Of a stretch of 64,000 nucleotides of DNA, positions 1 through 64,000 are shown in pieces. The DNA is from Acidimicrobiales bacterium (GTDB taxonomy: Bacteria > Actinomycetota > Acidimicrobiia > Acidimicrobiales > Bog-793). The stretch's first letter is position 1, and the number at the start of each line of letters is the position of its first letter. The notes below the pieces were generated by a model, which was given only the letters and a program-made list of their open reading frames with translations, was not told the origin of the DNA and did not search any database. The stretch lies in assembly GCA_052146895.1 (NCBI GenBank), contig JBKQLZ010000006.1, forward strand, positions 8,507-72,506. Reading direction: 5' to 3'. The position numbers and the translations under genes were made by a program.

Positions 1-2
1 GA

Positions 3-830
3 GTGCTGATCGTGGAGGACGCTGAATCGTTCGTCGAGGCACTCGTGGTGAGCTTGGAGCGCGAGGGCTTTGAGATCTCAGTCGCGAGGGATGGGGTCGA
101 GGCGCTCGAGCGCTTCGACGCGGACGCCCCCGACCTGGTCCTGCTCGATGTCATGTTGCCGAGGATGTCCGGCATCGACGTCTGTCGCGCCATCAGGGCC
201 CGCTCCGAGGTGCCAATCATCATGGTGACGGCGAAGTCGACGGAGCTCGACACTGTGGTCGGTCTCGAAGTCGGTGCAGACGACTACGTCTCGAAGCCGT
301 ACAGGCTCCGCGAGCTGGTGTCACGCATGCGGGCCGTGCTGCGCCGTCACGTTGCTGCGCAGAACACGACCGGGTCGATGCCCGTGTTGCCACTCGGCCG
401 TCCGCCCCAGAATGCAGCGCAAAGTGCACCGGCGCCGAGCACGACCGAGGACCTCGGGCGAGAGATCGCGCCCGGCAGCGGGGTGATGCTCGACCGCCTC
501 CGCGCTCTCGTCGGACAGGACGAGGTCCTGAAGGCCGGCGACGTCACCCTCGACGTCGGGCGCCACGAGTGCATCGTCCGCGGAGAAGAGGTCAAGCTGC
601 CTCTGAAGGAGTTCGAGCTCCTCGAGATCCTCCTCGCGAACGCCGGGCGGGTCGTGACACGCGACACCCTGATCGATCGCGTGTGGGGCCTCGACTATGT
701 CGGCGACACGAAGACCCTCGACGTGCACATCAAGCGGCTCCGCTCGCGGATCGAGCTCGACCCCTCCAACCCAGTGCTCATCACTACCATCCGGGGTGTC
801 GGTTACCGCTTAGAGACACCTCGGCGCTGA
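3..830 (+). CDS. OmpR/PhoB-family response regulator (5' end truncated by window edge) with an unusually long inter-domain linker
   Basis: Receiver domain motifs (LIVEDAESF, DLVLLDVMLPRMSG, VTAKS, DDYVSKPY). C-terminal winged helix (LPLKEFELLEILL, TLDVHIKRLRSRIE, IRGVGYRL). ORF is open to the window start. Confidence 0.9.
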   Translation: MLIVEDAESFVEALVVSLEREGFEISVARDGVEALERFDADAPDLVLLDVMLPRMSGIDVCRAIRARSEVPIIMVTAKSTELDTVVGLEVGADDYVSKPYRLRELVSRMRAVLRRHVAAQNTTGSMPVLPLGRPPQNAAQSAPAPSTTEDLGREIAPGSGVMLDRLRALVGQDEVLKAGDVTLDVGRHECIVRGEEVKLPLKEFELLEILLANAGRVVTRDTLIDRVWGLDYVGDTKTLDVHIKRLRSRIELDPSNPVLITTIRGVGYRLETPRR

Positions 831-851
831 CGCCGACACTCTCGAACAGAG

Positions 852-1757
852 ATGCCCGCGATCGAAGTCGATGACCTGCGCGTCCGCTACGGAGACCGCA
901 CTGCCGTCGACGGCATCAGCTTCGCGGTGGAGCCCGGCGAGGTCCTGGCCCTCCTCGGGCCTAACGGCGCCGGCAAGACGACCACCGTCGAGACGCTCGA
1001 GGGCTACCGGTCCCCCACCTCGGGTTCGGTCCGGGTGCTCGGGTGCGACCCGATACTCGAGCACCGGCAGCTCGTCTCGAGCATCGGGGTCGTTCTCCAG
1101 CGCGGCGGCGTCTACCCGGTCATGTCGCCGCACCGGGTTCTGAAGCTCTTCGCCTCCTACTACGAGGATCCGCGTAGTGCCACCGAGCTGCTGGACCTTC
1201 TCGGTCTGGACGAGGTCGCTGCGACGCCGTTCAAGCGCCTTTCCGGTGGCGAGCAACAGCGCCTGGCGCTCGCGCTCGCGCTCGTCGGGCGACCCCGCGT
1301 CTGCTTCCTCGACGAGCCGACCGCGGGAGTCGACCCCGCCGGCCGCATCGCGGTCCGCGACGTGATCGCGTCGATCCGAGGCGAGGGGGTCGCAGTACTC
1401 CTCACGAGTCACGAGCTCGACGAGGTCGAGCGCCTCGCCGATCGTGTCGTGATCATCGACCACGGGCATGTGCTCGCGGCTGGCGCTCCGGGGGAGGTGG
1501 GTGGGGGAGAGGAAGAGGTCCGTTTCTCCGTGGAAGGTGAGGTCGACGTCGCCAAGCTTGGCGCCGCCCTTGCCATGGAAGTGATCTCAGAAGGCCGTGG
1601 CCTCTACCGGTTGAGCGGGTCGCCCACCCCCGCTCTCGTTGCGCAGCTGACGGCGTTCCTCGCAGAGCGTGACCTCGCGCTCGGCGATCTCCGCATCGGC
1701 CGGGAGCGGTTGGAAGACGTCTTCTTGCGATTGATCAAGTCGGAGCCGGAGAAGTGA
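852..1757 (+). CDS. ABC transporter ATP-binding protein (ABC-2/DrrA-like exporter)
   Basis: Walker A GPNGAGKTTT, signature LSGGEQQRL, Walker B CFLDEPTAG, H-loop TSHE. 4-nt overlap with the downstream permease. Confidence 0.9.
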   Translation: MPAIEVDDLRVRYGDRTAVDGISFAVEPGEVLALLGPNGAGKTTTVETLEGYRSPTSGSVRVLGCDPILEHRQLVSSIGVVLQRGGVYPVMSPHRVLKLFASYYEDPRSATELLDLLGLDEVAATPFKRLSGGEQQRLALALALVGRPRVCFLDEPTAGVDPAGRIAVRDVIASIRGEGVAVLLTSHELDEVERLADRVVIIDHGHVLAAGAPGEVGGGEEEVRFSVEGEVDVAKLGAALAMEVISEGRGLYRLSGSPTPALVAQLTAFLAERDLALGDLRIGRERLEDVFLRLIKSEPEK

Positions 1758-2473
1758 GGGCGCTTCGTGCCCAGGTAGGGGCGGAGGTGCGGATGACGCT
1801 CGAGCGCGGCGAGACGCTGCTTGTCACCGTCGGGATCCCGGCTTTTCTGCTCGTGTTCTTCTCGCTCGTCCACGTGCTGCCGATCGGGACAAAGCATCCC
1901 GTCGACTTCCTCGCACCCGGGGTCCTCGGGTTGGCGGTCATGTCGACGGCGATGGTGTCGCTCGGGATCGCGACCGGTTTTGAGCGGAGCTACGGCGTGC
2001 TGAAGCGTCTCGGCTCCACCCCGCTCGGGCGGCAACGGCTGCTCCTCGCCAAAATCGCTGCCGTGCTCGTGGTCGAGGTCCTGCAGGTCATCGTGCTGGG
2101 CGCGATCGCTCTCGCCCTCGGCTGGCGCCCGCATGCTGCAGCAGGCTTCGCAGTTCTAGCCGAGCTACTCGCGACTTTCGGCTTCGCGGGCATCGGCCTC
2201 GCGATGGCTGGCGCGCTGAGAGCCGAGATCAACCTTGCTCTCGCCAATGCGACCTACATCATCCTGTTGCTCATCGGAGGGATCGTGTTCCCCCTCGACA
2301 AGCTGGGCGGGTTCGCCGCTTTCGCACGCCTCCTACCGACAGCCGCCCTGTCGGACGCCCTTCACCCGTCGCTCGGCCAAGGCGTCGCTCCTGGAGCCGA
2401 GGCATGGATCGTGCTCGCCGGATGGGCGATCGTCGCTCCGATCGTCGCGGCGTTTTCCTTCAGCTGGGAGTGA
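1754..2473 (+). CDS. ABC-2 type transporter permease
   Basis: About 6 predicted hydrophobic helices. Start codon overlaps the stop of the ATPase (GTGA). From memory, an ABC-2 pair next to ctaA/ctaB is also found in mycobacteria. Confidence 0.8.
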   Translation: MRALRAQVGAEVRMTLERGETLLVTVGIPAFLLVFFSLVHVLPIGTKHPVDFLAPGVLGLAVMSTAMVSLGIATGFERSYGVLKRLGSTPLGRQRLLLAKIAAVLVVEVLQVIVLGAIALALGWRPHAAAGFAVLAELLATFGFAGIGLAMAGALRAEINLALANATYIILLLIGGIVFPLDKLGGFAAFARLLPTAALSDALHPSLGQGVAPGAEAWIVLAGWAIVAPIVAAFSFSWE

Positions 2474-2488
2474 AGCGAGGCACTCGCG

Positions 2489-3478
2489 TCAGTGGTAACG
2501 GACGACGATGTCGATCGCCATGGCAGCGAAGATCGCCGTCACGTACGTGATCGAGTAGCCGAAGAGGCGCATGGCCGCCTTCGGGCTGCCGCCATCTGCC
2601 TTCAACCTGAAGGCGTCCACTAGGTAAAGAGCGCCGGCGGCGACGGCCACGCCCCAGTAGATCCAGCCCATGTGTGCGACGACGCCGAACAAGAACGACG
2701 TCGCGATTAGGGCCACCGAGTAGGCGATGATCTGGCGGGCAACCTTGTCGAATGACTCGACGACTGGGAGCATCGGGACCTCGGCCCGCTCGTAGTCCTC
2801 GCGGTACTTCACGGCGAGCGCCCAGAAGTGTGACGGCGTCCAGATCACGATGAGTGCGAAGAGGACGATCGCGGGCCACGCGAGATGATCGGTGACCGCA
2901 GTCCATCCCACGAGGACAGGAACGGCGCCGGCTGCGCCACCGATGACGATGTTCTGCTTCGAGCGCCGCTTCAGCCCGAGCGAGTAGACGAAGACATAGA
3001 AGAGCGCTGCCGAAAGGGCGAGGAAACCGGAGTAGAGGTTGACGAATGCGGCGAATGTCGCGAACGCCAGCACCTGGAGGGCGATGGCGAACACGAGGGC
3101 TTCGGTCGGTCCGACGATACCGGTGACAAGGGGCCGGTGACTTGTCCGCTTCATCACGGCGTCGATGTCGCGGTCGATGTACATGTTGACAGCGTTGGCG
3201 CCACCGGCAGAGAGGGTCCCGCCCACAAGAGTGGCGAGGATCAGCCAGCCCGACGGGATGCCTCGGCGGGCGACGAACATCGTGGGCACGGTCGTGACCA
3301 GCAGCAGTTCGATGATCCGAGGCTTCGTGAGCGCGATGAAGCCGCGCAGGCGTTCCACCTTCGCGGTTGATGCGGTGCGTGTGTCGGCGCGCGCCGTCAC
3401 TGGAGTGATCTGAGCCACTGAATCGCCAGTGTAGGACGGGAGGCGGTCCGGCGCCCAGTAAGGCAGCTTTCGCCCCAT
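2489..3478 (-). CDS. ctaB: Protoheme IX farnesyltransferase (heme O synthase)
   Basis: UbiA-family motifs: ALTKPRIIELLLVTT, NMYIDRDIDAVMKRT, polytopic membrane protein. Exact start uncertain. Confidence 0.9.
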   Translation of the reverse strand: MGRKLPYWAPDRLPSYTGDSVAQITPVTARADTRTASTAKVERLRGFIALTKPRIIELLLVTTVPTMFVARRGIPSGWLILATLVGGTLSAGGANAVNMYIDRDIDAVMKRTSHRPLVTGIVGPTEALVFAIALQVLAFATFAAFVNLYSGFLALSAALFYVFVYSLGLKRRSKQNIVIGGAAGAVPVLVGWTAVTDHLAWPAIVLFALIVIWTPSHFWALAVKYREDYERAEVPMLPVVESFDKVARQIIAYSVALIATSFLFGVVAHMGWIYWGVAVAAGALYLVDAFRLKADGGSPKAAMRLFGYSITYVTAIFAAMAIDIVVRYH

Positions 3479-3538
3479 CTCGCAGTCCGGGTCTTCCCAT
3501 CTCGCAGTCCGGGCGGCTCCGCTCTACCATCGTCAGAA

Positions 3539-4528
3539 ATGCGAGACCTACGTCGATTCTCCCTATCGCCAGAGACGGTGCGGAAGGTCGCGCTTAGCGT
3601 GGTGATCGCGTACGCCCTCCTCGTCGTTACGGGCGGCGCTGTCCGCTTGACCGGCTCAGGTCTCGGTTGCCCCGACTGGCCCTCGTGCTACCAGCATCGG
3701 CTGGTCGCAGCGCTCTCGTTCCACCCGTTGGTCGAGGACATCAATCGTTTCGCCACGATCGCCGTGAGTGTGTTGTCCATCGCCGCGTGCGTGATCGCGT
3801 TCCTGCGGTCTCCTCGCCGGAAGGACATCTCAATCCCGGCAATCGGGATCCTGGTAGGTCTCGTGGCACAGATCGTCCTCGGAGGCCTCGTCGTCCTGAC
3901 CAAGCTCAACCCTTACCTCGTCGCTCTCCACTTCCTCCTCACGCTTGCGGTTCTCGGCGTCGCGATCGCGTTCTACCACCGCGCTGGTGTCGCCGACAGC
4001 GCCGCTTCCTCGGCACCTGTACCGCTCGTCGCCTCGGATCTCCGTTGGCTCGTGCTCGTGATGATCGGATCGCTCGCCGTCATGACGACCCTCGGCACGC
4101 TCGTGACGGGCTCGGGGCCTCATGCCGGCGGGCCGGGGGCGCGACGGATCCCGATTGCGTTCCACTCGATCGCAGAAGTGCACAGCTCGATCGGCTGGCT
4201 CATCCTCGGACTAGCCGGCGCCAGCGTGTTCGCGTTCCACCACGCACAGGCACCCGAGCGGGTCCAGCGCCTGGTTCGCGGTTACTTCGAGCTCGTGGTC
4301 GTCCAGGGTGCCCTCGGATACACCCAGTACTTCCTGCACGACTCGCCGGCGGTAGTCGAATTTCACCTGGCAGGGGTAGCGGCGCTGTGGATCACGGCGA
4401 TCGGCTTGTACCTCAGCTTGCACGAGCATCCGGTGAACGTCGATGCTGCGCCTAGCTCCGGCACCGAGCCGCAGCAGGAGCCGCTGCTGACACCTGCGCC
4501 TGCGCCGGCGCCTGCGCCGGTTGGATAA
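3539..4528 (+). CDS. ctaA: Heme A synthase (COX15/CtaA family)
   Basis: [12 protein letters not shown] cysteine-pair motif, multiple TM helices with conserved His (HPLVED, ALHFLL, HSSIGW, EFHLAG). Divergent from ctaB. Confidence 0.8.
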
Positions 4529-4835
4529 GCAGGTGACCATCTTCGCCTCAACAGCTCCATCCGCGGTCCAGCGCCCGGAGACCGAGGAGTCCCTCCGCAC
4601 CGAGATGCCGTGGTTGGTGATCGTGTGGAACGATCCGATCAACCTGATGAGCTACGTGACCTTCGTCTTGCAGAAGCTCTTCGGCTACTCCCGGGAGAAA
4701 GCTCACCGGCTCATGATGGACGTGCACACGAAGGGCCGAGCCGTCGTCTCGAGCGGAGCGCGTGAGCGAGCCGAACTCGACGTTTCCAGGCTCCACCAGC
4801 ACGGGCTCTGGGCGACGATGGAGCAGAGCGGGTGA
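4521..4835 (+). CDS. clpS: ATP-dependent Clp protease adaptor ClpS
   Basis: Core [46 protein letters not shown] is a typical ClpS fold sequence. Start codon (TTG 4521 or GTG 4533) uncertain. Confidence 0.88.
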
Positions 4836-4839
4836 CCAG

Positions 4840-5436
4840 GTGATCCGGCGCCGGATCAAGCCGTTGCGTCGCGGGCAGGGCTGTCAGCTCAACTTGCCGC
4901 CGGAGGAACGGGAGCTGCTCAAGATCCTGCCAGTGGAGCTTGTAACGCTCATCAAAGGGCTAGATCCCGGCGCGACACCGCCTGAGAGCATAAGGCGGCT
5001 GTTCCCGCGTGCGTACGTCTCTGACGACGACGCCGAGCAGGCGTTCGCGGCCTCCACGCGTGCCGAGCTCTCGGAGCGGCACCAGCAGGCGCTGGCGACG
5101 CTCGCCGATACGGCTCACGCCACCGCGCTCGACGAGGAGCAGATGGCAGGTTGGATGACCGCACTGAACGACCTGCGCCTCTTCCTCGGTACCGTCCTCG
5201 GGGTCACCGACGACGAAGCGTGGGTCCCGAGTGGGCCACCCGACTCCGAAGTCGTGATCTACCACTACCTGACGATGCTGCAAGCGGAGCTGATCGACGT
5301 GATGGAGCAGTGGCTACCCGAACCCGTGCCAGGGGCAGACGATCTCGCTCCGGATGATCCCTGGGGCGAACCGCTGGGAGGCCTTCGCTGGGACGGCACC
5401 CCCCAGCCGGAGTGGCCGCCGCGCCCCGATCTGTGA
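4840..5436 (+). CDS. DUF2017-like protein (conserved ClpS neighbour in Actinobacteria)
   Basis: Acidic protein immediately after clpS. GTG at 4840 avoids the 74-nt overlap implied by the longest ORF (4762). Family assignment rests on synteny and recollection, not on a motif. Confidence 0.6.
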   Translation: MIRRRIKPLRRGQGCQLNLPPEERELLKILPVELVTLIKGLDPGATPPESIRRLFPRAYVSDDDAEQAFAASTRAELSERHQQALATLADTAHATALDEEQMAGWMTALNDLRLFLGTVLGVTDDEAWVPSGPPDSEVVIYHYLTMLQAELIDVMEQWLPEPVPGADDLAPDDPWGEPLGGLRWDGTPQPEWPPRPDL

Positions 5437-6854
5437 GCGGACCGATGGGCGAACCAGCTGGGTTGCCGCGGATTCTCACGATCATGGGATCGGGCGAGAC
5501 CGCCCCGACAATGGTGAAGGTTCACCGATCAGTGCTCGAGCGTCTCGGCCCACCGCCTGTGCCAGCCGTGCTCCTCGACACCCCGTTCGGGTTCCAGGAG
5601 AACGCCACCGAGCTCGCGCAGCGCGTCGTCAGCTACTTCGCCGAGAGCCTGAGAACGACGATAGAGGTGGCAAGCACCGCCGCTGCAGGTCTCGAGGGTG
5701 GTGCTAGGCCGATCGAGACGGGGGACGACCCGTTCGCGAGCGAGCGTGTCGTGACGAAGGTGCGCGACGCCCGGTACGTCTTCGCCGGACCCGGCTCACC
5801 GAGCTACGCGTTGCGCAAGTGGAAGGGGACGGTCGTGCCCTCGCTCCTCAAGGAGGCGCTGCGGCACGGGGGAGCGGTCACCTTCTCATCGGCAGCGGCG
5901 CTCACGCTCGGGATCAGTACCGTGCCGGTGTACGAGGTTTACAAGGTGGGCGAGGACCCCTTCTGGCTCGAGGGCCTCGATGTGCTGGGTGTCACCGGGC
6001 TCACTGCTGCCGTCATCCCCCACTACAACAATGCGGAGGGTGGGACGCACGACACGCGTTTCTGCTACCTGGGCGAGCGGCGCCTGGCGATGCTCGAGCC
6101 GGAGTTGCCCGAAGGAGCATTCGTGCTCGGGGTCGACGAGCACACTGCGATCGTTCTCGACCTTGACGAGCGCGTCGGGACGATCGCCGGCAACGGGGTC
6201 GTGACGGTTCGAGCTGCTGGTCGGTCGCGCACCTGGGCGACCGGCGAGACCGTGAGCTTCGACGAGCTGGCCTCCGCGGCCGCCGACCTGGCGCGCGGCG
6301 GTGGTAGTGCGGTCACGGCGGCCGGGGATGGGGGTGCGGACGGAGGCGGAGTGGCCGGCGCCGGATCTTCGTCTGACTCCCTCGATGGCGAGCCCGACGC
6401 TGCCCTGGCAGGCGGTGGCGGCAAACCGGGTGAGGACTACCAGGGTTCCCCGCTGCTCGGCGTCGTCCGAGAAAAGGAAGCCGGCTTCTCCGAGGCACTC
6501 GCGGCGCGCGACATGGCAGCGGCGGTGCAGGCGGTGCTGGAGCTCGAGGCCGATCTCACGGCGTGGTCACACGACATCCCGGCGGGCGACGCGCTCGACC
6601 GCGCGCATGCGAGCCTGCGATCGCTGATCGTGGCACTCGGACGAGCCGGAGAGGGCGGCATCCGTGACCCGCGCGAGGTTCTCGGTCCATTCGTCGAAGC
6701 GATGCTGGAGATGCGGCGTAAGGCGCGAGCTGATCGGCGTTTCGACGACGCCGACTCGATCCGCGGCCGTCTGAGCGAGCTGGGGGTAGAGGTGCGGGAC
6801 ACGGCCGAGGGGAGCGAGTGGCTGTTACTTGCGGACTCGTCGAGCTCGTCCTAG
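5433..6854 (+). CDS. Fusion protein: N-terminal S51/class-I-amidotransferase-like hydrolase domain, Gly/Ala-rich linker, C-terminal CysRS-like (DALR-2 plus C-terminal) region
   Basis: N-terminus RILTIMGSGETAP, YVFAGPGSPSY, VTFSSAAALTLG, IPHYNN resembles the peptidase E/cyanophycinase fold. The C-terminal MRRKARADRRFDDADSIRGRLSELGVEVRDTAEGSEWLL matches the conserved tail of cysteinyl-tRNA synthetases. GTG 5433 overlaps the upstream stop (GTGA). Confidence 0.7.
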   Translation: MSGPMGEPAGLPRILTIMGSGETAPTMVKVHRSVLERLGPPPVPAVLLDTPFGFQENATELAQRVVSYFAESLRTTIEVASTAAAGLEGGARPIETGDDPFASERVVTKVRDARYVFAGPGSPSYALRKWKGTVVPSLLKEALRHGGAVTFSSAAALTLGISTVPVYEVYKVGEDPFWLEGLDVLGVTGLTAAVIPHYNNAEGGTHDTRFCYLGERRLAMLEPELPEGAFVLGVDEHTAIVLDLDERVGTIAGNGVVTVRAAGRSRTWATGETVSFDELASAAADLARGGGSAVTAAGDGGADGGGVAGAGSSSDSLDGEPDAALAGGGGKPGEDYQGSPLLGVVREKEAGFSEALAARDMAAAVQAVLELEADLTAWSHDIPAGDALDRAHASLRSLIVALGRAGEGGIRDPREVLGPFVEAMLEMRRKARADRRFDDADSIRGRLSELGVEVRDTAEGSEWLLLADSSSSS

Positions 6855-6924
6855 GCAGGCGTCCGGACGCGGGACCGCTGGTTCCGGATCGACCTTTTGG
6901 CGCTGGTAGCCTCGATCGGCTCTG

Positions 6925-6997
6925 GCCCCCATCGTCTAGCGGCCTAGGACGCTGCCCTTTCAAGGCGGTAACACGGGTTCGAATCCCGTTGGGGGTG
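6925..6997 (+). tRNA. tRNA-Glu (anticodon TTC)
   Basis: Cloverleaf folded by hand: acceptor GCCCCCA/TGGGGGT, anticodon loop CTTTCAA, T-arm ACGGG-TTCGAAT-CCCGT. CCA is not encoded. Confidence 0.9.
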
Positions 6998-7018
6998 CTC
7001 ACCGTTGGGGGTGCTCAC
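6986..7018. repeat. Perfect tandem duplication (2 x 16 bp, ccgttgggggtgctca) of the tRNA-Glu 3' end
   Basis: 6986-7001 and 7002-7017 are identical. The first copy is the T-stem/acceptor 3' half of tRNA-Glu. Confidence 0.9.
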
Positions 7019-7071
7019 TGTCTTCCCTGATAGAGACGTTGTACCTCTTCGCTGATACTCAGCGTCTGCTG

Positions 7072-7320
7072 TCAGCTGACCTTTGCCTCGGAGACAACCC
7101 ACGAGACGCTGCGGCCAACCGCGGCGGCGTAACGGGCGAGCGTAGACAGCCGTACGTCGCGATCACCTTGTTCGATGCGAGCGACCACCGACTGAGAAGA
7201 ACCCATTCGCGCCGCCACGACCGTCTGGGACAGACCCTGAGTGCACGGAGTCGTCGAGCGTCCGCCGGCGACCAACTCCAGACAAGTAGGCCAGGAAAGC
7301 GCCGCGTCGCTGCCATCCAC
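7072..7320 (-). CDS. XRE-family helix-turn-helix transcriptional regulator (small)
   Basis: HTH segment GLSQTVVAARMGSSQSVVARIEQGDRDVRLSTLARYAAAVG. The N-terminal part of the 172-aa ORF is Arg-rich filler, so GTG at 7320 was taken as the start (uncertain). Confidence 0.6.
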   Translation of the reverse strand: MDGSDAALSWPTCLELVAGGRSTTPCTQGLSQTVVAARMGSSQSVVARIEQGDRDVRLSTLARYAAAVGRSVSWVVSEAKVS

Positions 7321-7447
7321 CCCAAGCGAAAAGGTCTTTCGACCCTGTAAGCTGCCAGGCTGCCCCTTTACGCTTCGGTTACGAACGGCGCGAGCAGTCC
7401 CTGCCACACAGGGATAGCCGGGTGGTCGAACGAGAGAGGAGCGGCGC

Positions 7448-8680
7448 GTGGCGCCTGAGGAAGCCGAGTCTCGTAGAGGCGAACGGCGAACCAGATGGGA
7501 GCAGTTTCTGTTCAGCTGGTTCGCCCTGCCCGGATCACTCCTCGCCGCCCTCCTTCTTGGCGCCCTCATGATGGTGCTGCTTAACGCCAACCCCCTGACC
7601 GGATATCACGCCCTGTTCGACGGCGCCTTCGTTGGGAACTACGCCCTGGGTGCCTCGGCGGTGAGGGCGGCTCCCCTCCTGCTCGTCGCCGTCGGAATCT
7701 GCATCTCGTTTCGTGCCAACCTGTTCAACATCGGCGGCGAGGGTCAGCTGGCGATGGGCGGCCTCGCCAGCGCGGCCACGGCACTGACGCTCCCCAACCT
7801 GCCGAGCATCGTGCTCATCCCTCTCGTGCTCCTCGCCGGCGCGGCCGCCGGTGCTATCTGGGGCGCCATTCCCGGCGCCTTCAAGGCCTATTACAACGTC
7901 AACGAGATCTTGAGCACGATCATGCTCAACCTCGTCGCCGTCCAGGTCATGAACTACCTCCTGGCGGGTCCCATGGTGGACACTACCCAGAACTCCACCT
8001 ACGGCCTCATCCCAGAAACGAGGCTCCTACCGCACAACTCGTGGTTGCCCATCCTCATCCGCGGAACCCAACTCCACCTCGGTGTCGCCATTGCCATCGT
8101 GATGGCGCTCGCCGCCTACGTGCTGCTCTGGCACACGAGCCTTGGCTTCAGGCTGCGCGCCGTCGGCTTGTCCCGTGAGGCGGCCACCTATGCCGGTATC
8201 AAGGTGCGGCGCACGCAAGTTCTGGCCATGACGCTCAGTGGGGCAATGTGCGGCCTCGGCGGTGCCCTGCTCGTCTTCGGAAGCATCTCGCACCGGATGG
8301 TGACCGACGGGAGCCTGACCGGCTTCACCGGATCTGACGGGTTCAACGGCATCGTCGTAGCGCTCTTCGGCGGGTTGAGCCCGCTCTGGAGCGTCCTCTC
8401 GGCCTTCCTCTTCGGCGGGTTGCTCACCGGCGGCGACGCCCTGCAAGTGGCAACGGGCGTACCGGCCGACATGGTGACCACCCTCGAGGGACTCGTGGTG
8501 ATCTTCGTCGTATCGCTCGAGTACGGGCGCCGACGCGCCCGAGTCGGCGCGCTGATCCCACGGACCACCAAGGCGACCGGTTCGCCACCGGGGGACGAGG
8601 CCGAGCGCAGCCTTGTCGCCGCCGGACACGTCGCCGGACGCGCTCCGAGCGACGCCGGGCAGACAGGGGGTGAGTCGTGA
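7448..8680 (+). CDS. ABC transporter permease (BMP/nucleoside-sugar type, YufP-like) with C-terminal cytoplasmic extension
   Basis: Polytopic membrane protein of the RbsC/BPD_transp_2 type (NIGGEGQ, multiple TM). First gene of a permease-permease-SBP-ATPase operon. Confidence 0.85.
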   Translation: MAPEEAESRRGERRTRWEQFLFSWFALPGSLLAALLLGALMMVLLNANPLTGYHALFDGAFVGNYALGASAVRAAPLLLVAVGICISFRANLFNIGGEGQLAMGGLASAATALTLPNLPSIVLIPLVLLAGAAAGAIWGAIPGAFKAYYNVNEILSTIMLNLVAVQVMNYLLAGPMVDTTQNSTYGLIPETRLLPHNSWLPILIRGTQLHLGVAIAIVMALAAYVLLWHTSLGFRLRAVGLSREAATYAGIKVRRTQVLAMTLSGAMCGLGGALLVFGSISHRMVTDGSLTGFTGSDGFNGIVVALFGGLSPLWSVLSAFLFGGLLTGGDALQVATGVPADMVTTLEGLVVIFVVSLEYGRRRARVGALIPRTTKATGSPPGDEAERSLVAAGHVAGRAPSDAGQTGGES

Positions 8681-9609
8681 GCCACTTCTTCACCTACGCC
8701 ATAATCACGGCCACTCTGGCGTCCGCCTTCGCCCTCGCCAGCCCATTTCTCGTGGCTGCTCTTGGTGAGACCATGGGGCAACGCAGCGGGGTCATCAACC
8801 TCGGTGTGGACGGGATCATGCTCCTGGCGGCCTTCGCTACCTACTACACGGCCCTTCAAACTGGCAGCCTTCTGTTCGGCATCCTCGCCGGTGCTGGCAC
8901 CGGGATGGTGATGGGCGTCGTCACGGCCTTCATGTCGGTCACCTTGAAGGCCCAGCAGGGCATCAGCGGAATCGGCGTCTACCTCTTCGGCCTCGGCCTG
9001 AGTGACCTGCTCTTCCTCAAGCTCGTGGGCACACCCCTGCCAATCTCCGAGCTGAGACCGCTCGACATTCCGCTTCTCGACCGCATACCGGCCATCGGGC
9101 CGATCCTCTTCGAGCAGACGATCCTCGTGTACCTGGCATTCCTCCTCGTCCCGGTGTTCACCTTCGTCCTCAACCGTACGACCTTCGGCCTCAAGATCCG
9201 CTCAGTCGGGGAGAACCCTGCGGCTGCCGACACCGTCGGCATCAGCGTGTCCCGCATACGTTGGTCGGCGGTCCTCATCGGCTGCACGATGGCCGGCCTC
9301 GCGGGAGCCACCCTCCTCCTCTACGACGGGATCTTCATGGAGAACCTCACCCAGAGCGAGGGCTTCATCGCCGTCGCGCTCGTCTACTTCGGCGCCTGGC
9401 GCCCTGCGGGCGTCATGGGGGGCTCCGTCCTCTACGGACTGGTGATCGCCGTCGTCCTCTCGTGGAAGTCGCTCGGCATCATCCCGCTCAGCGCGTCTGA
9501 CCTCGCCGCCACGGCGCCCGCCGTGGTCACGATCCTCGTCCTGTTGCTCGTGGCCCGCCGCTTCCGCCAGCCGGCCGCCCTGGGCAAGCCCTACGAGAGA
9601 GGAGCTTGA
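8677..9609 (+). CDS. ABC transporter permease (YufQ-like)
   Basis: Second polytopic permease (GVINLGVDGIM). Start overlaps the upstream stop by 4 nt. Confidence 0.85.
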   Translation: MSHFFTYAIITATLASAFALASPFLVAALGETMGQRSGVINLGVDGIMLLAAFATYYTALQTGSLLFGILAGAGTGMVMGVVTAFMSVTLKAQQGISGIGVYLFGLGLSDLLFLKLVGTPLPISELRPLDIPLLDRIPAIGPILFEQTILVYLAFLLVPVFTFVLNRTTFGLKIRSVGENPAAADTVGISVSRIRWSAVLIGCTMAGLAGATLLLYDGIFMENLTQSEGFIAVALVYFGAWRPAGVMGGSVLYGLVIAVVLSWKSLGIIPLSASDLAATAPAVVTILVLLLVARRFRQPAALGKPYERGA

Positions 9610-9721
9610 TCCCTTGACACGCCAGCATCCTCCCGACTCGAGGTTTGGCCCTAAGACGGCCGCAACTTGGAGAAACGCAGCTCGGATCCAACCAAATAGA
9701 GACAACCGAAAGGAGAACACA

Positions 9722-10741
9722 ATGCATGCACATCTGACCAAGAAGGTCGCTGTGCTGCTTGTTGCGCTCGGTTTGACGCTGGCCTCGGCGGCCTGCGGCA
9801 ACAGCAACTCAAGCAGCACGACGACTTCGTCCCCTTCCTCGTCCGGGCCAAAGGTCTTCAAGGTCGCCCTCGTCGCCCCGAGTGCCACGAATGACCTGGC
9901 TTTCACGGAGTCGATGTACAACGCCCTCGAGGGCCTGAAGAAGTCCGAGAACCTGCAGATCTCGGTGTCGGCCAACGAGTACGTGGTCTCCGACGCCGCC
10001 AACGTCATCCGACAGTACGCCGTCGACGGCTACAACCTCGTAATCGCCCACGGGTCTCAGTACGGCTCGACGATCGAGGCGCTGGCCCCTCAGTTCCCCA
10101 AGGTGTCCTTCGCCTGGGGCACGGCCGGCTCGACGTTCGGAATGCAGAATGTGTTCGCCTATGAGGCGAGCTCGAACGAGGGCGGCTACGTGCAGGGCTA
10201 CATGGCAGCCATGCTCAGCAAGTCACACGTGCTCGGAATCATCGGGCCAATCGAGACCGGCGACGCCAAGCTGTACGTCGACGGCTTTGTCGCCGGAGCG
10301 AAGGCGTACGACCCCACGATCACGGCCAACCCCGTCTACACAGGGTCGTTCAGCGACGACAGCCTGATGGACACTGCCGCCAAGACCTTCGTGTCCGACG
10401 GTGCCGATGTCCTCACGGGCAGCTCGCAGTCGGTTGTCGGAGCTATCGGCGTCGCGTCGGCCGATCACATCCCGTGGTTCAGCACGCAGTGGAGCCAGGC
10501 CACCCTCGCACCGACCGAAGTCGTGTCGGCGCAGGTGTACAACTGGACGCCCGTCCTGACTCAGATGATCACGGAGATCCGTGGGGGCAAGCTGGGCAAC
10601 GCCACTTACGTCATCGGGCTCGGCAACGCCGGCGAGAAGATCGTCTTCAACCCCGGTTTCCCGCTGCCCACATTTGTGAAGACCGAGGCGCAGAAGCTCA
10701 TCACGGAGATCACCAACGGGACCCTCACGGTTCCGCAGTGA
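9722..10741 (+). CDS. BMP-family ABC transporter substrate-binding lipoprotein
   Basis: Signal peptide plus lipobox (LTLASAAC), Ser/Thr linker, Bmp/PnrA-like body (KVALVAPSATNDLAFTES, GPIETGDAKLYVDGF). ATG at 9722 chosen over the longer ORF start. Confidence 0.85.
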   Translation: MHAHLTKKVAVLLVALGLTLASAACGNSNSSSTTTSSPSSSGPKVFKVALVAPSATNDLAFTESMYNALEGLKKSENLQISVSANEYVVSDAANVIRQYAVDGYNLVIAHGSQYGSTIEALAPQFPKVSFAWGTAGSTFGMQNVFAYEASSNEGGYVQGYMAAMLSKSHVLGIIGPIETGDAKLYVDGFVAGAKAYDPTITANPVYTGSFSDDSLMDTAAKTFVSDGADVLTGSSQSVVGAIGVASADHIPWFSTQWSQATLAPTEVVSAQVYNWTPVLTQMITEIRGGKLGNATYVIGLGNAGEKIVFNPGFPLPTFVKTEAQKLITEITNGTLTVPQ

Positions 10742-10770
10742 TCCGAGCGTGACAGGGTAACGAGGCCAAC

Positions 10771-12339
10771 GTGGTAGCCACCAGCCCTGCGAACAGAGCG
10801 ACGGCTGATCCGGGGGAGGCTCGACTCCTCCTCCGGATGAGCGGCATCACGAAGCGCTTTCCCGGCGTGCTCGCCAACGACGGCGTGGACTTCGACGTGC
10901 GCGCCGGAGAGGTGCACACGCTGTTCGGGGAAAACGGAGCCGGCAAGAGCACGCTCATGCGCGTCCTCTATGGCCTCTACCGTCCCGATTCCGGCGAGAT
11001 CCGCATCAAGGGCGACAGGGTGAACATCTCGTCGCCCGCGTACGCGATTCGCCACGGTATCGGAATGATCCACCAGCACTTCATGCTCGTGAACACCCTC
11101 ACGGTGGCCGAGAACGTCGCTCTCGGCCTTAAGTCCTCCCGGGGTCCGCTCACGGACCTGGACAAGGTGGCGCTGCGACTCGAGGAGCTGGGCAAGAGGC
11201 ACGGTCTCGAAGTGGACCCGCGGGCGCTCATCTGGCAGCTCTCGGTTGGGGAGCGCCAGCGGGTCGAGATCCTGAAGGCGCTCTACCGCGACGTCGACCT
11301 GCTCGTCCTCGACGAGCCCACCGCGGTCCTCACCCCCCACGAGGTCGACGACCTCTTCCAGGTCCTCCGCCAGCTCGCCGCGGGCGGGCGTGGGCTCGTC
11401 TTCATCTCCCACAAGGTGAACGAGGTGCTGGAGCTTTCCGACCGCATCACGGTTCTTCGAGCCGGCAGGCGGGTCGGTACCGTCTCACGGGCGGACGCCT
11501 CCCGAGACCGGCTCGTCGAGATGATGGTGGGGCACGACCTGGCCCCTGACGTTCGACCTGGCATGGCCGCCGCCGGCGAGAGACGCCTCGTCGTGACGGA
11601 CCTCAGGGTGATGGGGGACCGCGGCCAGGAAGCGGTGCGAGGGCTCGACCTCGAGGTCGACGCCGGCGAGATCGTCGGTATCGCCGGCGTGTCGGGCAAC
11701 GGCCAACGAGAGTTCGCCGAGGCCGTGGCGGGCATCCGTCCTCACGCCAGTGGATCCATCCTCCTCGGCGGCAGAGAGGTGGCGGGCGCCTCGGCGGCAA
11801 CCGTGCGCTCCGCCGGGCTTGCCTATGTCCCGGAAGAGCGCATGCGAGACGGGATCGTGCCCGATTTCACGGTCGCCGAGAACCTCCTGCTCGTTGACAA
11901 CCACGACCCGGCCTTCGCACGGCTCGGCTTCCTGCGCGCCCGGGCGATCCGGCGCCACTGCCAGGAGCTGGTCGACGACTTCGCCGTCAAGACGCCGAGC
12001 CTCGACACGCCCGCCCGGAACCTCTCGGGCGGCAACATCCAGAAGCTCATCATGGCCCGCGAGCTCTCCGGGCGCCCGCAAGCTCTGCTCGTAGCCCAGC
12101 CGACGCGGGGCATCGACGTCGGGTCCGCCCAGTACATCCACCAGCGCCTCGTAGAGCAGCGCGACGCCGGCACGGCCGTGCTGATCATCTCGGAGGACCT
12201 CGACGAGGTGATGTCGATCTCTGACCGGATCCTGGTGATGTACGAGGGCAAGATCATCGGTTCGGCCGACCCGCGTTCGACGACCCGCGAGGCCGTCGGG
12301 CTCATGATGGCAGGCGTCCGAGCAGCCGAGACGTCGTGA
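10771..12339 (+). CDS. ABC transporter ATP-binding protein with duplicated ATPase domains
   Basis: Two NBDs: GENGAGKST/LSVGERQRV/LVLDEPT and a second half with LSGGNIQKL/ISEDLDE. Start could be ATG 10837. Confidence 0.9.
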   Translation: MVATSPANRATADPGEARLLLRMSGITKRFPGVLANDGVDFDVRAGEVHTLFGENGAGKSTLMRVLYGLYRPDSGEIRIKGDRVNISSPAYAIRHGIGMIHQHFMLVNTLTVAENVALGLKSSRGPLTDLDKVALRLEELGKRHGLEVDPRALIWQLSVGERQRVEILKALYRDVDLLVLDEPTAVLTPHEVDDLFQVLRQLAAGGRGLVFISHKVNEVLELSDRITVLRAGRRVGTVSRADASRDRLVEMMVGHDLAPDVRPGMAAAGERRLVVTDLRVMGDRGQEAVRGLDLEVDAGEIVGIAGVSGNGQREFAEAVAGIRPHASGSILLGGREVAGASAATVRSAGLAYVPEERMRDGIVPDFTVAENLLLVDNHDPAFARLGFLRARAIRRHCQELVDDFAVKTPSLDTPARNLSGGNIQKLIMARELSGRPQALLVAQPTRGIDVGSAQYIHQRLVEQRDAGTAVLIISEDLDEVMSISDRILVMYEGKIIGSADPRSTTREAVGLMMAGVRAAETS

Positions 12340-12452
12340 ACAGAACTACTTTGAGGTCCACTTGGGCCGCGTGCTCAGCAGCTCGCCGGGACTACCGACC
12401 ACCGACATGAATGCGGCCTGATGGGCCGAGCAGTCCCGTGGGAAAGGACTCG

Positions 12453-13022
12453 ATGATGTCGTACATGATCCGACCCCTCGACGCCTCCACCTGGGATGCC
12501 TTCGCAGAGCTCGTCGAGCGCAACAACGGGATCTTCGGCGGGTGCTGGTGCATCGGTTACCACCCGGAGTGCGGCCAGAAGGGAATCAGCTATCGCGCGG
12601 TCAAGGAGGACCGGGTGCGGACGGGTCGTGCTCACGCCGCCCTCGTCATCGACGAGGACGGCGCCGCACAGGGCTGGTGCCAGTACGGAAGCCCCGAGGA
12701 ACTCCCGGGCATCAAGCACTTGCGCGAGTACGCCAAGGACGCACCGCCGCTTCCGGACTGGCGGATCACCTGCTTCTACGTCGACAAGCGACATCGGGGC
12801 CAGGGCATCGCGCGGGCGGCGTTGGAAGGAGCGCTCGACCAGATCGCCCATGCCGGCGGCGGCCTGGTCGAGGCCATCTCCGATGTGACCGCAGGCCGCG
12901 AGGCGCCGGGCCGGTTCCTGTTCAGCGCGACCGTCGAGCTCTTCGAGCAGTACGGATTCACCTCAGTCCGGCAGGTTGGCAAGCGCGCGTGGATCGTGAG
13001 CCGGATTGTTGATCCGGTGTAA
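12453..13022 (+). CDS. GNAT-family N-acetyltransferase
   Basis: Acetyl-CoA motif KRHRGQGIARAAL and an N-terminal FGGCWC motif. ATG 12453 is preceded by ggaaagga. Confidence 0.7.
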   Translation: MMSYMIRPLDASTWDAFAELVERNNGIFGGCWCIGYHPECGQKGISYRAVKEDRVRTGRAHAALVIDEDGAAQGWCQYGSPEELPGIKHLREYAKDAPPLPDWRITCFYVDKRHRGQGIARAALEGALDQIAHAGGGLVEAISDVTAGREAPGRFLFSATVELFEQYGFTSVRQVGKRAWIVSRIVDPV

Positions 13023-13084
13023 ACGTTGGCCGCAGGCCGCTACCAGCTGTTGCAACGATCGCTCTAATGCGCCCGGGTTGCCCT

Positions 13085-14677
13085 TCAAGCGACCATGGAG
13101 TCAGACGTTGCTGCGACGACCGCATTCCTGCCCTGGCGCTTGGCGACGAGAAGCCGCCCGTCCGCCGCGGTGAGCGCAGCCTGCCAGCCCTTCGCCGGAC
13201 CGCAGGCAACCCCGAGACTCACGGTTACGTGGATTTCCGGCGCGACGGTCGCCCAGTCGAAGCCGGAGACGGCGAGCCGCAACCGCTCGGCGAATCCCGC
13301 AGCAGCAGCCAGCCCGACGCCCGGCAACGCAACCACGAACTCATCCCCGCCGTAGCGGATGGCCAGCTGCCCGTGTCGTGTCTTGCTCGAGAAGAGGTGG
13401 CCGATCTGCTGTAGCACCGCATCGCCAATGTCGTGGCCGAACTCGTCGTTGATTTCCTTGAAGGAATCGATGTCGGCGATGACGCAGGCCACTTCGTCGT
13501 GCCGCCCCGCCTCTTCGTGGAGGAAGCGTTCGAGCAGCCGACGGTTGCCCATGCCCGTGAGGGCGTCCTCCTCAGCCGACCGCGTCGCTGCCGCCGCCTG
13601 AGTTTGCAAGTCCCTGTGGGCGCGCTCGATCTCGACGCTTGCCCAAACCTGCTGCACGAGCTGACCTGTCTGGCGCTGGTGTATCTGCCACATGTGTCTC
13701 TTGGCTTCTCGGGCGCTCGTTAGCGCGCCCGCAAGATCGCCGGCAGCCTCCTCGCACGCGGCCAACTCATCGAGCGCAAACATCAAGTCGTGCTCGTCTG
13801 CGCTCGCCTGGATGATCTGCACATCGCGGCGGGCGGCAACGAGGGCTTCCTCCACCCGGCCTGCCAGGCGGAGACATCGGGCCTCGACCCATGCGAGGTC
13901 GGCGCACGGAGTTGCGGTCGTGGTCGCGTCCGCCGCGCCTCGGAACTCGCCCAGCACCTGCAGCGCATCTTCTGCTCGGCCCATCTCGCACAGGACCTCC
14001 GCGAGCAGCCGGTAATTGCCGAGCCGAGGACTCGCCACCGCCGACTCCTCGAGGAGCAATCGCCGTGCGACCGCTTCGGCGCGTTCAAGACGGTCGGTGT
14101 CGATGCCCAAGTCGGACATCCCTTGCTGCTGGGAGGCAAGGAGCAACGCGTCAGCGATGTTGTACAACTCGCGGCAGACCCTCTCACCGTCACCTATGCG
14201 CTCGGCGGCAGCGAGCGAGTACTCGAACTGCTCAACAGCCCGGTCGTAGTCCAGGTAGTAGTAGCAGAAGATCCCGAGCCGGTTGGTGATCTCCATGCGG
14301 AGACGGTCATCTTTGACCGAGTCGAGGCCAAGGATGCTCTTTGTCACTAGTTCGGAGGCAAGCGAGACGTTGCCGAGCCGAGAGGCGTGGGCGGCACCAA
14401 GACTGGCCGCGTCGACGGCGAGCTCAACGTCGCCGGCTGTCTCGAAGAGAGTCATCGCCGCCGAGGCGTCCTCGCAGGCCCCGCTGTCGAGCGACTGGAA
14501 TGATCGCACTCGGGCCCGGCAGATGAGCAGCCGGGCTCGGTCGAGAGGAGCTGTGACCGACTCGAGCGCCTCCTTGATCTGCGGCAAGCACGCCTCGCAC
14601 TCCTCGGGAGTCGACGCGAGACGCGTACGCTCGAGCAACGCGTCGATCTCGACGGCCGGATGGCTCTTCTGATTCAC
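13085..14677 (-). CDS. Diguanylate cyclase: TPR-like helical N-terminal region plus GGDEF domain
   Basis: DALTGMGNRR, IADIDSFKEINDEFGHDIGD, RYGGDEF (intact active site). No RxxD I-site at the canonical position. Confidence 0.85.
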   Translation of the reverse strand: MNQKSHPAVEIDALLERTRLASTPEECEACLPQIKEALESVTAPLDRARLLICRARVRSFQSLDSGACEDASAAMTLFETAGDVELAVDAASLGAAHASRLGNVSLASELVTKSILGLDSVKDDRLRMEITNRLGIFCYYYLDYDRAVEQFEYSLAAAERIGDGERVCRELYNIADALLLASQQQGMSDLGIDTDRLERAEAVARRLLLEESAVASPRLGNYRLLAEVLCEMGRAEDALQVLGEFRGAADATTTATPCADLAWVEARCLRLAGRVEEALVAARRDVQIIQASADEHDLMFALDELAACEEAAGDLAGALTSAREAKRHMWQIHQRQTGQLVQQVWASVEIERAHRDLQTQAAAATRSAEEDALTGMGNRRLLERFLHEEAGRHDEVACVIADIDSFKEINDEFGHDIGDAVLQQIGHLFSSKTRHGQLAIRYGGDEFVVALPGVGLAAAAGFAERLRLAVSGFDWATVAPEIHVTVSLGVACGPAKGWQAALTAADGRLLVAKRQGRNAVVAATSDSMVA

Positions 14678-14779
14678 TGCTATATGTATCGGCTAATGCG
14701 GGTCGGATCCTGAGGCTGCGCCTCAGACGGGTTCGCCGTGGCAGGGTCGTCTCCACGTCACCCTTATCGTGGGAACCTG

Positions 14780-16249
14780 ATGTCCCCCGAGACACCCCGA
14801 ATCAGTCAGAAGGTCGCCGTCGGGGTTGTCTTCGTCGCCGCCATGTTCATGTCGATCATGGACACCACCATCGTGAACGTGGCCCTGCCCACCATCGGGC
14901 GGACATTTCACGTCGCCCCCACTGCTGTCAGTGCCGTCTCGATCTCGTTCCTCGTCAGCCTTGCAGTGTTCATCCCAGCATCAGGGTGGCTGGGTGACCG
15001 GCTCGGCGGCAAGCGTGTCCTGCTCACCGCCATTGTGATCTTCACGCTCGCATCGGCGCTCTGCGGGCTCGCACAGAACATGACCGAACTGGTGCTGTTC
15101 CGGATCCTCCAAGGTGTCGGTGGCGGCATGCTCGCCCCCGTGGGAATGGCAATGCTCTACCGGGTCTTCCCACCCGCTGAGCGAGTGCGTGCCGCGAGCA
15201 TCCTCACTACCCCGACTGCCCTCGCCCCCGCCCTCGGTCCGGTGCTCGGCGGCCTGCTCGTGTCCGACCTCTCGTGGCGCTGGGTCTTTTACGTCAACCT
15301 CCCCATCGGGTTCGCTGCGATCGTCTTCGGGGCCTTCTTCCTCGAGTCGGTGCCGGAGGCGAACCCCGGACGCTTCGACCTGCCGGGTTTCCTGCTCGCA
15401 GGTGGCGGTCTCGGCCTGCTCATGTACGGGGTCTCCGAGGGACCGAGCACCTCTTGGGTCGCCACCGATGTTCTCGGGACCATCGCAGCCGGCGCCCTCC
15501 TGCTTGGTTGGCTGGTCCGGTACGAGCTGCGCGCCCCCGAACCGCTCATTGACTTTCGCCTGCTGGGCAACGCGCTCTTCCGGGTTGGCACCGGGGCAAT
15601 CCTTCTCACCACAGGGGCCCTGATCGGAGTGCTCTACGTCATCACCCTCTTCTACCAAGACGGCCGGGGCATGTCCGCCCTCCAGGCGGGCCTCAGCACC
15701 TTCCCCGAGGCGCTCGGGGTGATGGTGGGAGCGCAGCTCGCGTCCCGGGTCATCTACCGGCGCCTCGGACCCCGGCGCCACGCCGCCATCGGGAACCTCG
15801 GCATCGCCGTGTTCGTCGCTCAGCTTGCCCTGGTGGGGGCACACACCAGCCTGTGGGTGCCGCGGCTCCTGCTCTTCGGGATGGGCCTCGCCCTGGGCCA
15901 GGTCTTCGTCCCCATCCAGGCGGCCTCCTTCGCCACCATCTCCCCGGCGGCCACCGGCCGAGCCTCCACGATGTTCAACGCCGTGCGACAGCTCGGTGGC
16001 GCCATCGGGGTCGCAGCGTTCAGCTCGGTGGTGGTGGCGGTCGGAGCGGTCCATCTCGTCGACCACCGGCCCATGGCCAATCTGGGCGCTTACCATGCCG
16101 CCTTCCTCACCGCCGCAGGCTTCGCCATCCTCGCGTCGCTCGCCAGCCTGAAGATCCGCGACGCCGACGCGGCATCCACAATGGTGAGCCGGCACCAGAT
16201 GTCGGCCGAGAGCGAAGCCGCACCGAAAGGGCTCGCCCTCGAGGGCTAG
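14780..16249 (+). CDS. MFS transporter, DHA2 (EmrB/QacA, 14-TMS) family
   Basis: MDTTIVNVALPTIG signature, GWLGDRLGGKR, about 14 hydrophobic segments. Confidence 0.85.
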   Translation: MSPETPRISQKVAVGVVFVAAMFMSIMDTTIVNVALPTIGRTFHVAPTAVSAVSISFLVSLAVFIPASGWLGDRLGGKRVLLTAIVIFTLASALCGLAQNMTELVLFRILQGVGGGMLAPVGMAMLYRVFPPAERVRAASILTTPTALAPALGPVLGGLLVSDLSWRWVFYVNLPIGFAAIVFGAFFLESVPEANPGRFDLPGFLLAGGGLGLLMYGVSEGPSTSWVATDVLGTIAAGALLLGWLVRYELRAPEPLIDFRLLGNALFRVGTGAILLTTGALIGVLYVITLFYQDGRGMSALQAGLSTFPEALGVMVGAQLASRVIYRRLGPRRHAAIGNLGIAVFVAQLALVGAHTSLWVPRLLLFGMGLALGQVFVPIQAASFATISPAATGRASTMFNAVRQLGGAIGVAAFSSVVVAVGAVHLVDHRPMANLGAYHAAFLTAAGFAILASLASLKIRDADAASTMVSRHQMSAESEAAPKGLALEG

Positions 16250-16269
16250 CGCCGCGACTCGCCACTGAC

Positions 16270-17109
16270 CTACGAGCGGCGGAGCTTCCAGACGGTGAGC
16301 GGTGCGAAGACCAGCAGGATCCCGACCGACCAGACAAGGGACGGCAACAGGTAGGCGCCGAGCGAGTGGCCGAGCAACAGCGAGCTCGCGTGCCCGCCGG
16401 TGAGAACGCGGACCGTGTTGGACATGTAGGTCAGCGGCTGGTGGTTGGCGAAGACCTGCATCCAGCTGGGCATGGTCGCGACCGGTACGTAGGCGCTCGA
16501 GACGAACGTGAGCGGGAAGACGAGGAACGACAAGCTTTGCGCCGCTTGCGGGCTGCCGGCAAGCAGTCCCAGCGCGAGGAAGAGCCAGCAGAAGACGAAT
16601 CCATAAAGGACGCACAGTCCGAACGCTGCTAAGGCTGCGACTACGCCATCGTGGATCCGGAAGCCTACGAGGAACCCGATGAGGGTTGTGACGCCCAGGC
16701 CCCACGTCACGAGCGCTGTGTCTGCGCTCACTCGCCCGCTGATGATCGAGAGGAGGCGGATGGGCAGGCTACGCAGACGGTCGAACAGCCCACCTTGCAG
16801 ATCCTCGGCGATGCCGGTTGCCGCGCCCATTCCCTGGAACAGGACACTCGTCACCACGAATCCCGGTACGAGGAAGTCCACGTAGGGCAGCAACCCGGTG
16901 TGCGCGACGGCGCCGCCGAAGACGTAGCGGAAGATCAGCAGGAACAAAGCCCCTTGTGCTGTGCCGGCAACGATCAACTGGGGCGATCGGACGAATTTCT
17001 TCACTGTCCGGGCCGAAATTTGCGACGATGCCACGAGGAATCGGGCACCGGTATTTTCAGCAGGTGGCTCCGGGGCCGCCGGGGTACGAGCGGCGGTGTC
17101 GATGCTCAC
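16270..17109 (-). CDS. ABC-2 transporter permease (DrrB-like)
   Basis: Six hydrophobic segments. Start overlaps the stop of the upstream ATPase by 4 nt. Confidence 0.8.
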   Translation of the reverse strand: MSIDTAARTPAAPEPPAENTGARFLVASSQISARTVKKFVRSPQLIVAGTAQGALFLLIFRYVFGGAVAHTGLLPYVDFLVPGFVVTSVLFQGMGAATGIAEDLQGGLFDRLRSLPIRLLSIISGRVSADTALVTWGLGVTTLIGFLVGFRIHDGVVAALAAFGLCVLYGFVFCWLFLALGLLAGSPQAAQSLSFLVFPLTFVSSAYVPVATMPSWMQVFANHQPLTYMSNTVRVLTGGHASSLLLGHSLGAYLLPSLVWSVGILLVFAPLTVWKLRRS

Positions 17110-18071
17110 GCGACCTCCTCCTTTTCTGATCTCGTCGTTGCGTGCCCGGTGAGGGTCAAGAAGACCTCGTCGAGAGTGGGTCGACGCAGTGTTATGTCCT
17201 CGACGGTGACGTTGGCCTCGTCGAGGGCGCGGACTACGACAGGCAGCAGCTGCGCACCGCCTGGCGCAGCGACCGAACAGCGATGGGTGGCTGGCTCCAT
17301 AGAGGGCTCGCCGGTACCGAGCTGCGAGAGCACGCTGGTGGCTTGCGCGAGGCTCCCGAGATCGCGGGTGTGAAGCTCGATCATGTCGGACCCGGCGCGG
17401 GTCTTGAGCTCGCCTGGTGTTCCCTCCGCGATCACTCGGCCTTTGTCGATGATGACGACGTAGGCCGCCAGTTGATCGGCTTCATCGAGGTACTGCGTCG
17501 TGAGCAGGATGTCGGTACCCGTACTACCCAAGTCCCGAATGGCATCCCACAGCTCGATACGGCTCCCCGGATCCAACCCGGTGGTTGGCTCGTCGAGGAG
17601 GAGCAGACGGGGCATGCCCACAAGGCTGGCCCCGAGATCGAGCCGGCGACGCATGCCGCCCGAGTAGGTGCGCACTTGGCGGTTGGCAGCGTCCGTGAGG
17701 CCGACCTGTTCGAGCACCGCCGCGGTGCTGATGCGTGCCTTCCGTGAGCTCTGTCCGTAAAGGCGAGCCACCATGTTCAGGTTCTCCCGACCTGTCATCA
17801 TCACCTCGACGGCGGCCGACTGGCCGGCCAAGCCGATAAGCCGACGAATGGCCATGGAATCGTGAATGACGTCGCGACCAGCCACGCGCAGTGAGCCGGC
17901 GCCAGGGCGCAGCAGGGTCGCCACAGTACGAATGAAGGTGGTCTTGCCGGCACCGTTCGGGCCGAGGATTGCCACCACTTGTCCGAACGGGAGGGTGAGG
18001 TTCAGCTCGTTCAGAGCCTGCACTTTCCCGAATCGCTTGCTGAGGCGTTCGGCCTCGATGAGGGCGGGCAT
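17106..18071 (-). CDS. ABC transporter ATP-binding protein (DrrA/daunorubicin-resistance-like)
   Basis: GPNGAGKTTFI, YSGGMRRRL, LLLLDEPTTGLD, TTQYLDEA. The ORF upstream of ATG 18071 (or 18089) is Arg/Ser filler. Confidence 0.9.
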   Translation of the reverse strand: MPALIEAERLSKRFGKVQALNELNLTLPFGQVVAILGPNGAGKTTFIRTVATLLRPGAGSLRVAGRDVIHDSMAIRRLIGLAGQSAAVEVMMTGRENLNMVARLYGQSSRKARISTAAVLEQVGLTDAANRQVRTYSGGMRRRLDLGASLVGMPRLLLLDEPTTGLDPGSRIELWDAIRDLGSTGTDILLTTQYLDEADQLAAYVVIIDKGRVIAEGTPGELKTRAGSDMIELHTRDLGSLAQATSVLSQLGTGEPSMEPATHRCSVAAPGGAQLLPVVVRALDEANVTVEDITLRRPTLDEVFLTLTGHATTRSEKEEVA

Positions 18072-18228
18072 GGGCGCACTCCGTTCCATTTGAGTGGGTG
18101 TGGTTCCAGGGCTCAATCGACGGAGGTCGCCTACGCTGCAGGTGCTGCCCGAGCGTTGGTCCTTCGCGGATCGATCTCGTGGTTTGACGGTTCCGGGGTC
18201 GCGTGGCTCAACACGCGGCCCCGGTTCG

Positions 18229-18867
18229 TCACTTCGGGTCGAACGAGAAGACCACCCCCTCCAAGGGAATAAGTCCCTCAGCGTGAAACGACTTCCACAT
18301 CTCGAGGCCGTCGAGGTCCCCGGAGGCAATTTCCTTGATGAGAGCGTTGACGAAGTGGAGCTCGGCTTGAATCTGCTGCTCCTCGTACTCGGCCTCGAGA
18401 CCAAAGAGCCGGGGCAAGCCCATATCAGTCGCGGCGCGAAGGCCGCCGCGAATCTGAGCCAGCTGGAGCCCGAGTGCGTCGGCCCGCGCCCGCAGCGCCA
18501 CGAGTGCGTCATCCGGCGTCAAGGCGGCAAGAAACGAGAGACCAGCCATGAACTGGGGGTACTCCTTGGTGGGCTGGCCGATGATCTCGGTCATCCAGTC
18601 GATCATCTCGCGGGCCCCCGCGTCGGTGATCTGGTAGATCGTCCGCTCGGGCCGCTTGCCCTCGCGCACCGTCTCGAGCGCCTCGATCAGGCCGCGCTTC
18701 TCCAAGGCTTCGACGACCGCGTACAGGGAGCCGTAATTGAGACGAACGCTCTCGTGCTTGGCACGCGCCCGCAGGGTCTGCGCCACCTCGTAGGGATGCA
18801 TCGGCTTCTCGTAGAGCGTGACGAGTACGGCCAGCGCGAGGGCGTTCGATCGGGCCTGTCGTGGCAC
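18229..18867 (-). CDS. PadR-family transcriptional regulator
   Basis: LALAVLVTLYEKPMHPYEV, YGSLYAVVEALEKRGLIEA, GKRPERTIYQITDAG. First gene of a padR-drrA-drrB-like operon. Confidence 0.85.
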   Translation of the reverse strand: MPRQARSNALALAVLVTLYEKPMHPYEVAQTLRARAKHESVRLNYGSLYAVVEALEKRGLIEALETVREGKRPERTIYQITDAGAREMIDWMTEIIGQPTKEYPQFMAGLSFLAALTPDDALVALRARADALGLQLAQIRGGLRAATDMGLPRLFGLEAEYEEQQIQAELHFVNALIKEIASGDLDGLEMWKSFHAEGLIPLEGVVFSFDPK

Positions 18868-18877
18868 GATTCCAGAA

Positions 18878-18893
18878 TACTCTATTTAGAGTA
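18878..18893. promoter_or_regulatory. Inverted repeat TACTCTA-tt-TAGAGTA, putative PadR operator
   Basis: Perfect 7-bp arms lie 11 nt upstream of the padR start, in a locally AT-richer stretch. Confidence 0.4.
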
Positions 18894-19065
18894 CCCGATC
18901 AATAGCATTCGCTTCAGATCATTGGCCGTCTAGCAGACGTCGACTGGGACCGCGATCCGCGGCCCATTCCGTCATCGCACAACGCGATGGGCAGTTATCG
19001 GCGCACTGGCAGCGCTTAAGCGCCGGGGAGAACCAGGCGGCGGCGGAGCCGCTGAGCAGCTCGGC

Positions 19066-19827
19066 CTAGCTCCGGACAGCCCCGCTCTGCGCATCGACGT
19101 CCCCGCTGTCGACGTCGCTGTGTGTCACGGAGAGATACGCAACCAGAGCAACGATCACGACGGTGAGCACGAGGCTTACCGGCCCGTTCCCGAAGTTGAG
19201 GCCGAGGGGGCGGGGCTTGTCCGCCCAGTCTGCGAACGATGCGCCGACAGGGCGAGTCAGGACGTACGCGATCCAGAAGGCAAGAATAGCGTTCAGGCGC
19301 AAGAGCCAGTAGGCGAGAGCCGGGAGAGCGAAGAGGCCGGCGAACATCACCCCGGACCAGAAGTAACCGAGGTGAAGAGTCGTCGCGGTCAAGTCGCCGG
19401 CTGCCGTCCCGAGCGCAAAGGCCGCCAGCACAGCCGCCCAGTAGAAGGCTTCCCGGCGTGGCGTGTAGATGCTGTGGATCGACAACGTCCTCTCGACTGC
19501 GTTCCACGCGACGAAGACGACAGCCAGCACTACGGCGAAGAACGCCGTCGACACGAAATAGGGGATTCCGAACTGCACGTGCAGGACGTCGGCGGACATG
19601 GTGCCAAAGACTGCGACCATCACAACCGCGAGCCAATAGATCCAAGGAACGTAGCGGTGCGCCGCGAACTGCAAGACGAGCGAGATAGCTAGCGCGATCC
19701 CTCCGAGCGCAACCGCCAGGGCCGGAGGGAACCGATGGACGAGGTAGTCCGAAGTCGCCTCGCCCATGGCGGTCGTCAGGACCTTGATGGTCCAGAAGTA
19801 GACAGTCAGCTGCGGTACTTTTCGCAC
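19066..19827 (-). CDS. Polytopic membrane protein with three internal repeats (COG4705-like, uncharacterised)
   Basis: Repeated motif FWTIKVLTTAMGEATSDYL / YWAAVLAAFALGTAAGDLT / FWIAYVLTRPVGASFADWA, about 8 TM segments. Confidence 0.65.
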   Translation of the reverse strand: MRKVPQLTVYFWTIKVLTTAMGEATSDYLVHRFPPALAVALGGIALAISLVLQFAAHRYVPWIYWLAVVMVAVFGTMSADVLHVQFGIPYFVSTAFFAVVLAVVFVAWNAVERTLSIHSIYTPRREAFYWAAVLAAFALGTAAGDLTATTLHLGYFWSGVMFAGLFALPALAYWLLRLNAILAFWIAYVLTRPVGASFADWADKPRPLGLNFGNGPVSLVLTVVIVALVAYLSVTHSDVDSGDVDAQSGAVRS

Positions 19828-19830
19828 GCT

Positions 19831-20331
19831 CTACTCGCCGTCGGGCGCCAGTCTCTCAGTGAATCGATGGATCTGCTGAGTGAGCTCGTGCACCTTCGTC
19901 GTGAGATCGGTATTCGACTGGAGCAGCTCGTCGATCTTCTTCGTCTCTTGGTAGTGGTGACTGGCGAGCATCTCGTCCCGGGTAGCCGCGCGGTTCTGGC
20001 TCATCATGATTATCGGAGCCTGCAGACCGGCGAGTGCCGACAGCACGAGGTTGAGCGCGATGTACGGATATGGGTCGAAGGCCCGGTGGTGCAAGACCTC
20101 GTGCAGCACGACCGTGTTGAACACGATCCAGAACGCCATGAGCCCGAGGAACAGGAAGATGAAGGGCCACGACCCACCGAAGCTCGCGACCCTGTCTGCC
20201 ACTCTCTCGCCCACGGTGCGCTCGTCGTGCGCTTCCTGCAGAGCGGGATGGTGGTGGCTGCGCGGATGAGCCCACGGAAACCAGCTGCTGCGATGCCAAT
20301 CCTTGCCCGTGACTCGTCCACTCTCTGTCAT
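19831..20331 (-). CDS. DUF1003-like membrane protein
   Basis: FGGSWPFIFLFLGLMAFWIVFN, DPYPYIALNLVLSALAGLQAPIIMMSQNR, C-terminal coiled coil. ATG 20331 chosen; upstream ORF part is filler. Confidence 0.7.
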   Translation of the reverse strand: MTESGRVTGKDWHRSSWFPWAHPRSHHHPALQEAHDERTVGERVADRVASFGGSWPFIFLFLGLMAFWIVFNTVVLHEVLHHRAFDPYPYIALNLVLSALAGLQAPIIMMSQNRAATRDEMLASHHYQETKKIDELLQSNTDLTTKVHELTQQIHRFTERLAPDGE

Positions 20332-20398
20332 CCGAAGTCTCCTCTCGCCGGGTTGAGCCCTAAGAGCATCGCGCCCGGACAGCCCGCAACTGATGTCT

Positions 20399-21007
20399 TC
20401 AGCGGCGCCCTCTTGCCGACTGGAACTCGCCCCTCGTCCCGTAGACGAGGCGCGCAGCCCACATCGGCAGCCTGTCCTTCGCGCGCCCAGCGATCTCCGA
20501 GGACGTCGTGCCCTGCGCGACAGCACGATCGAGTGCGAGAGCGGCGTCGTTGACGACTGCCGCCACGACGGCGTCGACGGAAACATTCTTGGCGGTGGCG
20601 GCCTCCGCAATCGAGCGGCCCTGCCGGAAGTCCCTGTGCAGCTCCGCCGCGCTCACGCCGATCAAGCCCGCAGCCACCTCGAAAGCCTGAGGGGCAAGTC
20701 CCCGGAGAAGTGGGCGAACAGGCCCCGGGGCGCCTGTGTAGTCGCGCCCTGCCCTGCCGGTGTCGCCAGCGCCCCTGTACCGCCCGCGTGCACGGGAGCT
20801 CGAGAGCAAGTAGGTGATCCGCAGCACCGCAGAAGCACCGATCAATCCACCGATGATCACGTCCCCCCGGAGAAGCAGGACGACGCTCAGGACAACGGCC
20901 AAAGTGACGATTGTCCAGCGAAGAGCCCTGAGCGAGCTGGTACGTCCTAGCACCGCCCTAACGGTAGTTCTGCCGGGCGACGAGCTCGGGGCAACCGCGT
21001 ACGGCAC
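20399..21007 (-). CDS. Hypothetical membrane protein
   Basis: Two N-terminal hydrophobic segments and a soluble Ala-rich C-terminal domain. No recognised motif. Confidence 0.45.
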   Translation of the reverse strand: MPYAVAPSSSPGRTTVRAVLGRTSSLRALRWTIVTLAVVLSVVLLLRGDVIIGGLIGASAVLRITYLLSSSRARGRYRGAGDTGRAGRDYTGAPGPVRPLLRGLAPQAFEVAAGLIGVSAAELHRDFRQGRSIAEAATAKNVSVDAVVAAVVNDAALALDRAVAQGTTSSEIAGRAKDRLPMWAARLVYGTRGEFQSARGRR

Positions 21008-21019
21008 GGCCCGTCTGAG

Positions 21020-21505
21020 CTACCAGAATCGGGCCTGGCCCGGGATGGTCTCGAGGTCCGCAAGGACGAGTTGGCGGTCCTCATCTTCAGCGATGCTCTC
21101 GACTGCCTCGAGGGCCTTCTCGGTCATCGCACGAGCGCCTTCGGTGTCGCCTGCGATTGCACATCCGCGAGCGAGGGCCTCGTAAGCGAATGCCAGGTCC
21201 CAGTCGGCGATCCCGTTCGCGACGCAGATGTCGAGCACTCGTTCGGCATGGTAGAGGCAGGGCTCGGGCCGACCGAGCAGGGCATATGCCCGAGAGCACT
21301 GCCATTCTCCGCGTGCGAAGTGCTCGGGCGATCCGACCTGGCCCCAGTGGTGGCGGGAAGCGTGAACCATGTGGAGCATGCGATCGTCGTCCTCGACACT
21401 GCGGTCTTGCCGATCCATCAGCTCCCAGGCCGAGTTGAACAGCGCGATCCCGATTCGGCGCTCGTCCTCGCTCGACAGCAGCTCGTCGGTCGATTCCTCC
21501 GTCAT
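21020..21505 (-). CDS. Hypothetical helical (TPR-like) protein, translationally coupled to the upstream GGDEF-EAL gene
   Basis: ATG 21505 overlaps the stop of the 21502-24078 gene (ATGA). Helical repeat composition; no catalytic motif seen. Confidence 0.6.
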   Translation of the reverse strand: MTEESTDELLSSEDERRIGIALFNSAWELMDRQDRSVEDDDRMLHMVHASRHHWGQVGSPEHFARGEWQCSRAYALLGRPEPCLYHAERVLDICVANGIADWDLAFAYEALARGCAIAGDTEGARAMTEKALEAVESIAEDEDRQLVLADLETIPGQARFW

Positions 21506-24078
21506 GACCGCCTCCCGTTCGCACCCTGGTGGCTCGCGCCCCACGCCGTCAGGTCATCTGCCCGCTGGGGCCGCGAGAATACGTATCCCTGCACGATCTT
21601 GCACCCGAGCTCAGCAACGACGTCGAGTTGCGCCTGGGTCTCGACGCCTTCGGCCACACACGTGAGGCCCATGGCCTTCGCGAGATCGACGACCGCACGC
21701 ACGATTGCCCGGCTCCGGGTGTGGTGAGCCGCACGCACGACGAAACTCTGATCGAGCTTCACCGTGTCCACCGGCAACTCCCGCAGATACCCGAGCGACG
21801 AGTACCCCGTGCCGAAGTCGTCGACAGCGAGACGCGAGCCGAGTTTGGCGAGGTCTCCGAGGCGATGGGCTGCCTCGATGGGGTCAGGCAGGATCCCTCG
21901 CTCGGTCACCTCGAACCCGAGCGTCTCAGCGTCGGCTCCCGTGAGGTCGATCACCTTGCGGATCTGGTCGACGAGGTCCCGCGATCCGAGCTGTGAGGGC
22001 GAGAGGTTCACCCAGACGACGATCCGATGAGCGCGGCCCTCGTTCCATTGCATGGCAACTTCGCAAGCCTGGGTCAACATGACTTCGAACACCTGCGAGA
22101 TCAGCCCTGCCTCTTCTGCGACGGGGATGAACGTCTCGGGCGAGATGGGCATGCCGCCAGACGAGCAACAGCGGGCCAACGCTTCAACCCCACTCACGAC
22201 AAGATCTGCGATCCGTACTTCCGGCTGGAACTCGGCCCACAGCTGTCCGGAGTCGAGCGCCTGCCGCAGGTCCCTCTCGACCGACACGCGCTCTTCGATC
22301 ACGTTGAGGAGTCGGTCGTCGAACGCCTCGACTCTCCCGCGGCCGCGCTCCTTCGCGTGGCACAGCGCCGCGTCCGCGTTGCGCACGAGTGCGTGCGGGT
22401 CCTCCGGGCGAGCCTCGGCAAAGGTGGCACCAGCGCTCGCTCCTATCGCGACCGTCTGGCCACGGATCTCATATGGCTCGGAGATGACGTCGAGCAAGGC
22501 GTGACCCGCGTCGACGAGCTCGCCGAGATTCCGGACGTCAGGCAGGAGGACGGTGAACTCGTCGCCCCCGAAACGCGCGACCACCGCCGGCTCCTGCACG
22601 TGCTCGACGAGACGCGCGGACACGGCGCGAAGCAACTCGTCGCCGAAGTCGTGACCGAGCGCATCGTTCACGAGCTTGAACCGATCAAGATCCACGAACA
22701 GCACGCCGAGACTGCCGTCTCCGTGAGCGAGCAGTCGCTCGGCGAAGTGCGCCCTGTTCGGCAGCTGCGTAAGTGGATCGTGGCTCGCGCGGAAGCGGAG
22801 GCCGCGAGTCTGCTCCTCCTGGTCGAGCGCAAGTGCGGCAAGTCGCGCAGCGACCGCTATCACCCTGATCTGGGCTTCTGACGGATCGCCCGGGATCCGG
22901 CGATACAGGTCGAGCGTGCCATGAGAACCGGAGCCCGCCATCGAGTTGACCGGCACCGACCAGCACGCTCGGTACCCGGCCTCGATGAGAGGAGCTCGAA
23001 TCTCCCCCCACGAGACGTTCTCCACGAGATCGCTCGTGAAGCGGGCGACGCCGAAGTGGGCTGTCGCTCCGCCGGCGGGTGACGTGGGCCCGATGGGAAG
23101 GCCCCGCAGGGCACTCGCCACGCCGGCTTCCAGGTGAGGAGCGACGAGCGGTGACAGGCTCTGGTGCTTCCGGTCTGCACGCATCAGGCAAGCGTGCGAG
23201 TCGGGGTCTCTCTGCTCGATCAGCCCCATCACGCCCTCGAGGACTTCCTCGAGTGGTGCTCCGTTGGCAAGCGTGTTGAGCACCCAGATCTGGTCACCCA
23301 GCACAGAGTGCTCGTCTGAGGGGTCGTGAGCCGCACGGATCACGAACGTGAGAGCCCCGATCTCCGGATCATGCAGGCGATTGTCGGGTTGCAGCTCGAA
23401 CAGGCGCGTCTCGCCCGTCCCGAGGTTCAGCCTCACAGGGAAGTACAGCGCTCGTCCGGGGCTGGACCGGACTGTCTCGAGCAGGGATGCGGATACCTCG
23501 ACCATCTCCGGTGGGACGAGATCGAGAACGGACGAGCCGAGCAGCGAGAGCGTCGAATGACCGAGCAATTCCTCGAATTCACGGCTGACCCACACGATCG
23601 AACTGGAATCGTCGAGGACCATCACTCCGATCGGGCGGCCCTCCGAATCGATCCGCAGCCGCTCCAATCGGGCGGAGAGCAGTTCCGCCACGGCGGCTGC
23701 TGCGTGTGCCAGCACCTCGCCGTCGGGATCGTTGCCGCGAAGCTCGCCTACGACGAGACCGTGGAGGACGACAGGGGCAGAGTGCGACTCGACTGCGTCA
23801 GGCTCGGGCGGCGAGTCTGGAGACTGCTCGGCGACGGACCGTGATCCTGCTACCAAGAGCCACAAGCTTCCATCGCGGATGAAGACGCCGACCGGTTCAT
23901 GAGTGGCCCGCGCTGCGAGGTCGGCTATGGCGTCGAGACCGGGGTCGGGACCGGGATCGAGGACACCAAGGGCGTGAAAGAACGCCCAGCGTGCGGGGGA
24001 TTCCCAGCACGCGTCAACCGCGGTCCCATCTGCCACCTTGCCCCCTTCCCTTGCCGGCGGCATCGGCTGCCAAAGCAT
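21502..24078 (-). CDS. Multidomain c-di-GMP signalling protein (N-terminal sensor/PAS/GAF-like regions, GGDEF, EAL)
   Basis: GGDEF: HDPLTQLPNR, DLDRFKLVNDALGHDFGD, RFGGDEF. EAL: QPEV, VEALAR, VNLS, EVTE, DDFGTGYSSL, KLDQSF, EGVET, QGY. Confidence 0.9.
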   Translation of the reverse strand: MLWQPMPPAREGGKVADGTAVDACWESPARWAFFHALGVLDPGPDPGLDAIADLAARATHEPVGVFIRDGSLWLLVAGSRSVAEQSPDSPPEPDAVESHSAPVVLHGLVVGELRGNDPDGEVLAHAAAAVAELLSARLERLRIDSEGRPIGVMVLDDSSSIVWVSREFEELLGHSTLSLLGSSVLDLVPPEMVEVSASLLETVRSSPGRALYFPVRLNLGTGETRLFELQPDNRLHDPEIGALTFVIRAAHDPSDEHSVLGDQIWVLNTLANGAPLEEVLEGVMGLIEQRDPDSHACLMRADRKHQSLSPLVAPHLEAGVASALRGLPIGPTSPAGGATAHFGVARFTSDLVENVSWGEIRAPLIEAGYRACWSVPVNSMAGSGSHGTLDLYRRIPGDPSEAQIRVIAVAARLAALALDQEEQTRGLRFRASHDPLTQLPNRAHFAERLLAHGDGSLGVLFVDLDRFKLVNDALGHDFGDELLRAVSARLVEHVQEPAVVARFGGDEFTVLLPDVRNLGELVDAGHALLDVISEPYEIRGQTVAIGASAGATFAEARPEDPHALVRNADAALCHAKERGRGRVEAFDDRLLNVIEERVSVERDLRQALDSGQLWAEFQPEVRIADLVVSGVEALARCCSSGGMPISPETFIPVAEEAGLISQVFEVMLTQACEVAMQWNEGRAHRIVVWVNLSPSQLGSRDLVDQIRKVIDLTGADAETLGFEVTERGILPDPIEAAHRLGDLAKLGSRLAVDDFGTGYSSLGYLRELPVDTVKLDQSFVVRAAHHTRSRAIVRAVVDLAKAMGLTCVAEGVETQAQLDVVAELGCKIVQGYVFSRPQRADDLTAWGASHQGANGRRS

Positions 24079-24303
24079 ACGACGGCTATCGATCTTGTAA
24101 CCGGTCCGTCATGAGCTCCAGTTGACTTGTCACGTGTCGCTCGTCAAGGATGGACCCTTCGTGGCACCGAGAGCTGCCACCTCAGAATCCGAGACGAGCA
24201 GGACTCGTCGGACTTCGGCAAATGGTCCGTTATCGCCTGGCCAGGCATGTGTCGGCTTGTGGCGATCAACCTGGGCACTGCCGTGTGGAGGCCAACCCAA
24301 CCA

Positions 24304-24807
24304 ATGCTTCAACCATGTCGCCGTGCCTTGGGGTCGCTCCTCGCCCTCACGCCAGCGCTTGCCGTCGCCACCTCGCTCGCTGGCGTGACCCCGGCACTCG
24401 CATCGACGCGGCCCGAGGCGAACAGCCACTGGACGACCTGCAACGACGACGCTGTCAAGTCAGCACCGAAGATCGTCTGGGAGCGGATCAAGGGTGCGAC
24501 CAGCGGCAGCAAGGGCATTCCCGCGAGCTTTTGGTCGAACAAGTCCTACAGGGGCGACATCGCGAAGATCGTCTGCTACGAGAGCACCTACGACTGGCAC
24601 GCAGTCGGCGCCGGGCAGTACGGCTGGTACCAGATGTCGCAGTCACTCATCGTCAACGAAGGCGTCACCTGGGACGACTACTGGGACGGCAGCAAGACTC
24701 AGGCTGCGGGCTGGTACCAGTGCGCCGCGGGCGAGCGCTACATCGTGGGCCGCTATAGCACGCCCGCCGCCGCCTGGAAGCACGAGAGGGATTACGGCTG
24801 GTATTGA
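24304..24807 (+). CDS. Secreted protein with lytic-transglycosylase-like motif
   Basis: Signal peptide LLALTPALAVATSLAGVTPALA|S. CYESTYDWHAVGAGQYGWYQMS resembles the E-S...G..Q motif of SLT-type muramidases. The longest ORF starts at 24127, but that N-terminus looks non-protein-like. Confidence 0.5.
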   Translation: MLQPCRRALGSLLALTPALAVATSLAGVTPALASTRPEANSHWTTCNDDAVKSAPKIVWERIKGATSGSKGIPASFWSNKSYRGDIAKIVCYESTYDWHAVGAGQYGWYQMSQSLIVNEGVTWDDYWDGSKTQAAGWYQCAAGERYIVGRYSTPAAAWKHERDYGWY

Positions 24808-24812
24808 GGCCG

Positions 24813-26042
24813 ATGCGCGAGACCGGAAGCGATCGAGGCGCACTCCTCGCGCAGCTGAGCGAGAGGCAGGCCCTCGAGCCGGACATCCATGGAGCGAAGC
24901 TTTTCGGCCTCGTCTACCCATCCGGTCGGCCCGACGTAGAAGAGCTGATCGAGACAGTCAACGCCCGGTACCTATTCGGCAACGCCCTGAACCCGTTCCG
25001 GTTCCCGGAGCTGGCTCAGATGGAACACGAGGTGGTCGACTCGGTCGCCTCCCTTCTCTCTCGCCCGGCAGGAGAGCAGCCGGCCGGAGCCATGACGTCC
25101 GGCGGTACCGAATCGATCCTCATGGCGATGCTCGCCCACCGCGAGCGGGCTCGGCGGCGCGGGATCGAGCGACCCGAGATCATCGTTCCGGCGTCGGCCC
25201 ATCCCGCTTATGCGAAAGCGGCGCACTACTTCGGCCTCGATCTCGTGCGTGTGCCGCTCGACGCGCAGTGGCGGGCGGACGCGAGCGCCGTTCGAGAGGC
25301 AATTACGGCGCGGACCGCGGTCGTGGTCGCGTCAGCCTTCTGTTATCCGTACGGCGTGATGGACCCGGTGGCGGAGATCGCCGATATTGCGGAGCAAGCC
25401 GGCGTGGGGTGCCACGTGGACGCGTGCATCGGCGCGTTCGTGCTCCCCTTCCTCGAGCGGCTCGGCCACGACGTGCCGAAGTTCGACTTCCGGGTGCCGG
25501 GCGTCACCACCATCTCGGCCGACGTGCACAAGTACGGCTACGTCCCGAAGGGCGCCTCGCTCGTGCTGCACAGGGCCGACGACTGGTTCGAGCTGCAGGG
25601 TTTCTTGTTCGACCAATGGGGAGCAGGGATCTACGGCTCCGCAGCGATCGCAGGCGCGCGACCGGCATCTCCCGTCGCGTGCAGCTGGGCCGTCATCAAC
25701 TACCTCGGGATCGAGGGTTACACCGAGATCGTGGCGGGGTTGATGGAAGTCGTGTCGAAGGTTCGGTCGGCCGTCGCCGAGATCGATGGGATCGAGCTCG
25801 TGGGTGACCCGATCGGCCCGGTGCTGGCTCTCCAGTCGGAGACTCTCGACCTCTACGCGGTTGCCGAGACGATGGAGCGCAGCGGTTGGTATCTCAACAA
25901 ACTCACGAGCCCGCGCGGCCTCCACCTCATGCTCTCGCCGGGCCACGCGGCCGTGGCCGACCAGCTCATCGCGGGTCTGATCGACGCCGTTCGCACTGCC
26001 GCCGACGCGCCGCCCCCGCAAGAGATCGTCAGGTACTCCTGA
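24813..26042 (+). CDS. PLP-dependent group II decarboxylase / sphingosine-1-phosphate-lyase-like enzyme
   Basis: SGGTESILMA, HVDACIGAF, TISADVHKYGYVPKGAS (PLP-lysine motif as in SPL/GAD enzymes). Confidence 0.8.
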   Translation: MRETGSDRGALLAQLSERQALEPDIHGAKLFGLVYPSGRPDVEELIETVNARYLFGNALNPFRFPELAQMEHEVVDSVASLLSRPAGEQPAGAMTSGGTESILMAMLAHRERARRRGIERPEIIVPASAHPAYAKAAHYFGLDLVRVPLDAQWRADASAVREAITARTAVVVASAFCYPYGVMDPVAEIADIAEQAGVGCHVDACIGAFVLPFLERLGHDVPKFDFRVPGVTTISADVHKYGYVPKGASLVLHRADDWFELQGFLFDQWGAGIYGSAAIAGARPASPVACSWAVINYLGIEGYTEIVAGLMEVVSKVRSAVAEIDGIELVGDPIGPVLALQSETLDLYAVAETMERSGWYLNKLTSPRGLHLMLSPGHAAVADQLIAGLIDAVRTAADAPPPQEIVRYS

Positions 26043-26075
26043 GGCCAGCCGACCGGTCGGCTCATCTGCTCTACC

Positions 26076-27707
26076 GTGTTGCACCTGATGCCGGCTCAAT
26101 GGAACTACGCAGACGTCTGGGAGCAGATCGCTGACCGCTTCGGCGACTCTCCCGCCCTTTTGCACGGCTCGACGACGCTCACCTGGCACGATCTCGACCG
26201 TCGTGCCGACGGGATCGCAGCTGTCCTGCTCGAGTCCGGCCTGCAGCGACAGGACAAGGTCGCTCAGTACTGCCGCAACCGTCCCGAGTACCTCGAGTCG
26301 ATGCTGGCGGCTTTCAAGGCGTCCCTCGTGCCAGTCAACACTAACTTCCGCTACGGCGACGAGGAGCTCGAGTACCTCTGGACAGACTCCGACACCGTTG
26401 CTGTCGTGTTCGACGCCGAGTTCACCGACACCTGTGACCGACTGCGTAAGACACTCCCAGCCATCAGGGCATGGATCCGCGTGTCCGAGCCGGGCGATGA
26501 CTGCCCTGACTGGGCGATCGCGTACCACGACGCGGCTGGGTCCGCCGCGGCCGACCACAGGACGAGGGCGCCCTGGGGGCGCTCCGGAGACGACCTGAAC
26601 CTGCTCTACACGGGCGGGACGACCGGCATGCCCAAAGGGGTCATGTGGCCCCAGCACGACTTCTTCCTGATGATCGAGCGCCAGTACGGCCGCATGCCGC
26701 CCGAGGAGGCCGATCTCGACGAATACCTCGGCCGGATCAACAAACCAGGTCCCCGCGTGCTCCCGGGCCCGCCCCTCATGCACGGCACTGCATGCTGGTT
26801 CGCGATGGCAGCGCTCTCGGCTGCGGGCTCGGTCGTCACCTTGACCAAGCCTCACTTCGACGCTGTCGAGCTCCTCGACACGGTTGTCGACCGGCAGGCC
26901 AAGGGTGTGTGCATCGTGGGCGACCCTTTCGCCAAGCCGATCCTCGCGGAGCTCGACGCCCATCCCGGTCGTTGGGATCTCGGGCACGTCCGGCTCATCA
27001 TGTCGTCGGGAGCGATGCTGTCGCGAGACAGCAAGGAGCGCTTGATCCGCCATGCGACGGGCGCCCGCGTCGTCGACGGCCTCGGCAGCTCGGAGTCAGG
27101 CTCGCTCGGAACTGCGGTCACGACGAGCCCTGACGAGGCAGCGACCGCCCGGTTCAAGCTCGGTGACAACGTGAGAGTCGTCGATGACAACGGTGAGGAC
27201 GTCGTGCCCGGCTCGGGCACATCAGGGCGCCTCGCAGTAGGCGGCCACCTACCTCTCGGCTACTACGGCGACCCCGAGAAGACGGCCTCGACGTTCGTCA
27301 CCATCGCCGGGCGTCGCTACGTCATCGCCGGCGACTGGGCGACGGTCGACCTGGACGGCACGATCACGCTCCTCGGCCGCGGCTCGGGCTGCATCAACAC
27401 GGCCGGGGAGAAGGTGTTCCCCGAAGAGGTCGAGGAGGTCCTGAAGCACGCGCTGGGCGTGCACGATGCATCGGTTGTGGGTGTGCCCGACGAGCGCTTC
27501 GGCGAGGCGGTCGTGGCGCTCGTGGAGTTGGATCCGGATTCGGCCTTCGACGAGCCGGCGCTCATCGCCCACTGCAAGTCACACCTGGCTTCGTACAAGG
27601 CGCCGAAGGCCGTAGTGCGCGTCCAGTCCGTCGCGCGCCACGCCAACGGCAAGATGGACTACCCCGCCATGAAAGAAGAGGCCCTCACTCGGCTCAAGCG
27701 GTCGTAG
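26076..27707 (+). CDS. AMP-dependent acyl-CoA synthetase/ligase (FadD-like)
   Basis: LLYTGGTTGMPKGVMW, GDWATVDLDGTITLLGRGSGCINTAGEKVFPEEVE, YKAPK. Confidence 0.9.
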   Translation: MLHLMPAQWNYADVWEQIADRFGDSPALLHGSTTLTWHDLDRRADGIAAVLLESGLQRQDKVAQYCRNRPEYLESMLAAFKASLVPVNTNFRYGDEELEYLWTDSDTVAVVFDAEFTDTCDRLRKTLPAIRAWIRVSEPGDDCPDWAIAYHDAAGSAAADHRTRAPWGRSGDDLNLLYTGGTTGMPKGVMWPQHDFFLMIERQYGRMPPEEADLDEYLGRINKPGPRVLPGPPLMHGTACWFAMAALSAAGSVVTLTKPHFDAVELLDTVVDRQAKGVCIVGDPFAKPILAELDAHPGRWDLGHVRLIMSSGAMLSRDSKERLIRHATGARVVDGLGSSESGSLGTAVTTSPDEAATARFKLGDNVRVVDDNGEDVVPGSGTSGRLAVGGHLPLGYYGDPEKTASTFVTIAGRRYVIAGDWATVDLDGTITLLGRGSGCINTAGEKVFPEEVEEVLKHALGVHDASVVGVPDERFGEAVVALVELDPDSAFDEPALIAHCKSHLASYKAPKAVVRVQSVARHANGKMDYPAMKEEALTRLKRS

Positions 27708-29169
27708 CGGCTTCCGATACCAACGCTGGCGCTTCGTCGGTGCCGAACCTCTGCGCGGTCCTCACCGCCGTGCCACGCGCCAAACGCGACGTCGTGATGA
27801 TGCCGAGGAGCAACACGAAGACGCCGCACGACGTGATCAACCACCATCCTGCGTGGGTCGCCTGCGGGAACCCACCAGAGACCGTGCCGTCGACGAGCCC
27901 GCTGGCAGCGAGCGCGCCCACGAGGGCGACCCCGAGCGACCCTCCGACCTGCCGGCTCGTCGACGCGACGGCGCTCGCGACGCCAGCCTGGCTCGCAGGC
28001 ATCCCGGATACTGCTGTGTTCGTGATGGGGGCGTTCACGACACCGAAGCCGATGCCAAAGATCACGTACGCTACGAAAAGGCGCGAGAAGGACGTCACCG
28101 GTGTGAGACCCGTTAGGAGGAAACTGCCGGCGGCGATGCCAATGCCTCCGACGCAGAGAGACGGCCTCGGGCCCGCCCGGCCGACGATGCGGCCCGAGAT
28201 CGGCGACATGAGGATCGTCATACCGGCCATCGGGAGCGTGTCGAGACCGGCGTGCAGGGCCGACAGGTGCCGCACCTCCTGTAGGTACAACGTGTTGAGG
28301 AACAAGAAGCCACTGAATCCGACGAATGAGGCGACAGCGATGAGAGTTGCGCCGGAGAACGGAGCGCTCTTGAAGAAGCGCACCTCGATCAACGGCTCCC
28401 GCCTCCTTCCCTCGTACGCGATGAGAGCCACGAGGCTCGCCGCAGAGACGGCGAACAGCGTCGCGATGAGTGGCGATCCCCAGCCGCGCCGAGGTCCCTC
28501 AATGATCCCGTACGTGAGCGTTGCGAGCAGCACGATCACGATGAGCTGGCCGACGGGATCGAGCCCGCGGGCTTTCGGCGCCCTCGACTCGCGCACGAAT
28601 GCAGCGGTCAGAATCACGGCGGCAACACCGACCGGGATGTTGACCCAGAAGATCGAGCGCCACCCGATCCCTTGCACGAGCACGCCGCCGAGGACGGGGC
28701 CGAGCGCCATGCTGACTCCGACGACAGCTCCCCATACACCGATCGCCTGCGCCCGCTCGCGAGGATCGTCGAAGGTGTTCCGGATGATCGACATGGCGAC
28801 AGGATTGAGCATGGACCCCCCGACGGCCTGCACCATCCGGAAGATCACGAGCCAGGTCAGGGTGGGTGCGAGACTGCACGCGAGGGATCCGAGAGTGAAC
28901 ACCACGAGACCGATCTGGAAGACCTTGCGACGACCGATCCGATCTGCCGTCGAACCGGCGAGCATGAGCAGGCTCGCAAGTACGAGCGTGTACGCATCTA
29001 CGGTCCACTGCAGTCCGGATACCTGCGCGTGAAGCTGCTTTCCAATCGACGGGAGCGCGACGTTGACGATCGTGTTGTCGAGCCCGACGATGAACAGGCT
29101 GAGGCAGCAGATCAGGAGAACGCCGAGACGGCGCGCCCGCGACAGTTCTCCCACCGCGTCGCGGGTCAC
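27694..29169 (-). CDS. MFS transporter, DHA2 family
   Basis: LDNTIVNVALPSIG, ADRIGRRK, about 14 TM segments. Confidence 0.85.
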   Translation of the reverse strand: MTRDAVGELSRARRLGVLLICCLSLFIVGLDNTIVNVALPSIGKQLHAQVSGLQWTVDAYTLVLASLLMLAGSTADRIGRRKVFQIGLVVFTLGSLACSLAPTLTWLVIFRMVQAVGGSMLNPVAMSIIRNTFDDPRERAQAIGVWGAVVGVSMALGPVLGGVLVQGIGWRSIFWVNIPVGVAAVILTAAFVRESRAPKARGLDPVGQLIVIVLLATLTYGIIEGPRRGWGSPLIATLFAVSAASLVALIAYEGRRREPLIEVRFFKSAPFSGATLIAVASFVGFSGFLFLNTLYLQEVRHLSALHAGLDTLPMAGMTILMSPISGRIVGRAGPRPSLCVGGIGIAAGSFLLTGLTPVTSFSRLFVAYVIFGIGFGVVNAPITNTAVSGMPASQAGVASAVASTSRQVGGSLGVALVGALAASGLVDGTVSGGFPQATHAGWWLITSCGVFVLLLGIITTSRLARGTAVRTAQRFGTDEAPALVSEAATTA

Positions 29170-29187
29170 CTAGCTGTTCTCGGCATA

Positions 29188-31044
29188 TTGGGCGTTCTGT
29201 CGGTCTGGATGTTCGCGCGTGTCTGGGTGACGGGAAGCCCTACGAGCACCCTCTTGTGCCAGTGCGGGGACCCGGGGCAGGCGGTCTGGTTCATGGCGTG
29301 GGTGCCGTACGCGATCACTCACGCTCACAATCCTCTCTTCACCAACCGGATGATCTCAGGACAAGGCGGTGCGAACCTGCTCGAGAGCACCTCGTACCTC
29401 CTGCCGTCATTTCTACTGTCGCCGATCACGTGGCTGTTCGGCGCGACCGCATCGTTCAACGTCGCCGAGACGATCGCACCGATCCTCTCGGGCTGGGCGA
29501 TGTACCTCGCCACAGTGCGCCTCACGACGCGGTGGCTGCCGAGAGCCGCAGCGGCGGTCTTCTGGGCTTTCTCGCCGCACATCGTCGGGTCCGAGGTGTA
29601 CGGGCATCTCAACTTCACGTGGATGTACTTCCCTCCGCTGTTCTTTCTCTGCGTTTACGAGCTCGCCGCGGGCAAGCGGCTCAAACCGGTGACGATCGGC
29701 CCGTTGCTCGGGGTGCTTGTCGTCGCGCAGTTCTTCACAGGCACCGAGCCTCTGTTGATCACGACGATTGTGGCAACGGTCGGACTTGCGTGCGCCTTGG
29801 CGATGGCACCGAAGGCAGCATGGGCCGAGCGCAAGCGGATCCTCACCGGTCTTGGCGTTGCCGTCGGTCTCGCCTTCGTGGTGCTCGCCTACCCGCTCTG
29901 GTACCTCACGAAAGGCCCTCGCCATGTGATCGGATCGCCCTGGCCGGCGATCAACAACCTCGGCAACCAGCTCTCGGCGATCGTCAAACCTGGGAACGGC
30001 GTTCACTCGGCGTCGGTCTTCACCGAGATCGGCGGCTACTACGGGCCCGCGGGGCCCTCCGGTGCTTACCTCGGCATCTGGCTCCTCGCCTTCCTCGCTG
30101 CGTCGCTACCGGTGTTCGTGATCCTCCGGCGGCGCATCGCCTTGCCGCTTCTCGTGAGCGGGGGGGTGAGCTGGTTGTGCTCGCTCGGTGCGTTTCTCAC
30201 CCCGATCTCGGCGAATTCCGTGCACTGGTGGCTGCCCTGGCGCTACATCAACTCCTGGCCACTAATCGACAAGATCGGACCGCAACGCTTCGCGTTCATG
30301 ACCGCCGCCTGCGCCATCTTGCTGTTCGCCCTAGCCCTCGACAGCTGGGTCACGGTGCTGACACCACCGGTCAGCCGGCTACGTCTTCATCCCCGCGCGC
30401 TCACGGCCGGTTCGAGCGTCATCATGTTGGCGATCGTCGCGGTCGTAGGGCTCCCGGTCGCCGAGAACTACACGTTCCCGCTCACGATGCTCTCGGAGCA
30501 GGTGCCGGCGTGGTTCCGCACCACCGCTCGGACACTTCCACCGCAGACCTCGATCCTCACCTATCCCTACGCTTCGTCCGCTGCGCCGGACGCGATGTAC
30601 TGGCAGGCGTATGACGGGTTAAGTTTTGCCCTCGTCGGCGGGCGGGCGCTCATCCCCGGCGCCGACGGGAAGCACTCCCAGCACGTCGACCCGTTGCGCG
30701 GGAGCTACGCGCTTTTGACAAACGACTCGTGGGGGATCAACGCGCCGCCGATGCCAACAAGGTCGGAGGTACAGGCGCTGAGGTCATCGCTGCACTCGTG
30801 GCAGGTCGACGTCGTCGTGGACGTCCCGGAAGGACGCGCACCCGCGTGGGCCCTGCTCCTGTTCTCCGAGGCGACCGGCAGGTTGCCGCAGTTCCAGCAC
30901 GGTGCCGCGGTCTGGACAGTTGCGCGGGAGGCGGCCGCCCCGGTGTGGCTCTCGGCCGGAGTGGCAAGGCACTGCATCATTCAGCTGCAGTCTCTTGCCG
31001 GTCTAGAGAACGCGGACGCTTGCCTGGCCGGTGACTTCGGCTAA
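29188..31044 (+). CDS. Large polytopic membrane protein with C-terminal extracytoplasmic domain (possible GT-C-fold glycosyltransferase; uncharacterised)
   Basis: About 12 hydrophobic segments. First loop CQCGDPGQAVWFMAWVPYAITHAHNPLFTNR. The ORF part upstream of 29188 overlaps the divergent MFS gene and is rejected. Start is TTG 29188 or ATG 29209. Confidence 0.65.
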   Translation: MGVLSVWMFARVWVTGSPTSTLLCQCGDPGQAVWFMAWVPYAITHAHNPLFTNRMISGQGGANLLESTSYLLPSFLLSPITWLFGATASFNVAETIAPILSGWAMYLATVRLTTRWLPRAAAAVFWAFSPHIVGSEVYGHLNFTWMYFPPLFFLCVYELAAGKRLKPVTIGPLLGVLVVAQFFTGTEPLLITTIVATVGLACALAMAPKAAWAERKRILTGLGVAVGLAFVVLAYPLWYLTKGPRHVIGSPWPAINNLGNQLSAIVKPGNGVHSASVFTEIGGYYGPAGPSGAYLGIWLLAFLAASLPVFVILRRRIALPLLVSGGVSWLCSLGAFLTPISANSVHWWLPWRYINSWPLIDKIGPQRFAFMTAACAILLFALALDSWVTVLTPPVSRLRLHPRALTAGSSVIMLAIVAVVGLPVAENYTFPLTMLSEQVPAWFRTTARTLPPQTSILTYPYASSAAPDAMYWQAYDGLSFALVGGRALIPGADGKHSQHVDPLRGSYALLTNDSWGINAPPMPTRSEVQALRSSLHSWQVDVVVDVPEGRAPAWALLLFSEATGRLPQFQHGAAVWTVAREAAAPVWLSAGVARHCIIQLQSLAGLENADACLAGDFG

Positions 31045-31671
31045 CTCCTGAGCAGGACGTCGTCGATAGGCGGGCGTCGCAAGGGCCACTTCGCACGCGT
31101 GATCCGCCACCTGCAGTCGATGCCCTCGTCACCCGGGGCTCTCGCGTCGGGATCGGCCGGTCGTTCCTCGATCAGCTCGAAGCCCAACCGGCGAGGAACC
31201 CCACCACTTCGGTGATTTGCCCGGTCGTGCCAGATCTCGACTGCATCGGTGCGCTCGTTCTGAAACGCGAACTCGGTCAGCAGATAGGACGCGAGCGTGG
31301 CGACGCCACGGCCGGTGAACGACCGGTGCACCCAGTAGCCGATCTCGAGCAGGCCCGGCTCGCGGCGCTGGTGGAGCCCCGCGCTCCCGGCCACAGCCCC
31401 GTCCACGAATACCCCAACGGTCCAGTCGGTGCCCTGCTTGGCTTCGCGGGCCCATCGCTCGATACGTATCACGCGGTCGTCGAAAGAGACCGGTTCGAGC
31501 GCGACCCACGGCATGAAGGGCCGGAGGTGATCGAGACTCTCCAAGATCGCGCGCTCGAAATCATCGACATCGTCGGTGTCCCATGACCGGAGAACGAGTG
31601 ACCCTGCACGGAGCTCTCCGGGGACAGCGAGCCGGATTGGCTTCAAGCCGTCGGTATTGCTCGGGTGACCC
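31041..31671 (-). CDS. GNAT-family N-acetyltransferase (RimJ/RimL-like)
   Basis: LVLRSWDTDDVDDF, IGYWVHRSFTGRGVATLA. Start uncertain (TTG 31671 or 31644). Confidence 0.75.
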
Positions 31672-31687
31672 AACCGATCCTCCCCGG

Positions 31688-32170
31688 TCAAGCGATTATC
31701 AGGAACAGAGCGGCCGGGATGCCGATGAGAAGAAACGCCATCTCGGCTCTCAGCGTGGCCTCCCACGTGCTCTTGTGCTCCATCTTCGAGTGCCAGGCCG
31801 CTATTGCTGAGACAGCCGGCCCTGCTACTCCGAGCAGTGCAAACATTCCCAGCCAGACAGGTCCGGTCGCATGATGAGTCTTCGCGTGAATGTCGTCGAG
31901 GGAGTCGGCGACCGAAGCGAGCACCTCGACGTAGAGACCGACAAGGATCACCGGAAGCAGCGCTATGGCTCCGAACGCTCCAGCCCTAGTCGGGCCTCGT
32001 TGCGCCTGCCCGGAGGCGACTGGCGCGGAGGACGGGGCACGTGAGGCAGCCACGGGTACATTCTCGCGTGAAGCGAGCAGCGCACGATCTCGGCCGCGTC
32101 CGCAGCACCAGCCGGGTCCGCACGATGCAAGTGACCGTCCACCGTCCCGCCCACCTGTCTGCCGACCCAC
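31688..32170 (-). CDS. Hypothetical small membrane protein (start probably internal to this ORF)
   Basis: The C-terminal about 100 aa contain three hydrophobic segments. The N-terminal about 60 aa are Arg/Gly filler. Confidence 0.3.
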   Translation of the reverse strand: MGRQTGGRDGGRSLASCGPGWCCGRGRDRALLASRENVPVAASRAPSSAPVASGQAQRGPTRAGAFGAIALLPVILVGLYVEVLASVADSLDDIHAKTHHATGPVWLGMFALLGVAGPAVSAIAAWHSKMEHKSTWEATLRAEMAFLLIGIPAALFLIIA

Positions 32171-32222
32171 CCTTCAGCCAGTAGGCTCTGCGAGCCGGGT
32201 GCCGGAAGGTGCTCGACGACTG

Positions 32223-32297
32223 GGACCTGTGGTGCAGCCTGGAGTGCACGCCGGCCTGTCAAGCCGGAGGTCGCGGGTTCAAATCCCGTCAGGTCCG
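32223..32297 (+). tRNA. tRNA-Asp (anticodon GTC)
   Basis: Acceptor GGACCTG/CAGGTCC, D-stem GTGC/GCAC, anticodon stem CCGGC/GCCGG with loop CTGTCAA, T-arm GCGGG-TTCAAAT-CCCGT. Confidence 0.9.
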
Positions 32298-32368
32298 CCC
32301 ATTCGTCGTCAGGTGCCCAGCTGACGAGCGCCTTTCTCATGACGCGGTACGCTCTCGGGCGACCACTA

Positions 32369-32441
32369 GGTCGGGTAGCTCAGTTGGTAGAGCGCGCGCC
32401 TGAAAAGCGCGAGGTCACCGGATCGATGCCGGTCCCGACCA
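32369..32441 (+). tRNA. tRNA-Phe (anticodon GAA); integration target of the adjacent islet
   Basis: Acceptor GGTCGGG/CCCGACC, D-arm GCTC-AGTTGGTA-GAGC, anticodon loop CTGAAAA, T-arm ACCGG-ATCGATG-CCGGT (unusual A at position 54). Confidence 0.85.
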
Positions 32442-32442
32442 C
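32397..32442. repeat. attL: 46-bp direct repeat (3' half of tRNA-Phe)
   Basis: cgcctgaaaagcgcgaggtcaccggatcgatgccggtcccgaccac is identical to 37703-37748. Confidence 0.9.
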
Positions 32443-32467
32443 ACAGGAAATAGCCATCTACCAGGTA

Positions 32468-32540
32468 TTTCGCGTCTAATTTTGTCGTTCGTCCAAGTGC
32501 TCGAAACAGGGCAGGACGCGCAAAAGACGCGAAAGACGCG
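32468..32540. promoter_or_regulatory. Cluster of AGACGCG(A/C)AA-type repeats inside the attL arm (putative integrase arm-type sites)
   Basis: Inverted copy atttcgcgtct (32468-32478). Direct copies ggacgcgcaaaagacgcgaaagacgcg (32514-32540). The same motif recurs at 37548-37585. Confidence 0.45.
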
Positions 32541-32676
32541 GCGTGACCCGCCTCAGCGAGGTTTCGGGGCAAACTGGTGGCAGCTGGCACCCTCGTGTGA
32601 GCCTCGGTCCAACGGACCCTCTCGTTCAGATCACTCCCCCGGCGTTTCGCGCCGTGGTTCATGGGAGGAGAGGCCG

Positions 32677-33831
32677 ATGGCCGAGCCAAAGCGACTTCCG
32701 AGCGGACGCTGGAAGGTCCGCTACCGGGACCCATTGGGGCGCCCGCGAAGCAAAGTGTGCAACACGAAGGGCGAGGCGCGCGCCTACGTCGAGGAGATCG
32801 GTCACGCCGCGCGTCATCGCGAATGGATTGCTCCCGAGCTCGGACGGATGCTCCTTGCCGACTGGGTCGCGAAGTACATGTCCACCGTCGTCCATCTCCG
32901 TCCGACGACGGTCTGCCTCTACGAGCGGGAGTTCGAGCACATCCTTCGACGCTTCGGTCAGACGCCACTGATCCAGCTCGAGCCGCTCGCAATCCAGGCG
33001 TGGCTCGCCGAGCTTCTCGCGGGCGACATGGCCGCTTCTTCGGTCCATCGAAAGTACCGACTGCTGCGCCGGACCCTCCAAGTAGCAGTGGAGAAGGGAG
33101 TCATTGCCAAGAACGCTTGCAACAGCGTCCAGCCGCCGCACGTGGAGCTGAACGAGATGCATTTCCTCCTTCCCGAGCAGGCCGTCGCACTCGCCGAGGC
33201 CATCGGCCCCTGGTACCGGACGTTCGTCTACACCGCGCTGGAGACGGGCATGCGCTGGAGCGAATTGGTCGGCCTTCGACGCTCCGGGGTCAACCTGTTG
33301 CATCGCAGCATCGCTGTCACCGAACAGCTCGTGTTCATCGCCGGCGACCCGACGACCGGACGAGAGAAGCGATGGGTTCGACAGCGACCGAAGACGCGGG
33401 CCGGTGTGCGATCGATCACCATCTCGCGCTTCCTCACCGAACGCCTGCAGGAGCAGCTCGCGGAGCGCTCCCAGCCGGGACAGGATGGACTGGTCTTCAC
33501 CAACCAGCGCGGTAACGCGATCGGTGGTTCGATCTTCAACAAGCGGCACTGGCAGGCCGCCCGAGCGGCCGTCGGAGTCCCTGACCTCCGCTTTCACGAC
33601 CTTCGCCACACGGCGGTCGCGCTGGCGATCGCCCAGGGCGCTCACCCGAAGGCGATCCAGCGGCGCATGGGTCACTCGACCATCAACATGACCCTTGATC
33701 GGTACGGCCACCTGTTCCCCGAGTTGGACGAGCAGATCGCCAAAGATTTGGACGGCGTTCTTCGCATTGCCTACTCGGCTCAACCGGATCGAAGTGCCGT
33801 CTCGACCCTCTCCCGAGCAAACGCTGAGTGA
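32677..33831 (+). CDS. Tyrosine-type site-specific recombinase (phage integrase family)
   Basis: N-terminal SAM-like domain (RLPSGRWKVRYRDPLGR), catalytic region GMRWSEL, HDLRHTAVALAI, HSTINMTLDRYGHL. RBS gggaggag upstream of ATG 32677. Confidence 0.9.
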   Translation: MAEPKRLPSGRWKVRYRDPLGRPRSKVCNTKGEARAYVEEIGHAARHREWIAPELGRMLLADWVAKYMSTVVHLRPTTVCLYEREFEHILRRFGQTPLIQLEPLAIQAWLAELLAGDMAASSVHRKYRLLRRTLQVAVEKGVIAKNACNSVQPPHVELNEMHFLLPEQAVALAEAIGPWYRTFVYTALETGMRWSELVGLRRSGVNLLHRSIAVTEQLVFIAGDPTTGREKRWVRQRPKTRAGVRSITISRFLTERLQEQLAERSQPGQDGLVFTNQRGNAIGGSIFNKRHWQAARAAVGVPDLRFHDLRHTAVALAIAQGAHPKAIQRRMGHSTINMTLDRYGHLFPELDEQIAKDLDGVLRIAYSAQPDRSAVSTLSRANAE

Positions 33832-33986
33832 GGTGCCGCGCTCCACTGGGCCGCTGAGCTAGAAGCTCGTGGCTTCCGCTCCAGGCCGACCGCCGAGGAA
33901 GCGTCGACCTTCAACAATAACGATCGGGGTAGCAACCCCGGCGAGGCCATCGAGCGCTTCTCGAGTCGCCGTCGTACGCTCAGACA

Positions 33987-34673
33987 ATGGCTCAGTCGCA
34001 GGTAGAGACACATACGGCGGCTGTGGTTGCGAGCGTGCGAGCGAAACTCGGTCGTCGAGCTACTTGGCCCAAGTTTCCGGGCGGCTACCCCGGCGACATC
34101 GAGAGCGCCCTCATTGATGCCGTCTTCTCCTCACGCTATGCATACGACACCACGTACGGCCGAGGTCTCGGACCGAAGATGGCCCTTTGGCGCCAAGGCC
34201 GCGTACGCGGAACGAACGATCCGTCTCTTGGGGCACTCATCAGAGATATCGCAGCTAACGGACCCGCGTCCTGGGCTACCGCACATTTCACGATGCATAT
34301 TTCGGGACGGGGTAAATCCAAGCGACTCAAAGCCGAAGTCGTATTCGAGGCGGCGCACGCCCTTCGATGGCAGGGGTTCGATGTCGCCGCGGATGTAACT
34401 CCTGCAAGGCTTTATGAATTCTTTGACATCTTGCAAGCAGTCGCCGGCATCGGCCTTCCGACGGCTCGATACATGTCAATGCTTCTTGGTTTCAAAGAAG
34501 TCAAGCCCGACCGGATGATCCACCGTTTTATCCACAGCTCTACCGGAGAATGGGTTGGTCACGCCAAAGCGATCGTAATAGCACGAATCACGACCCGATC
34601 CTCAGGGGAGGGCCGCTCGCGTGACGAAAGAAAGATCAGCGCGAATGCTGCGCTTAGGCGGCTCACCGGATGA
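33987..34673 (+). CDS. Hypothetical protein with helix-hairpin-helix (EndoIII/AlkA-like) motif
   Basis: VAGIGLPTARYMSMLLGFKEVKPDRMIHRFI parallels LPGVGRKTA...P.DTH..R of HhH-GPD glycosylases, with no Lys at the EndoIII position. Lower-GC gene inside the islet. Confidence 0.55.
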   Translation: MAQSQVETHTAAVVASVRAKLGRRATWPKFPGGYPGDIESALIDAVFSSRYAYDTTYGRGLGPKMALWRQGRVRGTNDPSLGALIRDIAANGPASWATAHFTMHISGRGKSKRLKAEVVFEAAHALRWQGFDVAADVTPARLYEFFDILQAVAGIGLPTARYMSMLLGFKEVKPDRMIHRFIHSSTGEWVGHAKAIVIARITTRSSGEGRSRDERKISANAALRRLTG

Positions 34674-34797
34674 CGCACGGCTCGCCAACAAGGAGTTCCA
34701 CGGAACCTCGTGGGCTCATCACAAGCATACGGTCGACAACCCGACATGAGGCGTCATTGCCGAGGGACGCGTCCCCGGCGCCGAGTAGAAATCAGCT

Positions 34798-35334
34798 GTG
34801 GAAGAACCTCTCCTGTATATCTTCGACGCCCTCAAGGTTCCCTATGGGCTGCTCTCATCGGAAGAATCGCGGATGCGGTCGGCGGCGTCTCAGCTACTGC
34901 GTCGAACTCCAGTAGCTGTGAACCTCCTGCGGATCGAGGAGGACCCAAAGAGTCAGATGACTGGCAAGCTGTGGGAAACGCTCGAGCCGATGTTGGACAT
35001 CGCCGAATGCGTAATCACCTCCGTCGCCGAGGCCCTGGGTGAAGGCGCGCTCGATCCACTCATCGGCGGTTACCCGAATCCGAATCGAGCTCGTCCCCTG
35101 GACTCATTGCCCGAGTTGCAGCAACGGATCATTGAAAGAGTCGGACCGGCGCCTGGTTGGGAAGAGGCTGTCGAAACTCTTGACGATCTCTTCAAAGAAG
35201 CCGAGCATGATCCGACTGTCCTGCCAGAGGGGCTGAAAGCTGGGCCGTGGCCGACCATGATCATGTGGCAACTCATCGCCGAACTTTGCCGTTTGGCTGA
35301 TCGTCCTGGCTGGCCGATAGCTGATAACAAGTAG
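34798..35334 (+). CDS. Hypothetical acidic helical protein (islet cargo)
   Basis: 178-aa ORF on the same strand as the HhH gene. No recognisable motif. Coding-like composition but lower GC than the host. Confidence 0.45.
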   Translation: MEEPLLYIFDALKVPYGLLSSEESRMRSAASQLLRRTPVAVNLLRIEEDPKSQMTGKLWETLEPMLDIAECVITSVAEALGEGALDPLIGGYPNPNRARPLDSLPELQQRIIERVGPAPGWEEAVETLDDLFKEAEHDPTVLPEGLKAGPWPTMIMWQLIAELCRLADRPGWPIADNK

Positions 35335-35429
35335 TGCCGCGACCGGTTACCTGCGCCGTGTGAGCAATGTCCAAGCCTGGCCCGACTCACGTTGGGCGTC
35401 ACGGGGCTCGCTTCCATTCACCTATCTGC

Positions 35430-36158
35430 TCAATTACGCAGTTGGGTCCTTCCTGAGGACCCGCGGCGGTGTAGCTGGGCCTCGATCCAGTGGCGAACGT
35501 CATGTTCGACCTCGTCCGCCGTGCGAGCGGCATCTATGACTGTGGCCGTCGGTATCTCGCTCGCGGCTGCCACCAGGGTGCTGTTGAATTCGACACACCA
35601 GTCGATGCGTGCAGCGCCTCGCCGAGGGTCGCGGCCGGTGCGGCGTGCGAGCAGCACGTCAGGTGGGCAGGTCAAGCACAAGAAATGCACCGAGTCGAAG
35701 TAGCTGAGGAGGTCTGCGTTCGCGAGTATCTGTTCAGGCAGCATGACAGCGAAGTACACGACTACGACGTCGTTCTGGGCGAGTTCGTGAGCGAGCCGCA
35801 TCCAGGTCCGCCAAAAGGCAGGGTAGTCATCGTTCGATGCGCTGATGAGGTCTGCACCGAGGATGTCAGTGTCGAGAAGAATCGCGCCGCGGATTGTTCC
35901 TGCGAGCCGAGCACAGAGCGTGGACTTGCCGATACCGGGGGTGCCGATGACGATCAGCAGGGGCGGCCGGATGAAAGGGCGCTCGTCGTCGCAATGCGGG
36001 CACCGCAGCACGCCGCCAACCGGGGGAATTTGATCGGGCCAGACGCTGTCAGGCAAGGCGAGCCCGCGTCCGCAGGCCTCACATGTGAATGGCACACCTC
36101 CATCATGTCGCCAAGACGAGGTCAGAGGCTGGCTCGCCACCCACTTCAAGCAGCGCAA
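35430..36158 (-). CDS. Zinc-ribbon plus P-loop NTPase/kinase-like protein (islet cargo)
   Basis: CEACG-x22-CPHCD zinc ribbon followed by Walker A GTPGIGKST, LLDTD, and hydrophobic Walker-B-like VVVVYF. Size and layout resemble small-molecule/nucleotide kinases. Confidence 0.65.
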   Translation of the reverse strand: MRCLKWVASQPLTSSWRHDGGVPFTCEACGRGLALPDSVWPDQIPPVGGVLRCPHCDDERPFIRPPLLIVIGTPGIGKSTLCARLAGTIRGAILLDTDILGADLISASNDDYPAFWRTWMRLAHELAQNDVVVVYFAVMLPEQILANADLLSYFDSVHFLCLTCPPDVLLARRTGRDPRRGAARIDWCVEFNSTLVAAASEIPTATVIDAARTADEVEHDVRHWIEAQLHRRGSSGRTQLRN

Positions 36159-36218
36159 ACATTGTCTGGCGCAGTACTAGCCGCCTTCGAGTTCCGACGC
36201 GGGCGTGCGAGGTAAGCG

Positions 36219-36710
36219 TTACTGGGCTGCCTCATCGACGTTAAGGACCCACGGCTGCGGCGCCGCGGTGACGGGATTCGTGTAGGTGAGGGTAAGAGTG
36301 AACGGCACGGTTTGCCCTGGTTGGACGTTATTCAGCTGGAAGTTGCCCGTGCCGTCGCCGAGCGCGTTGGCGTTGTTCTGGTCGCCAACGCTGACGATGT
36401 AGCTATTCGCGGTCTTGTCGCCGTTCGTCAAGGTCCCGCTGACGCTGGCCGCAAGTCCGCCGGCATTGAGGACAGCGCTGGTGAAGCGGATCGAGCAATT
36501 CGACAAGTTTCCTGCACACGGGCCTGTTGGGAGCGTCGTCGTGGTGGTAGTCGTCGCTGCGGTGGTAGTCGTCGCTGCTGTCGTAGTCGTGGCCTTCGGC
36601 ACGGTCGTCGTTGTCGGGGCGACCGATGTGGTGCCGCAGGCTCCCCCCAATATCGCTACGGCCGCGAGGCCGACCCACCCGGCGTACCTGCGAATTCGGA
36701 GGGAGACCAC
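36219..36710 (-). CDS. Thr-rich lipoprotein with C-terminal beta-rich domain (islet cargo)
   Basis: Signal plus lipobox AILGGAC and a poly-Thr/Ala linker that includes a perfect 18-bp tandem duplication (36543-36578). The C-terminal domain is rich in T/N/G/V. Confidence 0.6.
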   Translation of the reverse strand: MVSLRIRRYAGWVGLAAVAILGGACGTTSVAPTTTTVPKATTTTAATTTTAATTTTTTTLPTGPCAGNLSNCSIRFTSAVLNAGGLAASVSGTLTNGDKTANSYIVSVGDQNNANALGDGTGNFQLNNVQPGQTVPFTLTLTYTNPVTAAPQPWVLNVDEAAQ

Positions 36711-36813
36711 TTCTTCAGCAAACTACTCGGAGACACTCAGCCTGATTTCCAGCAGCCACCTGATGACGAGCGATTAGCCGACTTCCCTAAAACGCTGCCG
36801 GCTCGCGTCTCTC

Positions 36814-37173
36814 CTACGACGGGCGGCGCACCCTGACGAGATGGCCGCGAACAATGACAATGCAACCTCGGAACTCTTCGAGGTCGTGATGCGTCGTCAG
36901 CGAGGACAGCGTTGAGAGCACCGACGACACTGCCTGACTGTCGGGGCGCAGGACAACGATCCCACCATGCGATCCGGGCGGATAAGAGCGCACGTCCCCG
37001 AATCCGCGATCGAGGGTGACGAGCACTCGATCCTCTGAGCTGGCAGCCGCAAGAACTGCCGGGTCGTCGCGACCAGCGAGGCCTTCACCGATCACCGTCT
37101 CGACGTCATGGCCGATCTCCGTGAGGACCTGACCAGCGCTCGCCGGGAGGTTTTCGTCGAGCTTGACCTTCAC
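36814..37173 (-). CDS. DUF5615-family (PIN-like) putative toxin
   Basis: MKVKLDENLPASAGQVLTEIGHDVETV...DRVLVTLDRGF. 4-nt overlap with the upstream DUF433 gene. Confidence 0.8.
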   Translation of the reverse strand: MKVKLDENLPASAGQVLTEIGHDVETVIGEGLAGRDDPAVLAAASSEDRVLVTLDRGFGDVRSYPPGSHGGIVVLRPDSQAVSSVLSTLSSLTTHHDLEEFRGCIVIVRGHLVRVRRPS

Positions 37174-37412
37174 CCTTGGGTCGGGTCGAGCGGCATGATC
37201 TCGTCACGAGCGAGCGCCGCTGCGTAGGCGAGCGCGGCATGGACCACTCCTTGGGGCAAGGTCGGGTACTCCTTGCGCAACGCATCCTCGCTCATGCCTT
37301 CCGCCAAGCAATCCAGCACGACGGTCACCGGAACGCGGGTGCCACGGATCACCGCCTGGCCGTGCAGCACGGCCGGGTCCGATGTGATCAAGTCGAGAAG
37401 CTCCGTAGCCAT
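37170..37412 (-). CDS. DUF433-family putative antitoxin
   Basis: ITSDPAVLHGQAVIRGTRVPVTVVLDCLAEGMSEDALRKEYPTLPQGVVHAALAYAA. ATG at 37412. Confidence 0.8.
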   Translation of the reverse strand: MATELLDLITSDPAVLHGQAVIRGTRVPVTVVLDCLAEGMSEDALRKEYPTLPQGVVHAALAYAAALARDEIMPLDPTQG

Positions 37413-37547
37413 GTCACCATGATCGCGCCTGAGCGAGCACACTGCTCTGTCGTCGGCTCGTGCTAGTAAGGACGATCTCGACGCGGGCCGATGGCACCGC
37501 CGGCGAACGCCAAGCGGTCCGTACCGGTCGCAAAGCGCGGTCCAGAA

Positions 37548-37585
37548 GGACGCGGAAAAGACGCGCGAGGACGCGAAAAGACGCG
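37548..37585. promoter_or_regulatory. Cluster of GGACGCG/AAAAGACGCG repeats inside the attR arm (putative arm-type sites)
   Basis: ggacgcggaaaagacgcgcgaggacgcgaaaagacgcg shares its core with the 32514-32540 cluster. Confidence 0.45.
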
Positions 37586-37702
37586 AATTCGGCGATACTG
37601 GGCGCGACAGGGCAACACCGAACAACATAGAGAAAGTGACTCTGAACAGGGAGAACGTCGGCTGAGCAGGACGAACGTCCGTTCGGAATTGACCCCGGAT
37701 TA

Positions 37703-37748
37703 CGCCTGAAAAGCGCGAGGTCACCGGATCGATGCCGGTCCCGACCAC
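37703..37748. repeat. attR: 46-bp direct repeat identical to the tRNA-Phe 3' half
   Basis: Base-for-base identical to 32397-32442. Flanks diverge immediately on both sides. Confidence 0.9.
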
Positions 37749-37839
37749 TGAAAGGCCCTGGTAGGGCGGACACGCCAAGCCCATCTTTCGGCTGAGCGGT
37801 CGACCGTGCCCTCTACGTGCCTTTCGGCTGACCGCATGC

Positions 37840-38073
37840 TCAGCGCTCGCGAGCCAGCACGTCTTCGGAGTCGTAAGCGCCCTCGTGGCCCGCAGGACAC
37901 TCGAACAGCACCCCGAGCAGCACGACATGACCATCGCGGATCGACTCGAAATCCCAAACGTTCGGAAGCAGGAATTCCGTCAGGCAAACGGCGCAATGTA
38001 CCGCGGCTGTCGCAGACGTGTATTCCACCAGTTGCCTGACCCTCGGCTCTTCATTTGCGCGACGAGCGGGCAA
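37840..38073 (-). CDS. Hypothetical small protein
   Basis: 77-aa ORF in an otherwise unassigned gap just outside attR. One CxxC plus CPxxH. No motif recognised. Confidence 0.3.
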   Translation of the reverse strand: MPARRANEEPRVRQLVEYTSATAAVHCAVCLTEFLLPNVWDFESIRDGHVVLLGVLFECPAGHEGAYDSEDVLARER

Positions 38074-38196
38074 TGAAGTACCTGTTCACGGGGTACAGTC
38101 TGTGAAGCCCCCCTGAAGCGAGTGGTCATGGTGTTGCACATCTGTTGGGCTACAGGAATACGGGCTAACAGCCGCCTCTTGGAACAAGGCTGACTG

Positions 38197-40515
38197 GTGT
38201 CGAGCACCGCACTCGCGCAGACTCCCGGCGCGTCCACCACGCCGCTGTCCACGCGCCACCTGTGGACCGCCTACGCGATCCTCGCGACGCTCCTGCTCGC
38301 GTACATAGTCGCGCTGTTGATTCACCCCGCCTACGCGGGCGTCACGTCCATCAGCGGAGGATGGGGAGTCGACGGATTTGAGTTCGTCGTCGCGGCGCTT
38401 TGCCTTTCGAAAGCTCTCGTGGGCAAGGCTCACCCCCGGATGCCACTGTTCCTCGGGTGCGCGCTCGCCTCGTGGTGCGGCGGCGACATCGCGCTGACCA
38501 TCCAGTCGTTGGGCGGGAGGCAACCGTCCTCGCCATCGGTGGCGGACATTTTCTACCTCGGCTTCTATCCGCTTGCCTACATCGCGATCGTGCTGTTCAT
38601 GCGCGGGGAGCTGCGGCGGTTGACGGCGCCGAGTTGGCTCGATGGAGCAGTCGCCGGTCTCGGAGCGGCCGCAGTTTGCGCGGCATTCGCATTCCACAAC
38701 ATCATCCACTCAACAGGTGGGCACACACTGTCTGCCGCCGTCAACGTGGCGTATCCAATCGGTGACCTGCTGTTGCTCGCGCTCGTTGTCGGCGGCACGG
38801 CGGTCCTCCCGGGCCGGCGCCGCACTCCTTGGCTCCTCATCGCCGGCGCCTGCGCCTTGAACACCGTCGGCGACACCTTCAACTTGTTCTCCTCCACGAT
38901 CGGGTCGTCCCATGTCGGCACGCTCTTCGACACCGTGGCGTGGCCCGGCTCGTTCCTCCTCATGTCCATGGCGGTGTGGGTACGGCCTCGGGCGGCTAAT
39001 CCGCTTGCGCCGCAGAGGCCGGCGGGCTTCTTGCTACCGGGCATCGCGGCCGTGGCCGGTCTCGTCATCCTCTTCACGGGCACCTTGCACGGGTTGTCTC
39101 GCGTGTCGATCGGGCTCGCAACCGCGACGCTCGTGCTCGTCGGCCTCAGGTTGGCGTTGTCCGCCCGCGGCCTGAGGCTCCTCACCGAGCAACGGCACCG
39201 GCAGTCGATGACTGACGAGCTGACAGGGCTCGGCAACCGCAGGTACCTGTTCCACGTGCTCAACACATTCTTCTCCGACCTCGCCGATCCGTTGTTGCCG
39301 ACGCGGCAGCTCGCCTTCCTCTTCCTCGACCTCGACCATTTCAAGGCGATAAACGACTCCTTCGGTCATGCGGCCGGAGACAAGCTGCTGAGGCAGCTCG
39401 GACCGCGGCTTACGACGACGCTCCGGTCAACGGACGTCCTCGTGCGCCTCGGCGGCGATGAGTTCGCCGTCGTCCTCCTCAACGCTGACGCCGAGTACGC
39501 CACGCGCGTAGCCGAACGTCTCATGGCAGAATTCGCCCATCCATTCGTCCTCGACGTCGTGAGTGCGACCATCGGGGCGAGCATCGGGATAGCGATCGCA
39601 CCCCAGCACGCGAGCGACCCGGCCGGCGTCCTTCGTTGCGCCGACATCGCCATGTACCGGGCCAAGCTCGAGCAGAGCTCGATAGAGACCTACAACGAAG
39701 ACCTCGACGACGACGGCAACCTCTTGCGTCTTGCCGAGGAACTGCGCCTCGCGGTGCAAGAGAGGCAGTTCGTCCTCCACTACCAGCCTCAGCTCGACCT
39801 GCACACCGGCCAGTTCTCGGGCGTCGAGGCGCTACTGCGTTGGCCCCACCCGCGTCTCGGCCTGCTAGCGCCGCTCAAGTTCCTGCCGGTCGCCGAGGAA
39901 GCCGGCGTCATGCCTTCCCTCACGGCGCTCGTGCTCGACGACGCTCTCCGCCAGTGGGCGGAGTGGCGCGCCGCCGGCCACGACATCGACCTCGCGATCA
40001 ACGTCTCGCCGTCGAACCTCCTCGATGCCGGCTTCATGGGCTCGATCTCCGAGCGGCTCGAGACTCACCAACTTCCGCCGGCTCGACTCGTGATCGAGAT
40101 CACCGAGACGTGCATCATCACTGACTACGAGCGCTCGAGAGCGGTCATCGAGGAACTGAGAGATCTCGGCGTGATCGTCTCGATCGATGACTTCGGCGCC
40201 GGCTTCACCTCTCTCGCCTACCTGCGCGATCTCGCGGTCGGCGAGCTCAAGTTGGACCGGACGTTCGTGAGCGGTCTGCTCTCCGAGGACAAGGCGCGCG
40301 GGATCGACCTCATCCGGTCAACGATCGAGCTCGGCCACGCCCTCGGTCTACGTGTGGTCGCCGAGGGTGTGGAGGACTTGGCAACTCTCGAGGTGCTGGG
40401 GCAGATCGGCTGCGACATCGCCCAGGGCTACTTCATCTCCAAGCCACTGCCTGCCGACGAGCTCGTACTCCGCGCCGACATATCCGCAGAGGCAGAGGTG
40501 GTGCTCGGCAGCTGA
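38197..40515 (+). CDS. Membrane-anchored sensor with GGDEF and EAL domains
   Basis: About 9 N-terminal TM segments. GGDEF: DELTGLGNRR, DLDHFKAINDSFGHAAGD, RSTD I-site, RLGGDEF. EAL: QPQLD, VEALLRW, INVS, EITE, DDFGAGFTSL, KLDRTF, EGVED, QGY. Confidence 0.9.
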   Translation: MSSTALAQTPGASTTPLSTRHLWTAYAILATLLLAYIVALLIHPAYAGVTSISGGWGVDGFEFVVAALCLSKALVGKAHPRMPLFLGCALASWCGGDIALTIQSLGGRQPSSPSVADIFYLGFYPLAYIAIVLFMRGELRRLTAPSWLDGAVAGLGAAAVCAAFAFHNIIHSTGGHTLSAAVNVAYPIGDLLLLALVVGGTAVLPGRRRTPWLLIAGACALNTVGDTFNLFSSTIGSSHVGTLFDTVAWPGSFLLMSMAVWVRPRAANPLAPQRPAGFLLPGIAAVAGLVILFTGTLHGLSRVSIGLATATLVLVGLRLALSARGLRLLTEQRHRQSMTDELTGLGNRRYLFHVLNTFFSDLADPLLPTRQLAFLFLDLDHFKAINDSFGHAAGDKLLRQLGPRLTTTLRSTDVLVRLGGDEFAVVLLNADAEYATRVAERLMAEFAHPFVLDVVSATIGASIGIAIAPQHASDPAGVLRCADIAMYRAKLEQSSIETYNEDLDDDGNLLRLAEELRLAVQERQFVLHYQPQLDLHTGQFSGVEALLRWPHPRLGLLAPLKFLPVAEEAGVMPSLTALVLDDALRQWAEWRAAGHDIDLAINVSPSNLLDAGFMGSISERLETHQLPPARLVIEITETCIITDYERSRAVIEELRDLGVIVSIDDFGAGFTSLAYLRDLAVGELKLDRTFVSGLLSEDKARGIDLIRSTIELGHALGLRVVAEGVEDLATLEVLGQIGCDIAQGYFISKPLPADELVLRADISAEAEVVLGS

Positions 40516-40564
40516 GTGAGCGAGTGCGGGCGCGGACCCCCGCCGCGGCACTTAGGCTTCTGGC

Positions 40565-41779
40565 ATGAAGGACCTGACGGTCGTCGCCATCCCCTTTTAC
40601 TTCGGGAGCATGAGCGCCGAGTACCTCTGGATGCGCAAGAAGGCCGAGGAGGGGCTGACCGAGAGAAATGGGCGCGACATCTCGGCCGGCATGTACGAGC
40701 GGCAGGACACCATCGCCAGCCTCACCATGGGCGTGGGAAGCCTCATCCTGCCTCTTGCGGTTCCGCGCCTCTTGAGACCGCTCACGCCCGGCCGTGGGAA
40801 GTACGGCAAGGTGCTCCTGGTCACCGCAGCCGGTGCCGCCGCGCTCACGACACTTGCGGACCAGCTGGCGAAGATCGACGCGGCAGGGCACGCGGGGGAG
40901 GAGGCCGACGAGGAGGCTGGCGCCGAAGCCGACGAGGAGGCCGGCGCCGAAGCCACCGGGCGACGCCTTACAAGTACTCCCGATCGGCGGCGGCAGATCG
41001 GGGCCCTCGCCCGGCGGGTGGCGTCAGTCGGAGGCGTTACAGCGATAGTGGCCGGCGGTGTCGCCCTCACGACGGCGTGGGCGGATCGCACGACGATGAA
41101 GCGGCTCTGGAACGCTCGCTTCATTCCGGACCTCGGCAAGGGCCCGCTCGCGCTGGCGGCTGCGATCACAGGCTGGGACTTCATCTACTACTGGAACCAC
41201 CGCTCGATGCACGAGTGCCGGGCGCTCTGGGCAATCCACGTGGTCCACCACTCGAGTGAGCGCTACAACCTCTCGACAGCGCTGCGGCAACCCGTGGCGG
41301 ACGCCTTTGGTGCGTTCATCCCGTATTCACTCCTGGCGCTTTTCGGCATCCGGCCGGACCTCATCAACACTGCTCGAGGCGTGAACCTCCTCTACCAGTT
41401 CTGGATCCACACCGAGACAGTGGACTCCCTCGGCCCGGCCGAGCTCGCCCTCAACACGGCCTCTCACCACCGCGTGCACCACGGGAGCAACGGTCGCTAC
41501 CTCGACAAGAACCACGGCAGCATCCTCATCATCTGGGACCGGTTCTTCGGGACTTTCGAACCCGAGGACGAGCAGGTCCGTTACGGGCTCACGAAGAACC
41601 TGAACACGTTCAACCCCGTTGTAATCGCCACGCACGAGCACGTCGAGATGCTGAAGGACGTCGCTCGCTCGACGAACTGGCGAGACCGCCTCTCGTTCGT
41701 ACTCCGCGGCCCAGGTTGGGCCGGGCAGCGGAAGGCCGGGCTGACAGAGGAGCCAACTTCAGTCGAGGCAATGGCTTAA
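40565..41779 (+). CDS. Fatty acid hydroxylase/sterol desaturase-family membrane enzyme with an inserted acidic repeat region
   Basis: His boxes HRSMHE, HVVHHSSE, HHRVHHG. Insertion contains ADEEAGAE x2. Confidence 0.85.
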   Translation: MKDLTVVAIPFYFGSMSAEYLWMRKKAEEGLTERNGRDISAGMYERQDTIASLTMGVGSLILPLAVPRLLRPLTPGRGKYGKVLLVTAAGAAALTTLADQLAKIDAAGHAGEEADEEAGAEADEEAGAEATGRRLTSTPDRRRQIGALARRVASVGGVTAIVAGGVALTTAWADRTTMKRLWNARFIPDLGKGPLALAAAITGWDFIYYWNHRSMHECRALWAIHVVHHSSERYNLSTALRQPVADAFGAFIPYSLLALFGIRPDLINTARGVNLLYQFWIHTETVDSLGPAELALNTASHHRVHHGSNGRYLDKNHGSILIIWDRFFGTFEPEDEQVRYGLTKNLNTFNPVVIATHEHVEMLKDVARSTNWRDRLSFVLRGPGWAGQRKAGLTEEPTSVEAMA

Positions 41780-41827
41780 GTCGTTCGGACGAGATGCCGA
41801 TACATCCTGAGTGCCCCGAACGGGGTT

Positions 41828-41893
41828 CCCACGCGGAGAGCGGGGGATACCTCAAACCCTCGCGCGGTGACCCCCGCTCTCCACTGCGTGGGG
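41828..41893. terminator. Long imperfect GC-rich hairpin between convergent genes (possible bidirectional terminator)
   Basis: Left arm cccacgcggagagcggggg (41828-41846), 24-nt loop, right arm cccccgctctccactgcgtgggg (41871-41893). No T-tract. Confidence 0.35.
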
Positions 41894-41936
41894 AGGCCAT
41901 GCGCGGAGCCAAGGATCCAAACAACCAGCTCAGGAG

Positions 41937-43463
41937 CTACTTCGTCGTGCCCGCGAGCTCGAGACCGTCGGTGGGCGAGTTCGTGGGAGATTCCGTCGGC
42001 AAGTCCGTGGGCGAGTCCGTGAGGTTCGAGAGGGAAATCGGCACCTCGGTCGGGTAGTGGCCCGTGAGGCAAGCCCTGCAGTATCCCTGGCCCTCCTCGT
42101 CCGCCCCGACCGCGCTCATGAGGTTCGCGAGCGAGAGGTAGTCGAGAGAGTCCGCGCCGATGTGGGCGTTTACCTCCTCGACCGACATCCGGGCGGCGAT
42201 CAGCTCGTCGCGATCAGGTGTGTCGATGCCGTAGTAGCAGGGCCACTGGAAGGGCGGAGACGAGATCCGCAGGTGCACCTCGGCCGCGCCGGTGTCCCGC
42301 AGCATCTTGACGAGCTGGCGGGTGGTGGTGCCTCGCACGATCGAGTCGTCGACGACGATGAGACGCTTGCCGGCGATCGTGGCCCGGAGAGGATTGAGCT
42401 TGCGCCTCACCCCGAGTGCCCGCGCCTCTTGGGTCGGAGCGATGAACGTCCGCCCGATGTACCGGTTCTTCACGAGACCCTGACCGTAAGGCACGCCGCT
42501 CACCTCGGAGTATCCCTCCGCGGCGGTGACACCAGAGTCCGGCACGCCGATCACGAGATCTGCCTCGACCGGATGCTGGGTGGCGAGCAGCTCCCCCATC
42601 CGCCGGCGCACGGAGTACACCTCGCGGTTGCGCAGACGTGTGTCCGGCCGGGCGAAGTAGACGAACTCGAACACGCAGAGCCGGGCGTCCCGCGCCTCGC
42701 CGAAGGGCCAGAGCGACCGCGGCCCTGAGGCATCGATCACCACCATCTCCCCCGGCTCGATCTCCCGTACGAACTCGGCGCCGCAGACGTCGAGGGCCGG
42801 CGACTCCGAGGCGATGATCCACCCCGTCCGCAGCTCGCCCTCCACCTCGTAGTCGAGCCTTCCCAGGCACAGCGGTCGAAACCCATGCGGATCCCGCACC
42901 GCAATCAGATTCTCGGCATCGATCAACCCGAACGAGAACGCCCCCTCGATCCGCGGCAGGACGTCTTCGAGCGCTCTGAGCAACTGCTCGGCGGGGTAAT
43001 CCGCCACGATCCCGGACTCGTCGTCCAGCTCGGGCTCAGGCGCGAAATGTCGCGCGAGCAGCTCGGCCACGAGGTCGCTGTCCGAGGTGAGCACCCCGAG
43101 CATGCCCGCTTCCGCTGCGAGCTTCTCCGTGTTAGTGAGGTTGCCGTTGTGCCCGAGCGCGAAGCCCGCTGGACCGACAGAGCGGTAGACCGGCTGGGCG
43201 TTGTGCCAGGTGCTCGAGCCCGTCGTCGAGTACCGGGTGTGCCCGAGGGCGAGGTCTCCCTGCAGAGGCGAGAGGGTGCGCTCGTCGAACACGGCCGCGA
43301 CGAGCCCCATGTCCTTTGCCACCGTGATGGTGTCGCCGTCGCTCACGGCCATGCCGCAGGACTCCTGCCCGCGGTGCTGCAATGCGAACAACCCGTCGAA
43401 TGTGAGCTGGGCAACATGGGCACCCGGCGCATAGACGCCGAAGACCCCACACGCCTCCTTCAC
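41937..43463 (-). CDS. purF: Amidophosphoribosyltransferase
   Basis: N-terminal nucleophile context KEACGVFGV, LQHRGQESCGM, PRPP loop LIVVDDSIVRGTT, Fe-S cysteines CYYG and CRAC. GTG 43463 chosen; the upstream 164 aa of the ORF are not PurF-like. Confidence 0.9.
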   Translation of the reverse strand: MKEACGVFGVYAPGAHVAQLTFDGLFALQHRGQESCGMAVSDGDTITVAKDMGLVAAVFDERTLSPLQGDLALGHTRYSTTGSSTWHNAQPVYRSVGPAGFALGHNGNLTNTEKLAAEAGMLGVLTSDSDLVAELLARHFAPEPELDDESGIVADYPAEQLLRALEDVLPRIEGAFSFGLIDAENLIAVRDPHGFRPLCLGRLDYEVEGELRTGWIIASESPALDVCGAEFVREIEPGEMVVIDASGPRSLWPFGEARDARLCVFEFVYFARPDTRLRNREVYSVRRRMGELLATQHPVEADLVIGVPDSGVTAAEGYSEVSGVPYGQGLVKNRYIGRTFIAPTQEARALGVRRKLNPLRATIAGKRLIVVDDSIVRGTTTRQLVKMLRDTGAAEVHLRISSPPFQWPCYYGIDTPDRDELIAARMSVEEVNAHIGADSLDYLSLANLMSAVGADEEGQGYCRACLTGHYPTEVPISLSNLTDSPTDLPTESPTNSPTDGLELAGTTK

Positions 43464-43556
43464 GCGGCCATTCTGCCACCTTGCGTGTCCACATCGGGCC
43501 ACGATCACATACGCCCAGTACGCTGCGGCGGAGGCGGCGGCGGATAAGGAGAACCG

Positions 43557-44396
43557 GTGATCGATCTGCACACCCACTCGACTTGCTCGGACGGATCCGA
43601 CCCCCCGGGTCGGGTCGTGGAGCTCGCGGTCGCAGCTGGGTGCAGCGCGGTAGCCCTCACGGACCACGATGGCCTCTCGGGAATAGACGAGGCCCGCCGG
43701 GTTGCCGAGGACGCAAGGATCACGTTCGTCCCCGGTTGTGAGGTCTCCTGCAAGTTCTCGCCGGGGACGATGCACGTGCTCTGTTACTTCGCAGAGCCCG
43801 GCGAGGGGCCACTGCAGTCGCAGCTCGAACGTCTGCGGGACGACCGGGTCAACCGCAACGCTCGGCTCGTCGAACGACTGAACGAGCTCGGGATCGCGCT
43901 CACGCTCGAGGACGTCGAGGCTGAGACGGACGGCTCCACGCTCGGGCGGCCCCACTTCGCGGCGGCTCTTGTGAAGAAGGGAGTCGTCGAGAGCTACCAG
44001 GACGCCTTCGACAACCTGCTCGCCAAGGGTGGGCCTGCATATATCCCGAAGGCCTTCATCTCACCCGACACGACGATCGCGGCAGCTCACGGCTCGGGAG
44101 CGCTCGCCGTACTTGCCCACCCGCTCTCACTCGGGCTCGAGCCCGCGGAGCTCGAGCGCACCATCTCCGAGCTCGCCGAGGCCGGGCTCGCAGGTCTCGA
44201 GTGCTGGTACGGGCGCTACAGCACCGAGGAGCGCCACGGCCTCCTCGCGATCGCCAAGCGGTATCGCCTGGCGGCGACCGGCGGGTCAGACTTCCACGGG
44301 ACGTTCAAACCCGATCTCTCGGTCGGATCAGGCAAGGGGGACCTCGAAGTGCCCGACTCTGCACTGGAAGAACTCGTTGCGAGGCGGTCGTCATGA
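43557..44396 (+). CDS. PHP-domain metal-dependent phosphoesterase (TrpH/YciV-like)
   Basis: MIDLHTHSTCSDGS, ALTDHD, LAHP, GGSDFHG. Confidence 0.85.
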   Translation: MIDLHTHSTCSDGSDPPGRVVELAVAAGCSAVALTDHDGLSGIDEARRVAEDARITFVPGCEVSCKFSPGTMHVLCYFAEPGEGPLQSQLERLRDDRVNRNARLVERLNELGIALTLEDVEAETDGSTLGRPHFAAALVKKGVVESYQDAFDNLLAKGGPAYIPKAFISPDTTIAAAHGSGALAVLAHPLSLGLEPAELERTISELAEAGLAGLECWYGRYSTEERHGLLAIAKRYRLAATGGSDFHGTFKPDLSVGSGKGDLEVPDSALEELVARRSS

Positions 44397-46840
44397 TCGG
44401 CTCGCGCGTCGAGGCGGTCCTTGCCGAGCTCGACCTGGATGAGAAGATCCGGCTTCTCGCGGGGCGCGACTACTGGCACACGTACGAGATCGAGCGAGTC
44501 GGGCTCGAGTCCGTGCAGGTCTCAGACGGCCCGGTCGGGGTGAGGGGCGAGCGGACCGTCGGCACCGTCTCGATCTCGTTCCCCTGCGGTACCGCGATCG
44601 GAGCTACGTTCGACCCGGATGCGGCAGCTGACCTCGCGGACGCGCTCGCGGACGAGTGCTTCGACAAGGGCGCGCGAGTCCTTCTCGGCCCGACGATCAA
44701 CCTGCAACGGCACCCGCTCGGTGGCCGGCACTTCGAGTGCTATGCCGAGGACCCGATCCTCACGGCCGACCTTGCCGTCGCGTACGTGAAGGCACTGCAG
44801 TCACGGGGTGTCGCGGCGACGATCAAGCACTTCATCGCGAACGACTCGGAATTCGAGCGGCACACGATCAGCTCCGAAGTGGACGACCACGTGCTGCGAA
44901 CGCTCTACCTCGTGCCCTTCGAGGAGGCGGTCATCGAAGGTGGCGCCTGGGCGGTCATGTCCTCCTACAACCGGATCAACGGCACGTACGCCGCCGAGCA
45001 CGAGCCGCTGCTGCAAGGGGTGCTCCGGGACGAATGGTCCTTCGACGGCTTGGTGATGTCGGACTGGTTCGGCACACAGAGCACCGTGCCCTCTGCGCTC
45101 GCCGGCCTCAACCTCGAGATGCCCGGGCCGGCAATGCACTACGGCAAACGGCTCGCGGAAGCCGTTGCAGCTGGGGAGATCCCCGAGGCAGTCATAACCG
45201 AGAGAGCGCGGCGGGTCATCCAGCTCGCTGAGCGCACCGGTGCCCTCGGCTCTTCGGGCCGGACGGGCCGAGAACCGCGCCGCACGTTGGCAGAGCGCCG
45301 GGAGCTATCCCGCGAGCTGGCCACGCGCTCTTTCGTTCTCCTTCGCAACGAAGTTCCCGCCGGCACAGGCGGGGCGGCGCTGCCCCTCGACCTGCCCTCC
45401 GGCGCGGTGCTTGCCGTGATCGGCCCCAACGCCGCCATCACTGCGTCACAGGGCGGCGGAAGTGCACGCGTCAGCCCGGAGCACATCGTGTCGGTGCTCG
45501 ACGGATTGCGGGCGGCCTACTCGCCCCTCGGCGTCGAGGTGGCCCACGAGATCGGCTGCGTGACGTGGGCCGAGACACCCGACCTCGATGTTCCCGCACG
45601 CCTCGAGTACTTCGCTCTCGCAACTGATGGACCGCCCGGCGCGAGCTTCGAAGGACCCGTCCTCTACGACGAGTGGACCCCTCGCCCGCCGTTGCTGTGG
45701 CTCGGGCCACCGTTGCCACAGGTTCCCGAGCTCGGCTTCGGCGCGTTCGCCGTCCGGTGCTCCTCCGAGTTCACTCCCGAGCACACGGGAAGCTACGAGT
45801 TCTCGCTCGCCCAAGCCGGTACGGCCCGCTTGCTCATCGACGGCGAGTTGGTGGTGGAGGGGTCGGTCGAGAGGGGGAAGCGTTTCTTCGGGTTTGCTTC
45901 CGCCGAAGCCACCGGGTTCGTCGACCTCATCAGCGGCGAGAGCTGCGAGGTGCGCGTCGAGTACGAGGTGACTCCCGGGTCGCCCGTGGCGGGCGTCTTC
46001 ATCGGGGTCCGGCCCCCGCTGCCCGAAGCCGATGAGTTGATCGCGCGGGCGGTTGCCCTTGCCGAGCGGGCGGATGCCGTCGTGTGCGTGGTCGGGACGA
46101 CGCCTGAGTGGGAGACCGAGGGCCACGACCGCGAAGCGATGGACCTGCCGGGACGCCAGGACGACCTGGTGGCCGCGGTCTCCGAGGCCAACCCGAGGAC
46201 GATCGTGCTCGTGAACGCCGGTTCGCCGGTCACCATGGACTGGGCTCTTCTCCCCGCCGCGATACTGCAGATCTGGTTCGGTGGCGAGGCCGTCGGCACC
46301 GCGGTCGCTGACGTCCTGCTCGGCGCGAAGGAGCCGGGCGGGCGGCTGTCGCACACGGTGCCGGTGCATATCGAAGACTGCCCGGCGTTCCCGTACTACC
46401 CAGGCGCCGACGGCAAGGTGAGCTACGGCGAGGGTCTGCTCATCGGTCACCGTCACTACGCGACGACCGGGACCGTGCCCCGCTACTGGTTCGGCCACGG
46501 CCTCGGGTACACGAGCTTCGGTCTAGGGCACCCGGCGGTCGAGAGGCACCAAACTGGCGCTCGGGTCTCGGCGACCATCACCAACGAGGGCGCTCGCAAG
46601 GGCGCCGCCACACTTCAGGCATATGTGGCTCCCGTCGACCGGGCCGAGGGCGAGCCGGCTCTTCAGTATGTCGGTTCGTCCCGGCACGAGCTCGACGCCG
46701 GCGGGTCGGTGGGCGCTGTCATCGAGATATCGAGGCGGCGGCTCGGGCGGCTACACCCTGGCCGCTACCGGCTGCTGGTCGGTTGGAGCGCTGACCCCGC
46801 CACCCACGAGCTCGCAGGCGAGCTCAGGATCGAGGGGTGA
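44393..46840 (+). CDS. Glycoside hydrolase family 3 beta-glucosidase (with inserted PA14-like domain)
   Basis: GRDYWHT, KHFIANDSEFER, nucleophile motif GLVMSDWFG, C-terminal FGHGLGYT. ATG 44393 overlaps the PHP stop (ATGA). Confidence 0.9.
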   Translation: MIGSRVEAVLAELDLDEKIRLLAGRDYWHTYEIERVGLESVQVSDGPVGVRGERTVGTVSISFPCGTAIGATFDPDAAADLADALADECFDKGARVLLGPTINLQRHPLGGRHFECYAEDPILTADLAVAYVKALQSRGVAATIKHFIANDSEFERHTISSEVDDHVLRTLYLVPFEEAVIEGGAWAVMSSYNRINGTYAAEHEPLLQGVLRDEWSFDGLVMSDWFGTQSTVPSALAGLNLEMPGPAMHYGKRLAEAVAAGEIPEAVITERARRVIQLAERTGALGSSGRTGREPRRTLAERRELSRELATRSFVLLRNEVPAGTGGAALPLDLPSGAVLAVIGPNAAITASQGGGSARVSPEHIVSVLDGLRAAYSPLGVEVAHEIGCVTWAETPDLDVPARLEYFALATDGPPGASFEGPVLYDEWTPRPPLLWLGPPLPQVPELGFGAFAVRCSSEFTPEHTGSYEFSLAQAGTARLLIDGELVVEGSVERGKRFFGFASAEATGFVDLISGESCEVRVEYEVTPGSPVAGVFIGVRPPLPEADELIARAVALAERADAVVCVVGTTPEWETEGHDREAMDLPGRQDDLVAAVSEANPRTIVLVNAGSPVTMDWALLPAAILQIWFGGEAVGTAVADVLLGAKEPGGRLSHTVPVHIEDCPAFPYYPGADGKVSYGEGLLIGHRHYATTGTVPRYWFGHGLGYTSFGLGHPAVERHQTGARVSATITNEGARKGAATLQAYVAPVDRAEGEPALQYVGSSRHELDAGGSVGAVIEISRRRLGRLHPGRYRLLVGWSADPATHELAGELRIEG

Positions 46841-47267
46841 GGTCGAGATCGCGCGGCGGGTCCTGCGGAACCGTCCAGACGAGGAAGCCTTTGTCGAACT
46901 CTTCGTGGTACCTGTTCGTGGCCTCGACGACCGTCTCGAAGACGGCGTCGAAACGGTCCCAGTCCTCAGCCTCGACGACGCTTCGCAAGCTCGCCATCTC
47001 CTCGTCGATGAAGCGCAGCATCGAGGCGGTGTACTTCGGCCGGACGATCACCGCGCCCTTCATGATCTTGGTCGCCTCGGAGAGCTGATACCGGGCGAGC
47101 GGGCGGTTGCGCGCCTTGCCTGCGTGGTAGCACTTCCACATCCGGTCGGAGACCTCGACCATGAGGCGAGCCATTCCCGGCTGGATCCCCGCAAGCTCGT
47201 CGAGGGTGAGCTCCGCCTTCCCGTTGTCGACGATGTGGGTGTGATCGCTTGCCGGCTCTGTTGCCAT
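46824..47267 (-). CDS. Hypothetical protein
   Basis: 147-aa C-terminal part of a 324-aa ORF has normal protein composition. The upstream part is Arg/Gly filler. Converges on and overlaps the GH3 3' end by 17 nt. Confidence 0.5.
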   Translation of the reverse strand: MATEPASDHTHIVDNGKAELTLDELAGIQPGMARLMVEVSDRMWKCYHAGKARNRPLARYQLSEATKIMKGAVIVRPKYTASMLRFIDEEMASLRSVVEAEDWDRFDAVFETVVEATNRYHEEFDKGFLVWTVPQDPPRDLDLTPRS

Positions 47268-47296
47268 GGGCGAAAAGCTATCGAAGCGCGGCGGGC

Positions 47297-48523
47297 TCAC
47301 CCGCACCCGACGAGAGGAGCGAGCACGAGGAGCACTGCGAGCGCGGCGACTGCTGCGGGCATCACGACTCGCAGTCCCATGCGGAAGAACACCCCGGCTC
47401 TCACTGGGGCTCCGAGGCGGCGCATCGAGTCGACCCACAGGAGAGTCGAGAGTGAGCCCGTGATGAGCAGGCCGGGGCCGGCGTTGACGCCCAGGAGGAT
47501 TGGCCACAGCTGACACGATGCCCTGCCACCTGCGCCCGCGGCGGAAGGCAGCGCCACGAGCAGCGCTGGCAGGTTGTTCACGACGTTGGCACCGCCCGCG
47601 CTCGCAGCAGCCGCCCGCATCATGGCAAGCGGGCCGGAGCCGCCGAGGAGCGCGCTCAGGTCGACGCCCTCGACTGCGGCCGTGGCCAGCACGCCCAGTC
47701 CGGCGGCCACGAGCGCCGTCTCCCATGGGACGGATCGGAACGGGACGCTCCTCGAGGCGGCAACAAGGATGACGTCTGCACCAAGCGCCACCTCCCAAGC
47801 CCGCACGCCGATCGCAGGGCCCGCCAAGAAACCGGCGAGGACCAACGCGACCACGACCGACCCACCTAGGAGGACGCGACCGTCGCGGGCGGTCTTCCGG
47901 TCAGGCGGGGTCTCTGGTTCCTCGGCAGCCGGCAGGTCGCCCGCCGTTCGGGTCGCCGGCCGGTAGCACGAGTACCCGACTGCGCACGCGACCACAGCGG
48001 GGGCGCCGAGGTGCTCGAACCACTCGAGCGGGCCGATCCCGAACCTGGCGGTCGCGATCAGGTTGGTGAGGTTCGACACGGGCAAGAAGGACGACGCCAG
48101 CAAGGCGAGCACTACCGGTTGGAAGCAGACGAACCGACGAGGGAGCCCGTGGCGCGTCGCGATCCTGAAATAGAGCGGCGTGAGCAGCACGACGGCTGCG
48201 TCCAGATTCAAGACCGCAACCGTCCCCGTGCCTAGGAGCCACAGCCCGGGGATCAGCCAACGGCCGTTCCCGAAGCTATCGGCAAGCTGTTCGAAGTAAC
48301 CGAGGCGGTCGAGCAGCACCGCGAGCGGGATGGCGGTCAGCAAGAAGGCAAGCGGATCGAGGAGCGGGCTCACGGCGTGTCCTGTCTCGTGCCACGAGAC
48401 CAGTCCCGACACAACGGCAATGGCGACGCAGGCGACGGGCGCCGCAAAGGCGGGGATCCGTCTCGGTCTGAGCGTGGCGCCCGCGACTGCGACTAGGAGC
48501 AGAGCCAGCCGGGCGACCGTCAC
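47297..48523 (-). CDS. ArsB/NhaD-superfamily ion transporter permease
   Basis: About 11 TM segments, LNLDAAVVLLTPLY-type motif. GTG 48523 overlaps the stop of the upstream GNAT gene (GTGA). Confidence 0.7.
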   Translation of the reverse strand: MTVARLALLLVAVAGATLRPRRIPAFAAPVACVAIAVVSGLVSWHETGHAVSPLLDPLAFLLTAIPLAVLLDRLGYFEQLADSFGNGRWLIPGLWLLGTGTVAVLNLDAAVVLLTPLYFRIATRHGLPRRFVCFQPVVLALLASSFLPVSNLTNLIATARFGIGPLEWFEHLGAPAVVACAVGYSCYRPATRTAGDLPAAEEPETPPDRKTARDGRVLLGGSVVVALVLAGFLAGPAIGVRAWEVALGADVILVAASRSVPFRSVPWETALVAAGLGVLATAAVEGVDLSALLGGSGPLAMMRAAAASAGGANVVNNLPALLVALPSAAGAGGRASCQLWPILLGVNAGPGLLITGSLSTLLWVDSMRRLGAPVRAGVFFRMGLRVVMPAAVAALAVLLVLAPLVGCG

Positions 48524-48972
48524 GCGCCGTGAGGGCCCGGGAGCCAGCGATAGGTGACCCAGCCATCGACCGGTCGAGCACCGAGAGAGTCGTAAAAGCC
48601 AGCTGCGTCCGTGTTCCAAGTGAGAACGTTCCACTCGACTCGCCCACTCGTCAGCCCCCGGAGCGCGTCGAGCAACGCTCGGCCGTACCCGGCGCCGCGA
48701 TGATCCGGCCGCACGAAGAGATCCTCGAGCCACAGCCCCGACGTACCAAGGAACGTCGAGAAACTCTCGAAGTACAACGCGAACCCCGCCACCTCACCAT
48801 CGTCGGTCTCGGCGAGCAGAACGCTCGGCACTGCGCCGTCCCCGAAGAGTGCCTCCTGCAGCCCCGCTTCTTCCCAGACCACCTCGTGCGCAAGGTGCTC
48901 GTACTCGGCCAGCTCGCGAATCAGGCTCGCGACGACATGGGCGTCGGCGGGCTCTGCTCGGCGTATCGGCAT
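48520..48972 (-). CDS. GNAT-family N-acetyltransferase
   Basis: IRRAEPADA, LEDLFVRPDHRGAGYGRALL, FYDSLGA. Confidence 0.85.
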   Translation of the reverse strand: MPIRRAEPADAHVVASLIRELAEYEHLAHEVVWEEAGLQEALFGDGAVPSVLLAETDDGEVAGFALYFESFSTFLGTSGLWLEDLFVRPDHRGAGYGRALLDALRGLTSGRVEWNVLTWNTDAAGFYDSLGARPVDGWVTYRWLPGPHGA

Positions 48973-49049
48973 GGAGCAAGACTAGGAACAGCGGCGAGAC
49001 TCGCGCTACGCGTTGACTGCTCTGCGGGCGGTTGCTAGACACCCTTGTC

Positions 49050-52000
49050 ATGAAGCTCTCTCGAGTAATAGCCGGTGCCCTACCGCTGTTCGCCATCTTG
49101 CCAGCGAGCGCTGCGCTCGCGGCTTCCGCGAGCACCTACGGGAACCGCCTCGCAGAGATCGCCGCTCGACCGAGCTTGCCTGCGCACACCGTCATGATCG
49201 GGAACGTCCGGACGTCGATGGAGATCTCCGGCGCGCTCGGCCTTCGCTCGCGAGATCAAACGGGCCTCGCCCGCTTCCTAGCCGAGGTGACGGACCGGAC
49301 CTCGCCGGAGTTCCACCAGTACCTGACGAGGAGCGAGTTCGCGAACCGCTTCGGCGCCTCGGAATCAGCTGTCAGCGCAGTGACACGAGTGCTTCGGTCC
49401 GACGGGTTGCACCCGGCCGTGTCGTCGAACAGGATCCTCGTCACCTTCCATGGGGACGCCGCGAACATCGAGAGGGCGTTTCGGACGGGGTTGGCTGATT
49501 TTCGTTTCTCCAATGGGCGCACCGGTTGGGGCACGACGTCAGCGGCTCGCTTGCCTGCGGGGATCGCCCGCAGCGTGTCGGGTGTCGTAGGGCTCGATGA
49601 CCTCGTGCACATGTCGAGCGGCATCGAGAAGGCGCCCCGCGTGGCGCGTGGGGCCGTAAAGGCGTCAGCGCTCCCGAAAGCTTCTCCCGGAGCGCCGTCG
49701 GCGTGCGGCAGCGCCAACGCGCAGGCGGACTACGGCGGCGTGACCGCTGATCAGCTCGCGCACGCTTATGGCGTGGACGGGCTCTACGCGACCGGTGACC
49801 TCGGCGGGGGCCAGACAGTCGACATCTTCGAGCTCGAGCCCTTCTTGATGAGCGACATAGCCGCCTACGACAAGTGCTACTTCGGGACGAGCGAGACCAA
49901 CAGCACCCACGTCTCGGTCACCGAGGTCGACGGGGGCGCCGGTACAGGTCCGGGCTTTGGCGAGGCGGCACTTGACGTCGAGGACGTGTCGACGATCGCG
50001 CCAGACGCCGAGATACACGTGTACGAAGGCCCGAACACGACGTTCGGTTCGCTGGACGCCTACAACGCCATCGCGACCGCGGACAACGCCCGCGTCGTCA
50101 GCACGAGCTGGGGCCTGTGCGAGTCGGCGTTCCAGTCGGGCTCCCCCGGGACTCAGGAAGTGGAGAGCGAGATATTCGCCGAGACCGCGGCGCAGGGTCA
50201 GTCCGTCTTCGCCGCCGCCGGCGACGACGGCTCCGACGACTGTGCCAACCAGGCGCCTACGCCTGTCGCCAACGAGCTCTCGGCAGATGACCCAGGCACC
50301 CAGCCCTACGTCACCTCGGTCGGTGGCACCACCTTCACCGACATCACCGAGCCCCCCACAGAGCAGGTCTGGAACGACGGCAACGACTGGGGCGCAGGTG
50401 GCGGCGGCATCTCCGACACCTGGGCCGAGCCGTCCTGGCAGGCCGAGGCCACAGTGGCTGGGATCGCGAACGGTGCGGGGACCGGTGAGCAGCCGTGCTC
50501 TGACGACCCGAGCGGCGTGGGCACGGCCTACAACCTGGCAGGTGTCGACACGACGTTGCCATCCGGCACCCCGTGCCGGATGGTTCCCGACGTGACGGCG
50601 CTGGCGGACGAGTTCACCGGGATCACGTCGTACTGGGACGGCGAGATGAGCACGGTCGGTGGGACGTCGTCGTCGACGCCCCTGTGGGCTGCGATGACAG
50701 CCGACATGGATGCTTCGTCGTTTTGCGATGGGACGACGTTGGGTTTCGTGAGCCCGTTGCTGTACGACGTCGCTTCTTCCAGCACGTCTGACTACGCGCA
50801 CGCCTTCAACGACATCACTGTCGGCAACAACGACAGCCTCGGTGTGGGCGACGGGACCGACTTCCCGGCTGGGACCGGGTATGACCTCGCCTCAGGGCTG
50901 GGCTCGCCGAAGATCACCAACCCCGACGGTGACCCCGGCTTGGCGCAACAGGCGTGTGCGATGGTGCAGGACTCGAGCAACCCGCCGATCGTCTCTACTG
51001 TCTCCCCCTCCTCAGGGACGAACCAGGGCGGCACGAGCGTGACGATCACAGGCAACAACTTCGGCACAGCAGCTGGTGGCGTCTATGTCGGGACTCAGGC
51101 GGCGACGGTGGTCAGCTGGTCGTCGACCTCGATCTCGATCGTCACGCCGACCTACAACGCCCCACAGGGGACGGTGCTGCCGGCAGGAGGCACCGCACCC
51201 GTGACCGTCGTGACGACAGACCCCGAACGATCGAGCTCACTCAACCCCACGAACAGCGTCTTCCACTATCTCGGTTATGCCGGCGGGACCACGCCGGTGG
51301 TCGACTACGTCGGCCCGACCGCGGGTAACGCCGCTGGTGGGTACGCAGTGGACATCGTCGGCTCAGGCTTCACAGGCGCCACGAGGGTCACCTTCGGCGG
51401 CGTGGAGGCCACGAGCCAGATCGACGTGAACGACAGCAACATCACCGCGACCGTCCCGGCTGAGACCGGGGCAACGGCGTGCGCGTTCCCGAGCAACAGC
51501 TCGGTCTGCCAAGTCGAGGTGCGGGTGACCACTCCTGCCGGTACCTCGGCCGAGGACACGATCCTTCCCTCTTACTCGGGCGCGATCGAATTCGAGCCGG
51601 ACGAGGTCATCTACTACACACCGGGCACTGAGGTCGTCGCTGCTGCGTCCGAGTTCGACTACGCCCCGACTCCCGACGTGACCTCGGTCACACCCAAGTA
51701 CGGTGCCGAAGAGGGTGGATCGACCGAGGACATCCACGGGACGGGATTCAACGTCCTCACGTACTTCTGGACGGATTTCGGGCCGGTCGGTCCGCAGTCG
51801 AGTCAGGACTTCTTCAACCTGTCGATCACGCCGACCGACCTGTTCATCGTCAACAGCGGTGACGAGTTCCTCTCGGGACCGACGACAGAGCCCCTGGCTC
51901 AAGCGGTCACCATCGTCACCGCCGGAGGCCCTTACCTCGTCCCGAGCGACTTGTTCGCCCTGGCGGGACGGCCGACTGTGACAAGCCTTTCCACCCATGT

Positions 52001-52850
52001 CGGGACGACCGAAGGAGGCGGCACCCTCACGCTCGCGGGCCACGGTTTCATGGCAGTCGAAGACGTCGTATTCGTCGACGACAACTCGGGATTCGGAGCG
52101 ACCGAATCGACCGCCTTCCTAACCCAGACCGACACCACGTTGAAGATCGTGCTCCCAGGCAACCTGCCGGGGGCCACGAACTTGGTCGCCTGCACCGAGA
52201 CGGGATGTAGCAGCGAGAACTCGAGCCTGGACTCGTTCGTCTTCGGCTATCCCGGTGCTCCCGTGATCTCGAAGATCTCCCCACCGTCCGGTCCAGCCGC
52301 TGGAAGCGCGTCGCTCAAGGACGGCGTCGAAATCTCCGGCACTTTGCTCGATTCTCCGGTCGCCGTGAAGTTCGGCAACACGGAAGCCACCGTCTTCGAG
52401 AACACGGGCGCCGTACCCGGAGGTGGGAACGCGTACGAGATCCTCGTCGAGGCCCCGCCGGGCAAGGCGGGCACGACGGTGACGGTCGCAGTCGAGACTG
52501 CCGGCGGAGAGGCCACCGGTCACGGGTTCAGCAACACGAAGAGCTACACCTACAAGAAGAGCGCTCCTAGCGCTCCGACGTCGGTGACAGCGAAGGGTGG
52601 GAAGAAGGCGATCAGCTCGTCTTGGACGACGCCTTCATCGAACGGCGGCTCGCCGATCACCGGCTACAAGGTCGAGCTGCTCTTGAAGGGCGACTTCCGC
52701 AAGCCCGCTCAGAAAGTGACGGTCTCGGCGTCCACTCACTCCTACGCCTTCACGGCGGTGGCGCCGGGGAAGTACACGGTCGCCGTGGCTGCCGTGAGCG
52801 CTCTCGGGACCGGCTACTTCGCAAGCTCGGCAGTGGTCGCAGCTACTTGA
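49050..52850 (+). CDS. Secreted sedolisin (peptidase S53) with pro-domain, five IPT/TIG-like repeats and a C-terminal fibronectin type III domain
   Basis: Signal peptide MKLSRVIAGALPLFAILPASAALAASA. S53 motifs GEAALDVEDV, STSWG, GGTSSSTPLWA. Repeats begin PIVSTVSPSSG, PVVDYVGPTAG, PDVTSVTPKYG, PTVTSLSTHVG, PVISKISPPSG. FN3: SAPTSVTAKGG...GGSPITGYKV. Confidence 0.85.
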   Translation: MKLSRVIAGALPLFAILPASAALAASASTYGNRLAEIAARPSLPAHTVMIGNVRTSMEISGALGLRSRDQTGLARFLAEVTDRTSPEFHQYLTRSEFANRFGASESAVSAVTRVLRSDGLHPAVSSNRILVTFHGDAANIERAFRTGLADFRFSNGRTGWGTTSAARLPAGIARSVSGVVGLDDLVHMSSGIEKAPRVARGAVKASALPKASPGAPSACGSANAQADYGGVTADQLAHAYGVDGLYATGDLGGGQTVDIFELEPFLMSDIAAYDKCYFGTSETNSTHVSVTEVDGGAGTGPGFGEAALDVEDVSTIAPDAEIHVYEGPNTTFGSLDAYNAIATADNARVVSTSWGLCESAFQSGSPGTQEVESEIFAETAAQGQSVFAAAGDDGSDDCANQAPTPVANELSADDPGTQPYVTSVGGTTFTDITEPPTEQVWNDGNDWGAGGGGISDTWAEPSWQAEATVAGIANGAGTGEQPCSDDPSGVGTAYNLAGVDTTLPSGTPCRMVPDVTALADEFTGITSYWDGEMSTVGGTSSSTPLWAAMTADMDASSFCDGTTLGFVSPLLYDVASSSTSDYAHAFNDITVGNNDSLGVGDGTDFPAGTGYDLASGLGSPKITNPDGDPGLAQQACAMVQDSSNPPIVSTVSPSSGTNQGGTSVTITGNNFGTAAGGVYVGTQAATVVSWSSTSISIVTPTYNAPQGTVLPAGGTAPVTVVTTDPERSSSLNPTNSVFHYLGYAGGTTPVVDYVGPTAGNAAGGYAVDIVGSGFTGATRVTFGGVEATSQIDVNDSNITATVPAETGATACAFPSNSSVCQVEVRVTTPAGTSAEDTILPSYSGAIEFEPDEVIYYTPGTEVVAAASEFDYAPTPDVTSVTPKYGAEEGGSTEDIHGTGFNVLTYFWTDFGPVGPQSSQDFFNLSITPTDLFIVNSGDEFLSGPTTEPLAQAVTIVTAGGPYLVPSDLFALAGRPTVTSLSTHVGTTEGGGTLTLAGHGFMAVEDVVFVDDNSGFGATESTAFLTQTDTTLKIVLPGNLPGATNLVACTETGCSSENSSLDSFVFGYPGAPVISKISPPSGPAAGSASLKDGVEISGTLLDSPVAVKFGNTEATVFENTGAVPGGGNAYEILVEAPPGKAGTTVTVAVETAGGEATGHGFSNTKSYTYKKSAPSAPTSVTAKGGKKAISSSWTTPSSNGGSPITGYKVELLLKGDFRKPAQKVTVSASTHSYAFTAVAPGKYTVAVAAVSALGTGYFASSAVVAAT

Positions 52851-52864
52851 AGCGGTCGCGCTCT

Positions 52865-52883
52865 GCCCGGCTCAACACCGGGC
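52865..52883 (+). terminator. Short GC hairpin after the S53 gene
   Basis: gcccgg-ctcaaca-ccgggc lies 15 nt after the stop. Weak (6-bp stem, no T-tract). Confidence 0.3.
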
Positions 52884-53073
52884 TCTGGCGCGGCGAGGTA
52901 CGCTTGCGCCCGTGGTTGACCGACTGACTCAGCGATTTGCATGCCTCCCGGCCCATCCTTGGCTGCCGGGGGACGCTTCGACGCAGTAAGTCGGCGACTC
53001 CGCTCAGGCGAGCTCTCGGGCCGGGAGGGTTTCCCCCACCCAAGTCCAGCCCACCTGAGAGCAAGGAGTCACC

Positions 53074-54255
53074 ATGTCTGTTTCACCGTCTGTTTCACCG
53101 TCATACCTCACGCCTGACCAGCTGCGGCGTGACCAGGCAATTCGCGACCTGTCAGATCCGGCCCATGGCGCCCACGCGCTCCAGCTGCTCGTCGAGAGCG
53201 CCGTGGAGCGGCTCGTGAACGCCTGGAACTGCCAAGTCCGCTGGTGCCGCGGGCCCCGGGTGGTGCCCGTGGCGGACAACTACGACCGGCTGGGTTTCGC
53301 AGCTGACGCGATAAGTCGCGAGACCCGTTACACGCGCTACGTCGACCCGGGTCACGTGCTGCGTAGCCACTCGAGTGCGATGGTCCCTCGAGCGCTGCGC
53401 GAGCTCGCCGCCTCGCCCTTCGACGACGTCCTGCTCACCTGCCCTGGCATCGTCTTCCGCCGGGACGCCATCGGCTGGCAGCACACCGGCACGCCGCAGC
53501 AGCTCGACCTCTGGCGGATCACCCGGGAGCCGATGGGGGACGGTGACATGGACGACATGATCTCGTCTCTTCTCCAAGTGCTCGCTCCGGGCCGCGTTCA
53601 TCGAGAGGAGGCACGGGTGCATCCGTACACCCTCAACGGTCGCCAGATCGACGTCTTGTGGGACGACCGCTGGGTGGAGGTGTGGGAATGCGGAATTGCA
53701 CACCCAGCCGTCCTCGAAGCCGCCGGCCTCGCGGGTTGGCACGGGCTCGCCCTCGGGATGGGCCTCGATCGGCTCCTAATGCTGACCAAGGGCATTCCCG
53801 ACATCCGGCTCCTCCGCTCGACCGACCCGCGAGTGAGCCGTCAGATGCTCGATCTCTCCCCGTACCGACCGGTGTCCTCGATGCCGCCGGTCAAGCGTGA
53901 CCTGTCCATCGCCGTCGCTGCGGACGAGGACGAGGAGACCCTTGGTGACCGAGTCCGCGACGCGCTCGGCGACGATGCCTCCAGCGTCGAAGAGGTAGCT
54001 GTCCTCTCAGCCACGCCGTACTGCGATCTGGCTCAGCCGGCACGCGCGCGCCTCGGGGCGCTCCCCGGGCAGAAGAACGTTCTTGTCCGGGTGGTGCTGC
54101 GTGCTCTGACCGATACGCTCACCGACGGTCGGGCAAACGAACTGAGAGACCGTGTCTACGCGGCGCTACATCAAGGCGCGGCTTTCCAGTGGGCCGTCAC
54201 CCACGCAGCGACCGAGCCTCACTCAGCCGGCCGGGAACCTAGCCTTGAGCTGTGA
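53074..54255 (+). CDS. PheS-like class II aminoacyl-tRNA-synthetase core fused to an FDX-ACB (ferredoxin-fold anticodon-binding) domain; paralogue of unknown function
   Basis: Motif 2-like CPGIVFRRDAIGWQHTGTPQQLDLW and motif 3-like GLALGMGLDRLLMLTKGIPDIRLLRS. The C-terminus (PVSSMPPVKRDLSIAV...VLVRVVLRAL) resembles an FDX-ACB fold. No PheS N-terminal coiled coil and no pheT nearby. Strong RBS aaggag. Confidence 0.75.
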   Translation: MSVSPSVSPSYLTPDQLRRDQAIRDLSDPAHGAHALQLLVESAVERLVNAWNCQVRWCRGPRVVPVADNYDRLGFAADAISRETRYTRYVDPGHVLRSHSSAMVPRALRELAASPFDDVLLTCPGIVFRRDAIGWQHTGTPQQLDLWRITREPMGDGDMDDMISSLLQVLAPGRVHREEARVHPYTLNGRQIDVLWDDRWVEVWECGIAHPAVLEAAGLAGWHGLALGMGLDRLLMLTKGIPDIRLLRSTDPRVSRQMLDLSPYRPVSSMPPVKRDLSIAVAADEDEETLGDRVRDALGDDASSVEEVAVLSATPYCDLAQPARARLGALPGQKNVLVRVVLRALTDTLTDGRANELRDRVYAALHQGAAFQWAVTHAATEPHSAGREPSLEL

Positions 54256-54827
54256 CACCTCCGAACGAAGTGATCCTCGACTCTCTACAAAGACGCCTAC
54301 GTGCGATGCACTCGCTCTGGTACGAGGCAGTCGACACAATGGACGCCGAGCAGGTCAACCATGTGGAGCGTGAGCCGGTCCTCCCGATCGCGTTCTCGCT
54401 GTTCCACCTCGCGCAGATCGAGGACGGCTCGGTCACGATGCTCGGCGGGCCGCCCCTCGTCTACGACCAAGCCTGGGCGGATCGGATGGGCCTCGCCATC
54501 GCCGATCACGGCAAGCACCGCACCGTCGAGGAGATGGTGGGCCAGCGGATCGGCAACTACGAAGGCTTCCGCGAGTACCAGCGGCTCGTCTTCGACAAGA
54601 CGGAGGCCTGGTTGAGCTCGGTCGACCCCGAGTCGCTGACCGACGTCGTTGTCGCTCGCCCCTTCCCGCCGCAGATCGCGTCCACGTTCAGCGCGCGGGT
54701 TGCGGGGGACGAAGGGATCACCCGCCTCGATGGAATCGAATGCTGGATCTATCAGCACGGCCTGCGCCACATGGGAGAGATCGAGCATGCCCGAGCGCTC
54801 GTCGGATTGCAGGGCATGACGTCCTGA
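54252..54827 (+). CDS. DinB-family (DinB_2/YfiT-like) protein
   Basis: Four-helix-bundle pattern with His residues (LWYEAV...NHVE...FHLAQIEDG...YQHGLRHMGEIEH). GTG 54252 overlaps the upstream stop (GTGA). Confidence 0.7.
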   Translation: MTPPNEVILDSLQRRLRAMHSLWYEAVDTMDAEQVNHVEREPVLPIAFSLFHLAQIEDGSVTMLGGPPLVYDQAWADRMGLAIADHGKHRTVEEMVGQRIGNYEGFREYQRLVFDKTEAWLSSVDPESLTDVVVARPFPPQIASTFSARVAGDEGITRLDGIECWIYQHGLRHMGEIEHARALVGLQGMTS

Positions 54828-54870
54828 GGATTGACCCATTGGCGCCTGGTAGATAGGTACGGTTTAGGTC

Positions 54871-55278
54871 ATGGCGAACAGGCGCAGGCGAAGCACGTCG
54901 GGCCGCCCGGCGGTGATCGCGCTCCTCGTCTGTATCGGCTTGGTTATCGGGCTCGCTGCGGCATTTGCAGCCAACAAGTCCCAATCGAGCGCTCCGCCAT
55001 CTCCCGTCACCGCGAAAGCGGTCGTCGTGGCAACCCTCAAGCCGGACGTATCGAGCGCGGAGGCGACCGCGATGTCCAACCATTACCTGACTTTTGCGGG
55101 CGTCGCCGCTGTGCAGGCAGTGGGCACTTCCTCCGAGGAGTTCTTCATGGCCCAAACTGCGACGACCTTGCAGATCGATGCCGTCGAGTCCGCTCTGCAA
55201 TTCGATCCGTCGGTCGCTCACGTGAGCCTCGAAGGCCCGAGGACATGCGAGAAGACCTGCCTCCGAAGTAGCCGATGA
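54871..55278 (+). CDS. Membrane-anchored hypothetical protein (FtsX-extracellular-domain-like alpha/beta module)
   Basis: Arg-rich N-terminus, one TM (VIALLVCIGLVIGLAAAFAA), then VVVATLKPDVSSAEATAMSNHYLTFAGVAAVQAV. Confidence 0.45.
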   Translation: MANRRRRSTSGRPAVIALLVCIGLVIGLAAAFAANKSQSSAPPSPVTAKAVVVATLKPDVSSAEATAMSNHYLTFAGVAAVQAVGTSSEEFFMAQTATTLQIDAVESALQFDPSVAHVSLEGPRTCEKTCLRSSR

Positions 55279-55751
55279 CGACCGAGAGGATCCGGTCTCG
55301 GCCACTCCAGGTACTCGCGGCTATCTGGATCGCCCTGTCCCTCATCCCGATAGGGATCTGTGTCAACGCCATGATCGGCGCGACGGCGGCGGTGACGCTC
55401 GTAGCGCTCTCAGTGCTGGCTGTGAACGTCATCATCGGGATCGTTCTCGTCCGGCTCGCCCGCACTGGAATCGATCTCGACTCGAGAGGCGTCGTCGTGA
55501 GGAACCTGATGCAGACCGAGCGCGTGCGCTGGGCGGAGATCTCGGGCGTCGGGCGCGACAGGGTCGAGGGCTTGCCAGAGGCGGCTCGTTCCGACCAGCC
55601 CGTCCGGATCCACCGGTATGCCGGGTCGGACGTCGTCGTGGGTGGTCTCCTCGTCACGAAGTCGGAGAAGAGCCGACGCGCCATCGAGGCGCTCGTGGTC
55701 TACCTGAACCAGCGACTCGAAGCGTCTCGCTCCGCCCTCGGGCCGACGTGA
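55275..55751 (+). CDS. Membrane protein with bacterial PH-like domain
   Basis: Two TM segments followed by GIDLDSRGVVVRNLMQTERVRWAEISGV. ATGA overlap with the upstream gene. Confidence 0.5.
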   Translation: MTTERIRSRPLQVLAAIWIALSLIPIGICVNAMIGATAAVTLVALSVLAVNVIIGIVLVRLARTGIDLDSRGVVVRNLMQTERVRWAEISGVGRDRVEGLPEAARSDQPVRIHRYAGSDVVVGGLLVTKSEKSRRAIEALVVYLNQRLEASRSALGPT

Positions 55752-55755
55752 GCCA

Positions 55756-56577
55756 TTAGGTGATCGCAGCCTCGTCGGGGCACGCCGTCGTCGACGAAGC
55801 GCTCGTGGTAGTCGTCGTCGTATCCGCGTTCGGCAGATAGATGGTGGTGCGCCAGGTGGAGATCTGGTTGCCCGAGTACCCGGCCGTGCGGGGCCCCGTC
55901 TGGAACCCGACAGAGATGTTGACGCTGTCGATGTCGAACAAGGCGCAGGCAGGCACCGTGCCGTTGTCACTACCGCTGGCTCCGAGTTGGTTCCCGAGCG
56001 AGTCGAAGTACTCGAACGAGTAGGTGTTCGTACTCGTCACGTTTGTTGGAGCGATCGAGTCTGTCGCCTCGATCGTGGAAGATTTACCGGACGGATTGGT
56101 CACGACGACGGCGAACACCCACGGATTGTGCCCCGTTGGAGGCGTGCCGCAAGAGGGGACTTTGCTGACGAGCGAGCCGAAGCAGGCCGTGAGCGTATCT
56201 GTCTCCGCTGCACCGTACGTGCCGGGGTAGGTGGTGCCGGCAATGGTTCCCGTGTTGTCGTCGATGCCCGAGTACGTGGTCATCGTGAAAGACGTTGCGC
56301 CTGCTGCCGTCAGACCTACGGCCGCGTGGAGGAAGGGCGTCACGGCTTCGGACGCGATCTGTTCCTGCTGAAGCGAGTACTCCGTCCCGAGCACCGAGGA
56401 CGACGACTTCTCGAGCAGGACAACCGCAGCTGCGCTGAGAGCCATGATGATCGAGATCACGAGGAGCGTGACGAGCATCTCAGTCAGCGAGAAGCCGCTG
56501 TCGTCGCCTACTGCGCGCTTGCGGGTGGCTGCCAGCGCGATCCGAAACGGAGCTCGGACGGTGCCTTGACGATGCAT
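55756..56577 (-). CDS. Type IV pilin-like protein (prepilin N-terminal cleavage/methylation domain), 273 aa
   Basis: Class III signal: basic leader, G|FSLTEMLVTLLVISIIMAL with Glu at +5. Ser/Thr/Gly-rich extracellular part. RBS gaggcgggag before ATG 56577. Confidence 0.75.
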   Translation of the reverse strand: MHRQGTVRAPFRIALAATRKRAVGDDSGFSLTEMLVTLLVISIIMALSAAAVVLLEKSSSSVLGTEYSLQQEQIASEAVTPFLHAAVGLTAAGATSFTMTTYSGIDDNTGTIAGTTYPGTYGAAETDTLTACFGSLVSKVPSCGTPPTGHNPWVFAVVVTNPSGKSSTIEATDSIAPTNVTSTNTYSFEYFDSLGNQLGASGSDNGTVPACALFDIDSVNISVGFQTGPRTAGYSGNQISTWRTTIYLPNADTTTTTTSASSTTACPDEAAIT

Positions 56578-56588
56578 GCTCCCGCCTC

Positions 56589-59066
56589 TCAGCTTGCGTT
56601 CGAGCACTTAGGTGTCGTGCTCGCCGACAGGTTTACGCCACCGCAGTTGACCCAGCCTGCTGGGAACCAGTTGTCTGCGGACGCCGTGACGGCATCTGGT
56701 GGTGCCAGATAAGCGAGGCGAGTGTCATAAGTGAACTGTTTTGTATATCCAGTGACACCACTGTTGGCGAAAGGCCCTCGATACTCGGCTACGTCGGAAC
56801 CGTTGAGGTACATACCACCCAACTGAGCCCCCACGTTGTAATTCTGGATCCCGAACGAGCCGTTGAGCGCAATTAACAGTGCGTCTACGACAGCCCCTGT
56901 ACCAACCGTTCCGGTGTCACACGTCGGCGTAACATCGGCCATGGTGTCGGTTGCGGTCGTGCCGTTGTTCGCACACTGGGAGTCGTTCGTACAGGTCTCG
57001 CTCGTGCCGGAGCCTGAACAGGTGCCAGCCTGCACGGGGTGCGAGAACAGAATGTCGCCGTTGGCGTACAGCCCGAGCAGGTCGGGCGTGGTCTCGCTCG
57101 CGCATGCTGCAGGCAGCCCGTTGAGCGGGCTCTGAAGCGTCCCGCCGGTGTCAGCGCAGCTGTATGTCAGGTCCCGGGTGATGTAGATGTTGTTGTCCGC
57201 ACCGATTGTCAGCTCGCCGTTGAGCTCTCCCTCCACGAACAGTGTCCCGCCAGTGCAATCCGAACTGTCCGGCAGCGCTGTGGGCTGCTCCGGGTTCAAG
57301 AAGCATGTCGTGCCTGCTCCGGTATTGCCGTCGGTCGGGGAGACAGACGAGGCGGAGTTGAGCGTGTCCAGTGTCGTCGGGCTCCAGTAGTTCGGGTCGG
57401 TAGTGCTCGATGGGACATTCTGCACGTAGACGACTCCGTCGGTGGGCATGGGAATGTCCGTGATCAACGGGTTCGTCGGTGAGAACGTACCGTTGCCGCC
57501 ACAGTGGGTCCCCGCGCCGGAGTAGTCGGTCTTCTTGGAGAGGGGGCTCCAGACGTCCATGTATTCGGCGCCTGCCTTATACACGAGCTCGATCATCGTC
57601 GGTCCGGTGTAGAGGCACCCGAACGTGGGGGTCGTGGCGCTGTTCACACCGTCAGCCCAGCCCTCCAACGCGTCATCGAACTGTGGAAGTACTTCGTTCT
57701 GGTCGAGCTGCACAGGGCCGTGCGCGAGCGCGGGTACTCCCGCGCCCGAGCCGGTGCAGTTGATCTGGTCGATCGTGAACCCCGCGGGCACCCACTCTCC
57801 CGCCTCGGCTCCGGTTCCCTTCTCGCTTCCAGGCCACTCGTACTTGAAAGCGATGTCGTTGGGCGTCGAAGTCAGGAGCGAGTACGGCGACCCGTTGAAC
57901 GCCGGGTCTCCGCCCGCGTCGCACATGTGGAGCTCGTCCTTGCTGAAAACGGGCCCGGAAAAGCTCTCGCCACCGATGAAGTCGTAAGGGGTGGCGCACG
58001 GAGAGGCGGGAATCGTCAAGGTCTCGCTCTCACCCGTTGCGGGTGTGAAGGTGTACGTCAAGGCAGCTTGCGTGAAGCCCGCGGACTCGGTCGACGGGTT
58101 GCCGGTTCCCCCGGAGAGCTTGTTGGCGGCTGGAGGAATCCCGTAATACGGGCCGTAGTACGGGTACTGGTACGAGAAGTCCGTCTGCCCGGCGATGGCG
58201 GCCGATGGCGACTGACTGCCGAGAGAGTCGATGAAGTTGTTCTCCTGATAGCCCTCGTAGCCGCACAGCGCCGTATTGAGATAGACGTTGTCCACCGTCA
58301 CCGGCACATCCGCGTCGCTCGTGTAGGTGTAGTTGATGAGCACTTGCGATTCTGGAGACGAGCTCGTCGTAGTGACGCCGTTGTCGGTGAGCGACTCGCT
58401 CACGTTGGGATCGGCGATCGCTGTCGAGCTAGAGGTGGTGGCGGGGTAGCTCGGATCGAGCACCTCGGTGTCGGAGTAATACGCGTTCTGCAGGTAGGTC
58501 GAGTACTTCTTGAAGGCGATCACTGCCGATTCGAAAATGTAGTGTTTCGCGATCCCGGCGCGCCCGGTGATCGTCGCCAGCACCTCGTTCGGGAACGTGT
58601 CGGCAGCCGCGGTGCTCCCGAGGAAGCTTGAGTTCGCCTGAACGTGGAATGCCTCGCACGGGGTGGTGCATTGCTGCCCGGCCGAACCTTGGACACAGAT
58701 CTGCTCCCACCCGTTACCCGCCGCATCGGCACAGAGTCCCCCGGAGATCGTGTTGGTGCCCATGGAGGGGTTGGCGGGGTCGACCGGGTCGGTCGTGCCG
58801 TACGTGTAGTAGGTGGGGTCGTGGTTCAGGTCGTTGCGGTAGTTCTGGACGCCCGCCTCGAGAGCCGCGTATGCCGCGTGCTCGGAACTGGCGACGCTCA
58901 CGAAGGGCAGCTCCTGAGTGACCGATGCGACTAGGCCGGCACCAAGGGAAGCGAGCAAGAACACGACAACCAGTACGAGCAGGAGAGCCTGGCCTCCCTC
59001 GCCCCGGTCACGGATGACCGCGTGCCGAACTCGCTTAAAGGCCTTAACTGTGATCAAGCGACTCAT
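56589..59066 (-). CDS. Very large (about 825 aa) pilus-associated protein with PilX-N/TadG-like hydrophobic N-terminus lacking Glu+5
   Basis: RDRGEGGQALLLVLVVVFLLASLGAGL N-terminus, then an 800-aa T/S/G/N/Y-rich, Cys-containing extracellular region. Sits between two prepilin genes. RBS gagggag before ATG 59066. Confidence 0.65.
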   Translation of the reverse strand: MSRLITVKAFKRVRHAVIRDRGEGGQALLLVLVVVFLLASLGAGLVASVTQELPFVSVASSEHAAYAALEAGVQNYRNDLNHDPTYYTYGTTDPVDPANPSMGTNTISGGLCADAAGNGWEQICVQGSAGQQCTTPCEAFHVQANSSFLGSTAAADTFPNEVLATITGRAGIAKHYIFESAVIAFKKYSTYLQNAYYSDTEVLDPSYPATTSSSTAIADPNVSESLTDNGVTTTSSSPESQVLINYTYTSDADVPVTVDNVYLNTALCGYEGYQENNFIDSLGSQSPSAAIAGQTDFSYQYPYYGPYYGIPPAANKLSGGTGNPSTESAGFTQAALTYTFTPATGESETLTIPASPCATPYDFIGGESFSGPVFSKDELHMCDAGGDPAFNGSPYSLLTSTPNDIAFKYEWPGSEKGTGAEAGEWVPAGFTIDQINCTGSGAGVPALAHGPVQLDQNEVLPQFDDALEGWADGVNSATTPTFGCLYTGPTMIELVYKAGAEYMDVWSPLSKKTDYSGAGTHCGGNGTFSPTNPLITDIPMPTDGVVYVQNVPSSTTDPNYWSPTTLDTLNSASSVSPTDGNTGAGTTCFLNPEQPTALPDSSDCTGGTLFVEGELNGELTIGADNNIYITRDLTYSCADTGGTLQSPLNGLPAACASETTPDLLGLYANGDILFSHPVQAGTCSGSGTSETCTNDSQCANNGTTATDTMADVTPTCDTGTVGTGAVVDALLIALNGSFGIQNYNVGAQLGGMYLNGSDVAEYRGPFANSGVTGYTKQFTYDTRLAYLAPPDAVTASADNWFPAGWVNCGGVNLSASTTPKCSNAS

Positions 59067-59091
59067 CTTCTGCTCCCTCGGGCAGGTCCCA

Positions 59092-60717
59092 CTAGGTAAC
59101 CGTGACACTGGCGGCTCCGGTGGTCCACGTCCCTACGCTCGAGGCGCAGTTGGTGATCGGAGCATCGGACTGGGGTATCTCCGAACTCGAGTAACAGACT
59201 CCGAATGGCGTGACCCATATGTACTGGGCCGCACCGCTGAGGGTCGCGGTGCCGACCGGAGACAGTGCGTACTCACCGAGAGGCAGGCCGACGTTGAAGG
59301 CCACTGGCGACGCCGACTTCGTACACCCGGTCGGATCGGTATAGGCGGCAGACGAGCCGTCCACCTCTGTGAACGTGAGGCCACTCATCACATGAGTGAT
59401 GGCAGAACAGGTGACGGTGATCTGGGCGTAGTACAGCTGAATCGTCAACGTTGGCTCGGTCGTGTTGGCAGATGATTGCGTCGACAGCGGGATCGGCGGC
59501 GTTACCGACGTTGGTTGCGTGAATGAGCCGGTGTAGTAGTACGCCACCGGAGTGGTAGCGGACGAGAGCGCCAGAGGGTTGGATTCGTTCTCGTCGCCGG
59601 CATACACCGGTGAGTAACCGTCCGAATAGGGATAGAGATAGAGATCCCCTCCGGCGGACGTCGAGTACGTTGCCGCCGCGTCGCCGAGCGGGCACGTGGC
59701 ATTCACGGAGTTGCACTGGAGATGTTCGTTCTCAACGCCGACGCGCACGTACGGTGGTTCCCAAACCGGTGATTTTGCGGCGCCCGGGCTCGCTCCACCG
59801 CTCGGGTATCGATACGTGGCGAACGAGACCGGAACGGTCGCGGCATCTGCGAGATAGAAGGGGTTGACAACGGTGACGCTGCCGGCGGTGACTGTGATTC
59901 CTGTCTGGGTCGGGAGGCCCGGTGCGCCTGCCTCGCCGCCGTTCTCGTCGAAGTCGACAATGGCAGGGCTGGTGCTCGTGCACTGACCGGCCACGGCACC
60001 GGGGGAGGAGCAGTAGGCCACGGTGACTTGGTAACTCCAGCCGGCGGCGGCGTCGAGATTCTGAAACACAGCGCAACCAAGAGCATTGGTGTCCTCGAGC
60101 TCCGAGATCGTCTCCCCGGTTGGGACGGAGGGCTGAGCTGAAGTCTCGGTCCAAGTGCCGGTTGCCTGGAACCAGACGTTGTCAACAGTGTCGAGGGTCG
60201 TGTTCAGGTTGTCGACGGGGACCGCGATCTCACCACCGTTCAGCGTCAGGTTCCCAGAACCTTGTGCCGCCGGCGCGAGCTCGGTCGTGAGCGACACCGG
60301 GCCGCCCGAGACAGCGGTGTTCTGCCCCGCTCCGCCGCCCTCGCCGTGCCAGTAAACCTTGGCCGTCACAAAGTAGATCTCTTGGCTCTCGCCAGAACCA
60401 GCAGGCTCCAAGCAAGGCGACACGCCTGTCACGGAGTTGTTGATGGTCACGGTGAGTGCTGACGTGAAGACTGTCTGCCCAATCGTGACGCGGCCGTTCA
60501 CGGTAGCGCTCGTGTTGGGGTTGAACGACTGGTTCTGTGCCAGCAACTCCTCGTTCTCGAGCACCTGAGTCGCGACGTCGTCGGCTTCAGTCTGGAGGTG
60601 GCTGTAGCTCGCGGTCCGGTTGGTGTTGATGAGAATGAGCGCGGTCGGCAGCGAGGTGATGGTGAGAAGAACGACGGCCACAATGACCTCGACGAGGCTG
60701 AAGCCGACGTCCGACAT
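59092..60717 (-). CDS. Type IV pilin-like protein, unusually large (541 aa)
   Basis: Short leader MSDVG|FSLVEVIVAVVLLTITSL with Glu+5. Long Cys-containing extracellular region. Confidence 0.75.
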   Translation of the reverse strand: MSDVGFSLVEVIVAVVLLTITSLPTALILINTNRTASYSHLQTEADDVATQVLENEELLAQNQSFNPNTSATVNGRVTIGQTVFTSALTVTINNSVTGVSPCLEPAGSGESQEIYFVTAKVYWHGEGGGAGQNTAVSGGPVSLTTELAPAAQGSGNLTLNGGEIAVPVDNLNTTLDTVDNVWFQATGTWTETSAQPSVPTGETISELEDTNALGCAVFQNLDAAAGWSYQVTVAYCSSPGAVAGQCTSTSPAIVDFDENGGEAGAPGLPTQTGITVTAGSVTVVNPFYLADAATVPVSFATYRYPSGGASPGAAKSPVWEPPYVRVGVENEHLQCNSVNATCPLGDAAATYSTSAGGDLYLYPYSDGYSPVYAGDENESNPLALSSATTPVAYYYTGSFTQPTSVTPPIPLSTQSSANTTEPTLTIQLYYAQITVTCSAITHVMSGLTFTEVDGSSAAYTDPTGCTKSASPVAFNVGLPLGEYALSPVGTATLSGAAQYIWVTPFGVCYSSSEIPQSDAPITNCASSVGTWTTGAASVTVT

Positions 60718-60941
60718 CTCCCGCACTCGTAGGCGTCGCAAAGTCACCTCAGCTATACGGTGCAGCACAAGAAACGGTCGTTGCACAGTCACTCATAGTA
60801 GTACTACGAACACGGCACGCGCGAGTCAGCGTAATCCGATAACACGAGACTACATAAGAACACACCAGACGCCCTCGCCTCAACACCTCGGCTACGACGC
60901 GAGCTTAGGGCCCTCGGGCGCGAGGTGATAGGACAGGCGAC

Positions 60942-61742
60942 TTGAGGACTCCGGTCGTCCACGAGTTCGTAATCGTCATGAGTGCGCTGTTCGGTCTCGT
61001 CATCGGATCGTTCCTCTCCGTGGTCACCTCGCGAGTGCCGCGCGGCGAGTCGATCGTCCACCCCAATTCCCATTGCCCGAAGTGCGGGAGCGAGATCCAG
61101 CCTTACGACAACATCCCTCTGTTGTCTTACGCCGTCCTCGGTGGGCGGTGCCGCTCATGTTCGGTCCACATCCCGTGGCGCTACCCGCTGCTCGAGGCGA
61201 CCACGGGCGCCTGCTTCGCGATGATCGCCTGGCGAGTCGGTTCAGCTTGGACCATCCCGCCCTTTTGCGTACTGGCAGCCGGCCTGATCGCGGTGTCGGT
61301 CATCGACATCGACCACATGAGGGTGCCGTCGGCTGTGCTCTTCGTCACCGGCGGAATCGCCGCACCCCTTCTTCTCGTCGCGTCGGTGGAGACTCGAACG
61401 ATCGGACACCTTCTATATGGGTTGCTGGCCGGTGTCGCGGCGTTCGCGCTGATGTTCGGCATCCGCGAGGCCTACCGGTCGGGACTCGGTTACGGCGACG
61501 TGAAGCTCGTCGCGCTCGATTCCTTCTTTCTCGGTTCGCTCGACACGCGGGGCGCAGGTCTTGCGATCGCGGGCGTCGCTCTGTTGCTAGGCGTCATCCT
61601 TGCCGGGGCCTTCTCGCTCGTGCTCGTCTCGAAGGGCACCGCGAGCGGAAAGACGAGACTCCCTTTCGCGCCGTTCCTTTCGGCGGGCGCCCTCACAGCA
61701 GTGTGCTTCGGGCCTGCAATAGTCAGGGTCTGGATCGGATGA
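60942..61742 (+). CDS. pilD: Prepilin peptidase (A24 family, PilD-like)
   Basis: N-terminal Zn-ribbon CPKCGSEI...CRSC, catalytic Asp motifs VIDIDHMRVP and GLGYGDVKL, 6-8 TM segments. Start may be ATG 60978. Confidence 0.9.
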   Translation: MRTPVVHEFVIVMSALFGLVIGSFLSVVTSRVPRGESIVHPNSHCPKCGSEIQPYDNIPLLSYAVLGGRCRSCSVHIPWRYPLLEATTGACFAMIAWRVGSAWTIPPFCVLAAGLIAVSVIDIDHMRVPSAVLFVTGGIAAPLLLVASVETRTIGHLLYGLLAGVAAFALMFGIREAYRSGLGYGDVKLVALDSFFLGSLDTRGAGLAIAGVALLLGVILAGAFSLVLVSKGTASGKTRLPFAPFLSAGALTAVCFGPAIVRVWIG

Positions 61743-61834
61743 GCGCCGCCCGATGGCGGACTCCGACGCTGTCATATGTACTGCTACCGTCAGCTCATGA
61801 CCCAGGCTGAGCGCACAGCCTTCCGACGCGCCCG

Positions 61835-63724
61835 ATGCTCTCTCGAGCGCAACCGATGAGCTCGGGCACGACCGGAGACGCGAGCGGCACGGGGATCGTG
61901 CTGCCGGAGGCGCCGGCGCGGCCGCCTCGTCTCGGGTCCGCAGTCCCTGTCGACGCGGGCATCGAGCCGGTCAAACCGGCGAGCGCGCTCGCCTTGTTCG
62001 CTGGTCTCGCCGCTGCGGCTCTGACTGTCGTGGCTGACCCGCAAGTCGGATCCGACACCTTCACACCGAAGTACCTCGTCATGCTGCTCATCGCGGCGGT
62101 CGGGGTCGTGCCGCTCTACCGCCTCGCCAGGTCCGGCCCGCTGCGGGTTCCCGCTCGCTTCGGTGTGGCGTTCCTACTTGTGGCGTTCCTGGCCGCATTG
62201 AGTTCGGCGGTGCCGGTCGAGGGTTTCTTCGGGACTTACCTGTGGGGCACGGGCTGGTTCTTCTGGATGGCCTGTGTCGGGGGTTGGGCGATCGGGGCGA
62301 CGCTCGACGAGCACGGCCGCGTCATCTTGATCCGCGGGCTGGTCGGCGGTGTGCTTGCGAACGCGCTCCTCGGCATCGTCCAGGTCTACGGAACCAGGCT
62401 CGACCCCACCTTTTTCACTGCGGGACTGCTCCAGACCTTCGACGGTCAGGCTGACGGGTTCCTCGGTAACCCGATTCACCTCGAAGCGCTCCTCATGGGT
62501 GGCCTGGCGCTCGTGCTGGGTCGGGCTTGCCGGAAGCCCTGGCCCTGGGCGCTCTGGACGGGCGTCATCGCCTTGGCGCTCGAGATGTCCGCAGAGCGCT
62601 TTGCTGCGCTCTTGTTCATACCGCTCGTGGCCTACGCCATATGGCGGTACCCGTGGCGGCGCGTCCTCATCTACGCCGGGTCCATCGCCGTTGGCTACGT
62701 CGTCGGGGACCGCACCGGCTCGCTCAGCGTCGTCAACAGGGCCACAGACCTCGCGTCCTCGAGAACCACCGGCGGGCTACGGCTTGCGATCTGGAAGGTG
62801 GCGCTGAAGGCCGACCTGCATCGACCGCTGCTCGGTTACGGCCCGGGCCAGTTCCTCCACGCGACGTCGGCGAGGATCCCGACGTCCCTCGCGGCGCAGC
62901 TCGGACCGGGCAGATACTTCACTGACGCCCACGACATATTGATCGAGGTGATGACGACGACAGGTGTCCTCGGCCTGTTGGCCATTGCAGGGCTGGTTGC
63001 CACCTCGGTGCGAGGCGCCCGCGGCGCCCTCCTCGGCTTTGCCGCCTTGACTCTCGCCGTACGTCTCATCGAACCGCTCAACGTCGGGACGGACCCGATC
63101 GCGTTCATGGCCCTCGGCGGCGCCGCCGGATCCTTCGTGTGGGACAAGGGGCGAGAGCTCGAGCCGGAGAACATCGCCGCTCGAGTGGTGACAGCCGTTT
63201 GCGTGCTCGCGGCGTTCCTTCTCGGAGCATCGCTCGTCGTCGGCGACTCCTATCTCTACGAGGGTGAGCTTCACTACTCCATTGCGGACGCGCAGACCGC
63301 GAGTCGCCTTCTTCCGGAATGGCCCGACTCAGCGTCGGATCTCGCCCGCGTGTACGCCTACAACAGCATCGTCCACCCCGGGAAGGGCTGGCTCTTCAAG
63401 GCCCGCGCGGCGGAGCTCGCGGCTATCGGACGGGAGCCGACGAATCAGGGGTACTGGTCCGATCTCGGCGACGCTGATCTCGACCTTCACCATATAAGGA
63501 GCGCGATCTACGACTTCGACCGCGCACTAGTCCTCGCACCCTACGAGGACCAGGCTCTTTCCGGACTGGCGACGATCGCGATCAGGCGCCATCAGTACGA
63601 GACCGCCTTCACCGAGGAGCAGCTGGTCTACTCGCTCTACCCGACGCACCAAGAGCTCACGCAGCTTCACGAGATCGAGGCTGATCTTCACCGTTCGAGC
63701 CACAGCAGTCCCGCTTCGCCCTAG
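61835..63724 (+). CDS. O-antigen-ligase-family (Wzy_C) polytopic membrane protein with C-terminal TPR-like domain
   Basis: About 12 TM segments, PLLGYGPGQF and AHDILIEVMTTTGVLGLL motifs typical of WaaL/PglL/TfpO-type enzymes. C-terminal soluble helical repeats. Confidence 0.7.
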   Translation: MLSRAQPMSSGTTGDASGTGIVLPEAPARPPRLGSAVPVDAGIEPVKPASALALFAGLAAAALTVVADPQVGSDTFTPKYLVMLLIAAVGVVPLYRLARSGPLRVPARFGVAFLLVAFLAALSSAVPVEGFFGTYLWGTGWFFWMACVGGWAIGATLDEHGRVILIRGLVGGVLANALLGIVQVYGTRLDPTFFTAGLLQTFDGQADGFLGNPIHLEALLMGGLALVLGRACRKPWPWALWTGVIALALEMSAERFAALLFIPLVAYAIWRYPWRRVLIYAGSIAVGYVVGDRTGSLSVVNRATDLASSRTTGGLRLAIWKVALKADLHRPLLGYGPGQFLHATSARIPTSLAAQLGPGRYFTDAHDILIEVMTTTGVLGLLAIAGLVATSVRGARGALLGFAALTLAVRLIEPLNVGTDPIAFMALGGAAGSFVWDKGRELEPENIAARVVTAVCVLAAFLLGASLVVGDSYLYEGELHYSIADAQTASRLLPEWPDSASDLARVYAYNSIVHPGKGWLFKARAAELAAIGREPTNQGYWSDLGDADLDLHHIRSAIYDFDRALVLAPYEDQALSGLATIAIRRHQYETAFTEEQLVYSLYPTHQELTQLHEIEADLHRSSHSSPASP

Positions 63725-64000
63725 AGCAGCTTTGCGCGCGGAGGCGCCGACCACGTAGAGTGGTCACCAAGGAGGGGGATCTTGATGAACGAGAGTTCTC
63801 GTTTCCCCTCCATGTGCGCGCCTGAGCTGGGGTCTTTCCTCACCGACAGCGGCAGAAATCTCACCGATCGCGGTAAAAATTCGCGCTAGGGGTCGCCACA
63901 GCACCACTCTTCGTGTTATATTGACAACTGCTGGATTCCCGCACGCTCACCAAGCACATGCGAGGGTCTGCTCAAGGAAGTCCAGTATTCATTGACGACA

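Follow-up and report, generated by a model that had tools for sequence, protein, structure and literature searches.

Why should a bacterial genome carry three adjacent genes for oversized, type IV pilin-like proteins, apparently as an orphan operon without assembly machinery, as the original prediction for this locus had it? We have followed this question through the window, meaning the entire 64-kb stretch of DNA analysed, and through related loci of other genomes. Our best reading is that the three genes encode a priming and tip complex of the PilV/PilW/PilX (GspI/GspJ/GspK) type with enlarged modules. ORF calling in the window placed them as three closely spaced ORFs on the minus strand, next to a divergently transcribed set of genes:

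55756–56577, minus strand: gene C, 273 aa, PilW/GspJ-like minor prepilin
56589–59066, minus strand: gene B, 825 aa, putative capping minor pilin of the PilX/GspK class with a large β-rich module
59092–60717, minus strand: gene A, 541 aa, large PilV/GspI-like minor prepilin
60718–60941, no strand: divergent intergenic region of 224 bp separating gene A from the prepilin peptidase gene
60942–61742, plus strand: prepilin peptidase/N-methyltransferase of the bifunctional, PilD-type A24 class, 266 aa, divergent from gene A and 224 bp away from it
61835–63724, plus strand: membrane protein of the Wzy_C (O-antigen-ligase) family with a C-terminal TPR region, downstream of the PilD-type gene
63725–64000, plus strand: intergenic region before the major prepilin gene; that gene starts about 20 bp past the window end

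Gene layout, signals and composition

The tight packing and the sizes of the trio, as originally described, agree with the NCBI gene calls, which give A, B and C these same lengths on a contig (L036) that is 99.95% identical to positions 49437–64000 of the window. The gaps within the trio amount to 25 and 11 nt, and a GGAG-type ribosome-binding site precedes the ATG of each gene. Since their GC3 lies between 0.76 and 0.80 and conserved homologues exist, we regard all three as real genes. The 224-bp region that separates gene A from the peptidase gene presumably contains the promoters for both flanking operons.

The predicted class III signals with Glu at +5 are present in A (MSDVG/FSLVEVIV, with the slash marking the predicted cleavage site) and in C (...DDSG/FSLTEMLV), and beyond these two there is no class III motif anywhere in the 64-kb window. 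As foreseen, the middle protein B lacks Glu+5 and has a PilX-like N-terminus (...GEGG/QALLLVLVVV). Composition counts bear out the description of the proteins as rich in Ser, Thr, Asn and Tyr and as containing Cys: Ser and Thr together make up 20–27% of their residues, compared to a background of 11%, and Asn and Tyr are enriched approximately 1.4- to 3-fold, with the smallest effect in C. Lys and Arg, on the other hand, are strongly depleted (1.3–4%), and the proteins are strongly acidic. The number of cysteines is even in each of them, with 10 in A, 20 in B and 4 in C.

Classification of the three subunits

The 28-aa leader of protein C ends in ...DDSG and is followed by the mature N-terminus FSLTEMLVTLLVISIIMALS with Glu5 in place; the protein scores above the cutoffs of both Pfam N_methyl (PF07963; 24.8 bits, cutoff 21.2) and TIGR02532 (26.8 bits, cutoff 16.3), and its homologues adjoin those of A and B in most loci. 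Protein A, a 100% match to the NCBI entry P0033, has a leader of just five residues, MSDVG, and the mature N-terminus FSLVEVIVAVVLLTITSL, again with Glu5; the G/F..E motif is kept across the alignment of its family (A3), and such signals are conserved as well in the homologues from related loci. Its matches to N_methyl (E=0.0032; 17.4 bits, threshold 21.2) and to the NCBIfam model of the PilV N-terminus (E=3.7e-5) are sub-threshold. A structure model computed from eight input sequences places a helix at residues 4–61, followed by strands, and is unreliable at a pLDDT of 43; the EpsI and XcpV matches that it returned in a fold search are weak and non-significant.

Protein B starts with a Gly followed by a hydrophobic stretch (G/QALLL) and has no Glu5. 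In an alignment of 20 family members (A1), three of which are N-terminally truncated, all sequences with an intact N-terminus (about 17 of the 20) share the G-Q motif and have a hydrophobic residue at +5. This alignment and a further one (A2) show a conserved N-terminus, GQxLxIV...AAxAAAEAGIQxYR, and invariant Cys. B itself has no match in Pfam or NCBIfam, nor any to PilX_N (PF14341) at E<=0.1, and its distant relatives P0026 and P0029 reach that model at E=7.5e-5 and 4.6e-3, below the cutoff (23.1 bits compared to 25.5). A word-indexed search with 32 matches had suggested that this is a rare family, a reading ruled out by an exhaustive profile search, which returned 5,553 representative clusters; the family is thus widespread, and Pfam has no model for it despite these thousands of representatives.

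The AlphaFold2 model of B, of moderate quality (pLDDT 66), consists of a 59-residue N-terminal helix (24–82) and subsequent β-strands. In Foldseek, its three best matches are chains A, B and C of ComZ (6qvi), the only near-significant ones in the PDB, and even these are weak (E=3.7e-3, probability 0.51, TM-scores 0.18/0.25, rmsd 17 Å). At the sequence level, a profile of 32 B-family sequences gave no match to ComZ at E<=10 when compared to all PDB sequences, and nothing meaningful among all PDB chains.

Neighbouring genes and assembly machinery

The notion of an operon without assembly machinery missed the gene next to A. Its product matches A24_N_bact (6.8e-34) and Peptidase_A24 (7.9e-9) in Pfam and has the motifs of a bifunctional-type prepilin peptidase intact, namely CPKC and CRSC at the zinc site and the catalytic-Asp motifs IDIDH and GYGDVK. 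A PilD gene adjoins the trio also in the related loci L001, L005, L006, L027, L040/41 and L033. Likewise, the original statement that no obvious major pilin gene lies nearby does not hold up beyond the window edge. A gene call on L036 yields a 196-aa prepilin, SDGG/FTLIELLVVLLIIGILLAIAIPTFL..., at the window-equivalent positions 64020–64610, 20 bp beyond the window end, so that the apparent lack of a major pilin is a window-edge artefact. Its N-terminus reads SDGG/FTLIELLVV; it scores above cutoff for N_methyl and TIGR02532 and has N-terminal matches to PilA, GspG and ComGC. The mature protein has 176 aa, with a Cys pair at its C-terminus, and its N-terminus is near-invariant among distant loci.

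Between the peptidase and the major pilin lies the gene for the Wzy_C protein, which on L036 is directly upstream of the pilin gene and for which NCBI calls a start at 61856, giving 622 aa. In Pfam, it matches Wzy_C (9.9e-15) and, below threshold, TPR_2 (0.0028) and TPR_CcmH_CycH (0.013); the TPR-like C-terminus was found by a second analysis as well. This gene is linked to a small pilin and/or PilD in L001, L005–L009, L027 and L040/41, often together with a Bac_transf initiating transferase, which occurs near Wzy_C and pilin genes in relatives and is absent from the 64-kb window. The protein is probably a pilin O-oligosaccharyltransferase. Glycosylation at a C-terminal Ser of the major pilin, as in Pseudomonas aeruginosa 1244, was considered and rejected, as the pilin C-termini vary (...KSAS, ...KNA, ...GFPA, ...PSV).

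As predicted, homologues of PilB, PilC, PilM, PilO and PilT are absent from the surroundings of the trio: we found none in the whole 64-kb window, which covers about 55 kb downstream of the trio rather than the roughly 6 kb originally given, and none in the next 6.7 kb. The relatives put this into perspective. The trio is conserved in approximately 30 Acidimicrobiales loci, with shuffled gene order, and in most of them no machinery adjoins it. In L007, L008, L009, L011 and L019, it directly follows pilB-pilB2-pilC-pilM, and in three of these five loci (L007–L009) the small pilin comes after it; in L043 and L033, which have a Micrococcales-type cluster, it is embedded in pilB-pilB2-pilC-pilA-[trio]-pilD-pilM-N-O. 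Culturable organisms, among them Conyzicola lurida and Clavibacter, carry the cluster as well. A metagenome-assembled genome (contig_13947) carries the trio at about 691–713 kb and a pilT-pilD-pilB-pilB2-pilC-pilM-pilO-pilins cluster at about 382–405 kb, some 300 kb apart on one chromosome. As relatives show, an unlinked cluster for ATPase and platform is a normal arrangement. Acidimicrobiales abound in PilB orthologues (7,986 matches at E<=1e-100); the window's own clade is not represented among the best 120 of these. With PilD and Wzy_C adjoining, a major pilin 20 bp past the edge and unlinked machinery being normal in relatives, the label of an orphan operon is no longer appropriate.

It is nevertheless conceivable that the three proteins never enter a filament, the machinery having been lost in this lineage, and that they are PilD-processed surface glycoproteins, anchored or released, which act as adhesins or wall-associated proteins. 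The roughly 62 kb around the operon without an ATPase or platform gene, and the absence of adjacent machinery from most related loci as well, would agree with such a loss. It is made improbable by the full clusters of relatives, which contain the same trio, by the one chromosome on which trio and machinery co-exist and by the abundance of PilB orthologues in the order. Moreover, major pilin, PilD and trio are intact in sister species at 64–88% protein identity, with values of 67–84% for A, 76–88% for B, 77–85% for C, 76–83% for PilD and 64–84% for Wzy_C.

Two further explanations retain an assembly machine and change its purpose. The trio might form the tip of a short competence-type pilus or pseudopilus for DNA uptake, with B as a ComZ-like DNA receptor instead of an adhesin: the three ComZ chains are the sole near-significant structural matches of B, ComZ binds DNA and works at the tip together with a neighbouring minor pilin (PMC6561018), and the two diverged trios found in some genomes recall cyanobacteria, in which the Com and the motility system have priming sets of their own (bioRxiv 10.64898/2026.02.12.705559). 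We consider this unlikely, given that the match to ComZ is weak and finds no backing at the sequence level, that no comEA/comEC-type gene lies beside the trio in any locus examined, and that strongly acidic proteins with 1.3–4% Lys and Arg are unfavourable to DNA binding. The trio could also be the GspI/GspJ/GspK equivalent of a type II secretion-like pseudopilus, with which its three-subunit layout and Glu5-less cap agree (PMC8179133). Such a system would export proteins through a thick wall without forming an external pilus, and S53 proteases would be possible cargo; their genes occur near the trio in the window (1,272 aa) and in L016, L020, L021 and L025. This explanation is highly improbable, even more so than a loss of the machinery: PilM, PilN and PilO in relatives, and PilT in one of them, are components of pili rather than of type II secretion systems, the major subunit, at 176 aa, is a pilin whose C-terminus carries a Cys pair, no GspL, GspM, GspC or GspD genes were seen, and the host, as a member of the Actinomycetota, is presumably monoderm.

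Proposed assembly and known tip complexes

We come back to a pilus tip, and consider it probable that A, B and C constitute the complete minor-pilin set, for priming and tip, of a type IVa pilus in a monoderm actinobacterium. The originally proposed tip complex of the GspI/J/K or PilV/W/X type, with a Glu5-less cap and grafted modules, is supported by the roughly 30 trio loci and with the minor-pilin slot that the trio occupies in complete clusters of relatives. The sub-threshold PilV match of A, the pilin-signal models passed by C, the sub-threshold PilX_N matches of distant B relatives and ComZ as the sole near-significant structural match of B point in the same direction.

In such a pilus, the adjacent PilD-type peptidase would cut behind the conserved Gly to remove the leaders and would N-methylate the new N-termini, whereupon the three hydrophobic α1 helices would form a priming complex in the membrane. 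B, without Glu5, would need no subunit above it and could therefore take the distal cap position, as PilX, GspK and ComZ do; capping of the filament by a Glu5-less PilX/GspK subunit has been described (PMC6561018; bioRxiv 10.64898/2026.02.12.705559). PilV/GspI-like A and PilW/GspJ-like C would dock below B via Glu5. PilB, PilC and PilM-N-O, presumably encoded elsewhere in the genome, would polymerise the mature major pilin underneath, and because of this the trio would end up at the pilus tip, exposing approximately 1,500 residues of disulfide-bonded, Ser/Thr-rich β modules. These may serve as plug and adhesin, with no PilY1 involved, and the Wzy_C/TPR protein would probably O-glycosylate the pilins.

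According to a 2019 review, the experimentally studied type IV pili of Actinobacteria are all of the Tad/Flp type (PMC6916266). Genome surveys are the sole source on type IVa systems in this phylum, and the minor pilins of these systems are currently annotated as hypothetical. While no new type of machine comes to light here, recognition of the trio as a priming and tip set would improve the annotation of many actinobacterial genomes, including soil and peat MAGs, and show which end of the pilus is likely to be adhesive or to bind DNA. It would also bring a monoderm lineage into the emerging theme of enlarged PilX-class caps that replace PilY1.

The tip trimer GspI/GspJ/GspK of type II secretion systems and the PilV/PilW/PilX priming complex of Gram-negative type IVa pili, which is accompanied by FimU and PilY1, likewise consist of three co-encoded pilin-like subunits, two of which have the G/F..E motif while the largest lacks Glu5 and caps. 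As with PilV/W/X, the trio occupies the minor-pilin slot in the pil clusters of relatives. The subunits of these systems measure roughly 120–330 aa, so that the trio, with 541, 273 and 825 aa, is much larger. Unlike these systems, it comes from a presumably monoderm host and shows neither a FimU/GspH-like fourth subunit nor a PilY1 gene in searches that left out GspK- and PilY1-specific models, and unlike Gram-negative PilX, B itself has no PilX_N match. For the glycosylation branch, the nearest parallels are TfpO/PilO of Pseudomonas aeruginosa and PglL of Neisseria, which are pilin O-oligosaccharyltransferases. As expected for such an enzyme, the Wzy_C-family membrane protein is encoded beside the major pilin, and in relatives a gene for the initiating transferase Bac_transf lies close by; the protein differs in its additional C-terminal TPR region, in that the pilin C-termini are not consistently Ser, and in that a Pfam scan gave no match to a PglL-specific model.

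Modular pilins are widespread (PMC8179133). Streptococcus sanguinis, also a monoderm with a type IVa pilus, has three minor pilins, PilB (vWA), PilC (lectin) and PilA, among them two bulky proteins made of a pilin and a grafted module that are proposed to sit at the tip for adhesion (PMC8179133, PMC9934059). The modules are recognisable domains in S. sanguinis (vWA, ConA-like lectin), whereas those of A, B and C match no Pfam family, and no homology between the two sets was detected. In Thermus thermophilus, the ComZ–PilA2 complex at the tip of the competence pilus (PDB 6qvi; PMC6561018) has a large GspK-like pilin that is encoded among minor pilins. Like ComZ, B has an atypical N-terminus and, in its model, a big β module; it exceeds ComZ by about 300 aa, is very acidic, contains 20 Cys and has no sequence similarity to ComZ. 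The large solenoids on ComZ and on cyanobacterial PilX have been proposed to replace PilY1 (PMC6561018; bioRxiv 10.64898/2026.02.12.705559). The β-solenoid 'tip plug' subfamilies of cyanobacterial PilX (bioRxiv 10.64898/2026.02.12.705559) come from another phylum and have no demonstrated homology to B, which we liken to them as an enlarged cap in a lineage without PilY1, not as a solenoid. Shared with the trio are also the several priming sets per genome, which are sometimes encoded away from the machinery. It is tempting, if speculative, to regard the trio as a relocatable 'tip cassette', complete in itself, for the type IVa pili of Actinomycetota. All three of its subunits would have acquired large disulfide-bonded, probably glycosylated modules, and tandem diverged cassettes in some genomes would provide one machine with alternative giant tips. 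The 825-aa PilX-class cap would then have taken over the plug and adhesin role of PilY1, which would make it the third such case to arise independently, next to ComZ of Thermus and PilX of cyanobacteria.

Gene content around the trio

The three minus-strand pilin-like genes A, B and C (the trio), originally predicted to form an orphan operon without assembly machinery, lie next to further genes of pilus biogenesis:

59092-60717, minus strand: gene A, ORF of 541 aa
56589-59066, minus strand: gene B, ORF of 825 aa
55756-56577, minus strand: gene C, ORF of 273 aa
60942-61742, plus strand: prepilin peptidase (PilD-type), 266 aa; A24_N_bact 6.8e-34, Peptidase_A24 7.9e-9
61835-63724, next after the PilD gene: Wzy_C (O-antigen-ligase family) protein, 629 aa, with a TPR-like C-terminal region
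from window-equivalent 64020, on contig L036: prepilin gene, 196 aa, passing pilin-signal models

Checking of ORFs, lengths, signals and composition showed everything predicted for A, B and C at the sequence level to be correct. The genes lie 25 and 11 nt apart, carry a GGAG-type ribosome-binding site before each ATG and have a GC3 of 0.76-0.80, high as in real genes (window GC 65%); NCBI annotation of a 99.95%-identical contig gives exactly the same lengths, and an NCBI protein from an Acidimicrobiales MAG matches A at 100% identity. With the cleavage site marked by a slash, A begins MSDVG/FSLVEVIV and C contains ...DDSG/FSLTEMLV, both with Glu at +5, while B reads ...GEGG/QALLLVLVVVFLLASL, without Glu5, followed by HAAYAALEAGVQNYR. 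Ser and Thr together account for 20-27% of residues in A, B and C, compared to 11% in sixteen other window proteins; Asn and Tyr are about 1.4-3-fold enriched, most weakly in C, Lys and Arg are strongly depleted, and the Cys counts are even (A 10, B 20, C 4).

The claimed lack of machinery overlooked the PilD-type gene, located on the opposite strand 224 bp upstream of A. Its product shows both of the domains typical of bacterial prepilin peptidases, two CxxC motifs and the IDIDH and GYGDVK aspartate motifs. Likewise, the claimed lack of a major pilin is an artefact of the window's edge, 276 bp past the Wzy_C gene: L036, one contig carrying protein A, is 99.95% identical to window positions 49437-64000 and runs 6.7 kb further, with the 196-aa prepilin gene starting 20 bp past the window end. 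This prepilin reads MLQLTRQMRQRSEEEVSDGG/FTLIELLVVLLIIGILLAIAIPTFL... and shows N-terminal matches to PilA, GspG and ComGC; its mature N-terminus is near-invariant among distant loci, which fits a major subunit that builds the filament. What stands is the absence of ATPase and platform, as no PilB, PilC, PilM, PilO or PilT homologue was found in the 64-kb window or the extra 6.7 kb; nor do these sequences encode further class III signal proteins apart from the trio and the major prepilin. The original observation is partly confirmed, and its interpretation partly supported.

A membrane-anchored DUF929 protein is conserved two genes past the major pilin: it lies about 1.2 kb further on in L036 (4037-4936, minus strand; window-equivalent ~65.8-66.7 kb) and also occurs at L005 2367-3269. 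The thioredoxin-like DUF929 family has CxxC where this protein has SPLC; the protein may have a bearing on the numerous disulfide bonds expected for the trio. On the other side, 3 kb from C, lies a secreted sedolisin (S53; 1,272 aa, 49032-52850, plus strand) with a pro-kumamolisin activation domain and four IPT/TIG repeats; four loci, L016, L020, L021 and L025, have homologues of 41-43% identity (~1000-2860) some 5 kb upstream of their trios, whose proteins are only ~22-34% identical to those of the window's trio. A 393-aa protein (53074-54255, plus strand), syntenic in close relatives, has a PheRS alpha-type catalytic core (tRNA-synt_2d, 1.3e-28) fused to an anticodon-binding domain of the FDX-ACB kind, as in the single-chain PheRS of mitochondria; its PDB matches include bacterial PheS and human mitochondrial PheRS. 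Further away, the region ~32000-38000 may have been acquired as an island: GC drops to 0.60 at 34-36 kb, and the ORFs mostly lack Pfam matches, the exceptions being an AAA-type ATPase and a DUF433 protein.

Recurrence of the trio in Actinomycetota

A word-indexed search with B returned 32 relatives, all from Acidimicrobiales-type MAGs, and a scan of GTDB species genomes gave 31 loci; almost all of these belong to MAGs of Acidimicrobiaceae or Acidimicrobiales from peat, palsa, bog, fen and Danish soils. Wherever the flanks are long enough, B practically always has homologues of A and C beside it, usually in the order A-C-B; the window clade has A-B-C, L040 has C-A-B, and C is inverted in L039. 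PilD, Wzy_C and a small pilin recur by the trio in L001, L005, L006, L027 and L040/41, often with a Bac_transf initiating sugar transferase close by. The trio stands immediately after pilB (T2SSE+MshEN), a second MshEN-ATPase, pilC (T2SSF) and pilM in five loci (L007, L008, L009, L011 and L019), and in L007-L009 the small pilin comes after it. An unlinked trio can coexist with a full machine, since one 3.68-Mb MAG contig carries pilT-pilD-pilB-pilB2-pilC-pilM-pilO and two small pilins at ~382-405 kb and the trio at ~691-713 kb.

B matches neither Pfam nor NCBIfam, and an exhaustive profile search with its alignment over 1.84 billion representatives yielded 5,553 matches at E≤1e-3 and 1,006 at E≤1e-30. 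Most are 540-640 aa long and share with B the N-terminus and, at the C-terminal end, ~440 positions of the profile; one comes from Conyzicola lurida, a cultured species of Microbacteriaceae, where it is annotated as a 'hypothetical protein'. A 592-aa relative lies within pilB-pilB2-pilC-pilA(140 aa)-457 aa-216 aa-B-pilD-pilM-N-O, adjoining rpsL/fusA/tuf, a layout repeated in a Clavibacter MAG, and another stands alone with its two partners between relA and hisS. The trio is therefore the standard set of minor pilins in the type IVa pilus systems of Actinomycetota, and it occurs with the machine as well as away from it. In Acidimicrobiales its members are enlarged (541/273/825 aa versus ~457/216/592 aa).

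Three genomes (L010, L024 and L029, ~1500-12300) each hold two tandem A-C-B trios, whose paired copies, being 64-84% identical, are diverged paralogous sets and could possibly form alternative tip complexes. Two consecutive PilB-like ATPases occur in the pil clusters of L007 (1958-3742), L011 (1853-3520) and L042 (12556-14469); in L007 and L042, the two loci scanned, both carry MshEN N-domains, and L042 has a short PilT in addition.

A putative tip complex and its known counterparts

In an AlphaFold2 model of B built from 32 sequences (pLDDT 66, pTM 0.63), an N-terminal helix of 59 residues leads into beta-rich domains. Only three PDB chains, all of Thermus ComZ, come near a significant match to this model; the likeness is weak (E=3.7e-3, TM 0.18-0.25), and we found no sequence support for it; distant B relatives match PilX_N below threshold. 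The model of A is unreliable (pLDDT 43), with recurring but weak, non-significant matches to EpsI and XcpV (GspI-class), and A matches the NCBIfam PilV N-terminal model below threshold.

By analogy with GspI/J/K and PilV/W/X, PilD would process A, B and C, B would cap the complex through its lack of Glu5, A and C would dock under it, and the complex would prime the assembly of major-pilin subunits by a PilB/PilC/PilM-N-O machine whose genes lie elsewhere. It would then remain at the pilus tip, its large acidic, disulfide-bonded modules providing both a plug and an adhesin in this lineage, in which we saw no PilY1. O-glycosylation of the pilins is probably the task of the Wzy_C/TPR protein. The genes, their motifs and their synteny are shown; the remainder of this scheme is inferred. 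MshEN domains bind c-di-GMP, and their presence on the PilB-type ATPases of relatives makes c-di-GMP control of pilus assembly conceivable, if speculative. The window also encodes two GGDEF-EAL (c-di-GMP turnover) proteins (21502-24078, minus strand; 38197-40515, plus strand), one with PAS and GAF sensors.

Three papers underlie the analogy: capping by a Glu5-less subunit has been described (bioRxiv 10.64898/2026.02.12.705559); ComZ, a tip pilin of the GspK-like type, carries a solenoid and acts together with a neighbouring pilin (PMC6561018); and modular pilins are probably exposed at the tip (PMC8179133). Oversized modular minor pilins are well documented, with >1,200 proteins in 264 architectures; the modules of CofB, GspK and ComZ are recognised by no signature (Raynaud et al., PMC8179133). 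Pilin operons apart from biosynthesis genes were noted earlier in Gram-positives (PMC3244431), and according to a review there is no experimental study of type IVa pili in Actinobacteria (PMC6916266). In the literature searched, we found no published work on proteins of the A, B and C type. The novelty is modest: compared with these systems, it consists of an actinobacterial family that is widespread yet neither characterised nor annotated, and of the enlargement of all three subunits in this lineage.
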